Shown here: piece by piece, positions 1 through 51,416 of the stretch | Layout: each line of letters opens with the position of its first letter | Position numbering within the stretch: position 1 is the stretch's first letter | DNA from: an uncultured Actinomycetes bacterium | Lineage (GTDB): Bacteria; Actinomycetota; Acidimicrobiia; Acidimicrobiales; RAAP-2 | Reading direction: 5' to 3' | Assembly: GCA_903918025.1 (NCBI GenBank) | Contig: CAIXCS010000036.1 | Coordinates: forward strand, 1-51,416 | DNA length: 51,416 nt | Position numbers and translations under genes: made by a program | Notes under the pieces: model-generated | The model's input: only the letters and a program-made list of their open reading frames with translations | Database searches by the model: none | What the model was told of the DNA's origin: nothing

Positions 1-292
1 CTTCAACAACGTTCACGGATCCACGAGCGCTCCGAACGGTGAGCAAACTGGCGATTGCTCCAAGAAGAAACACCACAACGACTGCGGTTCTCGGTGGAAT
101 CACCAAAACCAAAAGCGGAACCGCGAGGAGCGCGAATCCAAATCCCACCAGCGATTGAAGAAAAGCGGCCAACCCAACAATGACCACCACGAGAACCGTC
201 GTCAAGAGAGGCTCTCCAAGAATCGTTGTTGCGAGAACTGGCTGCACCGATCCATCTTCCTCGATGGACTCGAGCCATCGTGACGTCGCCAT
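1..292 (-). CDS. TauE/SafE (TSUP) family membrane transporter, N-terminal part; the gene runs off the left edge
   Basis: My own minus-strand translation from the ATG at 292-290 gives MATSRWLESIEEDGSVQPVLATTILGEPLLTTVLVVVIVGLAAFLQSLVGFGFALLAVPLLVLVIPPRTAVVVVFLLGAIASLL... and stays open to position 1. The hydrophobic helices and the LxGFGxxLLxVPLL-type motif are typical of TSUP N-termini. It is absent from the ORF track (no stop in the window). Track ORF 3..323(-) is a different, Arg-rich frame. Confidence 0.55.
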   Translation of the reverse strand, partial: MATSRWLESIEEDGSVQPVLATTILGEPLLTTVLVVVIVGLAAFLQSLVGFGFALLAVPLLVLVIPPRTAVVVVFLLGAIASLLTVRSARGSVNVVE

Positions 293-343
293 TGGTGGAA
301 CTGCGTCGGCGCCCGTAGTGCACCTCAATGACTTGCTCACTAC

Positions 344-2653
344 CTACGCGTCGTCATCACCTTCGGCGTCGTCATCACCTTCGTTGTCGTCTTCGTCGTA
401 GACCTGAGGGGCCACTCGAGGTCGGTGGCGCTTCAGCCAATCGCCCAGTACTCGGACCATGCCACCGAAGAACACCAATGCCGAAATTCCTGATGCAGCG
501 AGAGCCAAGGGAACGTGCTTCGGGAGGAACCGAAACACAATCGAATGCGTCCCAGCGCTGAGTGAAACTGCTTGGAACGTCTTGTTCACCGTCCGAATAT
601 CGGTGCTGGCTCCGTCAACGGTCGCTGACCAACCAGGCATTGAGAGTTCATGTCGAGTGAGCACGCCTGGTTCACCACACACGGCATTGGCGCGATTGAT
701 ATCAAGCACTTGAATGGTGCAGCCAGGAGTCGCTACGTAGAGCGGGGTTGGGTTCGGCAACTCCGAAATGACGACCTGTGCATCGCGGTAGACGACCGGA
801 AATTGGAGATGCGCAAACGGAGCCTTCGGGGAGCCATCGTTACTCGTCACGACGTAGCGAACTCCACTTGCGGCAAAGGCATGCCACCGTTGCTCAAAGG
901 CATGGAGCGCGGATTGCCCATGCGGATCCTCACGATTTGCACCGTTGAACACATCGGCGATTGCGTTGGGGTCAAGGTGGTCATGCACCGCATTGAGAAA
1001 TGCCTTCGGGATTGGAAGATCATTCACGTTGATTGATGCCAAACCGAAGTAGGAGCCGTAGTTCGCCTGTGGCACGCCAAGGCCGTAGTACCGATAATCA
1101 CCGAGATGTGTTTTCAAGAACTGAATAGAGCCAATGCTCACCTTCGCTTGCTGTGGGGCGGCAAAGGTTGGAACAAGGAAACACGCGGTGAGATCAATGA
1201 CGAGAAGACTCGCAAGCACAACCTCGCGAAGTCGGCCTCGAAGGAGCATCGCAACGCCAAAACAGCAGAACGTGATGAGAAGCGGCCAAAGCACCCCAAC
1301 CCGAGTCAGGCCATCTTCTGCGTGAACCGCATGCAGGGTGGCTCGAAGTGCGGCAGCGCCCTGTGCAGACCACAGCAAGGCGCTCCCCGTCAAGGCGCCA
1401 GCAATGACGATCTCGACCTGGCTCACTACTCGTCGACGGAGATCATCTAGCGCGAAGGCGGCCAGCACGATCGCAGCGAATTCATACGACGTCGGGATGT
1501 AGCGAGAGAGCAACATGAGGTGCTCGCCGGGAATGAGGTTGAACACTGCGTGCACTCTCCCGAGCCCCCACGTTGCAGCCACCGCAACAACGACCCATGA
1601 GGCGAGTGCAACCCTGAGACTTCGAAGGCGAGCACCGAAGACGCCAACTGCCGCGAGGAAGAACAACGGTCCTCCGAGATATCCCCCAATACGTTCGCCC
1701 GCGGCAACAAGGGCTGGAACCATTGGTGAGGTTCCATTCCAAACAAGTCCATAGGAGTAGGGCATCAGCAGGAGCGGACGAGACTGCTGCGGGAGGTGTT
1801 GATCTCCGAAGAACTGACCAGTGTGGAGACCAGTTGAACCAACGGCAACGAGATCAAAGAACGCCACAATGATCGGAGACGCGAGCGCCAGACCCACCAC
1901 AACACCGAGGGCAACCCGTCGGAGAACAGCCCATCGTTCGCTCGGATTCGTTGTGGCAGCACGCACTGCTGCCCAGATTCCAACCAACATGGCGTCGTAG
2001 AACGCAACTTCAGGAAAGCCGGCGGCAACGGCGCAGGCAAAGGCCACCACAATGAGCAGCCAACCTCCACGTCGCTGCTTCACAACCGCCGTGCGCGCGA
2101 GCTCGACACCGAGAATCGAGAGCGGAAGAAAGGCAACAGGATTGACGACCGCGTTGCCAAACCAGGCGAAGGTCCCGCAGAGTCCAAAGGCAATGCCACC
2201 TGCAGTTGCGGCGATTGTCGAGAGCCCGATTTTCCTCAAGACGAGCAACGTGGCTATTCCACCAATCGCCTCCAGCGCAAGGTGAAAGAGGAAAAGGCCA
2301 TTTGGGAGCGCTTGGAGCAGTGTCAGCGGTAAGAGGGTTGCCGATTGCAATTCACCAATGAGTGGCTGACCAAGTCCCTCGAGTGGATTCCACCAGGGGA
2401 TGTGCCCGTGGAGGAGCTGCGTGATTCCATAACGACCGAGCGCCTGCGAGGTGAAGCCAATATTCGGATCAATCGTCGGCATCCCACTCAACCAACCTGG
2501 AACGGTCACTTTGCCGAGACCAGAGAGTTGATAGATCGGATCCGGCGTGGAGATCTGGAGGAGGTAGAGGACGTTTCCGAGCAAAATGCCAACCAACACC
2601 GTGAGACTTCCGAGAAGCGTTCGATGGCGTTCAGTAAGCCCAAGTCTTCGCAT
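344..2653 (-). CDS. Large polytopic membrane protein, YfhO/GT-C-like topology (tentative)
   Basis: The track ORF is 344..2770(-) with a TTG start. I prefer the internal ATG at 2653 (MRRLGLTERHRTLLGSLTVLVGILLG: basic N-terminus followed by TM1). There are many TM helices over roughly the first 520 aa, then a soluble domain of about 230 aa, one last TM (LALAASGISALVFFGGMV) and an acidic tail (DEDDNEGDDDAEGDDDA). The family call rests on topology only. Confidence 0.5.
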   Translation of the reverse strand: MRRLGLTERHRTLLGSLTVLVGILLGNVLYLLQISTPDPIYQLSGLGKVTVPGWLSGMPTIDPNIGFTSQALGRYGITQLLHGHIPWWNPLEGLGQPLIGELQSATLLPLTLLQALPNGLFLFHLALEAIGGIATLLVLRKIGLSTIAATAGGIAFGLCGTFAWFGNAVVNPVAFLPLSILGVELARTAVVKQRRGGWLLIVVAFACAVAAGFPEVAFYDAMLVGIWAAVRAATTNPSERWAVLRRVALGVVVGLALASPIIVAFFDLVAVGSTGLHTGQFFGDQHLPQQSRPLLLMPYSYGLVWNGTSPMVPALVAAGERIGGYLGGPLFFLAAVGVFGARLRSLRVALASWVVVAVAATWGLGRVHAVFNLIPGEHLMLLSRYIPTSYEFAAIVLAAFALDDLRRRVVSQVEIVIAGALTGSALLWSAQGAAALRATLHAVHAEDGLTRVGVLWPLLITFCCFGVAMLLRGRLREVVLASLLVIDLTACFLVPTFAAPQQAKVSIGSIQFLKTHLGDYRYYGLGVPQANYGSYFGLASINVNDLPIPKAFLNAVHDHLDPNAIADVFNGANREDPHGQSALHAFEQRWHAFAASGVRYVVTSNDGSPKAPFAHLQFPVVYRDAQVVISELPNPTPLYVATPGCTIQVLDINRANAVCGEPGVLTRHELSMPGWSATVDGASTDIRTVNKTFQAVSLSAGTHSIVFRFLPKHVPLALAASGISALVFFGGMVRVLGDWLKRHRPRVAPQVYDEDDNEGDDDAEGDDDA
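348..383. repeat. Perfect 18-bp tandem duplication (gcgtcgtcatcaccttcg x2) inside the 3' end of the membrane-protein gene
   Basis: Positions 348-365 and 366-383 are identical and are followed by a degenerate third unit. On the minus strand they encode EGDDDA-EGDDDA in the acidic C-terminal tail. Confidence 0.9.
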
Positions 2654-2799
2654 TGCCACGATTGCAGACGCTGGCCAGGCGAGCTCGTGGTCGTCGGCCG
2701 CCGCGATGGTCACGTCGCATCGTAACTGACGAGATTGACTTGCCTCCGGTCGCCGGCAAGAAAATGGCAACTCGGTCCCGCATTCTCTAACCTCAGCCC

Positions 2800-3600
2800 A
2801 TGGAGCCCATCAGTGAAGACCCGACTGCCGACCTCTTGGTCGAGTACCTCGGGCCAGTCGCAGTCCTCACGCTCAATCGCCCAGAGGTTCGCAATGCGCT
2901 CAGTCCGAGATTTTGGGGTGAGATTGCCGAAGCAGTCACGCAACTGGACCAGAACCAGGAGATTCGAGTACTCGTTCTCACGGGAACAGATCCTGCCTTT
3001 TGTGCCGGGTTTGACCTTCGCGGCCTCAGTGATGAAGACGAAGGTGAGCGCAGCGATCGTCTAGCCCGTGAGAGCGCCTTTGTCGGCATGCTCCCACCGC
3101 ACGACATGCCGATCATCGCTGCGGTCAACGGGGCAGCGGTCACCGGAGGTTTAGAACTTGCCCTCTCCTGCGATGTTCTGCTCGCGTCGGACAAGGCTCG
3201 TTTCGCCGACACGCACGCAAAGGTTGGCGCCATGCCAGGAGGTGGACTCACCATGCTGCTTCCTGAGAGAGTCGGGCCCGGCCGCGCTCGTCGAATGAGC
3301 CTCACTGGAGTCTTCATCGACGCTGACACTGCGGCCCTTTGGGGTCTTGTCGATGACATTGTTCCTCATGACGAACTGCTGCCGCGTGCTCTTGAGCTCG
3401 CTCAACAAATGGCACAACTTGAGCCCGCAACCGTCGCTGAACTTCGTTCCATGTACGCAGCCTTCAGTGGGCGCTCTGGTCACGATGCTCTTGCTGAAGA
3501 GCAGGCGTGGGCGAAGCGGTGGATGGCCGATCGTTTCGACCGAGCTCGGCTTCGTGAGGACCGAGAACGCATCATTGAACAAGGTCGCACGATCTCATGA
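2800..3600 (+). CDS. Enoyl-CoA hydratase/isomerase (crotonase) family protein
   Basis: Crotonase hallmarks are present: LTLNRPEVRNALS, FCAGFDLRG and IAAVNGAAVTGGLELALSCD. The stop overlaps the next gene's start (ATGA at 3597-3600). Confidence 0.85.
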   Translation: MEPISEDPTADLLVEYLGPVAVLTLNRPEVRNALSPRFWGEIAEAVTQLDQNQEIRVLVLTGTDPAFCAGFDLRGLSDEDEGERSDRLARESAFVGMLPPHDMPIIAAVNGAAVTGGLELALSCDVLLASDKARFADTHAKVGAMPGGGLTMLLPERVGPGRARRMSLTGVFIDADTAALWGLVDDIVPHDELLPRALELAQQMAQLEPATVAELRSMYAAFSGRSGHDALAEEQAWAKRWMADRFDRARLREDRERIIEQGRTIS

Positions 3601-4628
3601 AGGTCTACGCCGGCATGGACCCTCGGCTTCCACTAGCTGAGGTGGCAGCACATGCACGAAGAATTCAGTCTCTTGGTTACGACGGGCTCCATGTCGCTGA
3701 AACGATTCATGACCCGTTCATGGTCTCGCTCCTCGCACTAGAAGCTACGACCGACCTCACGATTCGGACTGCGGTCGCCCTCGCGTTCACCCGAAGCCCA
3801 ATGCTGACGGCACTGTCGGCATGGGACCTCTCCGTGATGTCGAGTGGCCGTTTCCACCTTGGTCTCGGCAGCCAAATTCGTCAGAACATCGAGGAACGCT
3901 ATGGGATGCCGTGGAGTGAACCCATTGGCCGAATGCGCGACTACGTAGCGGCTGTTGAGGCGTGCTTTGCCAGCTTCGCTTCTGGCGATGCCTTGCGACA
4001 CGTGGGTCCGCACTACCAATTGACGAGACTTCAGCCCTATTTCAATCCTGGACCGGGTCCAGAGGTTGCCATCCCACCGCTGTATCTCGGTGGGGTCAAT
4101 CCTCGAATCTGTCAGTTGGCAGGCGAAGTCGCTGATGGCTTCGTGACCCACCCGACCAACTCTTCACCGCTCTACCTCGAGACCTCTTGTCTCCCGCATC
4201 TCTCGACTGGCCTCGCCGCTGCTGGTCGAGAACGTTCCAGCCTTGAGTTGGTCGTCGGGACTCAGGTCATCACTGGCCACAATGCTGTGGCGCTCGACGA
4301 GGAACGAGAACGACAACGGCGCCTCTTCGCGTTTCTGTACTCAACCCCCGCCTATGCCCCAACCTTGGCGCTCTATGGATGGGCGCACTTGACCAAGGAG
4401 CTTCAGCGCATTGTCCGAGACAATGCCTGGGACCGTCTCGAGCAGCTCGTGACCAATGACATCTTGGACACGCTCCTGCCAACTGGCCGAATCGACGAGC
4501 TTGCAGCGTTGCTCCTTGAGCGATTTTCAGGCTTGGCCGACGGGATCTTGCTCTCCGTCCCGAGTGACCCGGATCTTGACGCTGGTCTCAAGATCGCAAT
4601 CGCTCAGCTCAAGAACGGAGCAACATGA
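3597..4628 (+). CDS. LLM-class (luciferase-like) F420-dependent oxidoreductase
   Basis: The N-terminus (MKVYAGMDPRLPLAEVAAHARRIQSLGYDGLHVAETIHDPF) and GRFHLGLGSQ resemble actinobacterial luciferase-like monooxygenase / F420 oxidoreductases. The gene is translationally coupled to both neighbours. Confidence 0.75.
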   Translation: MKVYAGMDPRLPLAEVAAHARRIQSLGYDGLHVAETIHDPFMVSLLALEATTDLTIRTAVALAFTRSPMLTALSAWDLSVMSSGRFHLGLGSQIRQNIEERYGMPWSEPIGRMRDYVAAVEACFASFASGDALRHVGPHYQLTRLQPYFNPGPGPEVAIPPLYLGGVNPRICQLAGEVADGFVTHPTNSSPLYLETSCLPHLSTGLAAAGRERSSLELVVGTQVITGHNAVALDEERERQRRLFAFLYSTPAYAPTLALYGWAHLTKELQRIVRDNAWDRLEQLVTNDILDTLLPTGRIDELAALLLERFSGLADGILLSVPSDPDLDAGLKIAIAQLKNGAT

Positions 4629-5422
4629 TGTCGTCAAACCGACTGGACGGCAAGGTGGCCGTACTGACCGGCGCAGCTCGAGGTATTGGCGCTGCAACTG
4701 CACAACTCCTGGCCAACCTCGGGGCCCAGGTGATCGTGACGGACATTGACCTCGAGGGCGCCCAACACGTTGCCGACTCAATTCACCTGAATGGCGGCAC
4801 GGCGCTCGCACTGCGGTGCGACGTAGGTTCAACCGAATCGGTCAATGCCATGGTCGAGGCAGGTTGTTCCCACTTTGGTGGCATCGACCTCCTCGATCAC
4901 AATGCTGGTTGGACGAGTTTCAGACGAGACACCAACGCCCTTGAGATTGATCTTGCTACCTGGGATCAGGTGATCAACACCAATGCCACCGGAGCCCTCC
5001 GTCTCATCCAAGCAGTGGCGCCATCTATGCGGGCACGAGGTGGTGGAGCAATCGTGTTGATCTCGTCAGGTTCAGCGGCCATTGGTGAACATGCCCGGCT
5101 TGCCTACGGCGTGTCAAAGGCTGCCATTGAACAACTCAACCGTCACGTCGCTGCACGATTTGGTCGTGATGGCATCCGTTGCAATGTCATTGCTCCAGGA
5201 ATGATCCTCACCGAAACTGCTGCCAGCCAAATCAGCCCACCAGCACTTGAACGTCTTGCTCAGGAGAACCCTCTTGGTCGAGTCGGAACCCCCGACGACA
5301 TCGCAGAGGTCGTCGGCTTCCTGCTCTCAGATGCCGCTCGGTTTCTCACCGGCCAAGTCCTCAGGGTCGATGGTGGACTCACCATCGCCCCGAGGCTCGG
5401 CCCGTCTGCGGGCGCTCAGTAG
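4625..5422 (+). CDS. Short-chain dehydrogenase/reductase (classical SDR)
   Basis: It has the TGAARGIGAATA cofactor motif (TGxxxGIG), NAG, and a catalytic YGVSKAA (YxxxK). Confidence 0.85.
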   Translation: MMSSNRLDGKVAVLTGAARGIGAATAQLLANLGAQVIVTDIDLEGAQHVADSIHLNGGTALALRCDVGSTESVNAMVEAGCSHFGGIDLLDHNAGWTSFRRDTNALEIDLATWDQVINTNATGALRLIQAVAPSMRARGGGAIVLISSGSAAIGEHARLAYGVSKAAIEQLNRHVAARFGRDGIRCNVIAPGMILTETAASQISPPALERLAQENPLGRVGTPDDIAEVVGFLLSDAARFLTGQVLRVDGGLTIAPRLGPSAGAQ

Positions 5423-6771
5423 TTGATTGGACGCACCGCGATTTGCACGTAGTCGCTGCTGACCCCAAGCACGGATTGGCTGAAGGTTCCGGCATTGTCG
5501 CTAGTCGTCGCACTTGGATCGGTAATCGGTCCTTCGAGGAGCCACACCGGCAAGAGCCAAGACTCTCCATTGGCAAGGGAGTAGGTCTGGAGACCCATCG
5601 TTGCCTTGTTGATGGAGACGGTCAACGCGGGAGGGGTTTGCTCGGGCGAGGTCGTTGGGGTCGAATCCGCCGCGCCGCTGGTTGCTCCAGGTGTCGGAGC
5701 AACTGGAGCAAGAGCCGGAGCCACCACATCTGCTCCCAACACTGGACCACCACTCGTTCCCTTGCTCAGCTGAGCGATGGCATCCGTCGCGGAGATGGTT
5801 GGATACGGCACCAGTCCACCAACCTGCGCATCGAAACCTGAAGCCGAGTAGGAACCGTCCGGGTTGTAGTCAACCGACGCGGTGAGGTCGGTTGCAAGCC
5901 CATCAACCATGAGCGAGAAGCTGACATAGGAGCCACCGGTGTCAAGCGATTGCACCTGGGCATTCCCAAGGTCACCGAAACCACCAACTTGATCCAGCAC
6001 TGCTCGAGCGTCACTGATGGCCTGATCACTCGACAGCGCAGGAGGTGTCGGTACTGGTGGCACCGTCGAATCTGGAGTCACTGCAGGAGCTGGCGTGGTC
6101 ACAGGATTGTTCGGATCCACAACAACATTCTGTTGACCCATCCATCCCTTCAAGGTCCGGACATCGGGAGCCATTGGACTCGGTGGCTGGAAGTCCCACC
6201 GGAGAATGCCGCCATCCTTCCAAACCTGAACGTAGGAGCCATCGGTGCCGGAAATCATGTAGTTACCGTTCGTTGCATCTCTCATGCCAGTGACGTGGAA
6301 GACCGAACCGAGATGATCAAGCAAGGTCGCTGGATCACTCGAAGCGGTGAGTTGGTGCGAACCCGAGCCACCGCCTTCAACCACGAGATCTGGACTGGTG
6401 GTGAAGGTGTAGGGACGGTAGAGCCGCATCATCCCCATTGACGGGACGGTGGTGGATGCATCTGAGGGCGCGAGCGCAGCATCGCCAGACGCGCCAACCT
6501 TTGGCGAGGCACCGATGGCGAGTACTGGGAGATCTGGACCAATGGAACCGAGTCCGACAATCAAGGCAATGACTGCCGCAGCTGAACCAAGTGAGGCAAC
6601 TGACGCCGTCGCGGCATAGCGACCACGCGTCCATATCGAAGGATTTGGCATGGACGTGGCATTGCGGACCATTCGGTCAACGGCAAAAGAATTCGCCGAA
6701 ACTGGCTCGGGCTCAGGGTCGAAGGCTCGAACCTCGTTCAGCAGGGGATCCGTTTCGTGCAGCTCGTCCAT
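5416..6771 (-). CDS. Single-pass membrane protein, putative anti-sigma factor partner of the upstream ECF sigma
   Basis: It lies immediately downstream of the ECF sigma gene on the same strand. A short cytoplasmic N-terminus is followed by one TM (ASVASLGSAAAVIALIVGLGSIG) and a large extracytoplasmic region of about 370 aa with Pro/Thr-rich linkers (PVTTPAPAVTPDSTVPPVPTPP). No HxxxCxxC zinc motif is visible. Confidence 0.5.
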   Translation of the reverse strand: MDELHETDPLLNEVRAFDPEPEPVSANSFAVDRMVRNATSMPNPSIWTRGRYAATASVASLGSAAAVIALIVGLGSIGPDLPVLAIGASPKVGASGDAALAPSDASTTVPSMGMMRLYRPYTFTTSPDLVVEGGGSGSHQLTASSDPATLLDHLGSVFHVTGMRDATNGNYMISGTDGSYVQVWKDGGILRWDFQPPSPMAPDVRTLKGWMGQQNVVVDPNNPVTTPAPAVTPDSTVPPVPTPPALSSDQAISDARAVLDQVGGFGDLGNAQVQSLDTGGSYVSFSLMVDGLATDLTASVDYNPDGSYSASGFDAQVGGLVPYPTISATDAIAQLSKGTSGGPVLGADVVAPALAPVAPTPGATSGAADSTPTTSPEQTPPALTVSINKATMGLQTYSLANGESWLLPVWLLEGPITDPSATTSDNAGTFSQSVLGVSSDYVQIAVRPINY

Positions 6772-6818
6772 GACGGGCTCCTTTCATTGGTTCGTCAATG
6801 AGGAGATGTCGCGGACCG

Positions 6819-7322
6819 TCAGAAACTTTCCACTTTCTTTGCATCAAGTTGTGTCTGGAGTTTCGCCTTGGCCTTTGACAAACGAATCGCCGCCGCATTT
6901 TCCGAGACGCCAAGGGCAATTCCAAGTTCCTGTGGGCCGAGCCCTTCCCAAGCGCTCAGGAGCAAGGCTTCACGTTCTTGAGCCTTGAGTGCTGCGAGGC
7001 CACTCCTCATTGCTCCGACTGCCAGTGCTTCATCTTCTGCACTCGGAGAATCACCTCTAGGCCGCAGTCTGACAATCAACTCTTTCCTTCTGCCTTGCTT
7101 GCGTCGATCGTTCGCAAGGCAGCGCTGAGCCACGTTGATCAGCCAAGGGCCTTCAAGTCCCGCTGGGATGTCGTCAAATTTGCGCCAAGCGACAAGAAGG
7201 ACCTCCGCAAGGACGTCGTCGGCCGAGGTTGCACCACTTCCGTCATGGCGTCGACGGAGGTAGCGGAGCAGACTGCTCGAATGCTCGTGGGCCAAGGCGC
7301 TGAAGCGTTCCTCACGTGTCAC
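6819..7322 (-). CDS. ECF-type RNA polymerase sigma-70 family factor
   Basis: Region 2-like (LLRYLRRR...DDVLAEVLLVAWRKFDDI) and region 4 HTH (EREALLLSAWEGLGPQELGIALGVSENAAAIRLSKAKAKLQ) sequences are present. The track ORF extends to 7457 through an Arg/Cys-rich leader. I prefer the GTG at 7322 (VTREERFSALA), which is preceded by gaaagg. Confidence 0.8.
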   Translation of the reverse strand: MTREERFSALAHEHSSSLLRYLRRRHDGSGATSADDVLAEVLLVAWRKFDDIPAGLEGPWLINVAQRCLANDRRKQGRRKELIVRLRPRGDSPSAEDEALAVGAMRSGLAALKAQEREALLLSAWEGLGPQELGIALGVSENAAAIRLSKAKAKLQTQLDAKKVESF

Positions 7323-7455
7323 GGGTGACCTTTCGCTCTCGGCACCATATGGGCACCCTCGTACCGTAGATGTCTTGACGTCTCGTGTTCTTTCCAAACA
7401 TCTTGAAGCGTGCCTCCGCTCGCGACGTGATTGTCGACAACGGTACGCTCCATAC

Positions 7456-8109
7456 ATGGCAGACGAACTCCTCTACGACGCTGGAGACTTTGGGCCGTGG
7501 CTTCGATCCAAGCTCGATTCATCGATGCCTGATGCCGTCGTTGCCTGCGGAGACTGCTCTGCCTGTTGCTCGACCTTCGACGCAATTCCAATCGGGCGTG
7601 ACGAACACGCCACCTTGGCGGCGATTCCCTCGGAGTTCTTGCAGCGTGTTGAAGACCAGGCAACGGGAAAAGTGTTGCTCCTCACGTCAGAGACCCATGT
7701 CTGTCCGATGCTGCACGATGGTGCGTGCTCCATCTACAACGTTCGGCCGAAAGCCTGTCGGATCTTTGATTGCCGGACCATGGCGGCAGCTGACCTTGTC
7801 GACAAAGAAGGTCGGCACGCCGCCATGGGAGAGCGCGTCGACGAGTGGGTGTTCTCGTATGAGACCGATGAGGACCGGGCGAGGCAACTAGCGGTTCTCG
7901 ATGCGGTCGAATTCATCTACCGGCACCCGACCGCTTTTCGCTCACGAGGGTTTAGCTATGAACCCTCGTGGACCGCAACTCAAGCAATTCGAATTCATGA
8001 GTTGTTTCTGGGGAACAGAGAGAAGAACCAAGAGACGGAGATTCTCCTCATCTCAGAGTCCGTTGCCATCATGCGCCGGTGGGCAGACATCGAGCATCGG
8101 GTCGACTGA
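7456..8109 (+). CDS. YkgJ-family (CxxCxxCC) cysteine-cluster protein
   Basis: It contains CGDCSACC plus HVCPML...GACSIYNVRPKACRIFDC, the UPF0153/YkgJ zinc/iron cluster pattern. I chose the ATG at 7456 (MADELLYDAG) over the track start at 7375, which would overlap the sigma gene's upstream region. Confidence 0.7.
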   Translation: MADELLYDAGDFGPWLRSKLDSSMPDAVVACGDCSACCSTFDAIPIGRDEHATLAAIPSEFLQRVEDQATGKVLLLTSETHVCPMLHDGACSIYNVRPKACRIFDCRTMAAADLVDKEGRHAAMGERVDEWVFSYETDEDRARQLAVLDAVEFIYRHPTAFRSRGFSYEPSWTATQAIRIHELFLGNREKNQETEILLISESVAIMRRWADIEHRVD

Positions 8110-8180
8110 ACTCACACGGGGCAGACCTGCTCCCTCGTTCCATCTCCGACTACCGAGGAACGAGAAGCTTCGCTTGCTTC

Positions 8181-9614
8181 TTACGATTCCAGCGACGCGT
8201 CATGACGCTTGCTCTGGAGCCGTGCGGTGTAGATGGAGTAGCCGTCGACGTGTCGGACAATGACGGTCGCGATCACCGTTGCACAGAGCAAGGGAACCGA
8301 AAGACCGAATCCCGTATGGGTGAGTTCGGCGACAACCACCATCCCTGCCAAGGGCGCTTGCATGCTGGCGCCAATGGTCGCTGCCGCACCAATGAGTGCG
8401 AACGCTCCAAGTGGCGCTCCGGCCCAGACATGGTCCCAACCTGAACCAATCACCGAACCAAGCAGCGCTCCGGAAGCGAGGGCAGGAGTGAAGAGACCTC
8501 CTGCAGCTCCACCTTCTAAACACAGTGCAGTCACGAGGGGCTTCAACAAGAACAGTACGAGGAGCAAGCTCGGTGCCCCAATGCCAAGAAACGCATCATG
8601 CGCTAGACCGATTCCATTGCCGAAGAGTTGGGGATAGCGGATCCCAACCAGCCCAAGAATGCCGAAACACAGCGGCATGGCCCAGAGCACGTTCGCACCT
8701 TTTGCTCGATTGTGCGAAACCCAGCCAATCAGTCGGATGAACCCGAGGGCGAAGACACCAACGAGAATGCCAATCACGACGCTGCCGGTGAGGAGCGATC
8801 CATTCACCGTGAACGTTGGGACGTCGGCATAGAGCGCATGGTTTGGAAGGGTGAGCCACGAGACAAAGGTGGCGACCATCGAGCACGCCATCGCCGGCAG
8901 CACCGTTGGCAGGGCCAAACTGCCGCAGAGCACCTCGGCGGTGAACAGGGCTCCAGCAATCGGAACGTTGTACGCGGCCGCGAACCCAGCTCCAGCACCA
9001 CAAGCGACGATGAGTCGTCGCTGTGCTGAGGAGAGGTGGAACCAATTTGACAGAAGTGTGCCGGAAACTCCCCCCATCAACTTTGGCGCTGCTTCTCTTC
9101 CAATCGATGCACCAAGTCCGACGACGGTGACCGAGATGATCGACGTGAGGAAACTGCGCCGCAATGAGAGGTCTCCGTCGCCATTCCACACTGCTTCGTC
9201 AACCTCAGTGTGCTCATTTGGAAGGAAGCGGCGAATGCAGTACCACGCGACTCCCCCAATGACCCCAGCACAGAGCAGAACGACAACTCGTCTCGTGCCT
9301 GATGACGCTTCAACCGCAGCTTGATAGGTGGCGTGACCTGATCCGAAGGCAACTCGCTCGGCGAAGTGCAGTATCCCGAGGAGGAGATCGGCAAAGAGCC
9401 CGGCTCCAACGGACGTCAGGAGCAGTGCAAGCCAAAAGTTCTTGTTCAGGGCAGCGTCACCATCGTGCGTGGCATTGGGCTGTTCCATAGCGCCACGCCC
9501 TGAGGGAAGGCGCTTCTTGATCACCGGCTGAGGAATTCGCAGCCGCTCTGGAAGTGGCTCATCGGCCATTGGTCGGTCCTCCGCGCACGAGTCGAGCGTA
9601 GCCTCGTCGGTCAT
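8181..9614 (-). CDS. ClC-family voltage-gated chloride channel / H+-Cl- antiporter
   Basis: ClC signatures are present: GLGASIGREAAPKLMGG (GREGP-like), GAGAGFAAAYNVPIAGALFTAEVL and GGLFTPAL, with more than 10 TM helices. Confidence 0.85.
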   Translation of the reverse strand: MTDEATLDSCAEDRPMADEPLPERLRIPQPVIKKRLPSGRGAMEQPNATHDGDAALNKNFWLALLLTSVGAGLFADLLLGILHFAERVAFGSGHATYQAAVEASSGTRRVVVLLCAGVIGGVAWYCIRRFLPNEHTEVDEAVWNGDGDLSLRRSFLTSIISVTVVGLGASIGREAAPKLMGGVSGTLLSNWFHLSSAQRRLIVACGAGAGFAAAYNVPIAGALFTAEVLCGSLALPTVLPAMACSMVATFVSWLTLPNHALYADVPTFTVNGSLLTGSVVIGILVGVFALGFIRLIGWVSHNRAKGANVLWAMPLCFGILGLVGIRYPQLFGNGIGLAHDAFLGIGAPSLLLVLFLLKPLVTALCLEGGAAGGLFTPALASGALLGSVIGSGWDHVWAGAPLGAFALIGAAATIGASMQAPLAGMVVVAELTHTGFGLSVPLLCATVIATVIVRHVDGYSIYTARLQSKRHDASLES

Positions 9615-9702
9615 TCACGCCCGTGTCCAGGAGAAGGAGAGTTCTCCTGCCCGCCTTCGTTGGCTAGCGTCACGTTCTCAAACCGTTCTCGAGGAGTGTC
9701 AG

Positions 9703-10125
9703 GTGTCCGAATCCACCGCCAAAGCAACCATTGCGTCATTTTTCGATGCACTCTACGAACGTGACTTCGAGAAGGTCGCGTCGTTCTTTGGGCCTGAGTC
9801 GACGTACACCGATGTCGGAACTCCTGCAGAGGACCTTGCGGTTGGACCCGAGCAGGTCATCGCTCGACTGCAGCTCGGCATCGCGCAACTCGAGCACTAC
9901 GGCCATACTCCCGTGCTCATGATTGCTGAAGGCAATGTTGTCGTGACTGAACACATCGAGAACTGGACGTGGAGTACCGGTGAAACAATTTCGTTTCCCT
10001 TCACGTCCGTCCATGAAGTCGACAATGGCGTCATTGTTCGTTGGACCGACTACTGGGACCTCGCAACGCTCCTGAATGCGGCTCCCGGATGGTGGATTGA
10101 GTCCATTGCTGCTGGCTACCTGTAG
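9703..10125 (+). CDS. SnoaL/NTF2-like protein (limonene-1,2-epoxide-hydrolase-like fold)
   Basis: This 140-aa protein has TIASFFDALYERDFEKVASFF...VVTEHIENW...DNGVIVRWTDYWD, a typical NTF2-like pattern. It has a GTG start with gaggag 7 nt upstream. Confidence 0.6.
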   Translation: MSESTAKATIASFFDALYERDFEKVASFFGPESTYTDVGTPAEDLAVGPEQVIARLQLGIAQLEHYGHTPVLMIAEGNVVVTEHIENWTWSTGETISFPFTSVHEVDNGVIVRWTDYWDLATLLNAAPGWWIESIAAGYL

Positions 10126-10268
10126 AAGGCAACCTGAACATTCTTGAGGTCATTGCCACCGACCCTGCCCAGTGAACGTGGATCTGGGGTACGGTGGCCT
10201 TACCGACAAGCCCAGACTTCGCCTCTGCCGACACGGACACCTGTCCGTACTGAGCAAGGAGATGTCCT

Positions 10269-10544
10269 ATGGGACTACCAGGAATGGTCTTAAGCGCTGT
10301 TGCAGCGGTTGTCGGAGCAATCATGTACTGGGGAGTTGCTACCCAGACCTACACACAGGCCCACGGCATTCGGGTGTCGACCATTGGTGTGATCTTGATG
10401 GTTGCCGGTGGAGTTGGGTTCCTAGCGTCAGCAATTGTGTACGGGACCTCACAGAGGTCACCATCAACGCCAAGTCAGACGATTGACCGCAGCACCAAAG
10501 ATGAAGCTGGCGCCACCACTGAAGTCCATGAGCGGAGGAGTTAG
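10269..10544 (+). CDS. Small two-TM membrane protein
   Basis: There is a strong SD (aaggag) 7 nt upstream of the ATG, and two hydrophobic helices (VLSAVAAVVGAIMYWGV; IGVILMVAGGVGFLASAIVYG). Confidence 0.6.
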   Translation: MGLPGMVLSAVAAVVGAIMYWGVATQTYTQAHGIRVSTIGVILMVAGGVGFLASAIVYGTSQRSPSTPSQTIDRSTKDEAGATTEVHERRS

Positions 10545-10547
10545 TTC

Positions 10548-10703
10548 ATGATTGCTCTCGGTGTCATTTTGATGTTGATCGGCCTCGTTGCTGGGATTCC
10601 AATCCTCTGGACGATCGGTCTGATCTTGTTGGTGGTCGGCGTCATCTTGTTGATTCTTGGATCGACGGGACGGGCCGTTGGCGGTCGGCGTCACTACTAC
10701 TAA
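10548..10703 (+). CDS. 51-aa two-TM hydrophobic peptide (below the ORF-track cutoff)
   Basis: My own translation gives MIALGVILMLIGLVAGIPILWTIGLILLVVGVILLILGSTGRAVGGRRHYY*. The ATG lies 3 nt after the previous stop, with ggaggag upstream. Confidence 0.5.
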   Translation: MIALGVILMLIGLVAGIPILWTIGLILLVVGVILLILGSTGRAVGGRRHYY

Positions 10704-10838
10704 CGCCCTCCCCACGAACAACCGCATGACCAATTCAGTTGTTGTTGTGGCAAGGCAATTCCTCCGCGAGAACGATTGATCCTCTTCGCTACGCGCGTGA
10801 TGCGTGGTTGAGCAAACAAAGCAAGGAAAGGAAACAAC

Positions 10839-11063
10839 ATGGGAGCAACAGGAGACCAGGTAAAGGGACAGGGCAAAGAAGCCGCTGGCTCGATGCTCGG
10901 CAACGAGAAACTCGAAGCCGAGGGTCGCCACGACCGACAAGTTGGCGAAGCAGAAGCCAAGGTTGACAAGGTCGAGCACAAGGCTGACGAGTTGATGGTC
11001 CGTGCGAAGGCCGAAGTAGAGAAACTCGCCGACAAGGTGAAGGAATCCCTGCATCGAAAGTAG
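10839..11063 (+). CDS. CsbD-family general stress protein
   Basis: MGATGDQVKGQGKEAAGSMLGNEKLEAEGRHDRQVGEAEAKV is the characteristic CsbD motif, at the typical length of 74 aa. Confidence 0.85.
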   Translation: MGATGDQVKGQGKEAAGSMLGNEKLEAEGRHDRQVGEAEAKVDKVEHKADELMVRAKAEVEKLADKVKESLHRK

Positions 11064-11126
11064 GAATTGACAGCTTCAAGATCTCGAGTTGACCTCACGT
11101 CAACTGAGTAAGCACAGCGGAGTTAC

Positions 11127-11175
11127 CCCCGCTCCTTTCGTTAGCCCGTTCATCGGACTCACGAAAGGGGCGGGG
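11127..11175. terminator. Long imperfect hairpin between convergent genes (candidate bidirectional terminator)
   Basis: ccccgctcctttcg (11127-11140) pairs with cgaaaggggcgggg (11162-11175) at 13 of 14 positions, with a 21-nt loop. The right arm overlaps the last codons of the minus-strand small ORF. A smaller 7-bp hairpin lies at 11087-11105. Confidence 0.35.
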
Positions 11176-11398
11176 ATTCCTTCGAACGGGTGGCAGGTCC
11201 TTCGGTGTCAACGAGTGCGTCGTCGTCTTCAGCTTCGATTGATTTGTTCGTGAGCTCGATTGGAGTGGTCGGCGACGTCTCGAGTGGATCGAGGGTGTCG
11301 AGACTCCTCACGAGTTCACCGTGAGCCCGAAGGAGGTCAATCGCCAAGATCGCCAACAAGACCGTGGCAACAAAGAGTGCTCCAGCAACCGCGTCCAT
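11159..11398 (-). CDS. 79-aa single-TM protein, last gene of the mau-like operon
   Basis: It is hidden in the C-terminal part of track ORF 11159..11794(-). The ATG at 11398 lies 1 nt after the MauE-like stop. The sequence MDAVAGALFVATVLLAILAIDLLRAHGELVRSLDTLD... resembles the TM anchor plus following helix of the MauD-like protein at 14023-14781, but no thioredoxin domain follows. Confidence 0.45.
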   Translation of the reverse strand: MDAVAGALFVATVLLAILAIDLLRAHGELVRSLDTLDPLETSPTTPIELTNKSIEAEDDDALVDTEGPATRSKESPPLS

Positions 11399-11399
11399 G

Positions 11400-11903
11400 T
11401 CAGTCCATCCGACCTGGAGGATCGAGGACGAGAACGAAGAACCATGCGCCAAGAAGCACAACGGCGGAGAAGATGAGACCCAAGAAGAGGGACCGATGGA
11501 GAAGCGTCCCCAACGATGGACTTTCAAGCCCAAGGGCGATGGCACAGCCAATGGCCACCACGAGGTCAACCACAATCTGTCGGATCGACGGTGGTGACCC
11601 ATCTTGTCCAAAGCAGCCACATGAAGCGACCTCTGGCGAACGCCGGGCGGCAGCCAAGAAGATCGCGAAGGCAAGATACGAGAGGAGGACGAGCGACGTC
11701 GCCCAAGCAGAGCCCGTGGTAATGCTCCAGATACCGAGCACCGCTTCAAACCCTGCGCCAACGCGCACCAATGCGTTCGATGACGGCAGTCCAATGGCCT
11801 TCATCGCCGCAACTGCTGGACTCGGTTGGAACACCTTGAGCATTCCGGCGCCGATGAGCAGCACCGCCGCGACAACAGGAAAGACCATGAAGAACTCGCT
11901 CAC
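11400..11903 (-). CDS. MauE/DoxX-family redox-associated membrane protein
   Basis: It has four hydrophobic helices and the diagnostic SCGCFG motif after TM3 (AARRSPEVASCGCFGQDGSP), as in MauE (DCGCF). Its start abuts the upstream gene's stop. Confidence 0.7.
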   Translation of the reverse strand: MSEFFMVFPVVAAVLLIGAGMLKVFQPSPAVAAMKAIGLPSSNALVRVGAGFEAVLGIWSITTGSAWATSLVLLSYLAFAIFLAAARRSPEVASCGCFGQDGSPPSIRQIVVDLVVAIGCAIALGLESPSLGTLLHRSLFLGLIFSAVVLLGAWFFVLVLDPPGRMD

Positions 11904-13550
11904 CTAGGACTGCACCACGCCGGTCGGTGTTCCAGTGAGGACACCATGCTCAAAGTTGACATGGGTCACGCCAACACCATCGTTGATGGTCGTCGTCGTC
12001 GGAAGGCCCAAAGCTCCAGTTGGACCACCAGCAGTGAGATAGGCAGCGAGCAGTGGGCCGACGAGGCTGCATGCATGACCGAGCGAACTGTCGTAGATCC
12101 TTCCTTTGGTGCAGATCAACTCGGTATAGGGGGTTGCGCCTGCCACACCGGTCGTTGGCGAGGTAGTCGGCAGCCCTGCGGATCCGCCCAAACCTTGATC
12201 CATGAAGAACGCACGGGCGATGTCGGCGTGAAGAACAACAGTGGCATCGTACGAGGTGACAATGATGCCAAGTGAGTTTGGAACGATTCCGGAACCATTG
12301 ACCAAGGAGAATTGTTGGAACGAGCCAACGCCTCCAACCGCTGCCACTGCAGTGGCGACTGGATAGCCAACAGCGTTCACCCCTCCAGCTGAGGTCCAGG
12401 CGGTGAAGATGCTGGCGGTGACCGCCCAACCACCGGTGGCGCTACTCGTCACCACTGCAGCGGTCGCAAGAACGGTGCTGCCGCTGTACTTCGCGAATGG
12501 CGTGATGGTGCCAAAGCCATCCGAGCTCGCTGTCGTCGTGGCAGTCGGATACCCAATGCCGATCTCTGCTCCATTTGCGCTCCATGGAGCAATTGCGGCA
12601 CCAATCACGCCATGCACCCCAGCAACTGGATGCGCAACCACGATGGCGCTTGGCGTTGCGACACCATTCGAAACGGTGGCAAATCCTTGACGCCAACCCA
12701 CCTTGTCGACGACGGGATGCCCATCATCACTTGGATATCCCATCGATCCACTTGAAATCATGCCGGCAAAGTTCGTCCAAACCTTTGGCGGCACCGAGTG
12801 AACTCCGAGCCGCGGAATCTCAAAGATCGCTCCATTGGCATACTGCTGCCAGTGGCCTGACAAGGCGGTAATCGTCTGGAGCTTTCCAACCGGTGCGCCA
12901 AGAAGACCACCCTGACCTCCGAGATCTGACCACTTGTTGGTGATGGCACTGGGATTTGGCCCCGGCAGACACGGTGCAGAGTGGGTCACCGTCCGTTGAT
13001 CAGTAAACGAGGTCGTCAAACACTTCGGATCGAACTGCCAAGGTGGCGTGCAGGTGACGAGTCGGCAGACGACCGGGCTCTTGTGCACGTCAATCGCGAT
13101 GTCGGTGTGGCAATTTCCATATCGAAACTGCACGCACGAGACATGTCGCTTGTCACAGCTCGCGGTACTTGGGCAGTGGCAGTGCCACTCGGTTTGGGGC
13201 AGGCCATTGCAATCGACGTAGTACCGAGCCTTTCCACCGCAGAACGATGCCCGGTCAGCCTTCCACCAGCCAGCAATGAACGTTCCTGTCGGACAGAAGT
13301 TGGCCCCTGCATTGATCGTGCAGCAGAACGCGGTGTACCCATCGTGACAATTTGACGCTTGCCCGCAGATCGATTGGTAGGCGGTGCGGGGCTCGAGCGC
13401 GAATTCCTTCGGAGCGACCGCGACCGCTGAGCCGAAGAGGGCAGTGCGGACGAGGAAACTCCGCCGATTCCATACGGGGCCACCAAGCAGCCCGGCGAGA
13501 CGCTCAACGAGGGGCTTGGTTACGGATGACATGGTCGATGAGGTGCTCAT
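11904..13550 (-). CDS. Tat-exported Cys-rich (methylamine-dehydrogenase-light-chain-like) domain fused to LGFP repeats
   Basis: It has a twin-arginine signal (NRRSFLVRTALFGSAVAVAP). About 16 Cys lie within roughly 150 aa (CGQASNCHDGYTAFCCTINAGANFCPTGTFIAGWWKADRASFCGGKARYYVDCNG...). About six LGFP-like repeats follow (LLGAPVGK...ANGAIF; MGYPSDD; IGYPTAT; VGYPVAT; AGLPTTS; LGLPTTT). Confidence 0.6.
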   Translation of the reverse strand: MSTSSTMSSVTKPLVERLAGLLGGPVWNRRSFLVRTALFGSAVAVAPKEFALEPRTAYQSICGQASNCHDGYTAFCCTINAGANFCPTGTFIAGWWKADRASFCGGKARYYVDCNGLPQTEWHCHCPSTASCDKRHVSCVQFRYGNCHTDIAIDVHKSPVVCRLVTCTPPWQFDPKCLTTSFTDQRTVTHSAPCLPGPNPSAITNKWSDLGGQGGLLGAPVGKLQTITALSGHWQQYANGAIFEIPRLGVHSVPPKVWTNFAGMISSGSMGYPSDDGHPVVDKVGWRQGFATVSNGVATPSAIVVAHPVAGVHGVIGAAIAPWSANGAEIGIGYPTATTTASSDGFGTITPFAKYSGSTVLATAAVVTSSATGGWAVTASIFTAWTSAGGVNAVGYPVATAVAAVGGVGSFQQFSLVNGSGIVPNSLGIIVTSYDATVVLHADIARAFFMDQGLGGSAGLPTTSPTTGVAGATPYTELICTKGRIYDSSLGHACSLVGPLLAAYLTAGGPTGALGLPTTTTINDGVGVTHVNFEHGVLTGTPTGVVQS

Positions 13551-14026
13551 GCAATCACCCCCTCACGCGTCAACACAATCGATGGCAGGAGTGCGTTGAC
13601 CATTGGCACCTTTGTCGAGAGTGCAACCCTGCCTCCGAGGACCACGTAGAGGACAATTCCACGGCCTGCAACGGTGCAAAAGTGCTGAGACCCGAGTTGG
13701 CCGGGGAGCATTCGCTGAAGTTGACGGGCAGAAAATCCCGAACGAGCAAGCCGTCGAGGTAGCCCACTTTGAGCAAACAGGGTCGTGTTGGCGGCATCTG
13801 GACCAAAGTCCAAGACGGCAACGAAGACGTCATCAGGCCGCATGCGTTCAACTGCGCCACCGCCATAGTGCGCACGGACAGGCGGCAGTGGGAATGAAGC
13901 CAAGTGAAGATAGGGATGGTGCTGCTCTTCAACATGGTCGCCTGGTTGCGGCGCCATACGACTGATCCATGCCTCCCAACCTCGCGGGACGTCGACACTG
14001 ATCCCGAGTGCTCGGTGAATGGTCAT
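13547..14026 (-). CDS. Hypothetical 159-aa protein (no signal peptide or TM), embedded in the mau-like operon
   Basis: It has 4-nt start/stop overlaps with both neighbours. I recognise no motif. Confidence 0.5.
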   Translation of the reverse strand: MTIHRALGISVDVPRGWEAWISRMAPQPGDHVEEQHHPYLHLASFPLPPVRAHYGGGAVERMRPDDVFVAVLDFGPDAANTTLFAQSGLPRRLARSGFSARQLQRMLPGQLGSQHFCTVAGRGIVLYVVLGGRVALSTKVPMVNALLPSIVLTREGVIA

Positions 14027-14781
14027 GAAGGTTCCCCACGCAACGTCACTTCCGTCACCGGAGTTGGATAGAGCGATGGGTCACCGGGGAGAATCCCCGC
14101 ATTGAGGAGAAGTAGGTCAACCTCATTTTCTCGTTCACGATCGCTTCTCGGCTTCGCGAGATCGCGACCCACTCCAGCCGCAACCGTGCCGTCCCCACTC
14201 GAGGTTGCAACCAGCGCAAGAACCTGCGTCCACGTGAGCGCAGTTCCCTCGCCGACCACACGCCCAGTCGCACCCTCGACGTAGGCAAAATACGGAGATC
14301 CTGGCGTCGAAAATGCATCCCAGATCTCCGTTGACATGAGGACGTCAACATCGCTCGGCGCAAGATCCGCAATCGCTGCGGGACTTTCGTCGGTTGCGCC
14401 GCGAGTTACCACCACAAGTCGGAGGTACTCCGGAAGTAGCGGCAGTTTTGCTTCCCGCAAATCCGCCCAGAGCGATCCACAACTGGTGCAGCCGCTTGAG
14501 AGGAAGGCAACGAGGAGGTCATGATCGACTCCAGCTGACGGGAGAACCACCTCGTCTCCAAATGGTGTCTGTCCGACAAGCCGAGCAATAGTGACGCCGC
14601 TTTCACTGAGCCCACTCGCAGGTGAGAGAGCGAAAGCATCCGGACGGATGCTCTGTTGTGGAGCACGACCTTCTACTCTCCGCACTCGTTCGGCAAGTCC
14701 GGAGTAGCTGGCGAGGAGTCCTGCCACAAGAAACCCAAGACCAAGAAGCACGACGGCTTCAATGACCACAACGACCCTCAT
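14023..14781 (-). CDS. Membrane-anchored thioredoxin-fold protein (MauD/TlpA-like, CxxC)
   Basis: I chose the internal ATG at 14781 (MRVVVVIEAVVLLGLGFLVAGLL), which forms an ATGA overlap with the upstream stop at 14778. An N-terminal TM is followed by LLVAFLSSGCTSCGSLW (CxxC in a redoxin context). The track ORF extends to 14967 through an Arg-rich leader that overlaps the upstream gene. Confidence 0.65.
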   Translation of the reverse strand: MRVVVVIEAVVLLGLGFLVAGLLASYSGLAERVRRVEGRAPQQSIRPDAFALSPASGLSESGVTIARLVGQTPFGDEVVLPSAGVDHDLLVAFLSSGCTSCGSLWADLREAKLPLLPEYLRLVVVTRGATDESPAAIADLAPSDVDVLMSTEIWDAFSTPGSPYFAYVEGATGRVVGEGTALTWTQVLALVATSSGDGTVAAGVGRDLAKPRSDRERENEVDLLLLNAGILPGDPSLYPTPVTEVTLRGEPS

Positions 14782-15572
14782 GCGCGAACGAGGTCGTGGT
14801 CCTCGACCTTTCGTGACCGTCGAAGGTGCAGCATCGTGCCCGCTCCCACGACGAGGGCAGCGAGTGCGCCGACTAGTCCGAACACGGCACCAGCTCCAAC
14901 TATCAAGACGAGTGACTCCGCAGCGAGACAGCATTGTTCGCTTGCCTGCTCGTGGTCGTCGAGCCATGCATGGACGGCAAGCAATTGCGTTGGTGAGGTC
15001 ACTCGACTACTGAGCAAGATTCCAGCCCCTCGGGCGGTGCCAAACAAGAGGCAGAGCGCGAATGCCGCTATGGGTGAACCAGAGGAAACCGCGATCGCCA
15101 CGAGGAGGTAATTTGCGGCAGTCATCACATACGTCGTGAACCCAGCGCCGATCTGCCAACCAAATCCTGCTGCGTAGACAATGGGTCGATACCGGTCGAC
15201 CCATTGTTCATTTACCTGTCTCGGAATGACTGGGAGTCGAATGCCCCGAACATGACCATCGGTGAGAACTGCAACGAGTGCAACAAGTCCCGAGACCCAC
15301 AGCATGAACATTGTGCCCAACCCGAGCGCATGGACGACAACGGCACCAAGGGCACAGAGCGATCCAAGTGATGCTCCGCCGACGACACTCCCGAGCGTGA
15401 ACCACGTCGCGGTGACCGAAAAAGAGTGCCCGCGCAACTTCTCTGCGAGCGGCGTGATCGTCGAAAGCATTGAGAGTCCACACGGAGACCACATGCCACG
15501 AGCGGCGGCGACAAGCGCCAACACAATTGCTGCACCTCTGAGCATCGATACCTTCCGTAAGCAGCGAATCAA
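14778..15572 (-). CDS. Polytopic membrane protein, possibly a DsbD/CcdA-superfamily (MauF-like) thiol-disulfide transporter
   Basis: It has about 6 TM helices, a Cys in TM1 (GMWSPCGLSMLSTITP) and a central GFGWQIGAGFTTYVMT segment. It is the first gene of the coupled operon. The start could instead be M10 (15545). The family call is tentative. Confidence 0.4.
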   Translation of the reverse strand: MIRCLRKVSMLRGAAIVLALVAAARGMWSPCGLSMLSTITPLAEKLRGHSFSVTATWFTLGSVVGGASLGSLCALGAVVVHALGLGTMFMLWVSGLVALVAVLTDGHVRGIRLPVIPRQVNEQWVDRYRPIVYAAGFGWQIGAGFTTYVMTAANYLLVAIAVSSGSPIAAFALCLLFGTARGAGILLSSRVTSPTQLLAVHAWLDDHEQASEQCCLAAESLVLIVGAGAVFGLVGALAALVVGAGTMLHLRRSRKVEDHDLVRA

Positions 15573-15762
15573 GGGAACGATTCACCCATTGCGCTCTCCG
15601 CCTCGTCGACGTCAAGTGTCCCCAATCTATGGTTGAACGCCACCTTGCTTGGACCAGACCCATCAGATCAAGGGGAAAGTACCGATTGCGCAACTTCCCA
15701 ATTGAGGAACGAAGGATCGAGCGCGTGAGTACGATGCATTCATCCCAGGACAAGGAGTTCCC

Positions 15763-17004
15763 ATGCGTCGCTCATTGAGCACAGGAGTTGCAGCGCTAAC
15801 CCTCTTCGGCATCACCGCAATCCCCTCGGTTGCCGGCGCGGCAAAGTCCATCAAGGCACCGCCAACCATTGTGGTGAAGGGCACTACCTTCGTGAAGGCG
15901 AACACGGCGACCAATGCGAGCTTCAAAGGAGCTGGTCCCTACCACGTCGGCATCACGACCTTCGATCTGGTCGTTCCACCGACGACCTTGACTCCCGCTG
16001 GCTACACAACCAAGGTCGACTGTTGGTATCCAACCTTGGCGATTGGCACGCCATCGATCTACAACATGTCGCAGTGGCTTCCTGCCCCCATTGCCTTCAT
16101 CGTCAATTCCAATCCTGCAGCCAAGACCATTGCTACCTATTCAACCGGTGGCATCGCCAAGGCACCGGTCGCTCCTGGAAAGTTCCCGCTCGTGCTCTTT
16201 AGTCACGGCTACGGCGGCTTCAGAGATCAGTCAGCCGCCATCACATCGCACCTCGCCGGATGGGGTTTTGCCGTGTGTGCACCCGATCACGTTGGTCGGG
16301 GCTTGACTGCCCAGCTCGACCCAACAGTAAGCCTCACTCCTCCAACAACTGATCCGAACGCGGACGTGAATGACCTCATCGCTCTTCGGACCTACCTCCT
16401 TGGTAATAACGTCGCACTCCTCAAGAACCATGTCGACACCACGCGAGTGATTGCTCTAGGCCACAGTGCCGGAGGCTCTGCTGCCGAGCGCCTCGCCTCG
16501 TATGCAACCTCGCTCGGGGCGAGCGGTTCGTGGCTCAAGGGTTGGATTGGGATGGCAGGCATGTCGAAGCTCGACTGGAGTCAAGCAATTGCCCCCTACA
16601 ACCAAGTTCCAACCCAACCTGGGTATGTCTTGTCCGGGTCAAATGACATGACCGTCCCAACGGCGACCCTGGTGACCGCGTTCGCCGGTCTTACTGCTCC
16701 GAGTCATATGACCGTGTTGAGCGATGCAGGGCACAATGTCTTCAGTGACATTTGTGTTATCGGTGCCGGTAGCGGGGGGATTCTTGCAATCGCCAAGGCG
16801 CTGAATGTGACCGTCCCGGACAACCTCGCTGCCTTGGCGACTGATGGCTGTAAGTCACCGAATCGACCAGTTCTCGACGATTTGGGAATCATTGGACAAC
16901 TCACGACCGCCGCATCAAGGGCATTCAATGGGCAGGACGTTGGCAAGGGAACCATGAGTGGACTCTCCGCTGCCTACCCTGGCCTCGTGGTGAGTTCCTC
17001 CTGA
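15763..17004 (+). CDS. Secreted alpha/beta hydrolase (PAF-acetylhydrolase / dienelactone-hydrolase-like lipase/esterase)
   Basis: It has a signal peptide (LTLFGITAIPSVAGAAKS), LVLFSHGYGGFRDQ, the nucleophile elbow GHSAGGS, and a late DAGHNVF segment (candidate catalytic His). Confidence 0.7.
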   Translation: MRRSLSTGVAALTLFGITAIPSVAGAAKSIKAPPTIVVKGTTFVKANTATNASFKGAGPYHVGITTFDLVVPPTTLTPAGYTTKVDCWYPTLAIGTPSIYNMSQWLPAPIAFIVNSNPAAKTIATYSTGGIAKAPVAPGKFPLVLFSHGYGGFRDQSAAITSHLAGWGFAVCAPDHVGRGLTAQLDPTVSLTPPTTDPNADVNDLIALRTYLLGNNVALLKNHVDTTRVIALGHSAGGSAAERLASYATSLGASGSWLKGWIGMAGMSKLDWSQAIAPYNQVPTQPGYVLSGSNDMTVPTATLVTAFAGLTAPSHMTVLSDAGHNVFSDICVIGAGSGGILAIAKALNVTVPDNLAALATDGCKSPNRPVLDDLGIIGQLTTAASRAFNGQDVGKGTMSGLSAAYPGLVVSSS

Positions 17005-17305
17005 GCCCCAGATGTTGGTGAACCAGAAGCCGAACGAGAGCTCCTTTTCTTGCGTTGATCAGGGGTCTCCGACGAATTCGCGAAGGACGCGCTTTCTGCA
17101 CGTTCGCTGAGTAAATCGGACGGTTGGGTTCAACAGGAGCGCTTTTGCCAGCCCGCGGAGCACAGATCCACATTCGTAGGTAACTTTGCAAGTGGGAATA
17201 ACCCAACATCGGCTGACGAAGTCGATGAAACGCCCGAGAACAAGGAACGCCATGCATGAGATTGACTGCTGGGACGCGCATCCAGTCGCGCCTCATGGCG
17301 GGTTC

Positions 17306-20300
17306 ATGGTTCCTGTGGTGAAGAGATGCATCGTCGCAGGTACGGCTCTTGCAACCATCGTCAGCGGGCTCACGGTCATTGGACCTACCCTCAACGCGGG
17401 TGCCACGGCGACTCCCGCACCAATCCTCACGCTCACCGCAGGCACTGGAGTGTCCGGGGTCCCAACTCCAGGGCCAGCTATCAGCTCAAAGTTGAGCAAT
17501 CCCCGTGGGATTGCGATTGATTCGCTGGGCAATCTCTACATCGCCGACACGGGTGACAGTGTGATTGAAAAGGTCACCCCAACGGGAGCGTTGTCGATTA
17601 TTGCGGGGACCGGCATCTCCGGCGTCCCAGTTCCAGGCCCAGCCGCCAATTCCCCGCTGGGCCACCCATCGGGAATGGCAGTAGATACCGCCGGCAATCT
17701 CTACATTGCCGACACGGGGTACAGCGCAATTGAAAAGATCACCCCTGACGGCGTGCTGTCGATTGTTGCTGGAACCGGCACAAGAGGCACAGAAATCTCA
17801 GGACCCGCGACGAGTTCGCCGTTGGGTGTTCCTACCGGTGTTGCGGTTGATACCTCGGGCAATCTCTACATTGCCGACTACCTCAATACCGTGGTTGAGA
17901 AGGTGACCCCCGATGGAGTCCTGTCAATTGCAGCCGGTAGTGGCAACTTCGGCATGCCATCGCCTGGGCCAGCCGTCAGTTCGCCGCTTGGCAACCCGAG
18001 AGGTGTCGCGCTCGATCCTTCGGGCAATCTCTACATTGCCGATTCTGGATATGGCGTCATCGAGAGAGTGACACAAGCAGGGGTGTTGTCCGTCGTCGCT
18101 GGAACTGGAATCAGGGGAACCCCAACTCCCGGGACTGCGACCAATTCAAAGTTGAACAACCCCTATGCCCTTACCGTCGATGGGGCAGGGAATCTCTACG
18201 TGGCCGACGCCGACAATCACGTGATCGTGAAAGTCACCTCGGGCGGCATGTTGTCGATTTTCGCCGGCACGGGTATCTACGGCACACCAACTCCGGGGAC
18301 CGCAACCGGTTCTAAGTTCGCGAGCCCAAATGGTGTGGCTCTTGATCCCTCGGGCAATCTCTTCATTGCCGACTACGACAGTGCAGTGGTTGCAGGAATC
18401 ACGCTCTCCGGAGTCTTGATCGCGAACCTCCCTCAATCAGGCGCAGTTGGCGGCTCCTTCCAACCATCCGTTGCCTCAACCGGTGACGGGACGACCACGG
18501 TGACGAGCGCCACTCCGGGGATTTGCTCAGTGGCGAGTTCGACGGTGAACTTCATCGCTGCCGGGACCTGTCGCCTCATCTCCCATGTCGCAACTGGCCC
18601 CAACTATTCGGGGGCCGACGGGGCAATCCAGTCCTTCACCGTCGCACGTGGAACACCGTCAGTCTTGCTCTCGATCATCGCTGGAACTGGCACTCAAGGC
18701 ACCACCGTTCCTGGACCTGCGACGAGCTCGATGCTTGGTGGACCGAATGGCGTCGCCGTCGATTCGTCAGGCAATCTCTACATAGCCGACTACTTCAACC
18801 ATGTCGTGCAGAAAGTTACTCCCACTGGGCTGCTCTCGATTGTTGTAGGGAACGGCACTCAGGGTGCCCCAACACCTGGTTCCGCAACAAGTTCAATGTT
18901 GAGCAATGCTCAAAGCGTCGCAGTCGACGCAGCCGGCAATCTCTACATTGCCGATTCCGACAATGCCGTTGTTGAGAAGGTGACTCCCAGCGGCATTCTC
19001 TCGATCGTTGCAGGAACCGGTGTCCCTGGAGCCCCGACCTCAGGAGACGCCACGCATTCGATGTTGCGCTACCCCGCGGATGTCGCCGTCGATTCGTCAG
19101 GCAACCTCTACATTGCCGACTACAGCAACTACGTCATTGAGAAGGTCACGCCCGCCGGGAACTTGTCGATCGTCGCAGGAACGGGAAACTATGGGACACC
19201 CTCGCCTGGATCTGCCACCAGTTCACGATTGAATGGTCCTTCAGGCGTTGCAGTTGACGCGACGGGCAACCTCTACATTGCCGACTCCGGCAATGCCCTC
19301 GTTGACAAGGTCGACCCTTCAGGTGCACTGTCGATAGTTGCAGGAAATGGAACGTCGGGCGCACCTACTCCAGGGGTCGGAATCGGGTCGATGTTGGGTT
19401 ATCCCGAAGGTCTCGCCGTTGACCCCTCTGGAAATCTCTACATAGCTGACTTCTTCAACCACGTGATCGAAAAGCTCTCCCCCGCGGGGATGTTGTCGAT
19501 CGTCGCAGGCACTGGGACTTCAGGTCCCCCGACACCAGGGCCAATTGGAAACTCAATGCTGAGTGGCCCCAACGGTCTTGCGGTTGACGCAACGGGCAAT
19601 CTCTACATTGCCGACTACGACAACGCGGTTGTTGAGAAAATCACCCCTGCCGTGTCAATCAGCAACCTTCCACACTCTGGCGCAGTTGGGGGGAGTTTCA
19701 CGCCGACCATCGCTACGACTGGTGACGGGGCGACCTCGGTCGTGAGTTCGACCAATGGCGTTTGCACGGTCTCGGGCTCCACGGTTACCTACGTTTCTGT
19801 TGGAACCTGCACCCTCATCGCACGAGTTGGTGTTGGCACGAACTACACGAACGCTGAGGGTTCAAACCAGTCGTTCACAATTTCGAGAGGCATGCCACCG
19901 ATGCTTCTCTCCGTCGTTGCTGGAACGGGCACTGCAGGAACGCCGGCTCCGGGACCCGCCACGAGTTCGAGATTGAGTAACCCAAGGGGTGTTGCAGTCG
20001 ACTCCTCGGGCAATCTCTATCTTGCCGATACGGGGTACAGCGTGATCGAGAAGGTCTCCCCAAGCGGCGTGCTGTCAATCGTTGCCGGAACGGGCACGCC
20101 CGGTGCACCGACGCCCGGGTTGGCTACCAGTTCAAAGTTGAACGTCCCAAATGGTGTCGCTGTCGACCCATCGGGCAATCTCTACATTGCTGACTCGGGA
20201 AATTCGCTGGTAGAGAAAGTTACCCAAGCAGGAGTGCTGTCCATCGTCGCTGGAACCGGAACGTCTGGCATACCAACCCCTGGGGCAGCCACCAGTTCGA

Positions 20301-21442
20301 GGCTCAACAGCCCGAGTGGTCTCGCTTTTGACGCATCGGGCAATCTCTACATTGCTGACTCAGATAACCACGTCATTGAGAAGGTCACACCAGGTGGGGT
20401 GCTGTCCATCGTCGCTGGAACCGGCGCGTATGGAACCCCAATTCCTGGAGTGGCAACAAGTTCGACGCTCTGTTTCCCCAATGGCATTGCAGTTGACGGA
20501 TCGGGCAATCTCTTCATTGCCGACGCCGATGCACATGTCATTGAGAAGGTCACGCCAGCCGGTGCACTCTCTATCGTCGCAGGTACCGGTTTGATTGGTG
20601 CACCGACATCCGGTCCGGCAACGAATTCGCGCTTGAGTGTCCCGAATGGTGTGGTCACGGACGCTCTGGGCAATCTCTATATCGCCGATGCCGACAATCA
20701 CGTGATCGAAAAAGTCACTCCCGGCGGAGTCATCTCCGTCGTCGTTGGAACAGGCAGTTACGGAGCGCCAACCCCTGGTATCGCCACCGCTTCAAAGTTG
20801 AGCTATCCCAATGGAATCGGCATGGACGCTGTGGGCAATCTCTTCATTGCCGACGCCGACGGCCATGTCATTGAGAAGGTCACCTCGATCGTGTTCATCT
20901 CCAACATGCCTCTTTCCGGTGTCGTTGGCGCTTCCTTTACCTCCACCCTTTCGACTACAGGGGACGGTCCGACTTCAGTGACGAGTTCCACACCTGGTGT
21001 GTGTACCGTTTCCGGATCGATCGTGAACTACATCGCTTCCGGCATCTGTCAGCTCACTTCGCACGTTGGACAGGGAACGAAGTACATGGGTGCAAACGGC
21101 ATGCAGCAATCCCTCCAGGTTCAGGGTTTTGCGATCATGCTGCCCTCGCTTCCGCGAGCCACTCGTGGCCGAAGTTTTGGGCCTATTCGGTTGCAATCAA
21201 CTGGAGTTGCCCCTTCAACGCCACTCAAGAGTGTCACGGTTTCGTGGACGCCGGTGGCAGTGCCGCTCGGGCTCAAACTCTCGTCTTCTGGAGTGCTCTC
21301 CGGTGTCGTGACCACCCACGTGGCACCCGGAAACCGTGCAGTCAAGGTGCGCGCCATCGAAACCATCAAGACTCGAGTTGGTGGAACATTCAAGGTGACC
21401 TCATTCGCCGTTCAAGCGACGTTTACCCTCACGATTCGATAG
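17306..21442 (+). CDS. Giant secreted NHL-repeat protein: three modules of 6 NHL blades plus an Ig-like domain, then a C-terminal Ig-like domain
   Basis: I chose the ATG at 17306 (MVPVVKRCIVAGTALATIVSGLTVIGPTLNAGA, a signal peptide) within track ORF 17186..21442. There are 18 copies of the NHL core G-N-L-Y/F-I/V/L-A-D...V-I/V-E/V/Q/D-K-V/I/L-T/S/D-P/Q/S-x-G. Every six blades are followed by LP-SGAVGGSF...TGDG-T-V-S-T-G-C-V-...G-C-L Ig-like inserts. Confidence 0.85.
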   Translation: MVPVVKRCIVAGTALATIVSGLTVIGPTLNAGATATPAPILTLTAGTGVSGVPTPGPAISSKLSNPRGIAIDSLGNLYIADTGDSVIEKVTPTGALSIIAGTGISGVPVPGPAANSPLGHPSGMAVDTAGNLYIADTGYSAIEKITPDGVLSIVAGTGTRGTEISGPATSSPLGVPTGVAVDTSGNLYIADYLNTVVEKVTPDGVLSIAAGSGNFGMPSPGPAVSSPLGNPRGVALDPSGNLYIADSGYGVIERVTQAGVLSVVAGTGIRGTPTPGTATNSKLNNPYALTVDGAGNLYVADADNHVIVKVTSGGMLSIFAGTGIYGTPTPGTATGSKFASPNGVALDPSGNLFIADYDSAVVAGITLSGVLIANLPQSGAVGGSFQPSVASTGDGTTTVTSATPGICSVASSTVNFIAAGTCRLISHVATGPNYSGADGAIQSFTVARGTPSVLLSIIAGTGTQGTTVPGPATSSMLGGPNGVAVDSSGNLYIADYFNHVVQKVTPTGLLSIVVGNGTQGAPTPGSATSSMLSNAQSVAVDAAGNLYIADSDNAVVEKVTPSGILSIVAGTGVPGAPTSGDATHSMLRYPADVAVDSSGNLYIADYSNYVIEKVTPAGNLSIVAGTGNYGTPSPGSATSSRLNGPSGVAVDATGNLYIADSGNALVDKVDPSGALSIVAGNGTSGAPTPGVGIGSMLGYPEGLAVDPSGNLYIADFFNHVIEKLSPAGMLSIVAGTGTSGPPTPGPIGNSMLSGPNGLAVDATGNLYIADYDNAVVEKITPAVSISNLPHSGAVGGSFTPTIATTGDGATSVVSSTNGVCTVSGSTVTYVSVGTCTLIARVGVGTNYTNAEGSNQSFTISRGMPPMLLSVVAGTGTAGTPAPGPATSSRLSNPRGVAVDSSGNLYLADTGYSVIEKVSPSGVLSIVAGTGTPGAPTPGLATSSKLNVPNGVAVDPSGNLYIADSGNSLVEKVTQAGVLSIVAGTGTSGIPTPGAATSSRLNSPSGLAFDASGNLYIADSDNHVIEKVTPGGVLSIVAGTGAYGTPIPGVATSSTLCFPNGIAVDGSGNLFIADADAHVIEKVTPAGALSIVAGTGLIGAPTSGPATNSRLSVPNGVVTDALGNLYIADADNHVIEKVTPGGVISVVVGTGSYGAPTPGIATASKLSYPNGIGMDAVGNLFIADADGHVIEKVTSIVFISNMPLSGVVGASFTSTLSTTGDGPTSVTSSTPGVCTVSGSIVNYIASGICQLTSHVGQGTKYMGANGMQQSLQVQGFAIMLPSLPRATRGRSFGPIRLQSTGVAPSTPLKSVTVSWTPVAVPLGLKLSSSGVLSGVVTTHVAPGNRAVKVRAIETIKTRVGGTFKVTSFAVQATFTLTIR
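17440..21125 (+). repeat. Coding tandem repeats: about 165-177-bp NHL units nested in a super-repeat of about 1.23 kb, present three times
   Basis: The near-identical 20-mer ggcaatctctacattgccga recurs about 18 times (for example near 17528, 17693, 17858, 18024). The Ig-like inserts begin at about 18428, 19658 and 20897, which is a spacing of about 1230 bp. Confidence 0.85.
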
Positions 21443-21824
21443 CCCAACAGAGGCTCCCACCTGGGTTCGGACCGGCAACCTTCTCAACCGCAGAGGGAAT
21501 GGTTGCGCCAATGGAGCGTTGGCAAGTGTTCATTGCTCTGACGGTTCTAGGCCTCCAATTCCTTGGTATCTCCAGAGGTTCAGCATGGTGAATTTCGCCG
21601 TGAGTACACTCTGTGGTCGGAGTGTTCTTTGAGAGAACTCATGGTCGAGGGAATGCCCCGAGGACTCCGTATTGGCGCTAAGGGGATTCATGCATTCTCG
21701 ATTCTTGACGTTCTGGTCGAACTCCAAGTTGGCTTCAGATCGCAACACCGATGGGTTGATTTCGTCTCGGTGGAAGTTTCGAAATTCACAGAAACAACAT
21801 TTCCACTCTCCACGCTTTCTCTTG

Positions 21825-22787
21825 ATGGCTGGCTCTGCTGCAATTTCGATCTTGGCTGCTTCGACGAGTTCGCAGGTTCTTGCTGGTGCAGCGTCGGTTG
21901 GAGGATCAATCGATACGAAGGCTCAACTCACCGTGGCCCTTAAGGCTGCGTCCAAGTTGACGACACTGCCCTCTCAACTTGTCGTTCCCCTCTCTGGAGC
22001 CGGTGTTGACTACCCAGATTGGACCATCAACCACTTCTGTTTCCTCAACAACCTCGACATACATCCAGTTCAAGACCGCCCGTCAGACGCTACGTGCTCC
22101 TTCGGAGACACCAAATCTTCAACTGTATTGGCTCTGCTCGGAGACTCCCAGGCAAATCTTTGGCTCCCTACGTTCGATGCAATGGGTAAGCAAGATCACG
22201 TCCGGATCGTCTTCTATGCGTTGGCTTCCTGCCAAATGGCAAGTATCGATACGTGGAATAACTGGGGGCTTGGCCCATCCCAAGGCTGCAGCGCGTTCAG
22301 GGCCTGGGCGATGTCGCAGATCTCGATCTTGAGGCCGAAATATACGGTCCTAGCCTTCTACGCTGACGATGACCACTTCACGTTTGACCACACGCTCATT
22401 GCGAGGGCTGACTACGGTGCAGCACTTGTTCAAACGCTGCGAACGCTAAAGCTCTCTTCAAACAACGTCATGATGCTCGGAAGAATTCCGCTGCCTCGCA
22501 ATGATCCGAAGGTTTGCGTGGCTATTCACCCCACCAACCTGCAAGGATGCTCCACTCCGCGTGCGGCTGCAGTGACGGCTGCTACAGAGGCAATGCTGAA
22601 GAGCACGTCGAAGACTGCCAAGGTTGGGTACTTCGATCTGATGCATTACGGCTGTACGGCGGCTGTTTGTCCTCCGGTGATCAATGGCACCATTGCGTAT
22701 GTCGACCTGTATCACTACTCAATGCACTACCTAGCTGAGATTCAAAAACTCGTCATTAGCGAACTTCACGCAGCAAAGATTCAATAG
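21825..22787 (+). CDS. Secreted SGNH/GDSL-like hydrolase (stand-alone version of the OafA-type C-terminal domain)
   Basis: I chose the ATG at 21825 (MAGSAAISILAASTSSQVLAGAAS, a signal peptide). It has a block I GDS motif (LALLGDSQANLW) and a C-terminal YVDLYHYS (D-x-x-H). The track ORF begins at 21672. Confidence 0.6.
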   Translation: MAGSAAISILAASTSSQVLAGAASVGGSIDTKAQLTVALKAASKLTTLPSQLVVPLSGAGVDYPDWTINHFCFLNNLDIHPVQDRPSDATCSFGDTKSSTVLALLGDSQANLWLPTFDAMGKQDHVRIVFYALASCQMASIDTWNNWGLGPSQGCSAFRAWAMSQISILRPKYTVLAFYADDDHFTFDHTLIARADYGAALVQTLRTLKLSSNNVMMLGRIPLPRNDPKVCVAIHPTNLQGCSTPRAAAVTAATEAMLKSTSKTAKVGYFDLMHYGCTAAVCPPVINGTIAYVDLYHYSMHYLAEIQKLVISELHAAKIQ

Positions 22788-22978
22788 CAGTACGAATCGC
22801 CTCGGACGGTGAAGGTGTGCGGATCGCCGCCAGCAAAGAAGAAGCCTTGGCATGAACGACGAAATAGGTGACGCGAGACCACAAGGTTTGAGTGCTCTAC
22901 CACCGAACGATTGCCAGGAAGGGAACTGCATTGTCTTTCCTGGCTAGGCACTTCAAGGTGACGTGCTAACACTTTGGC

Positions 22979-23869
22979 GTGGCTGAACCAAAGGTTGTCC
23001 TCTTCTACTGCTTCACTCCCCAGCACGACCCAGAAGCCATTCGCCTTTGGCAATTGACGCTCTGTGAAAGCTTGGATCTGACGGGTCGGATCATCATCTC
23101 GCCCCATGGCATCAACGCAGCTGTTGGCGGAGAGATGAAAGCGGTGAAGCGCTACATCCGCTCGACCAAGTCGTATCGTCCGTACAGGAACATCGACGTG
23201 AAGTGGTCGGTCGGAAGCGGCAATGACTTCCCTCGATTGTCCGTGAAGGTCCGGCCAGAGCTCGTTGCCTTTGGGGCTCCCGACGAAGTAGTCGTGACGA
23301 GCCTTGGAGTCGAGGGCGGTGGCACGCATCTCAGCCCACAACAGGTCCATGAACTCGTCGACGCTCGTGGTGAGGAAGTCGTGTTCTTTGATGGACGCAA
23401 CGCCTTTGAGGCGGAAGTCGGCAAATTTCGCAACGCGATTGTTCCTGACGTCAAAACCTCACATGATTTCGTGGCCGAAATCGAAAGTGGGAAGTATGAC
23501 GAGCTGAAAGATAAGCCAGTCGTCACCTACTGCACCGGCGGCATTCGTTGCGAAGTACTGAGTGCCGTCATGAAGCGCCGTGGCTTCAACGAGGTCTACC
23601 AACTACAGGGTGGCATCATTCGCTACGGCGAAGCTTTTGGCGACGATGGACTTTGGGAAGGATCACTCGTCGTCTTTGACGAGCGCATGATTCAAACCTT
23701 CTCCGACCACCCAAAGGTGATTAGCCACTGCGAATCGTGCGAGACACCAACGACCAACTACGTGAACTGCGGCAACCTTGCCTGCAGAGCGTTGCTACTA
23801 CTTTGCCCAACATGTGTTGAAGCTGGTGCTGGATTCAACTGCTCTCCCAGTCACGCTGGTCGCAGGTAG
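22979..23869 (+). CDS. trhO: Rhodanese-domain tRNA U34 hydroxylase TrhO (UPF0176/YceA family)
   Basis: The N-terminus VVLFYCFTP...[16 protein letters not shown] and the rhodanese active-site loop YCTGGIRCE are present, with a C-terminal Cys cluster (CESCE...C..LAC...LCPTC). It has a GTG start. Confidence 0.8.
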
Positions 23870-24082
23870 CTGAAGCTTCTCAGGACCCCCCCTTCACGTC
23901 ATGAGAGCTAGCAACAAGTGGCAACAGTGCAGTTCGCCGCTCGAGGAATTGTTGACTCGCACAATGGATCTTCATCATCAGAAACCACTCGTCGGCGACG
24001 AAGGTCGCCAATGTCGTCGCTACCCGATCATCCCGACTCCAAACAATCTCCTCTATCTTGAGAAGACTGAAGGAAAGCCTGA

Positions 24083-24433
<351 letters not shown>

Positions 24434-24441
24434 GACGACCT

Positions 24442-25692
24442 GTGAATAGCACTGACACCCTCTGGGTCATCGTTTCGGCAGCCCTCGTCCTCTTTATGAC
24501 CCCCGGCCTCGCCCTCTTCTATGGCGGCATGGTTCGCAGCAAGAACGTGCTGGCCATCATGATGAACAGCCTCGCTGCCATGGCGATCGTCACGGTGTTG
24601 TGGACGCTTGTCGCTGGTAGTTGGGCGTTTGGTTCGGACCTCGGTGGTGGTCTCTTAGGAAACTTCTCGTTGGTGGGCCTCGCACATATCCCTTCGAATC
24701 TCGCGGGAATGGTGGGCGTCCACGCTTCGCCACTCGCGCTCTTGCTCTATCAAATGATGTTCGCCATCATCACTGCCGCTCTCATTAGCGGTGGCACAGC
24801 GGACCGAATCAAGTTCACGTCGTTCGTGGTCCTGATCAGCGTGTGGACACTGCTTGTCTATGCCCCACTTGCCCACTGGGTCTTTAGCCCAACCGGATGG
24901 CTGGCACACCGCGGCGTGCTCGACTTCGCCGGAGGGACGGTCGTGGAGATCAACTCTGGATTCTCCACTTTGGCCGTTGTGCTGGTTCTCGGAGCTCGGC
25001 GGGGTTGGCCACGCGAGTCCATGATGCCCCACTCGGTTCCTCTCTCACTGCTCGGTCTCGGCATCCTCTGGTTTGGTTGGCTCGGTTTCAATGGCGGCTC
25101 CGCAATGAGCGTGAACAATGTCGCCGTTTCGGCCGTCTTCAACACGCAACTGGCTGCGGCCGCCGGTCTCATTGGCTGGTTGCTCTATGAACGCGTGACT
25201 GAGCACTTTGCCACGACGCTTGGCGCCGCCTCTGGTGCCGTGGCCGGCATGGTCGCCATCACGCCATGCGCTGGCTACGTCCCTCCCTACGCAGCCCTGA
25301 TTATTGGGTTGATCGCGGGGCTCGCGTGCGCCAAGGCGGTTCGCCTGAAGTTCAAGTTCGGCATCGACGACTCGCTGGATGTGCTTGGCGTTCACGGCGT
25401 TGGTGGTGTGGTTGGCATGATTCTCTTGGGCTTCTTTGCCACCAAGCAGATCAATCACGGAGGTGCGAATGGCCTCTTCTCCGGAGGCGGGCTGCACCTT
25501 GAACTCAATCAGTTGCTCGCAGTCGTCGTCAGCGCGTCGTTTGCCTTTGGTGCCACGTGGGTGATTGCCCAGGTCATCGATCGCACGATGGGCCTGCGCG
25601 TCTCTGACGAAGACGAAATGAGAGGTCTCGATCTTTCACAGCACGCAGAGAGTGCGTACTCCGCAGGCAACACTGGTCGTTTCAGTAGTTAG
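24442..25692 (+). CDS. amt: Ammonium transporter (Amt family)
   Basis: Amt signatures are present across 11 TMs: LVLFMTPGLALFYGGMVRSKN, DFAGGTVVEINSGFS and VHGVGGVVGMILLGFFA. It has a GTG start 8 nt after glnK. Confidence 0.9.
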   Translation: MNSTDTLWVIVSAALVLFMTPGLALFYGGMVRSKNVLAIMMNSLAAMAIVTVLWTLVAGSWAFGSDLGGGLLGNFSLVGLAHIPSNLAGMVGVHASPLALLLYQMMFAIITAALISGGTADRIKFTSFVVLISVWTLLVYAPLAHWVFSPTGWLAHRGVLDFAGGTVVEINSGFSTLAVVLVLGARRGWPRESMMPHSVPLSLLGLGILWFGWLGFNGGSAMSVNNVAVSAVFNTQLAAAAGLIGWLLYERVTEHFATTLGAASGAVAGMVAITPCAGYVPPYAALIIGLIAGLACAKAVRLKFKFGIDDSLDVLGVHGVGGVVGMILLGFFATKQINHGGANGLFSGGGLHLELNQLLAVVVSASFAFGATWVIAQVIDRTMGLRVSDEDEMRGLDLSQHAESAYSAGNTGRFSS

Positions 25693-25693
25693 T

Positions 25694-25708
25694 TGGTGCG
25701 GGCGGGGT
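25694..25708 (+). repeat. Direct repeat 1: degenerate copy (13/15) of the tRNA-Arg 3' end (tggtgcgggcggggt)
   Basis: It starts 1 nt after the amt stop codon. Compare 28286-28300 and 29594-29608 (tggtgcgggcggagg). Confidence 0.75.
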
Positions 25709-25781
25709 TGTTGAGTTTCACGGCTTGGTTGATAGATGAGTCGCGACGTTGTTGATACGGACGTGAACTCCACGACGGGGA

Positions 25782-26190
25782 ATGTCCAAGTCTCTCGGCG
25801 TGGTGTAGTCAGTCATTCACCAGGGTTTGTCAACGGCCAACGTGGCGATGAGGTACAACGTGTCATGCCCCAGGCCCGCACCTTGGTGACCCGCTCGGGC
25901 GCCGGAGGTCTTGGAACTACAGCGCCCCGGAGTTCTTGATCGACCAGTAATCCTCGGCAATGACAAACGACACGGCTGCAGCAATCGTCTCGCTCCGCCA
26001 CGAGCTGGTTGCCCCTGGGTCTAGACGAAGGTCCCATCACCATTGCATGGTGCTTCCGACAGCGGCGCCAGGCCGAGCCGTCAACCTCAAGCATGGTCCG
26101 TTGTTTCTCTGCAATGGTCGTGTGTAGCGCTGGGGCTGCTGAGTAGTGACCTGTCGTGGCGTTTCGACGACGGCGTTCAGTCGGCACCAA
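25782..26190 (+). pseudogene. IS481-family transposase 5' remnant (HTH region only; frameshifted, with stops)
   Basis: The DNA is collinear with 28374 to about 28780 (shared strings aatgtccaag, gtaatcctcggcaa, tcgctccgccacga, atcaccattgc). It is broken by stops and truncated at the fic stop codon. It keeps TGG (I-A-W) where the intact copy has TGA. Confidence 0.65.
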
Positions 26191-26192
26191 GC

Positions 26193-26789
26193 TCAGGTGA
26201 CGACAAATTCCTCGAGCGGTCCGAAATCCCCTCGGTCCGCAGCTCGTAGAGCGATGAGATATTGCTGTCGGACTTGCTCGATATTGCGAGCTCCGCTGAA
26301 AGCGCCCCAGGTGAGCGGCGGCTGCCCTAGTGCCACTATGAGGTAATCGGCAGCCAGACGGCCATGTCTGCCGTTGCCGTTGGAGAACGGGTGAATCCAA
26401 ACGAGGCGGTGATGAAACCGGACTGCAGCGATCAGTGGCTCCTCGCTTGCAATCCAAATCTTGGTATCGCTCACGAGGTCTCGCACCCTGACGGCAATCT
26501 GCACGGGATCGATGCCAAGCGACATCTCGAGTTGCCGATACTGGCCAGCCCAAGTCCAAACGTCACCAAACATTGCTCGATGAAGGTCTCGTAGATACTT
26601 GTCGTCCAGCAGCGCCTCTACCGTTGGCGGCCGTCTCCCCTGACGCGCTCGAAGGATGTTCTCCTGTTCCGCCTCGTTCAACTCGTCACGCGTCGTGACG
26701 TAGGTCAACTTCAACCCTTGGCGGTCGTCGTCACCAAGTGGCGTGTGGCCATCTCCAAGTGGAATGAGCGGATTGGTGGGCGGGGTCAT
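26193..26789 (-). CDS. Fic-family protein of the 'mobile mystery protein B' type
   Basis: It has the Fic motif HPFSNGNGRHGR, preceded by RFHHRLVWI. FGDVWTWAGQYR and an N-terminal DELNEAEQENI match my recollection of the mob_myst_B family. Confidence 0.85.
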   Translation of the reverse strand: MTPPTNPLIPLGDGHTPLGDDDRQGLKLTYVTTRDELNEAEQENILRARQGRRPPTVEALLDDKYLRDLHRAMFGDVWTWAGQYRQLEMSLGIDPVQIAVRVRDLVSDTKIWIASEEPLIAAVRFHHRLVWIHPFSNGNGRHGRLAADYLIVALGQPPLTWGAFSGARNIEQVRQQYLIALRAADRGDFGPLEEFVVT

Positions 26790-27253
26790 GAAGTCAGCCG
26801 CGTTTTGGGCTCTGCCCAGAGGTTTCGTCCGTCTACAAATTGTTTGGCAAGCTCATCAACTTGTGCCTCGGCGACGGCAGGCCCTGGTGCCTGATCCTCG
26901 AGGGCCATCGTGTGCCACACAACCTCGACTTCGGCCCGTGCTCGCAGAACGGCCTGACGGTGCACCATCTCCTCGAGTGGCTCGTTTGGCACGAAGACAT
27001 AGTGAACTTGGCAGTTCAGAGCTCGGGCAGCGCGCTCGAGCGTGTCGAGGCGGATAGAACCCAGCTCTTCTGACCGTTCGAGTTGGCTGATTCGGGACTG
27101 GGTGATACCCATGCGTTGACTGAGTTCGCCTGTAGTCATGCCGAGCGCCTGCCTGATCGCTCGGATCCAGCCTCGAGGCGGTCGCTCACCCAAGTCAAGA
27201 CCGGCAAGTCGTTGATCAAGACGTCTCCTCGCGGTGCGTCGAATGGTGTTCAC
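26786..27253 (-). CDS. XRE-type HTH protein of the 'mobile mystery protein A' type (putative antitoxin/regulator of the Fic protein)
   Basis: It has RGWIRAIRQALGMTTGELSQRMGITQSRISQLERSE (an HTH_XRE) followed by LDTLERAARALNCQVHYVFVP. A 4-nt overlap couples it to fic. Confidence 0.8.
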   Translation of the reverse strand: MNTIRRTARRRLDQRLAGLDLGERPPRGWIRAIRQALGMTTGELSQRMGITQSRISQLERSEELGSIRLDTLERAARALNCQVHYVFVPNEPLEEMVHRQAVLRARAEVEVVWHTMALEDQAPGPAVAEAQVDELAKQFVDGRNLWAEPKTRLTS

Positions 27254-27314
27254 TTCGGCTCCTTTGAGTAGAAAGAACTACTTACTTACCTATCAGGCTA
27301 GTAGATAAAGCAAC

Positions 27315-27339
27315 TGATAACTCACAAAATGAGTTGATA
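27315..27339. promoter_or_regulatory. Candidate operator: an inverted repeat in the AT-rich leader upstream of the XRE gene
   Basis: The sequence is tgatAACTCAcaaaaTGAGTTgata, a 6-bp perfect inverted repeat flanked by tgata/gata. It lies about 60-85 nt upstream of the start at 27253, in the most AT-rich stretch of the window. Confidence 0.2.
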
Positions 27340-27556
27340 ATCCTATTAAAAGCGTCTTCGCTCCATGGGGTTGAGCACGGCCGTCGTACTCACGAAGATC
27401 ACCTAAAAGGACAAGAGTGTCAGTAGGGAAGCGTGGACGCCGCCTCCACGGAGTCCTTGACTCGAACAGCGGTCGAACCATTGATGCCTTGGCGCAGGTA
27501 CTTCAAAACTCAGCCAATCGATGACATTGAAACGCTCGGAAGTCCTCTCCGACGAC

Positions 27557-28135
27557 TTACAACTTTGAGGCATCAAGCAGGCCTATAAGCCACTCTTCGG
27601 TAGCGGACCATCTTCTTCGTTCCGACTTCACCCACATCGTCATGACAAATACGCCCCATAGGAAGAAACCGGGTGGAAACAAGAGCGCTGCCGGATGGAT
27701 GGCATGCATCGAGGGTCCCGAATTCAACGCGGAGAAGATAAGGATTACTTCCATAGAAAGGCAGAACAGAAACATGAATGCCATCATCAAGGGTAGAAGT
27801 GCAATCGGCCCAACGCTTCCGACTAGGAGGGATCCTGTCGAAGTGGGTTCAATCACTCCATTGAACGAAAAGGCCGAATTATTACTGAGCCAACTCCTAG
27901 TTTTGATCGTGAAGTCTGCACCTTGGACCCAACCCCCCTGCTTCGCACTCAACCACCCGACGAATGATCCGGTGCGGAGCGATTCGGCGAGGCGATGTCG
28001 AACGATGTCTGAAGGCAAGGAAGTTTCAAACACGACATTCTGTTTAAAGAGTGGGAGTCTTCTGACTCGACCATAAATCCGAGGAATCACCGAATCACTT
28101 TCGGGTGGAACACCGTCATCATTCGAGTGGTTCAC
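27557..28135 (-). CDS. Hypothetical membrane protein (cargo of the decayed element)
   Basis: This 192-aa protein has a soluble N-terminal half and then 2-3 TM helices (PIALLPLMMAFMFLFCLSMEVILIF; LLFPPGFFLWGVFVMTMWV). It is visibly more AT-rich than the backbone genes, and I recognise no motif. Confidence 0.45.
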   Translation of the reverse strand: MNHSNDDGVPPESDSVIPRIYGRVRRLPLFKQNVVFETSLPSDIVRHRLAESLRTGSFVGWLSAKQGGWVQGADFTIKTRSWLSNNSAFSFNGVIEPTSTGSLLVGSVGPIALLPLMMAFMFLFCLSMEVILIFSALNSGPSMHAIHPAALLFPPGFFLWGVFVMTMWVKSERRRWSATEEWLIGLLDASKL

Positions 28136-28285
28136 GCCGCAACTCTACGCACGCACTCAGCCAAAGGTGAAGGTGATCGGAACCACCACGATTGACTCAT
28201 CGAAGAGCTACCAGAAAATGAGAGAACCCCTCTGAACTACGTTCACAGCGGTTCACCGTGTCCGCAAGGTCTCGCGACATCACAC

Positions 28286-28300
28286 TGGTGCGGGCGGAGG
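28286..28300 (+). repeat. Direct repeat 2: exact 15-bp copy of the tRNA-Arg 3' end (tggtgcgggcggagg), the target-site duplication of the intact IS
   Basis: It is identical to 29594-29608 and lies immediately outside the left IR. Confidence 0.85.
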
Positions 28301-29593
28301 TGTTTAGGTTCACGACCTTGTTGATACCTGTGTCGCGTCATCGTTGATACTGGCATGACCCCCACGATGGGGAATGTCCAAGGCTCGAGTCATTGTGTTG
28401 TCGGTCGTGCACCAAGGTCTAACCAAGGCTGAAGTGGCCAAGAAGTACAACGTGTCGTGGCAGTGGGTCCATACGCTCGTGACTCGCTACAACGCCGGTG
28501 GCCTCGAGGCGGTTGAACCGAGAAGCTCTCGACCAGCGAGTAATCCTCGGCAACTCTCTCCCACTACGGCAGCAGCCATCATTTCGCTCCGCCACGAACT
28601 CGTTGCTCAAGGTTTAGATGCCGGGCCAATCACCATTGCCTGACACCTTGAGCGCCAAGGACAACACGTCCCCTCAGTGTCGAGCATTCGTCGGGTGCTC
28701 CTTGGAGCAGGCCTCGTCCCACCTGAACCGAAAAAGCGTCCGAAAGCATCGTTGCAACGATTCGAAGCCGACCAACCCAATGAGATGTGGCAATCAGACT
28801 TCACTCACTGGCATCTCGCAGATGACAGTGATGTGGAGATCATCAATTGGCTCGATGATCACTCCAGATTTCTCTTGGCCATGGTGGTGCATCGCAGGAT
28901 CACTGGTCGCATCGTGATCGAGACCTTCACCGATTGCGTCAATGCCTTTGGTCTTCCAGCGTCAACCCTGACGGACAATGGCGTCGTCTACACAACCCGC
29001 CTCATTGGAGGGCGAAACGGCTTTGAGCACTTGCTCGCCTCACTCGGAGTCATCCAGAAAAATGGACAACCGAGTCACCCGCAGACGCAGGGCAAAATCG
29101 AACGATTCCATCAAACACTCAAGAAATGGCTCACCGAACAGCCGTCTGCGGCCACCATTGAGCAACTCCAAGGACAACTCGATCGCTTTCGAGAGCTCTA
29201 CAACGAACACCGGCCCCACCGAGGAGCACATCGACAAACACCAGGCACTGCTTATCGAGCAACGCCAAAAGCAACTGCTCGTTCGCGAGGATCGATTCAC
29301 TATCGAGTTCGCTTTGACAACGTTGACCAATTCGGCAAAATGACCCTTCGCCATGCAGGAGTGCTTCGCCATCTTGGAATTGGCAATCAACACGCTGGAG
29401 CGAAGGCATTGCTCCTCATTGATGCAGCAATGGTGACGGTGACAGACCTGTCAACTGGCGAAATTCTCTCGCAGCATCACATCGACGAGAGCAAGAACTA
29501 CTGGCGCAATCAACTTCGACAGCCCGGCCGCTGGCCGAGGTGACTATCAACGGTGTCGCGACTCATCTATCAACGATGTCGCGACTCATCACA
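28301..29593 (+). mobile_element. IS481-family insertion sequence (1293 bp) inserted in the 3' end of tRNA-Arg
   Basis: The left IR is TGTTTAGGTTCACGACCTTGTTGATA (28301-28326). The complement of the right IR is TGTGATGAGTCGCGACATCGTTGATA (29568-29593). They match at 18 of 26 positions by my alignment. A single transposase frame lies inside, and the element is flanked by a perfect 15-bp direct repeat. Confidence 0.8.
28374..29543 (+). pseudogene. IS481-family DDE transposase (HTH plus rve integrase core) interrupted by one in-frame TGA
   Basis: Track ORFs 28374..28643 and 28677..29543 are in the same frame. The read-through sequence is ...GPITIA*HLERQGQHVPSVSSIRRVLLGAGLVPPEPKKRP.... The rve core is present (MWQSDFTHW..DD.SRF; TDNG..Y). 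The TGA at 28641-28643 replaces the Trp codon that the remnant copy retains. Confidence 0.8.
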
Positions 29594-29670
29594 TGGTGCG
29601 GGCGGAGGGATTCGAACCCCCAACCTTCTGATCCGTAGTCAGATGCTCTAATCCGTTGAGCTACGCCCGC
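29594..29670 (-). tRNA. tRNA-Arg (anticodon ACG), CCA encoded
   Basis: The reverse complement is GCGGGCGTAGCTCAACGGATTAGAGCATCTGACTACGGATCAGAAGGTTGGGGGTTCGAATCCCTCCGCCCGCACCA. It folds as a cloverleaf with anticodon stem TCTGA/TCAGA, loop CTACGGA, and T-loop TTCGAAT. Confidence 0.9.
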
Positions 29671-29754
29671 GAGGTGCTTCAGTGCCACCCGGAGGTGGCG
29701 GGTCACCACTCTAGCCTGCGAGAAAACAGATCCTCTCCAAGCCGGAACTTCGGC

Positions 29755-30267
29755 TCAGCGGTCCTTGCCAATCTGCTTCTCAAGGGCCGCCATCTCACGG
29801 ACTATTTGCGCGAGATGCTGCTCTTGGTGCTTGAGATGGGTGTCTTGTTCAACCAGATGAGCTTGGATCTTGATCGCTTGTTCCAGAATCGCCGCTGCGT
29901 CGTTATACGTGGCCTCAGCTCGAGCGTCTGCAGCATTGGCTTGGATGTTCTGTCCAACAATGATGATGGGAAGCAAGACCAACTGAAGAAATGAACTCGA
30001 GAGCCAGAACACGACCGTGACGAGGTTGTGGCTTGAGATGGCAGAGGGAAGTGCCACGAGGGCGATCATGGCGAAGAGATACGCTGCCCACATCGTGCCA
30101 ACAATGGTCGTGACCTTCAGCCCCAACTTCGCATTGAGGCGCGTGATGAAACTTGGGTGGTCAAGCTGCCGCTGATCGTTGACTCGAATTGGGCCAGCTG
30201 CGACTCGCGCTTCAAGATGTTCCTCGGGAGTTGGCCTCGGCTCTGTGGTCATGTCAAGAGTCTGCAC
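29755..30267 (-). CDS. DUF1003-family membrane protein
   Basis: Two TM helices (GTMWAAYLFAMIALVALP; VVFWLSSSFLQLVLLPIIIVGQN) are followed by a coiled C-terminus (QANAADARAEATYNDAAAILEQ...). This architecture is typical of DUF1003. Confidence 0.55.
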   Translation of the reverse strand: MQTLDMTTEPRPTPEEHLEARVAAGPIRVNDQRQLDHPSFITRLNAKLGLKVTTIVGTMWAAYLFAMIALVALPSAISSHNLVTVVFWLSSSFLQLVLLPIIIVGQNIQANAADARAEATYNDAAAILEQAIKIQAHLVEQDTHLKHQEQHLAQIVREMAALEKQIGKDR

Positions 30268-30420
30268 GGCTGGTCCCCTTCAATGGTGGAGTCATTTGGC
30301 TCTCAACCATTGACGTCGGTTAGGTTCAGCCTTAATCGGATGACGTTGTCCGGACGCAATGACCAGGGGGAACCGGAGGTTTGGCCATAACGGGCAAGCC
30401 ACGGGCTGGAAGGGGAGCAC

Positions 30421-31587
30421 ATGACGACCGCATTTGAATCGGCCAATCTCGGTCCACTCACAATCAAGAACCGCATTATCAAAGCAGCGACGTTTGAGGG
30501 TCGAGCACCGAAGGGTGACGTCACCCAAGATCTGATTGATTTCCACGTGCAGATGGCAGAAGGTGGCGTTGGTATGACGACCGTCGCCTACCTGGCGGTG
30601 GCTCCAGAAGGACGAACCGATCGCAATTGCGTCCTGCTTTCAGACGCCGACAACGTTGCCAAATTGCAGACGCTCACGAACGCAGTTCACGAAGCTGGAG
30701 CCAAGATTTCGGCTCAGGTTGGTCACGCTGGCCCGGTTGCGAACAGCCGGTCAAACCGGGTCCCGACCCTCTCACCTTCCGGAGGACGTTCGCCCCTCGG
30801 AATGGTCTCCCACGAAGCCACCGAAGCGGACCTCGACAGAATCTTGATCGCCTTTACTGAGTCGGCAAGAAATGCAGTTGACGCCGGATTCGATTGCATT
30901 GAGCTTCACCTAGGTCACGGGTATCTGTTGTCATCGTTCATGAGTCCGAAAGCCAACTCTCGAACCGATGCGTATGGAGGAAGTCTCGAAGCCCGATCGC
31001 TCTACCCGCGAAAAGTCGTGGAGGCCGTCAAAGAAGTCATTGGCAACCAGGTGGCGCTCACCGCCAAAATCTCTATGAGGGATGGAACGAAGGGTGGCAT
31101 TGAGCTCGAGGACTCCATTCCGACTGCGAAGCTCTTAGAGGCAGACGGCCACCTTGACGCCCTTGTCTTGACTGCCGGAAGTTCCCTCAATAATCCGATG
31201 TATCTCTTTCGCGGCAAGGCGCCCCGCAAGGAATTTGCCGCAACCCTCCCACAGCCCCTCAAACTCGGTTTCAAGATTGTCGGACGCCATTTCATGCCGG
31301 ACTACCCCTACGAAGAGGCGTACTTCTTACCAATGGCGAGTCAATTTCGAGAGGCCCTCACCATGCCGCTCGTCCTCCTCGGTGGTGTTGCCAACGCAGC
31401 AACCATTGAGCAGGGTCTCGATGCTGGCTTCGAGTTCGTTGCCATGGGACGCGCTCTGCTCGCAGAACCTGACCTGCTCCTTCGCTACGAGGCCGGAACC
31501 GCAACGACGTCGAAGTGCACGCACTGCAATCGCTGCATGCCCTCGATCTACACCGGCACTCGCTGCACGGAGTTTGTGACCGCTTAA
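30421..31587 (+). CDS. NADH:flavin oxidoreductase (Old Yellow Enzyme family)
   Basis: It contains LTIKNRIIKAATFEG, HAGP and ELHLGHGYLLSSFMSPKANSRTDAYGGSLEARS, a classic OYE TIM-barrel motif. Confidence 0.85.
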   Translation: MTTAFESANLGPLTIKNRIIKAATFEGRAPKGDVTQDLIDFHVQMAEGGVGMTTVAYLAVAPEGRTDRNCVLLSDADNVAKLQTLTNAVHEAGAKISAQVGHAGPVANSRSNRVPTLSPSGGRSPLGMVSHEATEADLDRILIAFTESARNAVDAGFDCIELHLGHGYLLSSFMSPKANSRTDAYGGSLEARSLYPRKVVEAVKEVIGNQVALTAKISMRDGTKGGIELEDSIPTAKLLEADGHLDALVLTAGSSLNNPMYLFRGKAPRKEFAATLPQPLKLGFKIVGRHFMPDYPYEEAYFLPMASQFREALTMPLVLLGGVANAATIEQGLDAGFEFVAMGRALLAEPDLLLRYEAGTATTSKCTHCNRCMPSIYTGTRCTEFVTA

Positions 31588-32390
31588 GCCATCTCGTCGG
31601 CGAACAGGTAATGGCCTCCAAGAATGCCGGCGATGTTGCCGACAACGGTGATTCTGTCGAGGCGCTTGCCAAAACCGTCACGTCGGACAGTTCGAGCATT
31701 GCCACCACCAATGTAGAGATGGTCGAAGTTCACGAGATCATCAAGAAGCTCGACGGCTCGATGAACGAGAAGCGTCCACTGGTCATCGCCAATTCGCTTG
31801 CGAGCACGGTTCCCGAGTTCTCCATCGAGCGTTCCACTTCGAAGAAGTGGCATCGATCCCATTTCCATGTGCGGCGTCGCCACGCCATCTCGATACAGCG
31901 CAAATCCAAACCCAGTGCCAAGGGTGATGACGACTTCGATGCCTCGTCGAGCAATGACGGCGAGACCCTGCATTTCGGCATCATTCACCACTCGAACTGG
32001 TCGACCAATGGACCGCTCAAGCGCAGCCTCGAGCGGGAAACCCCTCCATGCCTTTCGAAGAACCGGATCAGCTTTCTGGCCAAGTCCCATTGACGATTCA
32101 AAGTGCGGAGCCACGAGAATCTTTCCCTCACGCACGACCCCTGGAAAGCCAACGGCCATTCTCGAGGTCACCGGGAACTTGGCTGAAAACTGGGTCAGGA
32201 GATGGACCATGGAGTCAATGCCTTCGGGTGGCAGTGGATACGGCGTCGAAAACTTCAACCGTTTCGTTACCATCTGTCCCTGAGCATCGAGCACCGCTCC
32301 CTTAATGCCGGTCCCGCCAATGTCAATGGCGAGGGTCGAAGGTGGTTGAACGCTCACGGAGCGAAAGGGTAGTGCCCGCGCCGACAACAC
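31584..32390 (-). CDS. ppgK: ROK-family polyphosphate/ATP glucokinase
   Basis: It contains LAIDIGGTGIKGAVLD, GFPGVVREG, NDAEMQG and ITLGTGFG. Its 268-aa length is typical of actinobacterial PPGK. Confidence 0.7.
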   Translation of the reverse strand: MLSARALPFRSVSVQPPSTLAIDIGGTGIKGAVLDAQGQMVTKRLKFSTPYPLPPEGIDSMVHLLTQFSAKFPVTSRMAVGFPGVVREGKILVAPHFESSMGLGQKADPVLRKAWRGFPLEAALERSIGRPVRVVNDAEMQGLAVIARRGIEVVITLGTGFGFALYRDGVATPHMEMGSMPLLRSGTLDGELGNRARKRIGDDQWTLLVHRAVELLDDLVNFDHLYIGGGNARTVRRDGFGKRLDRITVVGNIAGILGGHYLFADEMA

Positions 32391-32414
32391 ACCTTCTCGA
32401 GATCGAGATCAGGC

Positions 32415-33773
32415 TCATTTCGCAGACTTCTTCCGCGTCATTCCGCCAAGACTCACCACGAAGGGACGTTCGGTGTCATAGAGCACGATTGCCTGTCCGC
32501 GCTCAAGGGCGACCAGTTGTTCACCTCGGAGACGAGGTCGCCGTTCGCGTTGCACATGGGTGGATACCTCGCCTTTCGCTCGAGTAGTTGAGCTGGTCTC
32601 CACCACTTCTTCGCCGCTCAAGTCACGGAACATCTGGACCGTCGTTGGATCAATGGTTCCCGCACACAGCACTCGGGCTCGATGGTTGAGCACGAGTGAC
32701 GTGCCAAGAGCTCCGTGGCGAGCCACAACCTGACCAATGTCTTGGAACACCGTCAGCAGCGTGATGCCTTGACCTACTCCCGTCGCGGCAAGTTGGGCAA
32801 GTGTTTCGAGACCGGCGAGTTGCGCCGCTTCGTCTTGAACGACCAGAAGTGGTTGGCGGAGGCGACCCCCTTCAGACGCCGCACGTCGCATTGCGTGATC
32901 GAGCGCTTCGTTTCGTATGGCGGTCAGCATTCCTCGCGAGCGATCTTGGTCCCTCAGGGGGGCGCAGAGATACAGGGTTCCTTTGGCTTCAAGGAGTTGA
33001 TCAAAATCGAGACGGCCGCCAATACCGGATCCTCCATCAATGAGCGATTCGACCACTACCTCAATTGTCGTCGTGATCGAACTCGACTGCCGGGGATCGC
33101 GATCAAGACTTCCGAGCACCACCCGATAGGCATCGTGTTCGGATGCTGCAAGGAGAATTGCCAATGGCTCACTGAGCTGCTGTTCACTAATCCATGAAAG
33201 GAGTTCAGCAAGCGTGGCATCTGACAGTGCGGCGGCGAGGAGCAGTGGAGCCAGCATTCTCGCGGCTGCTGCGAGCCAAAAGGCTTCGTCGCCACTCGGC
33301 ACCATGGCGCTTGACGCAGCGCAGAGATCCTTGGCAAGTCGACGAGCCTCGCTGAAGGTGCCAACAGACGCCATGGGATTCCAAGAAACCGTCGGGAAGG
33401 TGCTCGCCTTTCCTGGGTCAATCACTGCAACTGGACCTCGACGTGAGCGGTGTTCCACGGTCGCTCGGAGCACGTCATCTTTGACGCTCGAAACGAGGAC
33501 CGGTCCATCCCAGTTCTCAATTGCCGGAATGACGAGCCGAGTGGTTTTTCCCGATTGTGTGGGACCAACAATGACCACGCTGTGCCCCGCCTCAGCCGAG
33601 ACCCCTCGATGGTTTGCTCTCCCGAGCTTCACGCGGTTGGGACCTTCTCCAGTAAGTCGTCTCGGAATTGACGTTCGGCGCTCTCCCTCTCGACTTCTTG
33701 CTATTCGTCTTCCAAGCCGTTCAGGTGAAGAGAGCACCGCAACGAGAGCCAGACTCACCACGGCGATGATCAA
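32415..33773 (-). CDS. VirD4/TraG-like type IV coupling-protein ATPase
   Basis: It has an N-terminal TM, Walker A (IVGPTQSGKTTRLVIP) and Walker B (PLLVVQDEAAQL). A 4-nt overlap joins it to the upstream ATPase gene. Confidence 0.65.
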   Translation of the reverse strand: MIIAVVSLALVAVLSSPERLGRRIARSREGERRTSIPRRLTGEGPNRVKLGRANHRGVSAEAGHSVVIVGPTQSGKTTRLVIPAIENWDGPVLVSSVKDDVLRATVEHRSRRGPVAVIDPGKASTFPTVSWNPMASVGTFSEARRLAKDLCAASSAMVPSGDEAFWLAAAARMLAPLLLAAALSDATLAELLSWISEQQLSEPLAILLAASEHDAYRVVLGSLDRDPRQSSSITTTIEVVVESLIDGGSGIGGRLDFDQLLEAKGTLYLCAPLRDQDRSRGMLTAIRNEALDHAMRRAASEGGRLRQPLLVVQDEAAQLAGLETLAQLAATGVGQGITLLTVFQDIGQVVARHGALGTSLVLNHRARVLCAGTIDPTTVQMFRDLSGEEVVETSSTTRAKGEVSTHVQRERRPRLRGEQLVALERGQAIVLYDTERPFVVSLGGMTRKKSAK

Positions 33774-34996
33774 CGTCGCATCGCGTGATCGCTATCGATC
33801 ATTTCCCGCTCGTGATCGTGAACGTGATGTCGAACAAGATGCGCTTCACCTGAAACTCTCCAAAGTGCGACTCCCCTTCCGAGGGTTGGAAGGAGTCCAA
33901 TCTCGGTTGCACCGTGCCCGAGGATCTCCCCCGCATCAGTTGCATCCTCCTGTCCGAGTTGGAAACACACCGACGTCCCTGAATCAGCCAACAATCCAGC
34001 TGCGAGCGCGACGGTTGAGTCGCCGCGGTCACCAACTCCAAGGACATCGGAAACACGGTGCAGCACGAGAATGTTTGACGTTGCCGTTGATCGCGCCAAT
34101 TTCCACGAACCTTGGAGCCAACGAGAGACACTCAAATCACTGAGTACTGCCCACGCTTCATCGAGCACCAAATACCTCGGGCTCAAGGGGGTCGAACTCG
34201 CACCCTCCAGCCACGCAAGTGTGCAGGCAATGACCAGGGGCAGTGCGCTCGTGTTCCAAACGGCAGAGAGGTCGAGGATCACGAGCGAGTGGTCAAGTGT
34301 GCACGATGGCGAGGTGACGGCATCGAACATTCCAGCCAGATCCCCTTCCGTCAGGCGAAGGAGTTCAAGCGCGAGTTCTCGGCCATCGATCTGCAGTGCA
34401 CTGACGGAACAGTGGAGGCGCTTGGCGGCACTCGCCTGAGGCTCAAACAGCGCATCGCCAATTGCTCCAATGGTGGCATTGCTCATCAGTGAAACAGCCC
34501 CTCTCGCCTCAACGAGCGCTGCTCGTTCTCCAGGGGTGAGGCCACGCTTGAGGCCATGTTCAAGAAGGGCCACGAGTAGCGCCACATCTGTGCGAATCGA
34601 CGTTGGATCAGGGCCCCCACGAACGGGGTTCAGTTGGATCGATCCACCTGGTTCCAGTCGAATGGGTGTCACGCCGACCACCGCAGCGAGTGACTCGTAC
34701 TCCCCCTTCGGATCGAGCACCACTGCCCTCCGGCCTCGTTTGAGTTCACGCAGGAGAAACGTCTTGATGAACGCGCTCTTGCCCTTCCCAAGTTGTCCAA
34801 GCACCACAAGATTGGGATTGGTCACGAAGCCCTGGGCATACGCCGTGAAGGGATCAAACGTGAACTCCCCTCCAAGGAGATCCGCACCAATTGCAGTGCC
34901 GTGATTGACCATGGAGCCAGTGGTCACGGGCGCTAACACCCCAAGATGTTCCGTCGTCCATTCAAACGATGCCTGCAGCCAACGCTTCCTCTTCAC
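33770..34996 (-). CDS. VirB4-like T4SS ATPase domain protein (C-terminal half of a split VirB4)
   Basis: It has Walker A (VLGQLGKGKSAFIKT) and Walker B (RYLVLDEAWAVL). It is coupled by 4 nt to both neighbours. Confidence 0.65.
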   Translation of the reverse strand: MKRKRWLQASFEWTTEHLGVLAPVTTGSMVNHGTAIGADLLGGEFTFDPFTAYAQGFVTNPNLVVLGQLGKGKSAFIKTFLLRELKRGRRAVVLDPKGEYESLAAVVGVTPIRLEPGGSIQLNPVRGGPDPTSIRTDVALLVALLEHGLKRGLTPGERAALVEARGAVSLMSNATIGAIGDALFEPQASAAKRLHCSVSALQIDGRELALELLRLTEGDLAGMFDAVTSPSCTLDHSLVILDLSAVWNTSALPLVIACTLAWLEGASSTPLSPRYLVLDEAWAVLSDLSVSRWLQGSWKLARSTATSNILVLHRVSDVLGVGDRGDSTVALAAGLLADSGTSVCFQLGQEDATDAGEILGHGATEIGLLPTLGRGVALWRVSGEAHLVRHHVHDHEREMIDSDHAMRR

Positions 34997-36153
34997 CGGA
35001 TGCCTTCTCTCGGGTTCCCAAGTGCACGAAGGACTCGAAGTTGGCGCCCAAAGGAGGTGGCAACGTCAATCTCCATCGTCGAACCGAGTCCAAGGAGCGA
35101 CGACTGACGAGTGGCAAGAGCACTCCGAGTCACACCTCGAACCGTGAGGAACATCGTCGCCTCCACCGGAACGGAACCCGCGGCCAGTGAAGCTTCGTAG
35201 GAGTCTCGACCTTCCGTCAGCCGTTCGGCCCTTGCTGACCTTCGAAACCCTCGGCGTTCAAGGACCCCTCGATCGGCCATTGAGCCCGTTTGACGTCGCT
35301 CAAGGCGACGCTGAAAGCCGGTGCGACTCGGAACTCGGATGGTAAGGGCCATACAGTCAAACGGCGGGTCAACAACCAGAGAGAGACCGAAGTTGAGTGC
35401 GACCGGGCGTTCCGGGAAGGAACGCACAATGACTGACGACCACCAACCAGACTTGGTCCGAGTGCTCCCGAGATGCACCTTCCGAGTTCGCCCGGTTGCA
35501 ACGACTTGGCGGTCTGTTTCGACTCGCGAACCAATAACCCACTGTTTTCCCTGCAACTGCTCGAGAAAAGCGTTGACGGCATCGTCGTGACCACTTGGAA
35601 CAATGAGCAAGGTCACGAGGTGGTGCTGCGAATTCGAGAGTTCGAGTCTGTCTGCCAGATGGAGGTCGAGGAAGTGTTGTCGACAGGTCAAGAGTTGAAC
35701 CGGGGCTGCTGATCGTGCACCAAGTTGCGCCAGGGCAAGACCAAACTGCGATCGAATGACCACCTGTTGACTTGATGACCGCAGGTGAAGATCGGGAGCG
35801 TGCAGCACCATCACAGTTCGGAGCTGAAGCTTGGCAGCGGTTTGACGCGAAGCATCACCTCGAAGCATGAGGAGTTCCTCGCTCCAACACGCGAAGTGGC
35901 CCATCCACTGATCAATGCCAAATCCTCGAAACTCAAAAACGGCGAGAAGAAGAGCAACGCCGATGAAGAGGAGCGCTAACGGCAAACGAAACATGTCTCG
36001 AATCGAACCAAGACACCACAACGACAGCCCAAGTGCACCGACGGCGGCGGCGGCCTGAGTTGGCCGCAAGATACCAAGCAGTTTGCGTTCGTACCGAGGG
36101 GGGAAGTGGATAGTTGGCGCAGGCTCACTCACGCTCGGCACCTCGTTCAACAA
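34993..36153 (-). CDS. SCO6880/PrgI-VirB3-like membrane protein (N-terminal half of a split VirB4)
   Basis: Its N-terminus (ERKLLGILRPTQAAAAVGALGLSLWCL...LALLFIGVALLLAVFEF) forms a two-TM hairpin, followed by a soluble domain of about 290 aa. This architecture is seen in actinobacterial conjugation clusters. Confidence 0.5.
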   Translation of the reverse strand: MLNEVPSVSEPAPTIHFPPRYERKLLGILRPTQAAAAVGALGLSLWCLGSIRDMFRLPLALLFIGVALLLAVFEFRGFGIDQWMGHFACWSEELLMLRGDASRQTAAKLQLRTVMVLHAPDLHLRSSSQQVVIRSQFGLALAQLGARSAAPVQLLTCRQHFLDLHLADRLELSNSQHHLVTLLIVPSGHDDAVNAFLEQLQGKQWVIGSRVETDRQVVATGRTRKVHLGSTRTKSGWWSSVIVRSFPERPVALNFGLSLVVDPPFDCMALTIRVPSRTGFQRRLERRQTGSMADRGVLERRGFRRSARAERLTEGRDSYEASLAAGSVPVEATMFLTVRGVTRSALATRQSSLLGLGSTMEIDVATSFGRQLRVLRALGNPREGIR

Positions 36154-37342
36154 AGGTGAGTACCGGCCCGAGCGCGTCGTGCGTCAGTACATGATCGCCG
36201 AGTGCTGACGCGGGAGTACCAAGTGGTGCTTGAGGCCTTGTCGGCGGTCGAGGTGGCGGTGGCGTGATGCCGACCACTCCTCCAATGTTCACCGCCCCTT
36301 CGGAGCTTGCGATCTTCGCTGGGAGTCCACCTGCCGGGGACTGCTCCACGAGGTGCTCAATCGCTCCTGCTCCGACGCCGGCAGGGATCGCACTCGCTCC
36401 TGCCATCGCCGCTCTTCCGATGGTGGTGGCGGACCTCGTCGCTCGCTGGCGCTGACCTTCGAGTCCGGTCGACAAGACCGCTTCAGCCAGCGGGACAATC
36501 CTGAGCACAAGAAAAGGTGAGAAGGCAGCCAGGAGCAACATCGTGATCCCAACCAAGATCCCGGCTACCCCCGACTGGCCCGAAATCGCTGATGCAGCCA
36601 TAGAAAGCACGGCAACAATGACAAATTTCGACAGCACCAACGCAAGGAGAAGCTCAACCAGCCGCTTTGCGGCTCGTCCCATCTGTGGCCACACTTGAGC
36701 GGCCATGGTGAGCGGGAGGAACAACACCACGATTGCTATGGCCGCTGAACGAAGCAGCAGTTCACACCAAAGCGCCACTGAAGCAAGGATGGTAATGAGG
36801 CCGAGCAGCGCGCTGAGAAGCCCTGGTATTCCTCCACCCGTTGCAACCGATGTCACAGACAGGTGCACCATTGCTTTGACGAGTTCGGTAGAGCCATGGC
36901 CACTCAGGGCATCGAAGGACGCGGAAAGTTGATCGACACCGGTAAGCGCCAGCGTCGTTACCCGAATGCCAACGGCGACGACCAGTCCTGCGATGGGGAG
37001 ATGGAGAAACATCGCCCGAAAAAGGAGCATCGGTTCACTTCGAATTGATGCTTCAACTGCTGTGGCCACGAGCGCAATCACGGCGAACGTCCCTGACAGG
37101 AGCACCATCGCTCGATAATGGGTCGTGAACCAAGAAGCCGTGAGGTCGACGGCCGTTGTCGTGTTGAGGAGATGCCCAACCATTGAGAGGACGAATACTG
37201 CCGCCCTCGTGACTGCTTGGAGAAGGCCCCCGAACAGCCCGTTGACCAGATCTCCCGTAGCAGAAGACGCGACGGAACAGATCGGGTCAAGCACAGAGAG
37301 TCCGAGACATCGTGGCTGGAGTGGGGCGGCGAAGAGAATCAA
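36125..37342 (-). CDS. VirB6/TrbL-like polytopic T4SS membrane protein with a Pro-rich C-terminus
   Basis: It has at least 6 TM helices (for example LLSALLGLITILASVALWCELLL; IAIVVLFLPLTMAA; LVELLLALVLSKFVIVAVL) and a C-terminal PPPPRPPTRPQAP. The track ORF begins at 37636 inside the upstream gene. I propose the TTG at 37342, which overlaps the upstream stop (TTGA). The start is uncertain. Confidence 0.5.
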   Translation of the reverse strand: MILFAAPLQPRCLGLSVLDPICSVASSATGDLVNGLFGGLLQAVTRAAVFVLSMVGHLLNTTTAVDLTASWFTTHYRAMVLLSGTFAVIALVATAVEASIRSEPMLLFRAMFLHLPIAGLVVAVGIRVTTLALTGVDQLSASFDALSGHGSTELVKAMVHLSVTSVATGGGIPGLLSALLGLITILASVALWCELLLRSAAIAIVVLFLPLTMAAQVWPQMGRAAKRLVELLLALVLSKFVIVAVLSMAASAISGQSGVAGILVGITMLLLAAFSPFLVLRIVPLAEAVLSTGLEGQRQRATRSATTIGRAAMAGASAIPAGVGAGAIEHLVEQSPAGGLPAKIASSEGAVNIGGVVGITPPPPRPPTRPQAPLGTPASALGDHVLTHDALGPVLTFVERGAERE

Positions 37343-37671
37343 TGGATACCCGATCCAGTCTTGAAGAAGAAGTTCACGAGAATTGGAGCGGCCCCGACGA
37401 GCAACGCTGCACCAAGTGACGCAGCGACGGCGCGACGACCGACATTTGCTTGCTGATAATTCTGCGCATGGGCACCGACAGCCCAGAGCCCGGCGCCGAC
37501 AACGAGGCCAACCATCGCTCCGATGAGCGCCCACCCGGCCAGACCATTTGCCAGGGTCTGAAGAGCTCCACTTCCGGGAATTGCCGTTGGGGTTGGTGAC
37601 AGTTGCACCGAGAAATGGAACTGCGGCACTACCCAATGTTCTGCTCGGACAACTACTGATGGTTTGGTCAT
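37339..37671 (-). CDS. Small two-TM T4SS pilin-like protein (DUF6112-like)
   Basis: It is hidden in the 3' part of track ORF 37339..37983(-). From the ATG at 37671 the sequence is MTKPSVVVRAEHW...LPGSGALQTLANGLAGWALIGAMVGLVVGAGLWAVGAHAQNYQQANVGRRAVAASLGAALLVGAAPILVNFFF. This is a hydrophobic hairpin typical of VirB2-type or actinobacterial DUF6112 proteins. An alternative start is at 37707. Confidence 0.5.
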   Translation of the reverse strand: MTKPSVVVRAEHWVVPQFHFSVQLSPTPTAIPGSGALQTLANGLAGWALIGAMVGLVVGAGLWAVGAHAQNYQQANVGRRAVAASLGAALLVGAAPILVNFFFKTGSGIH

Positions 37672-37787
37672 CAACGCTCCTCGAATGGTGAGGCGCACAA
37701 CCTGCATTTCGCTTTCGCCCTGAACCTCGCAGAGTCTCCTGAGGCAGAACTTCATCTCATCGGGGACGTGCCTGCCATGATGGAGGG

Positions 37788-39095
37788 GTGCACCTCCTCG
37801 TTGCAGCCAAGTTGTTCGGTCTCCCCGAATGGGCACTTCTGTCAATTGTCGGCGTCCTCGTCGTCGGTGTTGGCTGGTTGGGGCTCGCCACTGGCCGAAG
37901 GACTGGTCAGCGCGCAATCGCGAGCCGAATGGCTTCGCTTGGTGCACGGCTCGGATCAGATGGCCCGGGTCCCGACGCCACACTCGAAGAAGGCCTCACC
38001 TATTTGGAGCAGGTGACTGGTGCGGCCGCCGAAGCCGTCACCCAACAGTCAGCTGATGCGCTCCGACTTCGCCGAGCGCTCGACACCCTTCCTGAAGGCG
38101 TCATCATCTGCGACGAGAGCGGCGTCGTCCTCTACCGCAATGGTCGCGCTAATGACCTCATGACGAGCAGAAGCGGCGATGCACTCGCCGCTCAGGCGGT
38201 AACCGACCTCTTGCAAGAGGCGTGGACGGTCGGAAGTGCAGAGAAGACCCTTGATCTCTTCGGTCCACCTCGCTCGACCCTCTCGATTCGTACCCAACTC
38301 ATTGATGACGGCAGGCGACCAGTCGGAGTCGTGGCGCTCATTGAAGACGTCTCGGAGCGACGCCGGCTCGATGAAGTTCGCAGGGACTTCATTGCGAATG
38401 TCTCGCATGAGCTCAAGACGCCAATGGGGGCACTCGGACTCTTGGCCGAGACCTTGATGATCGAGCGCGACAAGGACGTTGCCATTCGCTTGGCCGACCG
38501 AATTCACCGCGAGGCATTCCGAGTGAGTCGAATCATTGACGACCTCCTCGACCTCTCGAGAATTGAGTCTGAAATTTCACCCCCACGAGAGCCAGTCCAA
38601 GTTGGTCTCGTCATGGCGGAAGCAGCAGAACGCATTCGGTCGGCCTCAGAACAACGCGAGATCACGATCAACATGCTCGAACCAGATCCCGCGCTCCTTG
38701 TGCTTGGGGACCGTCGCCAATTGGTCTCGGCCGTTCACGCCTTGCTTGAAAATGCCGTGACCTACTCCTCGGCTGGAGATGAAGTGCTTCTCAAGGCTGA
38801 TCTCGACCCAACACCGATGGAGAGCGAGCAAGGCGGCCTTGAGGTTGAGACCGAACAGATTCAACTTTCCGTCATTGACCATGGTGTCGGCATCCCCTCT
38901 CGGGATCTCGACAGAATCTTCGAGCGCTTCTACCGGGTCGACATGGGTCGCAGCCGCGAGACGGGAGGGACCGGGCTTGGGTTGGCAATCGTTCGCCACG
39001 TTGCCCAGAACCATCAAGGTCGCGTCGACGTCAGTTCACGTGAAGGCGAAGGGTCGACATTCACCTTGGTGCTTCCTCGGTTTAGCCAACCATGA
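37788..39095 (+). CDS. senX3: Sensor histidine kinase, SenX3/PhoR-like (TM, PAS, HisKA, HATPase)
   Basis: It has the H-box FIANVSHELKTPMGAL, an N/G-box (LLENAVTYS...DHGVGI...GGTGLGLAIV) and a PAS-like segment (EGVIICDESGVVLYRN). It has a GTG start. Confidence 0.8.
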   Translation: MHLLVAAKLFGLPEWALLSIVGVLVVGVGWLGLATGRRTGQRAIASRMASLGARLGSDGPGPDATLEEGLTYLEQVTGAAAEAVTQQSADALRLRRALDTLPEGVIICDESGVVLYRNGRANDLMTSRSGDALAAQAVTDLLQEAWTVGSAEKTLDLFGPPRSTLSIRTQLIDDGRRPVGVVALIEDVSERRRLDEVRRDFIANVSHELKTPMGALGLLAETLMIERDKDVAIRLADRIHREAFRVSRIIDDLLDLSRIESEISPPREPVQVGLVMAEAAERIRSASEQREITINMLEPDPALLVLGDRRQLVSAVHALLENAVTYSSAGDEVLLKADLDPTPMESEQGGLEVETEQIQLSVIDHGVGIPSRDLDRIFERFYRVDMGRSRETGGTGLGLAIVRHVAQNHQGRVDVSSREGEGSTFTLVLPRFSQP

Positions 39096-39847
39096 GTGAG
39101 AAGAAGAAGGGGAAGAGCCAAGCAATCCCCCAAGCTCGTATTTCGGTGCTGCTCGTTGAAGACGAAGAGTCCTTCGTTGATGCTCTCCAAATCGGACTCA
39201 CGTCTGAAGGGTTCGACGTCACCATTGCTCGAGATGGAGTTGAAGCACTGCAGGAATTTGACGAGGGCTCCTTTGACTTGATTCTTCTCGACATGATGCT
39301 CCCGAGATTGTCCGGTCTTGACGTCTGTCGAACCATTCGCGGCCAATCAGACGTACCCATCATCATGGTGACGGCAAAGAGTGAGGAAATCGACACTGTG
39401 GTTGCGCTGGAAATTGGCGCGGATGACTACGTCACGAAGCCGTACCGGCTCAGAGAACTCGTCGCTCGAATGCGGGCAGTTCTCCGTCGTCAAGCGGCGG
39501 AGGGGGTTGCTTCCGGGGATGAGGACGGCTTCGAGGTGATTGAACTCGGCGATGTTCGACTCGAACTCGATCGTCGTCGAGCCATTGTTCGAGGCGAAGA
39601 GGTCCATCTCCGCCGCAAAGAATTCGATCTCTTGGCAATCTTGATGGAGAACGCCGGTCGAGTCCTCACGAGGGAAGTCCTCATCGACCGGATCTGGGGG
39701 TCTGACTACATCGGCGACACCAAGACCCTCGATGTTCACGTCAAGAGGGTCCGGACAACCATTGAAGCCGACCCGAAGAGTCCACTCATGCTCACGACTA
39801 TCCGCGGCGTTGGCTATCGCTTCGACGGCAAACCAAAGACTGACTGA
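39092..39847 (+). CDS. regX3: OmpR-family response regulator, RegX3-like
   Basis: It has a receiver domain (VLLVEDEESF...DLILLDMMLP...VTAKS) and a winged helix (LTRKEFDLL...VWG...TKTLDVHVKRVR...I.TIRGVGYRF). An ATGA overlap joins it to the kinase gene. Confidence 0.85.
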   Translation: MSEKKKGKSQAIPQARISVLLVEDEESFVDALQIGLTSEGFDVTIARDGVEALQEFDEGSFDLILLDMMLPRLSGLDVCRTIRGQSDVPIIMVTAKSEEIDTVVALEIGADDYVTKPYRLRELVARMRAVLRRQAAEGVASGDEDGFEVIELGDVRLELDRRRAIVRGEEVHLRRKEFDLLAILMENAGRVLTREVLIDRIWGSDYIGDTKTLDVHVKRVRTTIEADPKSPLMLTTIRGVGYRFDGKPKTD

Positions 39848-39856
39848 AAGCGATTC

Positions 39857-41164
39857 CTACGACGGTGGAGCAATGGTGACATTGCCACCGAGGTAGGGAG
39901 CGAGTACTTCTGGGAGTTCCACCGATCCATCTGCGCAACGACCTTGTTCAATGAGGGCAGCCCAAATTCGAGGCCACGCGAGCGCGGAACCATTGAGCGT
40001 GTGCACAAACTGCGGAGCACCTCCACCCTCGGGGCGAAAGCGAATATTCGCGCGACGTGCTTGATAGTCGCCAAACCAACTCACCGAAGAGACTTCCAAC
40101 CAGCGATCGCACCCCGGAGAGAACACCTCAAGGTCAAGCGTCCGTTTCACCGAGTTCGAAATATCTCCAGTGCAGAGGTCAAGGACTCGATAGGTGAGTC
40201 CGAGAGCTCCGAGAAGAGCTTCGGCCCTGGCCAAGATGTCATCAAACGATGCCTTCGCAAGATCCGGCGTCGTGTAGGCGACGAGTTCAACCTTGTCGAA
40301 CTCATGGACTCGAAGGACGCCTCTCGTGTCTCGACCAGCCGAACCTGCCTCTCGACGGAAGCACGCACTCGAAGCGGTAAATCGAAGGGGCAACTGACGC
40401 TCTTCCAAGATCTCACCTCGATGCATAGAGGTGAGCGGCACTTCAGCGGTTGGGATTGCCCAGAGATCGTCTCGTCCAATGTGATACGCCTCATCGGCAA
40501 ATTTGGGAAGGTGTCCGGTGGCGGTGATGGTTTCGGTCAAGACGAATGTTGGCGGTCGGAGCTCCTCGTAGGCATCCATGTGCGCATCGAGAGCAAACGA
40601 CTCAAGCGCCCGCAAGAGTCGAGAACCCATCCCCCGGAAGAGTGGGAACATCGAACCCGACATTCGAGCACCACGCTCTAGGTCCAAAATGCCTAGTGCC
40701 TCACCGACTTCCCAGTGTGGGACCAGTTGGTGACTCTCGAAGGTTGGGAAGGGGAAACCCTGTTCAAGACCCGGCCACCACCGGCGAACTTCAACATTGT
40801 CTTGTTCTGAGGTTCCAATCGGGCAGTCCTCGGCGGCAAGGTTCGGGATGAGGAGCAGCGCGTTCCGTAGGGCCTCTCCTGCTCGGTCAACCTCCGTATT
40901 GAGCTCACGCTCCGCATCACCGATCGCACGGCTCTGCTCTGCCAAGGCCTGGGCCGTCGCCTCGTCTCCTGATTTCTTTGCTTTTCCGACCTCTCGAGAG
41001 AGAGCTTTCACCTCTTGCCGAAGGGTTTCTTGACGAGCAAGCAGCGATCGGTGCTCCAAATCCATGGCAATAACGGCATCGACTTCTTGTGGGTCCTCGC
41101 CTCGAAGAACGAGGCCACTTCGGACTACATCGGGTTGGTCACGGAACAGCCGGATGTCAAGCAT
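39857..41164 (-). CDS. serS: Seryl-tRNA synthetase
   Basis: It starts MLDIRLFRDQPDVV, has an N-terminal coiled coil, and carries class II motifs (FRREAGSAGRDTRGVLRVHEF; GSALA..R). Confidence 0.9.
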   Translation of the reverse strand: MLDIRLFRDQPDVVRSGLVLRGEDPQEVDAVIAMDLEHRSLLARQETLRQEVKALSREVGKAKKSGDEATAQALAEQSRAIGDAERELNTEVDRAGEALRNALLLIPNLAAEDCPIGTSEQDNVEVRRWWPGLEQGFPFPTFESHQLVPHWEVGEALGILDLERGARMSGSMFPLFRGMGSRLLRALESFALDAHMDAYEELRPPTFVLTETITATGHLPKFADEAYHIGRDDLWAIPTAEVPLTSMHRGEILEERQLPLRFTASSACFRREAGSAGRDTRGVLRVHEFDKVELVAYTTPDLAKASFDDILARAEALLGALGLTYRVLDLCTGDISNSVKRTLDLEVFSPGCDRWLEVSSVSWFGDYQARRANIRFRPEGGGAPQFVHTLNGSALAWPRIWAALIEQGRCADGSVELPEVLAPYLGGNVTIAPPS

Positions 41165-41191
41165 GGTGACTCAACGGTAGCGTCTCAGAAC

Positions 41192-42160
41192 ATGACCACC
41201 AAAGCGACGACGCCACCTGAGGGCGCAGCCATCGTCGCAAGTGACCTCGTGGTGACCTTCGGGGACACAATGGCAGTGAACAAGGTCTCACTCAGTGTGG
41301 AGCCGGGCGAAGTCGTCGCCCTTCTTGGACCGAATGGCGCAGGGAAGACCAGCACCCTGCGGTGTCTCGAGGGTTATCTCTCTCCAACGAGTGGGTTCGT
41401 TCGTGTGCTCGGCCTCGATCCAGTTGCTGAGCACAGGGCGGTCGTCGAAAAGATGGGCTGCATGTTGCAGGGCGGGGGCATCTACCCAAGCATGCGGGTT
41501 CGAGAGACCCTCAACCTCTTTGCGGCGTATTACCCGAACCCTCGAGATCCTGGTGAACTCTCGACCTTGCTCGGGCTGAGTCATCTTGCAAAGACCACTT
41601 GGAGAAGGCTCTCCGGTGGAGAACAGCAGCGCCTCAGCCTCGCTCTTGCGCTCATTGGGCGCCCTTCGGTGCTCTTCCTTGACGAACCAACCGCGGGTGT
41701 CGATCCAGAGGGTCGCCTCGTGATTCGAGACGTCGTTGCGTCGCTCAAAGACGAAGGTGCAGCAATCGTGCTGACGAGTCATGAGTTGAGCGAGGTCGAT
41801 GCTGTGGCCGACCGTCTTGTCTTCTTGGCCCAAGGAGCGGTCCTCGCCTCGGGCACACGAGCAAGTTTGACCGCGTCACTTGAGAGCGGATCGACCTTCG
41901 AATCACGCCCCGGTCTCGATCTTGAGGCGCTCTCACTCGCTCTCGAGAGTCAAGTCTCCGAGTCACGACCTGGTCACTACGCACTCACAGGATCGCTTAG
42001 CGGCGGTGAGATTGAGAAGCTCGTCACCGCACTGGCAACTCAAGGAGGGACCTTGGAAGCCTTCGCAGCGTCGAGCGGCCTCGAAGACCTCTACCACGCG
42101 CTGTATGCCAACCATCCAGCTGAAGAGCGTGTTCCATCCTCAAGGCGACGGCGTCGATGA
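41192..42160 (+). CDS. ABC transporter ATP-binding protein (ABC-2 type exporter)
   Basis: It has Walker A (GPNGAGKTS), the signature LSGGEQQRL and Walker B (VLFLDEPTAGVD). I chose the ATG at 41192 because the track start at 41015 overlaps serS. Confidence 0.85.
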   Translation: MTTKATTPPEGAAIVASDLVVTFGDTMAVNKVSLSVEPGEVVALLGPNGAGKTSTLRCLEGYLSPTSGFVRVLGLDPVAEHRAVVEKMGCMLQGGGIYPSMRVRETLNLFAAYYPNPRDPGELSTLLGLSHLAKTTWRRLSGGEQQRLSLALALIGRPSVLFLDEPTAGVDPEGRLVIRDVVASLKDEGAAIVLTSHELSEVDAVADRLVFLAQGAVLASGTRASLTASLESGSTFESRPGLDLEALSLALESQVSESRPGHYALTGSLSGGEIEKLVTALATQGGTLEAFAASSGLEDLYHALYANHPAEERVPSSRRRRR

Positions 42161-42891
42161 AGGCGCTCCTCGCTCAGATCCGAGTTGAGCTCGCCCTTGC
42201 GCTTCGAAAGGGCGAGACCTTGCTCTTGACCATTGGCATTCCGGTCATGTTCTTGTGCTTCTTCTCGGCTGTTTCAGTCGTGCACTCGCCAACACCCAAA
42301 CGAGTCGACTTCCTCTTTCCGGGAATCTTGGCGTTGTCCGTCATGTCAACGGCAATGGTGTCACTTTCCATTTCGACCGGCTTCGAACGCGGCTACGGCG
42401 TTCTTGTTCGCCTCTACGCGACGCCACTTGGACGGGGAAGATTGCTTGCCGCCAAGGTCGTGACCATCGCAGTAGTTGAACTTCTCCAAGTTGGCGTGCT
42501 TGGCCTCACTGCGGTTCTTTTGGGGTACCACCTCCCTCATGGGACCAGTCCCTCCAATCTGCTTGTGGTGGCAGCACTCGTCATCCTCGCAACGCTTGGT
42601 TTCGCGGGAATCGGGCTCATCACTGCCGGGAGACTCAAGCCTGAAGTCAATCTTGCGGCTGCCAACGGGCTCTACCTTGTCCTTCTGCTCATCTCTGGAA
42701 TGGTGATCCCGCTGTCGAGTCTCGGCTCCTTTGCGAGTGTCTCTCGACTTTTGCCGTCAACAGCTCTCGCCGAAGGGCTCCACTCCGTCATGAGTTTCGG
42801 CACGCCAGTTGGTGCCTCCACCTGGATTGTCCTCATCGTGTGGGGCATTGTTGCGCCCGGTCTTGCTTCGCGCCTTTTTCTCTTTGAGTAG
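42157..42891 (+). CDS. ABC-2 type transporter permease
   Basis: It has six TM helices and an ATGA overlap with the ATPase gene. An equivalent ATPase/permease pair sits next to ctaA/ctaB in other actinobacteria. Confidence 0.8.
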   Translation: MKALLAQIRVELALALRKGETLLLTIGIPVMFLCFFSAVSVVHSPTPKRVDFLFPGILALSVMSTAMVSLSISTGFERGYGVLVRLYATPLGRGRLLAAKVVTIAVVELLQVGVLGLTAVLLGYHLPHGTSPSNLLVVAALVILATLGFAGIGLITAGRLKPEVNLAAANGLYLVLLLISGMVIPLSSLGSFASVSRLLPSTALAEGLHSVMSFGTPVGASTWIVLIVWGIVAPGLASRLFLFE

Positions 42892-42896
42892 AGAAC

Positions 42897-43823
42897 TCAG
42901 TGATGTGGAGCGACGAGAACGTCAACCATCATTGAGCCGAAGAGCAGCGAGAGGTAGGTAATGGAAAAAGAGAACAACCGCATGGCCTCTTTCTCTGCCG
43001 CCTTTCCCTCTCGAGCCAACTGCACCAACTTGACCGAACCGAAGATGAATAACGCACCGAGAACGAGTGCGGTGATCGCGTAGATCAGTCCGAGATGTGC
43101 CACGCCACCGAGCAGCGCGGTTGAGGCAACGAGCGCAATCGTATAGATGAGAATTTCGACCGCAGTCCGCTCCATCGAAGCAACAACCGGGAGCATGGGG
43201 ATATCTGCGGCTGCATAGTCATCGCGATACCGGACTGCCAATGCCCAGAAGTGCGGTGGAGTCCAAATGAAGATCACGAGGAACATGATCACCGGTGCCC
43301 AAGAAAGCGAATTCGTCACTGCCGCCCAGCCAACGAGCACGGGCACGGCACCAGCGGCACCGCCAATGACAATGTTCTGCTTGCTCCGCCGTTTCAACCA
43401 CATCGTGTAGATGAAGACGTAGAACGCAGTGGCTGACACGGCGAGAACTGCCGAAAGGAAGTTGACCGTCAACCAAAGTTGAACGAAGGCCAAGGTTTCA
43501 AGCGTCAGGGCGAACACCAGTGCTGCGGTTGGCGTCATCGCTCCGGTGACGAGCGGGCGATTCTTTGTCCGCTCCATCAAGCGGTCAATGTCTCGATCAA
43601 CCACCATGTTGATGGCATTGGCGCCACCTGCGGCGAGTGTCCCACCGAGAAGCGTCCAAAGCACCAAGGTGAATGAAGGAACTCCCTCTTTGGCGACGAA
43701 CATCGTCGGAACGGTCGTAATGAGCAGCAGTTCAATGATCCGAGGCTTCGTCAGGGCGATATACGCCTTCACTCGCTCAAACGGCGTTAGGACCGAAGGC
43801 TTGAGGTCGGTGTGCAGATCCAC
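42897..43823 (-). CDS. ctaB: Protoheme IX farnesyltransferase (heme O synthase)
   Basis: It has the UbiA-type motif GGANAINMVVDRDIDRLMERTKNRPL, followed by WTPPHFWALA. Confidence 0.9.
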   Translation of the reverse strand: MDLHTDLKPSVLTPFERVKAYIALTKPRIIELLLITTVPTMFVAKEGVPSFTLVLWTLLGGTLAAGGANAINMVVDRDIDRLMERTKNRPLVTGAMTPTAALVFALTLETLAFVQLWLTVNFLSAVLAVSATAFYVFIYTMWLKRRSKQNIVIGGAAGAVPVLVGWAAVTNSLSWAPVIMFLVIFIWTPPHFWALAVRYRDDYAAADIPMLPVVASMERTAVEILIYTIALVASTALLGGVAHLGLIYAITALVLGALFIFGSVKLVQLAREGKAAEKEAMRLFSFSITYLSLLFGSMMVDVLVAPHH

Positions 43824-43928
43824 GTGGCGCAGCCTAGGTGTACGCAGCCATCTTGTTGGTTCTCTTCTGCCGAACGGAGGCCAGCCTCCGGATGAACTCT
43901 GGGTGCACTTGTTGAACGACGGTGAGCG

Positions 43929-44960
43929 TTACCCGGTATATCGAGCACTGAATTCGGGTGAGCAATCACCATCAAGGAACGAGACACAGTCCTCGGCCAC
44001 TCGGCGAATGAGGTCGCTCTGCGCAGCATCTTCGACCCAGCGTGTCGGCACGGCATCGATGCCGGCCATGGCACCAAAGAGGTTCCCGCAGATCGATCCC
44101 GTCGAATCGGTGTCGCCATCGTGGTTGATGGCTGCAAGCAATGCGGTCTCCATGTCTGGACCGGCGACGGCGCAGGCAACCGCCACGGCGAGCGCCTCAT
44201 CACCTACCCAACCCTGTCCGAGTTCATCGCACAGCGACATGGGTTCAATCGCTCCAGAGCCCCCGAATTCAACAGCGAAGTCGAGTAGTTCTTGGAGGTC
44301 ACCGGGGATGAGTCCCACGAGTTCCAACACTGCCTCTTCAATCGTCGCACCATTGAGAAGATCGCCCACCATCACCGCAAAGGCCCCGGCGGGGTGAATA
44401 CCGCCGTCGTGTCCATGCGTCACGGCGGCCGACAAGCAACCCACCTCGTAGCGGTCAGCCCGGCTGAAGGAATCACCAAGGAGAAGACCCACGGGAGCAG
44501 CCCTCATCACGCCTCCACAGCCCATTGAGTCATTGAAACGGTGTTCGAGCGTCCCGACCTCGCCACTCTGAAGAGCACGGAGGCAGGTATGGCCAGGCGC
44601 CTCGCGCCGATACAAGGTGGATTCGTGGACAAGCCAACTGCCACTGTTCTTCTCTGTGTCGTACCGGATCTCCTGGGTTCGCAACCACTCGAGGTAGGCC
44701 GTATGGAATGAACCGGTCCACCTCTCGCTGCTTGGACGATCATCGGCGAGGAGAGCCCTCACGACGCCAACCACGGTGAACAGCGTCATCTGGGTGTCGT
44801 CAGTGAACCGACCAGGCGGGTGAATTTCGGTGAGGCCGGCCGGGCCGAAATGCTCATAGATCGATTCCAGCGACTTGAACTCTGTTGCCGCGCCGAGACT
44901 GTCGCCAATTGCTCCAGCCATGAGGCTTCCGAGAATCTTGTCCTTCTTCGCCAGTTCCAC
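43929..44960 (-). CDS. ADP-ribosylglycohydrolase family protein
   Basis: It contains GAIGDSLGAATEF, TDDTQMT and GDTDSTGSICGNLFGA, which are ARH/DraG-type metal-binding motifs. Confidence 0.8.
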   Translation of the reverse strand: MELAKKDKILGSLMAGAIGDSLGAATEFKSLESIYEHFGPAGLTEIHPPGRFTDDTQMTLFTVVGVVRALLADDRPSSERWTGSFHTAYLEWLRTQEIRYDTEKNSGSWLVHESTLYRREAPGHTCLRALQSGEVGTLEHRFNDSMGCGGVMRAAPVGLLLGDSFSRADRYEVGCLSAAVTHGHDGGIHPAGAFAVMVGDLLNGATIEEAVLELVGLIPGDLQELLDFAVEFGGSGAIEPMSLCDELGQGWVGDEALAVAVACAVAGPDMETALLAAINHDGDTDSTGSICGNLFGAMAGIDAVPTRWVEDAAQSDLIRRVAEDCVSFLDGDCSPEFSARYTG

Positions 44961-45046
44961 CAGATGATGCTAACGAGCGGGTGTCACAACGCTCAGTGAA
45001 CAGATCGAGCAACAGTGACACTGACATTGCTCGGTAGGCTGCTGGC

Positions 45047-45997
45047 GTGGCGAACACGTTGGAGTCGAACGGTCGAAGGCCGTGGTCAGTATCTCCGAAG
45101 CACTTCACCTGGCTCGCCATTGCCTGTGCGGTTGCGTATGGCTTGATCATTGTGTCGGGTGGAGCCGTTCGGCTCACGGGATCAGGACTTGGTTGTCCAA
45201 ATTGGCCGGCGTGCTACAACCACCACATCCTCCCGCAAGCTTCGATTCACCCACTGGTTGAATTCGGGAACCGAATGGTGACTGGCTTCATCTCTATCGT
45301 GACGATCGCGACGATCATCGCTGCCTACCGCCGATCAGAGAAGCGTCAAGACCTCATTTGGCTGTCCTGGGCGCTGCTCGGCGGCATTGTGGTCGAGTCG
45401 GTATGGGGAGCAGTTGTTGTCTATACGAAGCTCAACCCGTACACCGTGCTCATTCACTTTCTGGTCGCACCCATCTTTCTCTGGTTAGCAATTCTCCTCG
45501 TCTACCGGAGCCGCCGTGACGTCAGTGAACCTGGAGTTCTCGTCGTTCCGCGTGCACTCCAACTCGCTGCTCGAGTCCAAACCGGACTCGCAGCGCTTGT
45601 GGTCGCTGCTGGAACGGCGGTGTCCAATGCCGGACCTCACGCAGGAAACTTCAGTGGCCAACAGGTGGCGCATCGACTGCCGTTTGAACTTCGAAGCGTC
45701 GTTGAGGTCCACGCTGGGCTTGCAACGGTCTTGATTGGCTTTGTCAGTGCACTCGTGTTCGCCGTTCTGGCCATCGGCGCACCACCAGTGGTCCGTCGGA
45801 TCACTGAGCGCTTGGTTCTGGTCGTTGTTCTTCAAGGAATGCTCGGAGTGCTCCAATACGCAACACATCTCCCAACAGGGTTGGTGGAACTCCACATCGC
45901 ACTTTCCGTCATGGTGTTGATTGGTGTGATCCGGTTCCAACTCTCACTCGTCGAGCGGCCAATGCTTCCCCATGTGAAGGTTCTTGCCAATCCCTAA
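45047..45997 (+). CDS. ctaA: Heme A synthase (COX15/CtaA)
   Basis: It contains VRLTGSGLGCPNWPAC, has 8 TMs and conserved His residues (IHFLVAP; VHAGLA). It has a GTG start. Confidence 0.85.
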   Translation: MANTLESNGRRPWSVSPKHFTWLAIACAVAYGLIIVSGGAVRLTGSGLGCPNWPACYNHHILPQASIHPLVEFGNRMVTGFISIVTIATIIAAYRRSEKRQDLIWLSWALLGGIVVESVWGAVVVYTKLNPYTVLIHFLVAPIFLWLAILLVYRSRRDVSEPGVLVVPRALQLAARVQTGLAALVVAAGTAVSNAGPHAGNFSGQQVAHRLPFELRSVVEVHAGLATVLIGFVSALVFAVLAIGAPPVVRRITERLVLVVVLQGMLGVLQYATHLPTGLVELHIALSVMVLIGVIRFQLSLVERPMLPHVKVLANP

Positions 45998-46052
45998 CCT
46001 CCTAGTCAACGAGCGCCTCATTCGCTGGTAGCGTCTTGGCTCCACCGCTCTG

Positions 46053-46128
46053 GCCCCCATCGTCTAGCGGCCTAGGACGCCGCCCTTTCACGGCGGTAAC
46101 ACGGGTTCGAATCCCGTTGGGGGTACCA
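46053..46128 (+). tRNA. tRNA-Glu (anticodon TTC), CCA encoded
   Basis: The sequence is GCCCCCATCGTCTAGCGGCCTAGGACGCCGCCCTTTCACGGCGGTAACACGGGTTCGAATCCCGTTGGGGGTACCA. The anticodon loop is CTTTCAC and the T-loop is TTCGAAT. Confidence 0.9.
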
Positions 46129-46150
46129 AATCGCGAGAAGTGACACCAAT

Positions 46151-46168
46151 GCGGATCTTCGGATCTGC
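46151..46168 (+). other. UUCG-tetraloop hairpin 23 nt downstream of tRNA-Glu
   Basis: gcggatc-ttcg-gatctgc forms a 7-bp stem (one G-U pair) capped by a UUCG loop. No T-tract follows. Confidence 0.4.
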
Positions 46169-46204
46169 GTGGGGTCTCACCCCGCTGAGCATCGTTGCGA
46201 AAAC

Positions 46205-46259
46205 GGTGAAGGTGCCTCAGGCTTCAGGTGTGAGCCAACAATCAAGAAGCACCTTCACC
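46205..46259. other. Perfect 11-bp inverted repeat (ggtgaaggtgc ... gcaccttcacc) enclosing 33 nt
   Basis: I read it directly from the sequence. It lies in the 248-bp non-coding gap between tRNA-Glu and the convergent minus-strand gene. Confidence 0.4.
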
Positions 46260-46376
46260 ACATCTGACCCTAGCGAGATCGTGCAAGCCCTCGTGGGACA
46301 GTTGGGGTAATCATCGTCTTCGTTTTACTCTGCCGGAGAACGAATGGTCCCCGTCAGTGCCGAAGGAGTTCCGGCG

Positions 46377-47003
46377 TTAACTGGCCTTCTCATTGAGCGA
46401 TGACGCTGCGACGCCGAAGATGAAGAAGGAATCGAGGCAGTCGCTTGGGTCACGCGACCAGTCATAGGCTCGAACTTCCTCGAGGGTCCGACGGCCAAAT
46501 CGACCACGAAAGAGTTCGAAATCTGGGGCCGATACTGAGATTGGTTCAAGCCCTGCTTGGGCAACCGAGGTCTCGAAGAACCCCAAGAGTTTCGGAGCTA
46601 TCCACGGCAAGAAACCTTCGGGAAGCGAAGCCGGCACGCCACAGGCATTCGCGAGGTCAGCAAGGTGCGTGGAGACATCTGCCACTGCTTGCCACATTCC
46701 CTGACCGTCAGGAGAGGAGAGTGTTGCTTCAAGTGCAGGGGAACGCTCCGACCACTCTTCAATGAGTTGTTGCAGCGGCTTTGACCTGCCCCGCTCTACT
46801 TGCGCAGCAGTCCAAGGTTCGCCAGGTGCTCCAGCAAAATTGCCGGTTTGACCATCTTCGACAACGCCGGCAAGGTGCGAACAGACGTCATGGACGGTCC
46901 AAAGCGGTGTCGCTGGCACCTTCATTGCTTCATCGGTGCTCGTCACGAGTCGGATTACTTCTTCTCGTGCACTTCGGTAGGCAACTCCAAGGTCGATTTC
47001 CAT
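46377..47003 (-). CDS. DinB/MDMPI_N-type (mycothiol-dependent maleylpyruvate-isomerase-like) protein
   Basis: The N-terminal domain pattern AYRSAREEVIRLV...PATPLWTVHDVCSHLAGV...W is typical of the actinobacterial family containing the mycothiol maleylpyruvate isomerase N-terminal domain. Confidence 0.55.
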   Translation of the reverse strand: MEIDLGVAYRSAREEVIRLVTSTDEAMKVPATPLWTVHDVCSHLAGVVEDGQTGNFAGAPGEPWTAAQVERGRSKPLQQLIEEWSERSPALEATLSSPDGQGMWQAVADVSTHLADLANACGVPASLPEGFLPWIAPKLLGFFETSVAQAGLEPISVSAPDFELFRGRFGRRTLEEVRAYDWSRDPSDCLDSFFIFGVAASSLNEKAS

Positions 47004-47061
47004 CCCTCGACGATAACTGGAGTCGGAATTTCGTGCTCGAGTACCCCGTGATTCGCCGGGA

Positions 47062-47679
47062 TTACCGAGTCACTGCTCTCATCAACAACTCCGTTATCGC
47101 GTCAATGTGCTCGGCCTCGTCAAGGACACCGTCATACGGATCAAATTTTGCAGAGAACCCTCGAAGTGTGAACGGTGCCTCCGCTCCATGAGCCACGAGG
47201 AAGAACAGACTTCGCATTGGCAGGGGAAGAATTTGCTCGTTCGCGCGCAGCCGATTGAGCAGGTCAATCATCGGTGCAATCTGGGGAAGGATCACCACTT
47301 CGAAGATGAAGTCAAGACGGGCCGAAGGCTCGACACCTTCGCGGTTCATCAACTGACCTAGTGCCGGGAACGAAGCCGAAGCCGTCAAGAACGAGTGGAT
47401 GAGCGCCCTCAGTTCTTCGAGATCAGATAACTCAGCTGGCCAGGACGTTCGGGCATCTCTGATCGCGTTGAAAAAGCGTTGAAATTCCACCGTCACCGCC
47501 TGGCGAAAGACGCTGTCTTTCGTCCCAAACCGTTGACCGACAGCGCTATGACTCAAACCAAGGTCGGTGCTGAGTGTTCGAAGCGACATGCCTTCGTAGC
47601 CCTGCTCGGCAAAGCACTTGAGCGCGGCATTGAGGATGTCCGTATCCTCAATGATCTTCGGCCTGCCGCGCTCTCTCAT
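47062..47679 (-). CDS. TetR-family transcriptional regulator
   Basis: It has the HTH ILNAALKCFAEQGYEGMSLRTLSTDLGLSHSAVGQRFGTKDSVF. It is divergent from the catabolic operon. Confidence 0.85.
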   Translation of the reverse strand: MRERGRPKIIEDTDILNAALKCFAEQGYEGMSLRTLSTDLGLSHSAVGQRFGTKDSVFRQAVTVEFQRFFNAIRDARTSWPAELSDLEELRALIHSFLTASASFPALGQLMNREGVEPSARLDFIFEVVILPQIAPMIDLLNRLRANEQILPLPMRSLFFLVAHGAEAPFTLRGFSAKFDPYDGVLDEAEHIDAITELLMRAVTR

Positions 47680-47816
47680 TGCTTCATTCTCCCAAGTGCT
47701 GCTTTCGGCAGGGAACTTCTCCGAATTTTCTGCACTCTGGAGAAGTCTCTGCTAGAAACTACCATTAGTTAGTCACACGCCTAAGAAATAAGCGTGACGA
47801 GAGTAGAGGAAGCTCA

Positions 47817-48758
47817 ATGGCACTCACCGACTTGATCGATATAGAACTCGCCGTTCCAAATCCAGGTGAGCTCCAAGAGTTTTGGAATCGTCGCGGCCTT
47901 GCAACAACCGGAACTGGCCGTCTCGGAACCCCCGAGCGTGCGTCACAGATTCGCCTCACCGAATCGGACTACCGCCATGTCTCCCAGATGCGAATTGCAA
48001 CCGAGACCCAAGAGGACCTCGTTCAAATTTCGAATTCGCTCACAGCACTTGGTGCCCAGGTCGAACTCGGAGATGGCTGGTTGGAAAGTATCGATCCACT
48101 GATTGGTCACTCGGTGCGAGTGGAAGTTGCCCGCAATGCTCCGTTAGAGCAGGCACCTTCACGGGAAGTGAATGCTCCGGGCAAGATGATCAGGCAGAAC
48201 CGTCGATCAGAAGCTGCCGTGAGCGAGTGGACGCCGAAACCGAGGCGACTGGGTCACGTGGTGTTCGGGTCGACCGACACCAAAGCCTCGGTTGACTACT
48301 ACGTCAATGGGTTGGGGTTTCGCATCTCTGACCGATTGCCCGAGGTCGAAGCGACGTTCCTCCGGTGCTCAACCGATCACCACAACATGCTGATCCTGCC
48401 GGCGCCGGTTCCCTGCATGAATCACTACGCGTTAGAACTCGAGGACTTCGACGCTGTTGGCTTACGCGGCATCGAGGTTGTCAAGGAACGCCCTGATGCA
48501 TCGGTCTATGGAATCGGCCGACACGTGGTTGGTTCCAATGTGTTTTGGTACCTCCTTGACCCCGCCGGTGGAATGTTCGAGTTCTTCGCTGACATGGACC
48601 AGATCACTGACGATGACCTCTGGGATTTGGAGATCCGTCGTGAGGACTGGGATCCGTTCACGATTGCCACCTACGAATCGGGAACGTCAAAGATGGACTT
48701 CTTCTTGCCGGCGGACATTGACGACATCGCGTCTGGGCGTGAACGGGCAGGCCTGTAA
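47817..48758 (+). CDS. Two-domain VOC-superfamily extradiol ring-cleavage dioxygenase
   Basis: The C-terminal catalytic domain has LGHVVFGSTDTKASVDYYVNGLGFRISDR...FLRCSTDHHNMLIL...MNHYALELEDFD, which is His/His/Glu-type ligand spacing. Confidence 0.7.
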   Translation: MALTDLIDIELAVPNPGELQEFWNRRGLATTGTGRLGTPERASQIRLTESDYRHVSQMRIATETQEDLVQISNSLTALGAQVELGDGWLESIDPLIGHSVRVEVARNAPLEQAPSREVNAPGKMIRQNRRSEAAVSEWTPKPRRLGHVVFGSTDTKASVDYYVNGLGFRISDRLPEVEATFLRCSTDHHNMLILPAPVPCMNHYALELEDFDAVGLRGIEVVKERPDASVYGIGRHVVGSNVFWYLLDPAGGMFEFFADMDQITDDDLWDLEIRREDWDPFTIATYESGTSKMDFFLPADIDDIASGRERAGL

Positions 48759-49537
48759 TGGACCTCGGTATTGCCGGCAGGCAGGCCATTGTCACGGGAT
48801 CAACGCGAGGTCTTGGTTTGGCCTGTGCTGAAGCATTGGCCGCCGAAGGAGTCCATGTTCTCTTGAACGCTCGCACCAACCTCGAGGGCGATCAACTGGC
48901 GAATGAACTGCACGCTCGATTCGGCGTTGACGTCGACTTTCAAGTAGCCGACGTCTCAACCGCTGAAGGTCGAGCACAACTCTTTGCCGTGTGCCCCAAC
49001 CCCGACATTGTCGTCACCAATGCCTCGGGTCCGTCTCCGACGAACTTTGTCGACAACAGTCTGGAACAGTGGAGTGAGGCGTTTGATATGAACTTCCACT
49101 CCGCCGTTGGCATGATGCAGCTCGCACTTCCGGGAATGCGCCAGCGAAGGTTTGGACGCATTGTCAACATCACCTCCGCCATGGTGACCTCTCCGCACCC
49201 GTTGATGACCCTCTCCATTGCAGCCCGAACAGCGCTGACCGGCGTGACCAAGGCCGTCTCAAAGGACGTTGTTTGTGACAATGTCACGATCAACAACCTC
49301 CTCCCTGAGCGAATCGACACCGGTCGCCAACGCCAAATGGCCGAGCTCCAAGTGCAATTTCGAGGCATCACCCTTGAAGAGGCATATGACGAGATGAAGG
49401 CAACCATTGCGGCAAAGCGGCTTGGTCGCCCTGAAGAAGTCGGTGCTGCCTGCGCCTTCCTCGCCTCGATTCATGCTGGGTATATCTCAGGTGAAAACCT
49501 TCACCTCGATGGTGGAAGTTACGAAGGACTGATCTAG
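48758..49537 (+). CDS. SDR-fold protein with a non-canonical active site
   Basis: It has the cofactor motif TGSTRGLGLACA and NITS. No Tyr occurs where YxxxK is expected (LSIAARTALTGVTK). See the findings. Confidence 0.7.
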   Translation: MDLGIAGRQAIVTGSTRGLGLACAEALAAEGVHVLLNARTNLEGDQLANELHARFGVDVDFQVADVSTAEGRAQLFAVCPNPDIVVTNASGPSPTNFVDNSLEQWSEAFDMNFHSAVGMMQLALPGMRQRRFGRIVNITSAMVTSPHPLMTLSIAARTALTGVTKAVSKDVVCDNVTINNLLPERIDTGRQRQMAELQVQFRGITLEEAYDEMKATIAAKRLGRPEEVGAACAFLASIHAGYISGENLHLDGGSYEGLI

Positions 49538-51237
49538 TGGTTGTGGCGTCACCGGGGAGTGAGCTCTACGACGTCTTGATCGTTGGCGGAGGTCCTGTTG
49601 GGCTCATTGAGACCCTGTTGCTTCGCCAACTTGGACTGAGTGTCGTCGTTCTTGAACAGCGAGATGGTCCTCAAACCGCCCCGTCGGCACATGTGGTGAG
49701 CGCACGGACGCTTGAAATCCTCCGAGGGGTCGGCGTCAACATGGCCGAGATTGAAGCCATTGCGCAGCGCCCCAGCGAAGGAGCGTGGGTTCGTTGGGTT
49801 GACAGGCTTGGCGGGAGGGAGCTCGGAGCTGTTCCCTTCGAGAGCTTGCAAGATCCGGAGAAGATGTCGCTGATGACTCCACAGCCACTTCGAAATCTTT
49901 CGCAACATCAACTCGAGCCAGTCCTCTACCGAGAGGTTGCCGACCTCCGAAGCTCCACGCAGTGGATCAGTTGCGTGGAACGTGAGGACGCCGTCGTGAG
50001 CACCGTTCGCGATCTCACGAGCGGCGAAACCTACGAGATCAGCAGCCGCTACGTGATTGGCTGCGATGGTGCGAGCAGTGCCGTTCGTCGCCACTGCGGC
50101 ATTGAAATGATCGGGCCCGACGAGATTGAGAACTTCATCTCCATTCATGCCGAGGCTGATTTGCGAACGCTCGTGGCCCATACGCCCGCAACGCTCTACT
50201 GGATCACCGACCCGACGGTTCAAGGAACCTTCATTGCCCATGACCTCGCCTCGACATGGGTGTACATGACCACGTACAACCCAGCAACTGAATCGGTGGC
50301 TGACTACGACTTGGCCCGCGCAGAAGCGATCTTTCGACGAGCCGGTGGAATTCCTGACGATCTGCCCGTGACGATTCGTCACGTCACCTCTTGGAGGATG
50401 ACTTCGCAAGTCGCAAGTCAGTTTCGTCAGGGACGAATCTTTCTCGTAGGCGATGCCGCTCACCGCTTCCCACCAACTGGTGGACTCGGCCTCAATACCG
50501 GTGCTGCCGAGGCCCACAACTTGGCGTGGAAGCTGGCTTGGGTGCTTCGGGGCTGGGCCTCGCCAAGCCTCCTGGAGTCCTATGAAGCCGAGCGTCGCTC
50601 AATTGCTCAGTACAACTCTGAAGTCAGTTTGGAAAATGCCTTCCGGCTCTTGGAAGTGTGGATTGCACTTGGCGTTGATGGCGACCTCGACGCTTCGAAG
50701 AGTCGCGCCGAGAAGATCCTCGCAACACCAGACGGCATGGCCGAGGTAACAACAGCGATCGAGCATCAAGCCGAACACTTCGATCAACTCGGTGTGCAAC
50801 TTGGTTTCTTCTACGGCCAAGAGGCCGGTCTGGTGCTGAGTGATGATTCAACCCGACCCAATGTCGGAAATTCTGTGCGTGAGTATGTCCCAACGACGGT
50901 GCCAGGATCTCGACTCCCTCACGCGATTGTGCAACGGGGTGACCAGGAGCTCTCGACCTTGGATCTGGTTGAGCCCGGTGCATTCCTTCTTCTCTGCAAT
51001 GAGTCAGCGTGGGCGAGCGTTGAGTTACCGAGCTCGATGCCGGTGACACGTGTAGTGGTCGGTAGCGACATCACCGATCCCTTTGGTCAATGGGCAGCCG
51101 TCTGTGGCATTTCAGAGGACGGCGCCATCCTCGTTCGTCCTGACCAGCACGTGGCTTGGCGCACACAAGCAGGACCGAGCGATTCTGTATCTGAACTCCA
51201 AACACTGCTTCATCAACTAGTCAGGAAGACCAAATGA
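49537..51237 (+). CDS. FAD-dependent aromatic-ring monooxygenase (PheA/TfdB-type hydroxylase)
   Basis: It contains YDVLIVGGGPVGL (GxGxxG), CDGASSAVR, GDAAHRFPPTGGLGLNTG and a C-terminal thioredoxin-like domain. It has a GTG start. Confidence 0.85.
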   Translation: MVVASPGSELYDVLIVGGGPVGLIETLLLRQLGLSVVVLEQRDGPQTAPSAHVVSARTLEILRGVGVNMAEIEAIAQRPSEGAWVRWVDRLGGRELGAVPFESLQDPEKMSLMTPQPLRNLSQHQLEPVLYREVADLRSSTQWISCVEREDAVVSTVRDLTSGETYEISSRYVIGCDGASSAVRRHCGIEMIGPDEIENFISIHAEADLRTLVAHTPATLYWITDPTVQGTFIAHDLASTWVYMTTYNPATESVADYDLARAEAIFRRAGGIPDDLPVTIRHVTSWRMTSQVASQFRQGRIFLVGDAAHRFPPTGGLGLNTGAAEAHNLAWKLAWVLRGWASPSLLESYEAERRSIAQYNSEVSLENAFRLLEVWIALGVDGDLDASKSRAEKILATPDGMAEVTTAIEHQAEHFDQLGVQLGFFYGQEAGLVLSDDSTRPNVGNSVREYVPTTVPGSRLPHAIVQRGDQELSTLDLVEPGAFLLLCNESAWASVELPSSMPVTRVVVGSDITDPFGQWAAVCGISEDGAILVRPDQHVAWRTQAGPSDSVSELQTLLHQLVRKTK

Positions 51238-51416
51238 AGATCGCCAATATCAATGGAAGAGCCAGCCTGATCATTGACGGTCAGGCGCTCGACATCGCCA
51301 AGGCAAGCGCCGGCGCGTTCGGCCCAAGCCTCCAGTCGGTCTACGACAATTTCGACACTTTCACCGCCGAAGCCCCCGTGTTTCCGCAGGATGGACTTCA
51401 ATCTTTTTCGCAGAAC
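51234..51416 (+). CDS. Probable fumarylacetoacetate-hydrolase (FAH) family protein, N-terminal fragment; runs off the right edge
   Basis: My own translation gives MKIANINGRASLIIDGQALDIAKASAGAFGPSLQSVYDNFDTF.... It has an ATGA overlap with the monooxygenase stop. The N-terminal pattern resembles FAH-family hydratases/hydrolases, but only 61 aa are visible. Confidence 0.35.
   Translation, partial: MKIANINGRASLIIDGQALDIAKASAGAFGPSLQSVYDNFDTFTAEAPVFPQDGLQSFSQN

Follow-up and report, generated by a model that had tools for sequence, protein, structure and literature searches.

A Tat-targeted cysteine-rich protein with LGFP repeats, encoded among MauF-, MauD- and MauE-like genes, marks a widespread actinobacterial system

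The window, that is, the whole 51,416-nucleotide stretch of DNA analyzed (contig CAIXCS010000036.1, from an uncultured member of the Acidimicrobiales), contains a translationally coupled five-gene operon on its minus strand, encoding in order a MauF-like protein, a MauD-like protein, a conserved 159-aa protein, the cysteine-rich protein that is our target, and a MauE-like protein. ATGA overlaps connect the first four of these genes, and the GTG start of the fifth directly follows the stop codon of the target gene. The features are as follows.

14778..15572, minus strand: MauF-like polytopic membrane protein, 264 aa (hhalign against Paracoccus MauF)
15477-15488, minus strand: SPCG of the WSPCG motif in the MauF-like protein
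14023..14781, minus strand: membrane-anchored MauD-like protein with a thioredoxin fold, 252 aa when counted from the ATG at 14781 (hhalign against Paracoccus MauD; the listed open reading frame extends to 14967)
14479-14490, minus strand: CTSC of the MauD-like protein
13547..14026, minus strand: conserved 159-aa protein with no signal peptide
11904..13550, minus strand: target gene, 548 aa, an open reading frame filling exactly the whole interval (LGFP Pfam match; homologues)
13410..13550, minus strand: target leader, residues 1-47, with a long n-region, RRSFL, an h-region and AVA (sequence, and leader-profile and hhalign comparison with MauA)
13452-13466, minus strand: RRSFL of the leader, residues 29-33
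12960..13379, minus strand: cysteine-rich domain, residues 58-197 (invariant columns; AlphaFold model)
13260-13271, minus strand: GWWK of the cysteine-rich domain
13209-13223, minus strand: YYVDC of the cysteine-rich domain
13110-13127, minus strand: FRYGNC of the cysteine-rich domain
11907..12938, minus strand: region of six LGFP repeats, each about 60 aa long, residues 205-548 (PF08310; G[YL]P periodicity)
11400..11903, minus strand: MauE-like membrane protein, 167 aa (Pfam MauE)
11607-11621, minus strand: CGCFG of the MauE-like protein, residues 95-99
11159..11398, minus strand: possible sixth gene, an open reading frame for a 79-aa single-pass membrane protein, starting 1 nt after the MauE stop codon (sequence)

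The possible sixth gene product resembles the anchor of the MauD-like protein, and homologues of it lie beside MauE in three related loci (L004, L005 and L018). Across the whole window, Rfam returned two tRNAs only, and candidate promoters and terminators in the operon region were no more numerous than chance would give.

The target is a real gene rather than a chance open reading frame, given that it has a homologue of the same length (548 aa) with 64% identity from end to end, more than 170 homologues of its N-terminal domain at E ≤ 1e-3, and a set of nearly invariant residues. The original prediction had described it as a Tat-exported domain of about 16 cysteines fused to about six LGFP repeats, and this anatomy is borne out in each part. 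An n-region of 28 residues precedes RRSFL, which is followed by a hydrophobic stretch and AVAVAP; Pfam TAT_signal also scores on one member of the family. Exactly 16 cysteines lie between residues 62 and 194, with two further ones at 480 and 494. Pfam LGFP (PF08310; cut-off 22 bits) matches the C-terminal ~340 aa with a score of 59.7 bits and E = 3.6e-16, and the repeat region scanned by itself scores 64 bits in six matched stretches, its G[YL]P units being spaced 56 to 64 residues apart.

When the C-terminal fusions of 93 relatives were tabulated, as the original prediction had proposed, most proved to be wall-binding or lectin domains: LGFP in 32, CWB2 in 7, B_lectin in 3, ricin in 2, and SLH in 2, with some relatives carrying FG-GAP modules or no C-terminal module in place of LGFP. 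The family annotation of LGFP and the occurrence of CWB2 and SLH modules at the same place in relatives suggest that the repeats would tether the target to the cell wall. The target thus resembles LGFP envelope proteins (PF08310, e.g., corynebacterial PS1) in its six C-terminal repeats and presumed wall attachment but differs from them in that its passenger is a cysteine-rich domain instead of a mycolyltransferase or hydrolase and in that its relatives may have other modules (CWB2, SLH, lectin, or FG-GAP) where it has the repeats, or nothing there at all.

Conservation within the cysteine-rich domain is strong. In alignments of 47 to 121 sequences, nearly all 16 cysteines are invariant or near-invariant, as are G94-W95-W96, R109-Y110, D113-C114 and F142-R143-Y144-G145, and the adjacent pair W95/W96 (G-W-W being invariant in 121 sequences) provides the only invariant tryptophans. 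Neither the single sequence nor its profile matches anything in Pfam, NCBIfam or PDB sequences. An AlphaFold model of the mature domain built with 121 sequences (pLDDT 77.7) has a three-stranded sheet and predicts a small beta-sheet with irregular loops rather than a helical bundle; a run that included the leader reached a pLDDT of 57 and was set aside. The domain would seem to be a compact module of ~140 aa with up to eight disulfides.

The invariant residues other than cysteine are numerous, comprising GWWK, RYYxDCN, FRYGQC, D184 and H190. They indicate a particular active site or binding site, for which a plain disulfide module does not account; our guess is that the domain binds a ligand or carbohydrate via its invariant aromatic residues.

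Three of the four companion genes are homologous to mau accessory genes. The MauF-like protein aligns with Paracoccus MauF in hhalign (98.8% probability, E = 5e-17, 185 columns, with the WSPCG motif in common), and the MauD-like protein aligns with Paracoccus MauD (92.6%, E = 4.6e-7, 167 columns including the anchor, the CxxC, and the cis-Pro), while eight unrelated controls scored no higher than 19.4 and 18.7 in the respective comparisons. The Paracoccus comparator was itself confirmed as MauD by TIGR02661 (E = 9e-110). The protein in the window has no NCBIfam match at E ≤ 0.01, that equivalog included, and we call it MauD-like rather than MauD because the homology is at the profile level only. 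Four of 14 MauF-like members match Pfam DsbD_2 (best E = 4e-6); MauF itself is matched by no curated Pfam or NCBIfam model. The MauE-like protein matches PF07291 at 49.4 bits against a cut-off of 27 (E = 7.4e-13), and its CGCFG conforms to the CXC-F-G active-site motif of MauE as defined in a preprint, which reports that MauE complements E. coli dsbB via this CXC site, the active site of DsbB-like MauE (bioRxiv 10.64898/2026.03.05.709764). The 159-aa protein has no similarity to Pfam, NCBIfam or PDB entries or to MauJ.

Half of the MauF-like genes carry a further signature. In 31 of 61 related loci, the cysteine codon of WSPCG is TGA and is followed by SECIS-like hairpins at +12 to +47, which marks this cysteine as redox-active; the active-site residue is apparently selenocysteine in these loci, and the pattern suggests that the TGA form is an undescribed selenoprotein. 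A search for TGA codons elsewhere in the cassette, covering the CxxC of the MauD-like protein, the CXC of MauE, and the client's conserved cysteines, gave none (one TAG in the MauE gene of a single locus, L008, looks like noise). The Sec-form MauF family is absent from NCBIfam release 20, a 2026 review of prokaryotic selenoproteins mentions neither MauF nor methylamine, and we found no description of a MauF selenoprotein in the literature. The selenocysteine form would add a new membrane selenoprotein family, and the exchange of cysteine for selenocysteine at WSPCG would be a direct clue to MauF as a thiol or selenol redox catalyst.

The gene set is widespread. A pattern scan gave 574 confirmed stretches in species-representative genomes, and of 80 related loci, every one from Actinomycetota, about 70 have the cassette. 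Neighborhoods of about ±7 kb per locus were examined in addition to the 51-kb window, and among 84 loci the companions of the target gene were the 159-aa protein (78), the MauD-like protein (71), MauE (70) and the MauF-like protein (62), almost all codirectional with it; the next most frequent neighbor family reached 17 of 84. In proteins from at least three clusters, MauE and the cysteine-rich domain are fused in one chain.

These companions bear directly on the central claim of the original prediction, namely, that the domain resembles the MauA light chain of methylamine dehydrogenase (MADH) and may form a cofactor. That claim holds in part: the leader and the mauF/mauE/mauD context speak for it, while Pfam, HMMER, PDB and Foldseek searches and the lack of a second tryptophan speak against it. 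The light-chain family PF02975 is not matched in Pfam even at E ≤ 10, and neither phmmer with the single sequence nor hmmsearch with the family profile retrieved a MADH chain from the PDB. Foldseek of the pLDDT 77.7 model against 350,542 PDB chains gave no meaningful match (best E = 4.9) and no MADH chain, small and little-structured domains being hard for this program. In HMMER cross-searches between the family and MauA, the best score was 8.5 bits, which is not significant; scores were shifted by only a few bits relative to shuffled decoys, and those for the mature domains alone fell within the shuffled range.

With precursor alignments, profile-profile comparison by hhalign gave a probability of 95.6% (P = 1e-8), a value that we do not take as proof of homology, as splitting the alignment revealed that most of it derives from the leader. 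Leaders by themselves scored 44.7 against a null of 9.1 ± 1.8. The mature domains by themselves gave a probability of 5.8% (P = 0.0065, 53 columns), with a weak CPxGT...W...C motif in common. Their score was 21.7, which none of 40 column shuffles exceeded (null 13.3 ± 2.5).

An alternative reading takes the domain for a generic disulfide-rich fold with no relation to MauA, which merely shares widespread folding machinery and resembles MauA through convergence of Tat leaders and cysteine-rich composition. The low probability for the mature domains, the few bits by which HMMER scores exceed those of shuffled sequences, and the empty-handed Foldseek search are what this reading would lead one to expect. 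The same is true of the score of 36 that TorA, a generic Tat leader, attains on the MauA leader profile, owing to which part of the leader similarity could be a generic Tat signal. It is also true of MauE, which the preprint reports as a generalist in many species without MauA (bioRxiv 10.64898/2026.03.05.709764). Against this, the family leader profile scores 27 to 35 on seven of eight MauA leaders (17.7 on the other) versus 11 to 20 on 14 classic Tat leaders, and the alignments between family and MauA leaders reach upstream of the RR motif. The mature alignment outscored all its shuffles in the same CPxGT...W...C register. Furthermore, the companions are three different mau accessory genes, including a MauF with WSPCG, and not MauE alone. 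We regard an unrelated generic fold as unlikely, while giving it more weight than the other alternatives below.

The mature-domain hhalign recovered the very register that had been proposed, in which W95 falls on the quinone tryptophan of MauA (W114 of the precursor), and YxDC follows 16 residues after W95 in the target and 17 after W114 in MauA; the MauA region around W165 of the precursor, which holds the second TTQ tryptophan, does not align. The domain could on this basis be a cofactor-bearing quinoprotein in which W95 or W96 is oxidized or cross-linked (TTQ-like, CTQ-like, or hydroxy-Trp), making it a redox enzyme of the wall that operates without a heavy chain. The invariance of G-W-W, the many invariant polar and aromatic residues suggestive of an active site, and the combination of MauF, MauE, and MauD homologues with a MauA-like leader would all fit. 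So would the invariant Asp that, in our reading of the predicted hairpin, may lie opposite the Trp, as Asp76 does in MADH.

Much else argues against a quinoprotein. The family has no second invariant Trp, and D70, which aligns with Asp32 of MauA, is not conserved. MauB, the heavy chain, MauG and amicyanin do not recur within ~7 kb in the 84 loci and are absent from the scanned part of the 51-kb window, and no cytochrome partner, cupredoxin, radical-SAM enzyme or flavoprotein gene (LodB/QhpG type included) recurs near the cassette in those loci. No open reading frame of more than 150 aa in the window has two or more CxxCH motifs, as a MauG-type di-heme peroxidase would. Pfam, HMMER and Foldseek, as noted, provide no link to light chains. 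The gamma subunit of quinohemoprotein amine dehydrogenase, QhpC, is a small, cysteine-rich protein with a Trp-derived cofactor (CTQ, with thioether cross-links), and it matures only with the help of three enzymes, one of radical-SAM type, one a protease, and one a flavoprotein; the target is like it by description as a small cysteine-rich protein and is set apart from it, again by description, in that these three enzymes do not recur near the cassette. A tryptophylquinone is unlikely, nothing supports a cofactor in the target domain, and the target does not appear to be an amine dehydrogenase light chain; we consider the quinoprotein reading improbable. We attach equally little weight to its most far-reaching form, in which a MauG-free tryptophan modification (hydroxy-Trp or a quinone cross-linked as Cys-Trp or Trp-Trp) would arise at the invariant G-W-W/Y-x-D-C hairpin, the family would be the evolutionary source or sister of the MADH light chain, and its MauF partner would be an unrecognized selenoprotein. 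In that form, the family would comprise wall-displayed, heavy-chain-independent quinoproteins.

Another possibility is that the cysteines bind metal, as Cu(I) or Zn thiolate clusters or Fe-S. The protein would then be loaded in the cytoplasm before Tat exports it in folded form, in the manner of Tat-exported copper storage proteins. Tat targeting of a cysteine-rich domain is typical of cofactor-loaded proteins, and the cytoplasmic 159-aa protein could be a loading chaperone. Paracoccus MauE, moreover, has a weak NCBIfam match to the HvfX family of Cu-binding RiPP maturation (E = 0.0033). Ferredoxin-type CxxCxxCxxxCP spacing is absent from the target cysteines, however, and the predicted fold, a small beta-sheet, is not a helical bundle. 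The fixed partners, too, belong to thiol-disulfide chemistry: one is a CXC oxidase, one a thioredoxin fold with CxxC, and one a membrane protein with Cys or Sec. Metal binding is, in our estimation, very improbable.

A direct comparison with MauA of the Paracoccus and Methylobacterium mau clusters brings out both sides of the relationship. Both proteins combine a long twin-arginine leader, conserved in its n-region, with a small cysteine-rich mature domain with the CPxGT...W...C core motif, and homologues of MauE, MauD, and MauF adjoin the gene (mauE ahead of mauD). MauA differs in having 12 cysteines, in six disulfides, versus 16 cysteines in the target family, whose members have neither a PF02975 match nor a fold match to it, nor a second conserved Trp, and for which we found no MauB, MauG, amicyanin or MauJ/M/N. 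The target cassette has the extra conserved 159-aa protein, its client bears C-terminal wall-binding modules, and its named taxa among homologue hits all belong to Actinomycetota, in contrast to the Paracoccus comparator. Because homologues of mauF, mauD, and mauE flank it and because it aligns in part with MauA, the target looks like a client of a MauA-type maturation machinery; it is possibly a very distant MauA relative.

Taken together, these data incline us, with some confidence, to see in the target a wall-displayed, disulfide-knotted module that is matured by a dedicated MauFED-type thiol-redox system. The 16-Cys module would be the dedicated client of its four cotranscribed companions, targeted by Tat and anchored at the actinobacterial cell wall by its six LGFP repeats. 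The MauE-like protein would act through its CGC site as a DsbB-type, quinone-linked thiol oxidase and be the source of oxidizing power, which the MauD-like protein, through CTSC, would pass on as disulfides or use to reshuffle them. The MauF-like protein, a member of the CcdA/DsbD_2 superfamily with its single redox-active Cys in WSPCG, would form a second arm, probably reductive or proofreading; the reductive role is only a guess, because this protein conserves one Cys or Sec, whereas CcdA and DsbD use two. The 159-aa protein may act on the unusually long and conserved leader as a chaperone or coexported partner. The system would then operate in the same way as those steps of the methylamine dehydrogenase pathway in which the light chain is produced and exported.

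Tat export combined with disulfides formed outside the cell is a paradox for such a client, and we presume that the same puzzle holds for MauA.

The proposed maturation system has a familiar layout in the DsbB/DsbA and DsbD/DsbC pathways, which likewise bring together a membrane CXC thiol oxidase, a partner with the thioredoxin fold, and a membrane protein from the CcdA/DsbD_2 superfamily. It differs from them in that the trio is hard-wired into one operon with a single client, while the Dsb proteins serve the whole secretome, and in that a single Cys or Sec is conserved in its DsbD-like member. The literature contains no description of the target family that we could find; the nearest are the MauE preprint, whose consulted sections leave this client family unmentioned, and a note on Streptomyces in the decRiPPter study (PMC7794033), in which candidate RiPP clusters with mauE/mauD and precursors of at least eight cysteines were predicted, not characterized. 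Those clusters share with the present one a mauE or mauD homologue beside a cysteine-rich precursor in Actinobacteria from which the other mau genes are missing, but the predicted precursors are short, whereas here a conserved domain of ~140 aa is joined to large C-terminal modules.

The gene marks a widespread, uncharacterized actinobacterial system rather than a known enzyme. Among the genomes of 80 loci that were fetched, all from Actinomycetota, no methylamine dehydrogenase lies nearby. For some 30 years, to our knowledge, MauF, MauD, and MauE have been recognized solely as requirements for obtaining the light chain of methylamine dehydrogenase, and we know of no function for MauF. The three genes would now gain a second and far more widespread client, and MauFED would become a unit for folding disulfide-knotted proteins that is both portable and dedicated to its client. 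The client domain, a conserved and presumably wall-displayed module, is found in Acidimicrobiia, Nitriliruptoria, and several orders of Actinomycetes, and one cultured strain that has it, Nakamurella leprariae YIM 132084 (L036), makes it testable.

The cassette to which the target belongs (genes for MauF-like, MauD-like, and MauE-like proteins, the target, and a 159-aa protein) is, as judged by sequence comparison, a maturation system of the MauFED type that has one extra component and whose client is new and anchored to the wall. The target (11904-13550, minus strand) is a real gene because its 548-aa product shares 64% end-to-end identity with a 548-aa protein from public collections, its N-terminal Cys-rich domain has 178 homologues at E ≤ 1e-3, and alignments of 47, 93, and 121 sequences reveal near-invariant residues: nearly every Cys, G94-W95-W96, R109-Y110, D113-C114, F142-R143-Y144-G145, and R163. 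The original prediction of a twin-arginine leader, a domain of about 16 Cys, and about six LGFP repeats was borne out. An n-region of 28 residues, RRSFL (residues 29-33), a hydrophobic run, and AVAVAP make up a twin-arginine leader; residues 62-194 contain exactly 16 Cys along with the W95-W96 pair; and the remainder matches Pfam LGFP (PF08310, E = 3.6e-16, 59.7 bits where the cut-off is 22), with six matched stretches when scanned alone and G[YL]P units spaced about 60 residues apart. The LGFP assignment is sound.

The invariant motifs GWWK, RYYxDCN, and FRYGQC point to a predicted specific binding or catalytic site in the Cys-rich domain. Most family members consist of this domain as a separate protein of about 205 aa, and the 93 longer ones carry varied C-terminal modules: LGFP (32 members), CWB2 (7), DUF4214, FG-GAP, and MauE (4 each), B_lectin (3), and ricin-type lectin and SLH (2 each). 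We therefore take the Cys-rich domain to be the constant functional part and the C-terminus to be an interchangeable predicted anchor to wall, S-layer, or glycan. At least three protein clusters combine MauE with the Cys-rich domain in a single chain. In the metagenome proteins P0095, P0097, and P0106, a complete MauE with CGCFG precedes a twin-arginine region and the Cys-rich domain, which would reflect a genuine fusion or else read-through in gene calling.

Junction sequences place the target fourth in a tightly coupled operon.

Genes of the minus-strand operon
15572-14778 (-), gene 1, polytopic membrane protein (MauF-like); ATGA overlap with gene 2
14781-14023 (-), gene 2, membrane-anchored CxxC protein (MauD-like); ATGA overlap with gene 3
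14026-13547 (-), gene 3, 159-aa protein; ATGA overlap with the target
13550-11904 (-), gene 4, the target; stop directly abuts the GTG start of gene 5
11903-11400 (-), gene 5, MauE-like protein (Pfam MauE)

The gene 5 product matches Pfam MauE at E = 7.4e-13 and contains CGCFG. Alignments of the other neighbors and their homologues were compared with the canonical Paracoccus mau locus (mauF-B-E-D-A-C-J-G). The gene 1 family matched MauF (hhalign probability 98.8%, E = 5e-17, 185 columns), with which it has the motif WSPCG in common, and 4 of 14 of its members also matched Pfam DsbD_2 (best E = 4e-6). The gene 2 family matched MauD (92.6%, E = 4.6e-7) over 167 columns that take in the membrane anchor, CxxC, and cis-Pro loop; the identity of the Paracoccus comparator was confirmed by TIGR02661 (E = 9e-110). 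Eight unrelated control proteins, mostly membrane proteins, scored no higher than 19.4. The 159-aa protein showed no likeness to MauJ, any PDB chain, or any Pfam family.

Two further features concern these genes. The alignment of the MauD-like family (A5; 14023-14781, minus strand, in the window) shows a conserved C-terminal tail, R-E-x-x-x-D-R-E-L-L-A-A-G-I-x-P-G-D-P-S-L-Y, beyond the 167 aligned columns, which stop at residue 178 of the 199 in Paracoccus MauD. A 79-aa ORF (11159-11398, minus strand) starts 1 nt past the MauE stop codon and encodes a membrane protein with a single pass, similar to the MauD-like protein in its anchor and juxtamembrane helix; homologues adjoin MauE in three related loci (L004, L005, and L018), and in the source clade the cassette may have this ORF as its sixth gene.

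The same genes recur elsewhere. A pattern scan of species-representative genomes yielded 574 confirmed stretches, and the best 80 of these, which were fetched, are all from Actinomycetota (Acidimicrobiia, Nitriliruptoria/Euzebya, Jatrophihabitans, Nakamurella, Mycobacteriales, Frankiaceae, and Pseudonocardiales); Solirubrobacterales were present among protein matches to the Cys-rich domain. HMMs for the five cassette families, run on 84 loci, found the target family in 80, the small 159-aa protein in 78, and the MauD-like, MauE-like, and MauF-like proteins in 71, 70, and 62, respectively, all lower bounds because numerous loci come from truncated contigs. The genes nearly always share one direction, most commonly in the order MauE-MauD-small-client-MauF or MauE-MauD-MauF-small-client. 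No other neighbor family recurred in more than 17 loci. MauB (the methylamine dehydrogenase heavy chain), MauG, cupredoxin, radical-SAM enzymes, and flavoproteins were found neither as recurrent neighbors in the 84 loci nor among the window genes scanned, and none of the window ORFs longer than 150 aa contains more than one CxxCH motif.

The client itself was compared with MauA, the methylamine dehydrogenase (MADH) light chain, using 32 aligned genuine MauA sequences, all with PF02975. Full precursors aligned by hhalign with 95.6% probability (pairwise P = 1.1e-8, 114 columns). The leader alone scored 44.7 against a column-shuffle null of 9.1 ± 1.8, and the mature domain alone scored 21.7 (probability 5.8%, P = 0.0065) against a null of 13.3 ± 2.5 that exceeded 21.7 in 0 of 40 shuffles. 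The family leader profile scored 27 to 35 with seven of eight individual MauA leaders and 17.7 with one, in alignments starting 10 to 15 residues upstream of RR; 14 classic Tat leaders scored 11 to 20 and aligned only from RR onward. The leader likeness thus goes beyond the RR motif, although a generic leader will at times reach a high score, as TorA did on the MauA leader profile (36).

The suggestion that the Cys-rich domain is MauA-like fared unevenly. The proposed register was recovered in the mature-domain alignment (C-x-DG...C...CPxGT...W...C...CxC), which places W95 on W114 of the MauA precursor; W114 corresponds to Trp57 in the mature chain, the Trp that bears the quinone. D70, aligned with MauA Asp32, is not conserved in the family. 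For the N-terminal 212 aa, there was no Pfam match even at E ≤ 10, no NCBIfam model, and no MADH chain in the PDB, whether as a single sequence or as a 47-sequence profile. HMMER family-against-family searches gave nothing significant (median of −0.9 bits for mature MauA sequences versus −5.3 for shuffled ones, with the shuffled maximum above the real one). An AlphaFold model of residues 50-200 (121 sequences; pLDDT 77.7, pTM 0.74) has a three-stranded sheet, and no resemblance to light-chain structures emerged from a Foldseek search of 350,542 PDB chains (best E = 4.9, no MADH chain). By themselves, these profile and fold comparisons do not show a light-chain identity.

The WW pair had also been read as the equivalent, in position, of one of the tryptophans of TTQ, the Trp-derived quinone of MauA. 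A Trp-derived cofactor on the Cys-rich domain seems to us improbable: its sole support in this analysis is the invariant WW and the alignment with the quinone Trp, the part of MauA that surrounds W165, the second TTQ Trp, has no aligned counterpart in the family, and no invariant Trp was found in the family beyond the pair.

A redox role for the MauF-like protein is suggested by its WSPCG codon. In the window, the motif is WSPCGLSML, with Cys encoded by TGT (within 15477-15488, minus strand); among 61 related loci, 31 have TGA, and none TAA or TAG, in frame at this position, giving WSP*GESML.

Example TGA-form sites in related loci
L010, 4863-4919
L017, 5768-5824
L001, 9366-9422

The first transmembrane helix is conserved in frame upstream of the TGA, and at least one gene call starts past it (the L001 gene begins MLASI). 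All 31 TGA forms have a hairpin, AUGCU-N4-AGCAU, at +13 to +26 from the TGA (all six stem positions paired in 25), and a second, stronger one of about 7 bp at about +25 to +52 (mean MFE, −12.4 kcal/mol), with apical loops GGUC (11), GGU (7), and GGG (5). Cys forms lack both hairpins in the same comparison (mean MFE, −5.6 kcal/mol; loops unrelated). Bacterial SECIS elements typically have a G-rich or GGUC apical loop at such a distance. No comparable TGA signal was found in the other cassette genes. The two forms are probably a selenocysteine/cysteine pair, which would mark the WSPCG residue as redox-active. The selenocysteine forms matched no NCBIfam model, and neither MauF nor methylamine appears in a 2026 review of prokaryotic selenoproteins, all of which suggests an undescribed membrane selenoprotein family.

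In a 2026 preprint, complementation of an E. coli dsbB mutant by MauE proteins is shown to work via a CXC active site, and MauE is argued to be a DsbB-like oxidase acting via a thioredoxin-fold partner such as MauD (bioRxiv 10.64898/2026.03.05.709764). Our maturation model derives from these findings and from the MauF, MauD, and MauE homologies; we infer from them the roles of the two redox arms and of the 159-aa protein, as well as the function of the mature domain. The MauE-like protein, with its CGC, would be the oxidizing arm, the MauD-like protein a carrier or isomerase on the outer side of the membrane, and the MauF-like protein (CcdA/DsbD_2 superfamily) a second redox arm, probably reductive or proofreading; between them, they would introduce as many as eight disulfides into the exported client. 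The 159-aa protein may bind the leader as a chaperone, or it may be a partner that is exported with the client. Among known systems, the MauA/MauFED portion of the mau cluster comes closest, and by analogy, the logic of light-chain maturation would be the same but the client different: the target shares leader type and accessory genes with the light chain but not the family profile, fold, second Trp, heavy chain, or MauG. The literature search found no published description of the Cys-rich family; in Streptomyces, mauE/mauD genes adjacent to Cys-rich precursors had been noted by decRiPPter and not studied further (PMC7794033).

Other genes in the window include a secreted alpha/beta hydrolase (15763-17004, plus strand) with matches to PAF acetylhydrolase, chlorophyllase, and PETase-like proteins, which is transcribed away from the cassette and whose position next to it is not conserved in the 84 loci. 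Two genes from the cassette, on the opposite strand, lies a 1,418-aa protein (17186-21442, plus strand) that consists almost wholly of beta-propeller repeats of the NHL (E = 5e-88) and SBBP types, likewise not a conserved neighbor in those loci. The region 28677-37636 is probably an integrated conjugative element that has no relation to the cassette: in it, an rve-type integrase (28677-29543) adjoins a tRNA gene (29597-29670), and a coupling protein of the VirD4/TraG type (32415-33773) and a P-loop protein resembling TraG (33770-34996) are encoded nearby.

Follow-up and report, generated by a model that had tools for sequence, protein, structure and literature searches.

The 3.9 kb lying between amt and tRNA-Arg in the window (the whole stretch of 51,416 nucleotides that was analysed) is very probably a stack of insertions at a tRNA 3' end, produced by IS481-family DDE transposases that are specific for the tRNA T-arm and acceptor end and occur across the Actinomycetota. 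Two insertion sequences can be recognized there, a relic (IS-A) beside amt and a second element (IS-B) beside the tRNA gene.

The arrangement is marked by a 15-mer, TGGTGCGGGCGGAGG, which corresponds to nucleotides 62–76 of tRNA-Arg(ACG). On the plus strand, exact copies are found at 28286–28300 (DR2) and 29594–29608 (DR3), and a degenerate copy matching at 13 of 15 positions at 25694–25708 (DR1). When up to two mismatches were allowed, these were the only three sites in the window, with both mismatches in DR1; 0.18 matches were expected from shuffled sequences, and none of 100 shuffles contained three. DR3 is genuine tRNA sequence, encoded CCA included, and belongs to a complete gene at 29594–29670 on the minus strand (ARAGORN; 71.2 bits with the Rfam tRNA model). 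DR1 starts 1 nt past the amt stop, because the amt ORF ends at 25692. The preliminary description had already identified the 15-mer with the CCA-bearing tRNA end in two exact copies and one 13/15 copy, placed the leftmost copy next to amt and regarded the repeats as target-site duplications that keep the tRNA whole; sequence search and ORF coordinates agree. Accordingly, DR1 and DR2 are read as the left and right duplications of the older IS-A, and DR2 and DR3 as those of IS-B. The T-arm of the tRNA (nucleotides 49–65; 29605–29621, minus strand) appears on the plus strand as GATTCGAAC directly after the duplication and is the putative recognition determinant.

IS-B (28301–29593, plus strand) is a 1293-bp insertion sequence with TGT...ACA tips, bracketed exactly by the two exact 15-mers. 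Its inverted repeats of about 50 bp, at approximately 28301–28350 and 29544–29593, each contain two GTCGCGAC-N3-GTTGATA motifs (7 matches versus 1.65 expected). The transposase frame (28374–29543, plus strand) has 389 codons and encodes an rve DDE core preceded by two HTH domains and followed by a C-terminal beta domain, with Pfam matches to rve, rve_3, HTH_32, HTH_29, HTH_28 and HTH_23. It is a single frame without programmed frameshift and is unbroken in an intact copy that is 98.5% identical and sits at a different tRNA end (locus L167). In IS-B itself the frame is interrupted by one in-frame TGA at 28641–28643, a position that is Trp or readthrough in the IS-A relic, in L167 and in the full-length homologues among 120 listed. 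Thus, the length and exact fit attributed earlier to IS-B hold, while its description as intact does not. The IS481-family assignment was borne out by the NCBIfam IS481 model NF033577 (247 bits against a cutoff of 224, residues 7–293), and the IS3, ISNCY, IS630 and IS21 models all stayed below their cutoffs. Membership of IS1202/ISNCY was likewise rejected, as NF033594 (ISNCY_2), which we take to be the model of the IS1202 group, gave 74.9 bits against a cutoff of 250. The transposase fold comprises HTH-HTH, an RNase H core and a beta domain, with IstA, TnsB and MuA as the best structural matches. At about 390 aa, the protein extends some 96 residues at its C terminus past the stretch covered by the 284-position family model, and this extension folds as the beta domain.

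The left part of IS-A (25709–26049, plus strand) consists of a left inverted repeat beginning with TGT, carrying two motifs of the GTCGCGAC-N3-GTTGATA type, and a transposase 5' region decayed by stops and frameshifts, beyond which a weak similarity may extend to about 26110. The inverted repeat (25709–25734) is identical to that of IS-B at 21 of 26 positions, and alignment confirmed both this second left end and the transposase fragment to the right of the leftmost 15-mer. The right tip (28268–28285, plus strand) carries CGCGACATCACA (12 nt, 28273–28284), its sole match in the window, followed by one extra C before DR2, a feature also seen in L167. The decayed right end proposed to the left of the middle 15-mer is upheld, since CGCGACATCACA equals the right tips of two relatives (L043, L075). 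About 2.2 kb of non-IS DNA separates the two IS-A ends. Over 25709–26049 (about 340 bp), IS-A and IS-B share 70% identity by blastn (81% mean column identity in MAFFT), compared with 98.5% for the true second copy L167, so their sameness is not established. Of the earlier claim that one element had inserted twice in succession, the succession of two insertions at a single tRNA target is retained and the identity of the element is not; by their sequences, IS-A and IS-B are either separate members of a single lineage, or one of the two is of great age.

Targeting of tRNA ends extends beyond this locus. A search of one-genome-per-species contigs yielded 79 transposase relatives, 49–72% identical, in Acidimicrobiia, Mycobacteriales, Micrococcales, Solirubrobacterales and other groups; 68 of them had a definable right end and sufficient flank and were used for counting targets. 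The right end lies against tRNA-derived DNA in 66 of these 68, Actinomycetota-wide. A full tRNA gene adjoins it in 46 (22 isoacceptors), whereas in 13 the T-arm motif stands there without an ARAGORN tRNA call (one tmRNA gene and 12 truncated tRNA 3' fragments), in one (L055) a degenerate T-arm-like fragment, and in six a 15–16-nt tRNA-end repeat followed by the left end of another IS. The right end faces the tRNA 3' end in every case, giving one orientation throughout. In the 36 sites that could be reconstructed, the duplication measures 15 bp (19 sites), 16 bp (16) or 17 bp (1) and is immediately followed by G[AG]NTYGAAC in all 36; the 25 nt on the non-tRNA side carry only about 0.1 bit per position, and the three bases of the TGT tip carry 2.0, 2.0 and 1.5–2.0 bits across the 36 elements. 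Counted along the tRNA, the duplicated segment of 15–16 bp extends from nucleotide 62, a single base away from the T-loop, to just past nucleotide 76. A right end on a tRNA 3' end with such a duplication from nucleotide 62 characterizes the lineage; IS-B shows it exactly, and the ends of IS-A are consistent with it.

Where one genome harbours several copies, their duplications match the respective tRNAs, indicating that the duplications are target-derived: at tRNA-Ser, Ser and Tyr, L012, L015 and L017 are each flanked by the repeat of the tRNA concerned, and L002, L003 and L004 lie at tRNA-Pro, Thr and Arg, with own-tRNA duplications at L002 and L003 and the left junction of L004 off the contig. 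Many of the loci come from metagenome-assembled genomes, and the same pattern occurs in isolate genomes of Arthrobacter, Sinomonas, Demequina, Brachybacterium and Mycobacterium. All seven informative metagenome contigs found with a right-end 23-mer adjoin tRNA ends, and one megaplasmid copy sits within a tRNA fragment with a 15-bp duplication. The order IS, 15–16-nt tRNA-end repeat, IS, tRNA is seen again in six unrelated genomes, with paired copies 100% (L041), 99% (L067) or 73% (L019) identical, and L013 has an internally deleted relic beside its tRNA. Judged from these flanks, tRNA-end targeting is a lineage rule rather than a local oddity. The duplication range of the IS481 family is commonly given as 4–15 bp, and the 15 bp seen here and the 15–16 bp (once 17) of the relatives lie at or just above it. 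Strict tRNA targeting with a long duplication had been considered unusual for a DDE insertion sequence; the tRNA target is indeed special to this clade, but the long duplication is not unusual in this part of the family, because three separate IS481-family clades with transposases of about 390–410 aa give 15–16 bp.

It is likely that IS-A arrived first at the tRNA-Arg 3' end and later lost its interior, the space now being held by the genes described below, and that IS-B arrived second and subsequently acquired a TGG-to-TGA nonsense mutation. The tRNA gene is rebuilt intact at each step because the duplication spans nucleotide 62 to just past nucleotide 76; an intact tRNA is still a target, so later copies reinsert and shift earlier ones outward, and repeated insertion yields the order repeat, IS, repeat, IS, tRNA. 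Conservation and fixed distance suggest that the transposase, or one of its domains, reads the conserved T-arm DNA (core TYGAAC). This motif is common to all tRNAs, so its recognition is inseparable from other features of tRNA genes, among them their transcription, structure and bound factors. Two strand transfers staggered by 15–16 bp may be envisaged, the first cutting the tRNA-sense strand between nucleotides 61 and 62 and joining it to the left IS end, the second acting on the opposite strand just beyond nucleotide 76 and joining it to the right IS end. Chemically, the reaction is presumably copy-out-paste-in, as proposed for IS481 and IS3. An empty amt–tRNA-Arg site was sought and none was found, so we infer the pre-insertion state.

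Between the ends of IS-A lie a Fic-domain gene for "mobile mystery protein B" (26193–26789, minus strand; TIGR02613, 193.7 bits), which is not IS-derived, and an HTH_3 gene for "mobile mystery protein A" (26786–27253, minus strand; TIGR02612, 143.2 bits), together forming a two-gene cassette, as well as a 192-aa ORF (27557–28135, minus strand) with hydrophobic stretches read from its sequence, which matched no Pfam or NCBIfam family and is missing from related Fic/HTH loci. IS-A might be regarded as a cargo transposon of IS481 ends, transposase, Fic/HTH genes and 192-aa gene, with 25709–28285 having moved as a unit before the transposase decayed. The cargo does lie exactly between the IS-A left end and right tip, and IS481-family transposons with passenger genes are known, e.g., TnRErm46 (PMC6794481). 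Nevertheless, this history is unlikely: the transposase gene lacks about 850 bp outright and is not merely decayed, so any history must include a deletion or replacement, and none of the measured related copies (1247–1428 bp) carries cargo. Moreover, homology to other cassettes is restricted to the two genes (26192–27282), and these relatives lack IS ends. The closest of them lie 3' of tRNA-Lys in other Acidimicrobiaceae, and at L254 the module stands without IS ends within a 46-nt att-type repeat of the tRNA 3' half. Instead of the IS cargo assumed earlier, the cassette is probably an independent tRNA-linked module.

These cassette loci lend some weight to another view, namely that the three 15-mers are att remnants of a tyrosine-integrase island at tRNA-Arg, with the Fic module as cargo and the IS copies as bystanders; tRNA 3' ends are classic integrase targets, and 13 IS copies elsewhere lie in such tRNA fragments. 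We consider it very improbable, since the ORF list and Pfam/NCBIfam searches gave no recombinase ORF at 25.7–29.6 kb, the repeats measure just 15 nt, with a TGT or ACA IS tip at the exact boundary of each, a longer tRNA-Arg fragment was not found in the region, and 35 other IS copies at many tRNAs show the same repeat length and register. An earlier integrase event may have delivered the cassette, but it would leave the 15-mers unexplained. Chance likeness or an assembly artefact (a collapsed or duplicated repeat) can be practically dismissed. The window does come from a metagenome-type assembly, and in this organism short-read contigs end at the IS; however, the number of 15-mers far exceeds the shuffle expectation, the divergence of IS-A from IS-B is too large for assembly duplication, the amt-Fic-HTH and 170-aa-gene-IS arrangements also occur in independent samples, and the same architecture is found in isolate genomes and long-read assemblies.

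Duplications of 15 bp occur in a sister lineage as well, but its copies sit 14 bp from LexA (SOS) boxes, the neighbouring motif being the LexA operator TCGAAC-N4-GTTCGA. A GAAC/TCGAAC core is common to the targets of both lineages, offset by 11 bp, one helical turn. More tentatively than for the stack itself, we suggest that IS-A and IS-B could represent a phylum-wide and so far undescribed lineage of DDE insertion sequences with a single gene, acting as site- and orientation-specific "tRNA-end integrators", which would read the T-arm of tRNA and tmRNA genes, cut 15–16 bp apart and regenerate the gene, with the sister lineage applying the same 15-bp stagger beside LexA operators. If true, the shared, offset core would point to a compact transposase of one protein, its target-reading part having been redirected from one conserved host motif to another, and the lineage would have converged on what tyrosine integrases and casposons do. 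No description of tRNA-end targeting by such elements was found in the literature searched (ISfinder outside its scope).

Classical IS481 members (IS481, IS1002, ISLxc2, ISRe46/TnRErm46) resemble the elements described here in their single rve DDE transposase with N-terminal HTH domains, TGT...ACA termini, subterminal repeats within the inverted repeats and size of about 1–1.3 kb, and in-frame stops were reported for the ISLxc2 transposase too (PMC2516522). They duplicate 6-bp NCTAGN at many insertion sites (PMC6794481, PMC2516522), whereas the tRNA-end lineage does not use NCTAGN and duplicates 15–16 bp, inserting in a single orientation and at a single position of tRNA-type genes. The IS1202 family comprises DDE transposases distantly related to IS481 and IS3, also with TGT ends. 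Its subgroups are defined by duplications of 5–6, 15–17 or 27–28 bp, the ISTde1 subgroup having 15–17-bp repeats and the ISAba32/ISAjo2 subgroup targeting XerCD dif/pdif sites; one subgroup inserts in fixed orientation and distance from a conserved host site, tandem insertions included (10.1101/2022.12.17.520857; PMC10132070). In contrast to the present case, insertion there is directed to a recombinase binding site with 5-bp repeats in the site-specific subgroup, and no tRNA target is reported for IS1202 elements.

Family 2 casposons of Aciduliprofundum boonei insert at the tRNA-Pro 3' end with a 14–15-bp duplication and need TCAAATC upstream of the duplicated segment (PMC6614799), a motif that we read as tRNA T-loop sequence; it lies 8 bp from the duplication there and 1 bp here, and casposons are large archaeal elements with a Cas1-type casposase and their own polymerase instead of a DDE transposase. 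Eukaryotic Dada DNA transposons are sequence-specific in multicopy small-RNA genes, many tRNA genes included, but make 6–7-bp duplications inside the tRNA gene (A box nucleotides 8–13 or anticodon region) and disrupt it (PMC8869645). Tn7-like tRNA-homing transposons use TnsA/B/C with TnsD/TniQ or CRISPR, whereas one gene is present here, and TnsB is a distant structural relative. Tyrosine-integrase islands and phages have in common with these elements the tRNA 3' address, a tRNA regenerated by a direct repeat of its 3' end and tandem accumulation at one tRNA. Their repeats, however, arise by conservative recombination with an element-borne att site and typically span 40–50 nt, as at L254, while here a true target duplication of 15–16 bp is made anew at each tRNA with no recombinase.

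A complete tRNA-Arg(ACG) gene, recognized by both ARAGORN and Rfam, occupies positions 29594-29670 on the minus strand, and its last 15 nt (tRNA positions 62-76, the encoded CCA included) read TGGTGCGGGCGGAGG on the plus strand. With up to two mismatches allowed, this 15-mer was found at three sites in 51 kb, namely 25694-25708 (the left copy, DR1, 13/15 matching), 28286-28300 (the middle copy, DR2, exact) and 29594-29608 (the right copy, DR3, exact), against 0.18 matches expected from shuffled sequences, none of which contained three. The copies noticed around an insertion sequence (IS) in the preliminary description were thereby confirmed. Bracketed by the two exact 15-mers is IS-B, a 1293-bp IS481-family element (28301-29593) with TGT...ACA tips and terminal inverted repeats (IRs) of about 50 bp, each of which carries two GTCGCGAC-N3-GTTGATA motifs. 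Its single 389-codon frame scores 247 bits with the NCBIfam IS481 model (cutoff 224) and also matches the Pfam rve, rve_3 and HTH domains. The element had been called intact; this is wrong, since a single in-frame TGA (28641-28643) at a conserved Trp codon interrupts the transposase frame, and the 282-aa C-terminal part is the only IS-B product seen in the protein collection. The second tRNA gene of the window, tRNA-Glu(TTC) at 46053-46128, also encodes CCA; its 3' end is unoccupied and no tRNA-end repeats occur nearby.

To the left lies IS-A, a decayed relative whose left end directly abuts DR1. The IR of this end is identical to that of IS-B at 21 of 26 positions and is followed by the decayed 5' portion of a transposase gene (about 340 bp, with stops and frameshifts), which is 70% identical to IS-B (blastn). 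The right tip is represented by CGCGACATCACA at 28273-28284, directly left of DR2, a 12-mer that is unique in the window and equals the right tips of relatives. Since DR2 and DR3 are exactly alike while DR1 has drifted and IS-A has decayed, IS-A inserted first and IS-B second. Two insertions of the same element, as originally proposed, are not demonstrable at 70% identity, and the two copies are better described as apparent members of one lineage; with corrections on this point, on intactness and on the status of the cargo, the core of that proposal is supported. Because DR1 starts only 1 nt past the amt stop, the entire stretch 25694-29593 is best read as insertional. When Amt and the 170-aa neighbour were looked up by exact match, no empty amt|tRNA-Arg site came to light, and the contigs retrieved show the same arrangement or break at the IS. 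Among species-representative genomes, the two with the most similar Amt (75% and 69% identical) do not show the amt-tRNA-Arg synteny. On the 5' side of tRNA-Arg, a T4SS-DNA_transf/TrwB coupling protein and a VirB4/TraG-like ATPase are encoded on the minus strand (32415-34996), after which come two large family-less ORFs; these T4SS genes could belong to a conjugative element that has no connection with the IS finding.

Scanning one genome per species with the transposase yielded 79 loci (49-72% identical) in Acidimicrobiia, Mycobacteriales, Micrococcales (Arthrobacter, Sinomonas, Demequina and Brachybacterium), Nanopelagicales, Solirubrobacterales and others, of which 68 were usable, their right end being readable together with 32 nt or more of flank. 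In 46 of the 68, the right end adjoins the 3' terminus of a complete tRNA gene encoded on the other strand, and 22 isoacceptors are represented. In a further 13, a T-arm motif adjoins the end but ARAGORN calls no tRNA; these comprise one tmRNA gene and 12 truncated tRNA 3' fragments resembling those that persist as att sites. The remainder consist of six in which a 15-16-nt tRNA-end repeat is followed by the left end of another IS, one (L055) that abuts a degenerate T-arm-like fragment, and two complex right ends. Orientation of the element relative to the tRNA is constant across all loci. In Arthrobacter a member of this tRNA clade abuts the 3' end of the tmRNA gene ssrA (L037, 3732-4099), and the target class therefore reaches the tRNA-like domain of tmRNA. 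Thirty-six insertion sites, that of the window included, were reconstructed, with duplications of 15 bp (n=19), 16 bp (n=16) and 17 bp (n=1). Directly after the duplication, G[AG]NTYGAAC, which is the complement of C61 and then the T-loop, is present at 36/36 sites. The 25 nt beyond the tRNA on the other side carry about 0.1 bit per position, and no flank requirement outside the tRNA was seen at these sites.

Copies within one genome were also compared. Three (L002-L004) occupy tRNA-Pro, Thr and Arg genes, with matching duplications at the first two, the left junction of L004 lying off the contig; a further set (L012, L015 and L017) occupies Ser, Ser and Tyr genes, each with the duplication of its own tRNA. 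It follows that the repeat is generated from target sequence instead of being carried in with the element. A search with the right-end 23-mer retrieved eight metagenome contigs, and all seven with usable flank have a tRNA 3' end next, in the same register. One of these (L167) carries a 1293-bp copy that is 98.5% identical to IS-B, with an intact 389-aa ORF in which TGG replaces the TGA of the window, and the tRNA end beside it, TGGTGGAGGTAAGGG, is a different one. Judged by this intact copy at another tRNA end, IS-B is a recently mobile element and the window copy a recent nonsense mutant. The sole close plasmid copy in a plasmid search resides in a tRNA fragment on a 754-kb Arthrobacter megaplasmid and shows a perfect 15-bp duplication. 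A supposed 460-bp miniature derivative (L169) was rejected as an artefact of the search window on a short contig. One extra C was observed between the right tip (…CATCACA) and the tRNA-end repeat in both the IS-A relic (28285) and L167 (1366), and a T precedes the left repeat at both; this may reflect a 16-bp duplication whose outer base is mismatched, or else a base that was carried over.

As insertion regenerates the tRNA, the target survives and is open to further insertion, and stacks are to be expected. Two 100%-identical copies with a 15-mer between them adjoin tRNA-Ser at L041, and a tandem pair with 99% identity is present at L067; the same tandem pattern occurs at the contig ends of L014 and L046. 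At L019 the pair consists of two different members (73%), and at L013 an internally deleted relic adjoins tRNA-Ala. In addition, two or three tandem tRNA-end duplications, some with a few IS-tip bases in between, were observed beside a single IS copy at the left junctions of L042, L047 and L078 (approximately 2385-2430). These repeat arrays may be what remains of tandem copies since lost.

The exact junctions, the orientation, and the length and register of the duplication can all be read from the sequence, and they suggest how insertion might proceed. The transposase would capture tRNA-type DNA via the T-arm, since no other feature is shared by every target once tmRNA and the 3' fragments are counted. 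On the tRNA-sense strand the left end would be joined between nt 61 and 62; on the opposite strand, at a distance of 15-16 bp and just past nt 76, the right end would be joined, and gap repair would then duplicate nt 62-76/77. An AlphaFold model of the transposase (pLDDT 76) contains two HTH domains, an RNase H core and a six-stranded C-terminal beta domain, with the best structural matches among subunits of the IstA, TnsB and MuA transpososomes. A likeness of the IS ends to the T-arm ('target mimicry'; GTTYCA in the left IR, GGTTCGA in the T-arm) is weak and lies at a different offset.

Three minus-strand genes lie between the ends of IS-A, encoding a Fic protein (TIGR02613, 'mobile mystery protein B'), an HTH protein (TIGR02612, 'mobile mystery protein A') and, between this cassette and the IS-A right tip, a 192-aa ORF (27557-28135) with hydrophobic stretches. 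The 192-aa ORF matches none of the Pfam and NCBIfam families searched and is absent from related cassette loci. Local alignment of the region against IS-B revealed no IS-derived sequence outside 25709-26049 and the 12-nt tip. The nearest relatives of the HTH+Fic pair are 71-81% identical at the protein level, and nucleotide homology (about 75%) is confined to 26192-27282. The ten closest (L254-L263) belong to other Acidimicrobiaceae or related MAGs; ARAGORN detects tRNA-Lys(TTT) in six of these ten loci, about 250 nt upstream of the cassette in five. At L254 (2757-4449) the cassette sits in a 1.6-kb islet bounded by a 46-nt tRNA-Lys 3'-half repeat and by GTGACTACAAC repeats, in which neither integrase nor IS ends were found. 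The Fic module had been taken for IS cargo, and the tRNA-Lys linkage of its relatives together with an islet devoid of IS ends argues against this; the cassette is probably an independent tRNA-linked module. The IS-A interior could have been replaced by insertion and deletion within one IS copy, or by deletions between two IS copies flanking an older islet, both of which are possibilities.

Two more actinobacterial clades with IS481-type transposases of about 390-410 aa have long duplications. In the first, a sister clade (L173-L253; seed L173, 1123-2361, from the Mycolicibacterium alvei plasmid NZ_AP022566), found in Mycobacterium, Kribbella, Nocardioides, Gordonia and others, the transposases are about 410 aa long and about 37% identical to that of IS-B. 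Thirty-six reconstructed sites have duplications of 15 bp (n=29), 14 bp (n=6) and 16 bp (n=1), and a LexA box, defined as TCGAAC-N4-GTTCGA with at most two mismatches (PMC3381160; PMC9380542), is located 12-15 bp from the duplication in 34/36 (the spacing being exactly 14 bp for 25 of them) and can lie to the left or the right of the element. No adjacent tRNA was detected in the 80 scanned loci (L174-L253). The third clade is represented by L334 of the Rhodococcus qingshengii plasmid NZ_AP023173 (438444-440080), with a 386-aa transposase (36% identical) and a 16-bp duplication, CAACCGCGGGCGGTTA; this duplication occupies the middle of a long palindrome flanked by convergent genes, a location suggestive of a hairpin or terminator target. 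From its occurrence in these further clades, the long stagger appears to be general to this branch, with the clades differing in target reader. A long duplication, regarded in the preliminary description as unusual for a DDE IS, is a trait of the branch, and it is the tRNA target that sets the tRNA clade apart. Both the T-loop of tRNAs and the half-site of the LexA box contain a TCGAAC core, which in the tRNA clade is 3 nt away from the duplication and in the LexA-box clade 14 nt; the 11-bp offset is about one helical turn, which is suggestive, not proof.

What emerges is an element of about 1.3 kb for which every tRNA/tmRNA 3' end is a site, entered in one orientation and at one phosphodiester bond, with the gene left working. 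Few one-protein DDE transposases are known to insert site-specifically, and such a natural 'safe-harbour' strategy has so far been credited to integrases and casposons. It accounts for recurrent assembly breaks and for the IS stacks and short tRNA-end repeats beside actinobacterial tRNA genes, and 15-16-nt repeats of this type should not necessarily be regarded as marks of integrase islands. The tRNA and LexA-box clades form a tractable pair for asking what sets the 15-bp stagger of a DDE transposase and how such an enzyme recognizes its target, and the tRNA-targeting element may offer a compact scaffold for targeted insertion in Actinomycetota.

Known site-specific cases include multi-protein Tn7-type machines, IS1202 relatives at dif and RNA-guided IS110. 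The IS481 family table of ISfinder gives repeats of '4-15 bp', which suggests that 15-bp members are presumably already catalogued. A full-text literature search, with ISfinder outside its scope, turned up NCTAGN targeting of the classical kind, IS1202 at dif sites, casposons and Dada, and, for relatives of IS481, no account of targeting to tRNA ends or LexA boxes. Classical IS481 members duplicate 6-bp NCTAGN (PMC6794481; PMC2516522), whereas the tRNA clade duplicates 15-16 bp and once 17. The variation within the IS481 branch is analogous to that of the IS1202 family, in which duplication lengths are stepped (5-6, 15-17 and 27-28 bp) and one subgroup is dif-site-specific (10.1101/2022.12.17.520857).

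Follow-up and report, generated by a model that had tools for sequence, protein, structure and literature searches.

In Streptomyces coelicolor, the conserved chromosomal operon cmdABCDEF (SCO4126-4131) encodes a membrane-bound VirB4-like protein, CmdB (Xie, Zeng and Qin 2009, PMC2782261). Its deletion caused defects in sporulation and chromosome segregation and left SLP2 transfer unaffected, and SCO6878, SCO6880 and SCO6881 are similar to cmdB, cmdC and cmdD, in that order (PMC2782261). In mycoplasmas, the ICE apparatus is built from VirD4 and VirB4 together with one VirB6-like and two VirB3-like proteins, according to a review (PMC12857230).

Here we describe five genes from a 51,416-nucleotide stretch of an uncultured member of the Acidimicrobiales, referred to as the window, which encode a stripped-down T4SS-like membrane machine of the same kind as the little-studied Streptomyces cmd/SCO6880 clusters. 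The kind is already known, as SCO6880, SCO6881 and DUF6112 are named families and cmdABCDEF is a precedent. We consider it probable that the locus is a chromosomal, vertically inherited and functional SCO6880/SCO6881/DUF6112-type T4SS-like cluster, and neither an ICE nor an ICE remnant.

All five open reading frames lie on the minus strand and overlap each other between positions 32415 and 37671, as the initial annotation had it. They are g1 (37339-37671, 110 aa), g2 (36125-37342, 405 aa), g3 (34993-36153, 386 aa, or 379 aa with the start at 36132 of the public gene call), g4 (33770-34996, 408 aa) and g5 (32415-33773, 452 aa). The junctions, read directly from the sequence, agree with the overlaps claimed before: TTGA for g1/g2, 29 nt for g2/g3 (8 nt if the alternative GTG start is used), and 4 nt each for g3/g4 (GTGA) and g4/g5 (TTGA). 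The ATG of g1 is preceded by a GAGGAG Shine-Dalgarno sequence, while the overlapping TTG start of g5 is supported by the single N-terminal TM segment that it includes, since this segment is kept in relatives.

The VirB4 and VirD4 identities proposed for the two ATPases were examined by profile searches and held, clearly for VirD4 in g5, and by profile and fold for VirB4 in g4. The g5 product, a VirD4/TraG-type coupling ATPase with a single N-terminal TM anchor, matched the Pfam models T4SS-DNA_transf (110 bits), TrwB_AAD_bind (45.5 bits) and TraG-D_C (43.3 bits) and carries both Walker motifs (A, GPTQSGKT; B, LLVVQDEAA). The shorter g4 passed the cutoffs of P-loop_TraG (30 bits) and AAA_10 (29.9 bits), and only the C-terminal halves of VirB4/TraC profiles matched it. 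Its AF2 model (pLDDT 85.3, pTM 0.84) had Thermoanaerobacter VirB4 as the closest PDB structures (4AG6/4AG5, E 1e-18, TM 0.73-0.79), with R388 TrwK next and HerA and TrwB lower. The g4 sequence keeps both Walker motifs intact (A, GQLGKGKS; B, LVLDEAW). Judged by profile and modelled fold, g4 is a short, CmdB/SCO6878-like VirB4-type ATPase consisting of the C-terminal ATPase domain only.

On its own, g3 scored only 23.8 bits against SCO6880_fam, had only 9 relatives among 1.84e9 representatives and gave a predicted structure with a pLDDT of 35. Within the fetched loci, jackhmmer connected it, in nearly every locus, with the gene that lies upstream of g4. SCO6880_fam was matched by 31 of 32 such positional equivalents (best 5.5e-103), the VirB4-like CD1110 model by 13 and the EccE (T7SS) model by 10, the last at 17-24 bits, far under the cutoff of 108; a weak EccE Pfam match was also seen for the g3 equivalent in locus L087. 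Compared with typical members, about 100 aa are deleted in g3 and the family motifs WPR and ELADGH are degraded. It thus reads as a very divergent, shortened and fast-evolving SCO6880-family member, with a predicted N-terminal TM hairpin and a VirB4 N-half-like cytoplasmic domain. The CD1110 matches of typical g3-family members are weak (E 2.5e-5 to 1.6e-3); they start at positions 39-201 of this 752-position VirB4 profile and end at 362-363. The g4 match begins at position 412, and that of a g4 homologue from Streptomyces spans positions 370-728. As the g3 family covers the profile to about 362 and g4 covers it from 412, the pair fits a VirB4 split over two genes, a pattern consistent with the earlier idea that g3 combines VirB3 with the VirB4 N-terminus.

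The two remaining proteins matched named families. The g1 product matched Pfam DUF6112 (34 bits, cutoff 25), weakly T4SS_pilin (17.8 bits) and the ICE membrane protein model TIGR03745 (E 0.0015), and has two hydrophobic segments (48-66 and 81-99). For g2, which has about 6-7 TM segments and a Pro-rich C-terminal tail and was detected in most related loci, NCBIfam SCO6881_fam matched residues 31-327 over nearly the full profile (positions 26-324 of 329; E 8.8e-14, 51 bits, cutoff 325), and a Pfam scan returned no TrbL/VirB6 match. The labels first given to them, pilin-like for g1 (by topology also VirB2-like) and VirB6-like for g2, are analogies drawn from topology, from where the genes lie and from matches that are weak or to named families.

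Upstream of g1, a divergent intergenic region of 116 nt (37672-37787), presumably with the operon promoter, separates the cluster from a plus-strand PhoR/SenX3-like histidine kinase gene (37788-39095). A sigma-70 consensus was sought in this region and none was found; aligned with relatives, it showed one short conserved block, beside the kinase start. The kinase gene is followed by an OmpR-family response regulator gene (39092-39847, plus strand) with matches to YycF/MtrA/PhoB-type models and, beyond both, by serS, which passes its profile cutoff. The flank had been named senX3-regX3-serS; the divergent two-component genes and serS were recovered, and the kinase is PhoR/PnpS-like, PnpS and PhoR being its best NCBIfam matches, under their cutoffs. 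Synteny ties the two regulatory genes to the operon, and a regulatory link is a candidate. On the other side, the presumed ppgK is a minus-strand ROK-family gene (31584-32390). Polyphosphate-glucose phosphotransferase is indeed its best match, but the score against NCBIfam PolPhglucPhase, 94.6 bits, is below the cutoff of 250, and the distance from the g5 stop to its start is 24 nt instead of 25. In L004 and L005 this gene and the end of g5 overlap; in L002 and L003 an opposite-strand amidase gene lies between the two. The ROK gene is possibly co-transcribed with the operon and is not a T4SS part.

The same neighbourhood recurs in dozens of species-level genomes. Relatives whose VirB4 is 50-57% identical share CtaA, UbiA, an ABC transporter, serS, the regulator, the kinase, the five genes, ROK and OYE, and in 57 of the 113 fetched loci with enough flank the two regulatory genes, arranged divergently as here and accompanied by serS, lie upstream of g4 within 9 kb. 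Pairwise identities of VirB4 and serS were correlated (r = 0.84 over 351 non-independent pairs), the comparison value for serS and the regulator being r = 0.75. The operon is under purifying selection, with dN/dS of 0.034 for g1 (against L001), 0.055 for g2, 0.16 for g3 and 0.129 for g5; the range of 0.03-0.16 compares with 0.03-0.09 for flanking genes, and dS is similar in both (0.6-0.9). Its GC content (0.575-0.61) is that of the backbone (about 0.58 for the window). Order-wide synteny supports vertical inheritance at a fixed chromosomal spot in Acidimicrobiales, and together with the co-divergence with serS, the purifying selection and the ordinary composition it bears out the view that the cluster is domesticated rather than an ICE.

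In Pfam scans of selected ORFs from the whole 51 kb, no match came up to a relaxase, a Rep protein, an NlpC/P60 or transglycosylase domain, or an integrase of the tyrosine or serine type, so for these genes the initial annotation stands; it had missed an IS481-family transposase gene with an rve integrase-core domain (28374-29543), a tRNA-Arg (29594-29670) and a 'mobile mystery protein A' gene (26786-27253), about 2.8-5.6 kb past the g5 end. Apart from the IS, these scans showed no mobility genes in the 51 kb. The tRNA-Arg, where the GC content dips, is directly adjoined by the IS481-family element and the remnant of an island; both lie beyond its 3' end and point away from the cluster, and between the tRNA and the cluster stand the genes for the ROK protein, an OYE protein and a small membrane protein. 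In relatives, islands with an integrase and an excisionase-like (HTH_17) gene occupy the tRNA-Arg site, 3-4 kb away, and no relaxase family is listed in those of L002-L005.

The gene identities, the intact ATPase motifs, the selection, the synteny and the co-divergence were observed; from the sequences we infer how the parts would assemble, in which direction they would transport and what they would carry. By homology, g3 would contribute the N-terminal domain of VirB4 along with a TM hairpin like that of VirB3, and would dock the separate ATPase domain g4 at the cytoplasmic membrane, the pair acting as a split VirB4. The polytopic g2 and the small two-TM g1 would form the membrane channel part, and the membrane-anchored g5 would pick the substrate and feed it in. 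The outcome would be a minimal translocon of the cytoplasmic membrane that has two ATPases. Its cargo is most likely DNA or nucleoprotein, which would be handled to serve the host and not so that a mobile element can transfer itself. The function may be a cell-cycle-linked handling of the chromosome, as hinted by the phenotype of cmd mutants, or a release or uptake of DNA that needs no relaxase; since the host is planktonic and presumably non-sporulating, the cmd phenotype may not transfer. A VirB8-like gene, a wall hydrolase, an adhesin and a relaxase are all absent from the window, and crossing the wall with neither a hydrolase nor a VirB8-like part is a weak point of this reading.

A host-encoded conjugation or mobilisation apparatus acting in trans on islands or plasmids with a relaxase and an oriT, e.g. 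the tRNA-Arg islands, is an unlikely alternative explanation. Two domains of conjugative coupling proteins are retained in g5, the TraM-recognition one (TraG-D_C) and the all-alpha one of DNA-binding type, and suitable clients might be seen in the nearby integrase and HTH_17 islands of relatives, but those of L002-L005 list no relaxase family, and mating-pair formation would have to proceed without a wall hydrolase or adhesin. Plasmid transfer requires the related SLP2 genes, yet SLP2 transfer was unchanged by cmd deletion (PMC2782261). Homologous modules, as judged by g4 homologues, do occur on 198 actinobacterial plasmids, including one from Iamia, and many MOB genes but few recognised T4SS are known in actinobacteria, per Guglielmini et al. 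(PMC3158045). Strict position and co-divergence over deep divergence would nevertheless be unusual for a system mainly serving mobile elements.

We judge it quite improbable that the cluster secretes proteins or handles membrane proteins, its T4SS-derived ATPases exporting one protein or several as in effector T4SS or type VII-like machines. Coupling proteins recruit protein substrates too in known effector systems, and in neither the operon nor the window did the scans find a relaxase or other DNA-processing gene. The EccE matches of the g3 family and the weak one in L087 point the same way, but the former score far below the cutoff, EccC, EccB and EccD are absent, and no WXG100-like or effector-like substrate gene is conserved beside the cluster; the cmd mutant phenotype indicates chromosome segregation instead. 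As for the idea that an integrated plasmid or conjugative element is decaying here, its relaxase, integrase and hydrolase already lost, five intact ORFs with dN/dS of at most 0.16 and backbone-like dS, the same locus in dozens of species-level genomes and a backbone GC content largely refute it. The IS481 element, the 'mobile mystery protein A' gene and the GC dip could be read in its favour, but the IS and the island lie beyond the tRNA-Arg and face away from the cluster, with other genes intervening; even with a shortened, fast-evolving g3 and plasmid-borne modules elsewhere, this reading is highly improbable.

The preferred reading, a vertically inherited host system, places the cluster nearest to cmdABCDEF, to which we liken it by description and paralogue families. 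Both are co-directional chromosomal operons of membrane proteins with a short membrane-associated VirB4-like ATPase, conserved among species (the cmd operon being also dispensable for plasmid transfer), and the cmd paralogues SCO6878, SCO6880 and SCO6881 define the NCBIfam families matched by g3, g2 and their positional equivalents. On the other hand, cmd has six genes against five, the cluster adjoins a PhoR/SenX3-like two-component system, its g3 lacks about 100 aa and has diverged strongly, and the sporulation phenotype cannot apply as such to presumably non-sporulating planktonic Acidimicrobiia.

Clusters of the SCO6871-6884 type and plasmid modules are also alike: Streptomyces locus L153 has SCO6881_fam (580 bits) with a short VirB4, and the Iamia sp. 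plasmid NZ_CP050949 has a SCO6880-family protein with a T4CP. These copies are at most 38% identical to g4 and lie on plasmids or chromosome arms beside transposases, whereas the present cluster is a fixed chromosomal locus co-diverging with housekeeping genes; the SLP2 transfer genes, unlike it, serve conjugal transfer. The Helicobacter pylori ComB DNA-uptake system, compared by description, is likewise a chromosomal, relaxase-less, T4SS-derived system with a host function, but it has no VirD4 and includes outer-membrane core components. In the minimal Gram-positive/Mollicutes T4SS (Bhatty/Christie model), the reduced set of parts is the same: VirD4 and VirB4, a single VirB6-like protein that is polytopic, and small membrane proteins of VirB3-like type, with no VirB1-like or VirB8-like components. 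The mycoplasma system is ICE-borne and conjugative in wall-less cells, while the cluster belongs to a walled host outside any ICE context and, unlike the mycoplasma system, has its VirB4 split over two genes.

Five minus-strand ORFs were read from the sequence at 32415–37671, which bears out the coordinates of the overlapping genes in the initial annotation. Here we refer to them, in their 5′ to 3′ order, as g1 (37339–37671), g2 (36125–37342), g3 (34993–36153), g4 (33770–34996) and g5 (32415–33773). A TTGA is shared by g1 and g2, a GTGA by g3 and g4 and another TTGA by g4 and g5, while g2 and g3 overlap by 29 nt (8 nt with the GTG start used for g3 in the public gene call). The overlap lengths were as previously described; the distance from the g5 stop to the start of the neighbouring ROK gene (31584–32390, minus strand), annotated as ppgK with a spacing of 25 nt, was found to be 24 nt. 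A GAGGAG Shine-Dalgarno sequence lies upstream of the g1 ATG. The public gene call places the start of g5 later than the overlapping one, which we favoured since the single N-terminal TM helix that it includes is kept in relatives. Scanning of the operon for promoters and terminators gave nothing above chance, and alignment of the divergent intergenic region with those of relatives revealed no obvious regulator box, only a short block beside the start of the PhoR/SenX3-like kinase gene (37788–39095, plus strand).

The 408 aa product of g4 scored above the Pfam cutoffs for P-loop_TraG and AAA_10, and matched VirB4/TraC profiles in their C-terminal halves only. The top PDB matches of its AF2 model (pLDDT 85, pTM 0.84) were the C-terminal domain of Thermoanaerobacter VirB4 (4AG6/4AG5; E 1e-18, TM 0.73–0.79), followed by R388 TrwK, with HerA and TrwB ranking lower. 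Profiles and predicted fold point to a VirB4-family ATPase made up of the C-terminal domain only. The g5 product (452 aa) matched T4SS-DNA_transf with 110 bits (cutoff 20.1), as well as TrwB_AAD_bind and TraG-D_C, and its domain content clearly indicates a VirD4-type coupling protein. Walker A and Walker B are intact in both. The Pfam HMM searches supported the VirB4-type and VirD4/TraG-type ATPases proposed earlier, to which the fold match of g4 adds.

The g1 product (110 aa, two TM helices) passes Pfam DUF6112 and shows weak resemblance to T4SS pilins. That of g2 (405 aa, about 6–7 TM helices and a Pro-rich tail) aligned nearly end to end with NCBIfam SCO6881_fam, with an E value of 8.8e-14 over the full length and a score below the "exception" cutoff of 325. 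Its position in the operon fits a VirB6-like polytopic channel protein; no TrbL/VirB6 Pfam model matched g2, and SCO6881_fam was its only match.

On its own, g3 reached only 23.8 bits against SCO6880_fam (cutoff 60). An exhaustive HMMER search of 1.84 billion representative proteins detected 9 relatives, and word-indexed searches returned 2 proteins with g3 and 4 with the g3-family profile. Iterative jackhmmer, restricted to the fetched loci of other genomes with related clusters, tied g3 to the gene directly upstream of VirB4 in nearly all loci. SCO6880_fam was matched by 31 of 32 aligned positional equivalents (best 5.5e-103), and the CD1110 VirB4-like profile by 13 of the 32. As its own score is low but jackhmmer and position tie it to a family that matches SCO6880, g3 counts as a divergent member of the SCO6880 family.

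In typical members of the g3 family, the CD1110 match starts at profile positions 39–201 and ends at 362–363 of 752; the match of g4 to this profile begins at position 412, and that of a Streptomyces g4 homologue spans 370–728. Since the first match ends at about 362 and that of g4 starts at 412, g3 and g4 together look like a split VirB4. The matches (E 2.5e-5 to 1.6e-3) are weak but consistent with a VirB4 encoded by two genes, g3 for a membrane-anchored N-terminal half and g4 for the ATPase half. Of the earlier description of g3 as VirB3/PrgI plus VirB4-N, the VirB4-N part thus holds weakly; for the VirB3 part, there is an N-terminal TM hairpin, fused to the VirB4-N-like domain, and VirB3 profiles gave no match in the operon. 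The clade to which the g3 of the window belongs has lost about 100 residues after this hairpin, and the family motifs WPR and ELADGH are degraded. In the alignment, identity to family members outside the clade was 15–20% for g3 versus 43–50% for g4; g3 changes far faster than its neighbours, yet purifying selection on it holds (dN/dS 0.16). The AF2 model of g3, built from a 2-sequence alignment, had no usable fold (pLDDT 34.8), and the g3-family profile found no VirB4 or VirB3 match among PDB sequences.

Mobile DNA was identified past tRNA-Arg(ACG) (29594–29670, minus strand) and had been overlooked in the initial annotation. In the 28329–29670 region, which includes the tRNA, an IS481-family element directly abuts the tRNA 3′ end. 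Its inverted repeats are at 28329–28349 and 29568–29588, with a tandem 23-nt duplication at 29544–29589, and two ORFs, one HTH (28374–28643) and one rve (28677–29543), make up its split transposase. The left end of the element has a partial second copy (25694–26049 against 28286–28642, 76–85% identical), and between the two copies are a "mobile mystery protein A" gene (26786–27253; TIGR02612, 143 bits) and an ORF with no assigned family (27557–28135). The stretch 25694–28135 resembles what is left of an island, or else a composite structure, and GC dips to 0.53–0.545 across 27–30 kb. Both the element and the remnant lie past the tRNA-Arg 3′ end and point away from the cluster, from which they are separated by the ROK, OYE and small membrane-protein genes. 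The tRNA-Arg site is an integration hot spot. At this site, three fetched loci of relatives carry tyrosine-integrase islands (L002 17015–20796; L004 15400–20833; L005 15372–21221), with variable defence/toxin cargo (ScoMcrA-like, AbiEi/AbiEii, Fic, PIN/VapC and HTH_17). Elsewhere in the window, a 1418 aa NHL/beta-propeller repeat protein is encoded at 17186–21442, and the 3′ part of its gene has at least five tandem 165-nt units (20000–20854) of 66–73% identity.

We examined the neighbourhood of the cluster in other genomes. The same arrangement was found in a MAG with 85% identical VirD4, and freshwater contigs with only 50–57% VirB4 identity keep the full neighbourhood, in the order CtaA, UbiA, ABC transporter, serS, response regulator, kinase, the five genes, ROK and OYE; so the five genes do remain between ROK and kinase at that divergence. 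Most of the neighbourhood is also kept in another contig with 45–47% identity. Of the 113 fetched loci whose upstream sequence spans at least 7 kb (some contigs being fetched twice), 57 have kinase and regulator genes no more than 9 kb upstream of VirB4. VirB4 and serS pairwise identities were correlated with r = 0.84 (27 distinct syntenic loci, 351 non-independent pairs), at least as tightly as serS and the regulator (r = 0.75). Against the 85% relative, dN/dS was 0.034, 0.055, 0.16, 0.087 and 0.129 for g1 to g5 and 0.03–0.09 for the flanks, with similar dS (0.6–0.9) in cluster and flanks. Cluster GC (0.575–0.61) proved to be like that of the backbone (about 0.58 overall). The low dN/dS, flank-like dS, synteny and VirB4-serS correlation indicate that the genes were kept by selection and diverged with the backbone. 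Evidence of vertical inheritance is unusually clear for this Acidimicrobiia member, and in Acidimicrobiales the cluster, which is under purifying selection, behaves like a core trait of the chromosome.

These results bear on whether the cluster is an ICE or its remnant, against which the initial annotation had preferred domestication. Pfam scans of selected ORFs across the whole 51 kb confirmed its claim that relaxase, integrase, replication and wall hydrolase genes are absent, as they detected no relaxase, tyrosine/serine integrase, replication protein, NlpC/P60 or transglycosylase; relaxase families were likewise not found in the 20-kb neighbourhoods of relatives, and recognition of an oriT requires a known relaxase family. 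No integrase with att repeats brackets the transfer genes. The sole recombinase is the IS481-family transposase (28374–29543) beyond tRNA-Arg, which was rejected as an ICE integrase because of its own inverted repeats and its position beyond the tRNA; the repeats within 20–30.4 kb belong to this element, and the integrases of relatives sit outside the ROK-OYE block. Neither the patchy distribution nor the atypical composition of an ICE was observed, given the conserved loci, the VirB4-serS correlation, the backbone GC and the flank-like dS. An ICE remnant was rejected in view of the conservation of the cluster and the selection on it, and domestication is supported by synteny, correlation, dN/dS and GC. 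A T7SS (ESX) was also considered and rejected. The only similarity was to EccE, matched below threshold by 10 of the 32 g3 positional equivalents, and Pfam found no EccC FtsK-like ATPase, EccB/EccD or WXG100 substrate in the window. Of the components expected in a minimal Gram-positive T4SS, VirB8-like and VirB1-like hydrolase Pfam families were absent from the operon and the 51-kb window, where ORFs with no Pfam match include 13547–15753 and 25813–26559.

Together, the five products would form a minimal translocon of the cytoplasmic membrane: g3 would anchor and complete the g4 VirB4 ATPase, g2 and g1 would build the membrane channel and g5 would recruit the substrate. Self-transfer of the cluster is unlikely, since there is no relaxase, hydrolase, VirB8 or adhesin. 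The architecture of the coupling protein and the chromosome-segregation phenotype of the Streptomyces coelicolor cmd genes lead us to favour a host function that handles DNA or nucleoprotein. The cluster may instead export protein, or may mobilise relaxase-bearing elements in trans. Phosphate-linked control is a lead and nothing more, suggested by the conserved divergent PhoR/SenX3-like pairing and by polyphosphate-type genes nearby (ROK here, Ppx in locus L087); the divergent pairing makes it a testable regulatory lead.

A degenerate-pattern scan with one genome per GTDB species detected relatives in at least 543 genomes, mostly Acidimicrobiales but also Solirubrobacterales, Gaiellales and others. 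With the window locus and the at least 596 species-level genomes from all scans, a short split-VirB4 T4SS-like operon proves to be common in these actinobacterial groups. Other contexts were also observed. A ParA/MinD-like ATPase gene (2969–4291) lies just upstream of DUF6112 in L087, where enolase, DivIC, DUF501, Ppx and this gene precede a longer version of the cluster. A similar gene before DUF6112, near position 5000, was found in L053, L063, L111, L114, L129, L144 and L155, from Gaiellales, Thermoleophilia and unclassified Actinomycetota; it is missing from the window's clade. In L006 (938-kb contig), a VirB4-VirD4 pair (47% and 39% identity) stands alone at 10001–12753, and genes for DUF6112, SCO6881 and SCO6880 are absent upstream of it. 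Four Acidimicrobiaceae loci (L008, L013, L032 and L041) have about 1.4–3.2 kb extra between the SCO6880-like and VirB4 genes, which do not overlap. A second VirB4 lineage (L080, L073, L086, L089 and L091) shows 79–86% identity between MAGs that bear the labels Actinokineospora, Microthrixaceae, Acidimicrobiales, Actinomyces and Iamiaceae, which points to a mobile version that has been spreading recently or to mis-binning of contigs. Homologues of g4 (at most 37.5% identical) are present on 198 actinobacterial plasmids, and an Iamia plasmid that carries one also encodes a T4CP and an SCO6880-family protein.

We regard as rather improbable a wider reading, in which Actinomycetota (Acidimicrobiia, Thermoleophilia and Actinomycetes) would have inherited the cluster vertically as an ancient organelle, fixed beside PhoR/SenX3-type phosphate sensing in Acidimicrobiales. 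Exaptation would have taken it from conjugation to a host function independent of a relaxase, with phosphate-limitation-controlled DNA release/uptake or septum-associated chromosome translocation as candidate roles. If true, it would be the first T4SS that is both widespread and non-conjugative in Gram-positive bacteria, nearly all of whose known T4SSs are conjugation systems according to a 2025 review that does not mention the cmd-type system (PMC12857230). In an earlier census, the number of T4SSs in actinobacteria had been surprisingly low (PMC3158045), and in the literature searched we found no paper linking T4SS genes to Acidimicrobiia and almost no follow-up work on cmd.

In S. coelicolor, SCO4126–4131 (cmdABCDEF) are co-transcribed, conserved among Streptomyces, and encode five membrane proteins and the membrane-located VirB4-like ATPase CmdB, whose conserved lysines are essential (Xie, Zeng and Qin 2009, PMC2782261). 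Their deletion delayed aerial growth, disturbed septation and chromosome segregation and raised actinorhodin; transfer of an SLP2 derivative was unaffected, although SLP2.21–23 resemble SCO4127–4129 (PMC2782261). SCO6878, SCO6880 and SCO6881 resemble cmdB, cmdC and cmdD (PMC2782261). Our genome scans, which sought cmd-like loci, returned SCO6878-type Streptomyces clusters and a second Acidimicrobiia lineage. The SCO6878/SCO6881-type cluster is common to Streptomyces, Kitasatospora and Streptacidiphilus (L153, L157–L221; VirB4 76–97% identical) and lies towards the chromosome end in all 4 complete or chromosome-level Streptomyces records listed; in L153 it adjoins a transposase-like ORF. For Frankia, a preprint reports the gene order of the window, also with a ParA/MinD-like gene before DUF6112 (bioRxiv 10.64898/2026.07.10.737749). 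As in cmd-type clusters, an SCO6880-family protein is encoded in the window directly upstream of a short VirB4-like ATPase, with SCO6881-family and DUF6112 genes upstream in the same orientation; the likeness to cmd is drawn through these families and the published description. The cluster is a member of an already known, poorly understood kind, and a divergent one in Acidimicrobiia. With its fixed neighbours, plasmid-borne relatives for contrast and a tractable counterpart in Streptomyces, it offers a comparative framework for a relaxase-less Gram-positive T4SS.
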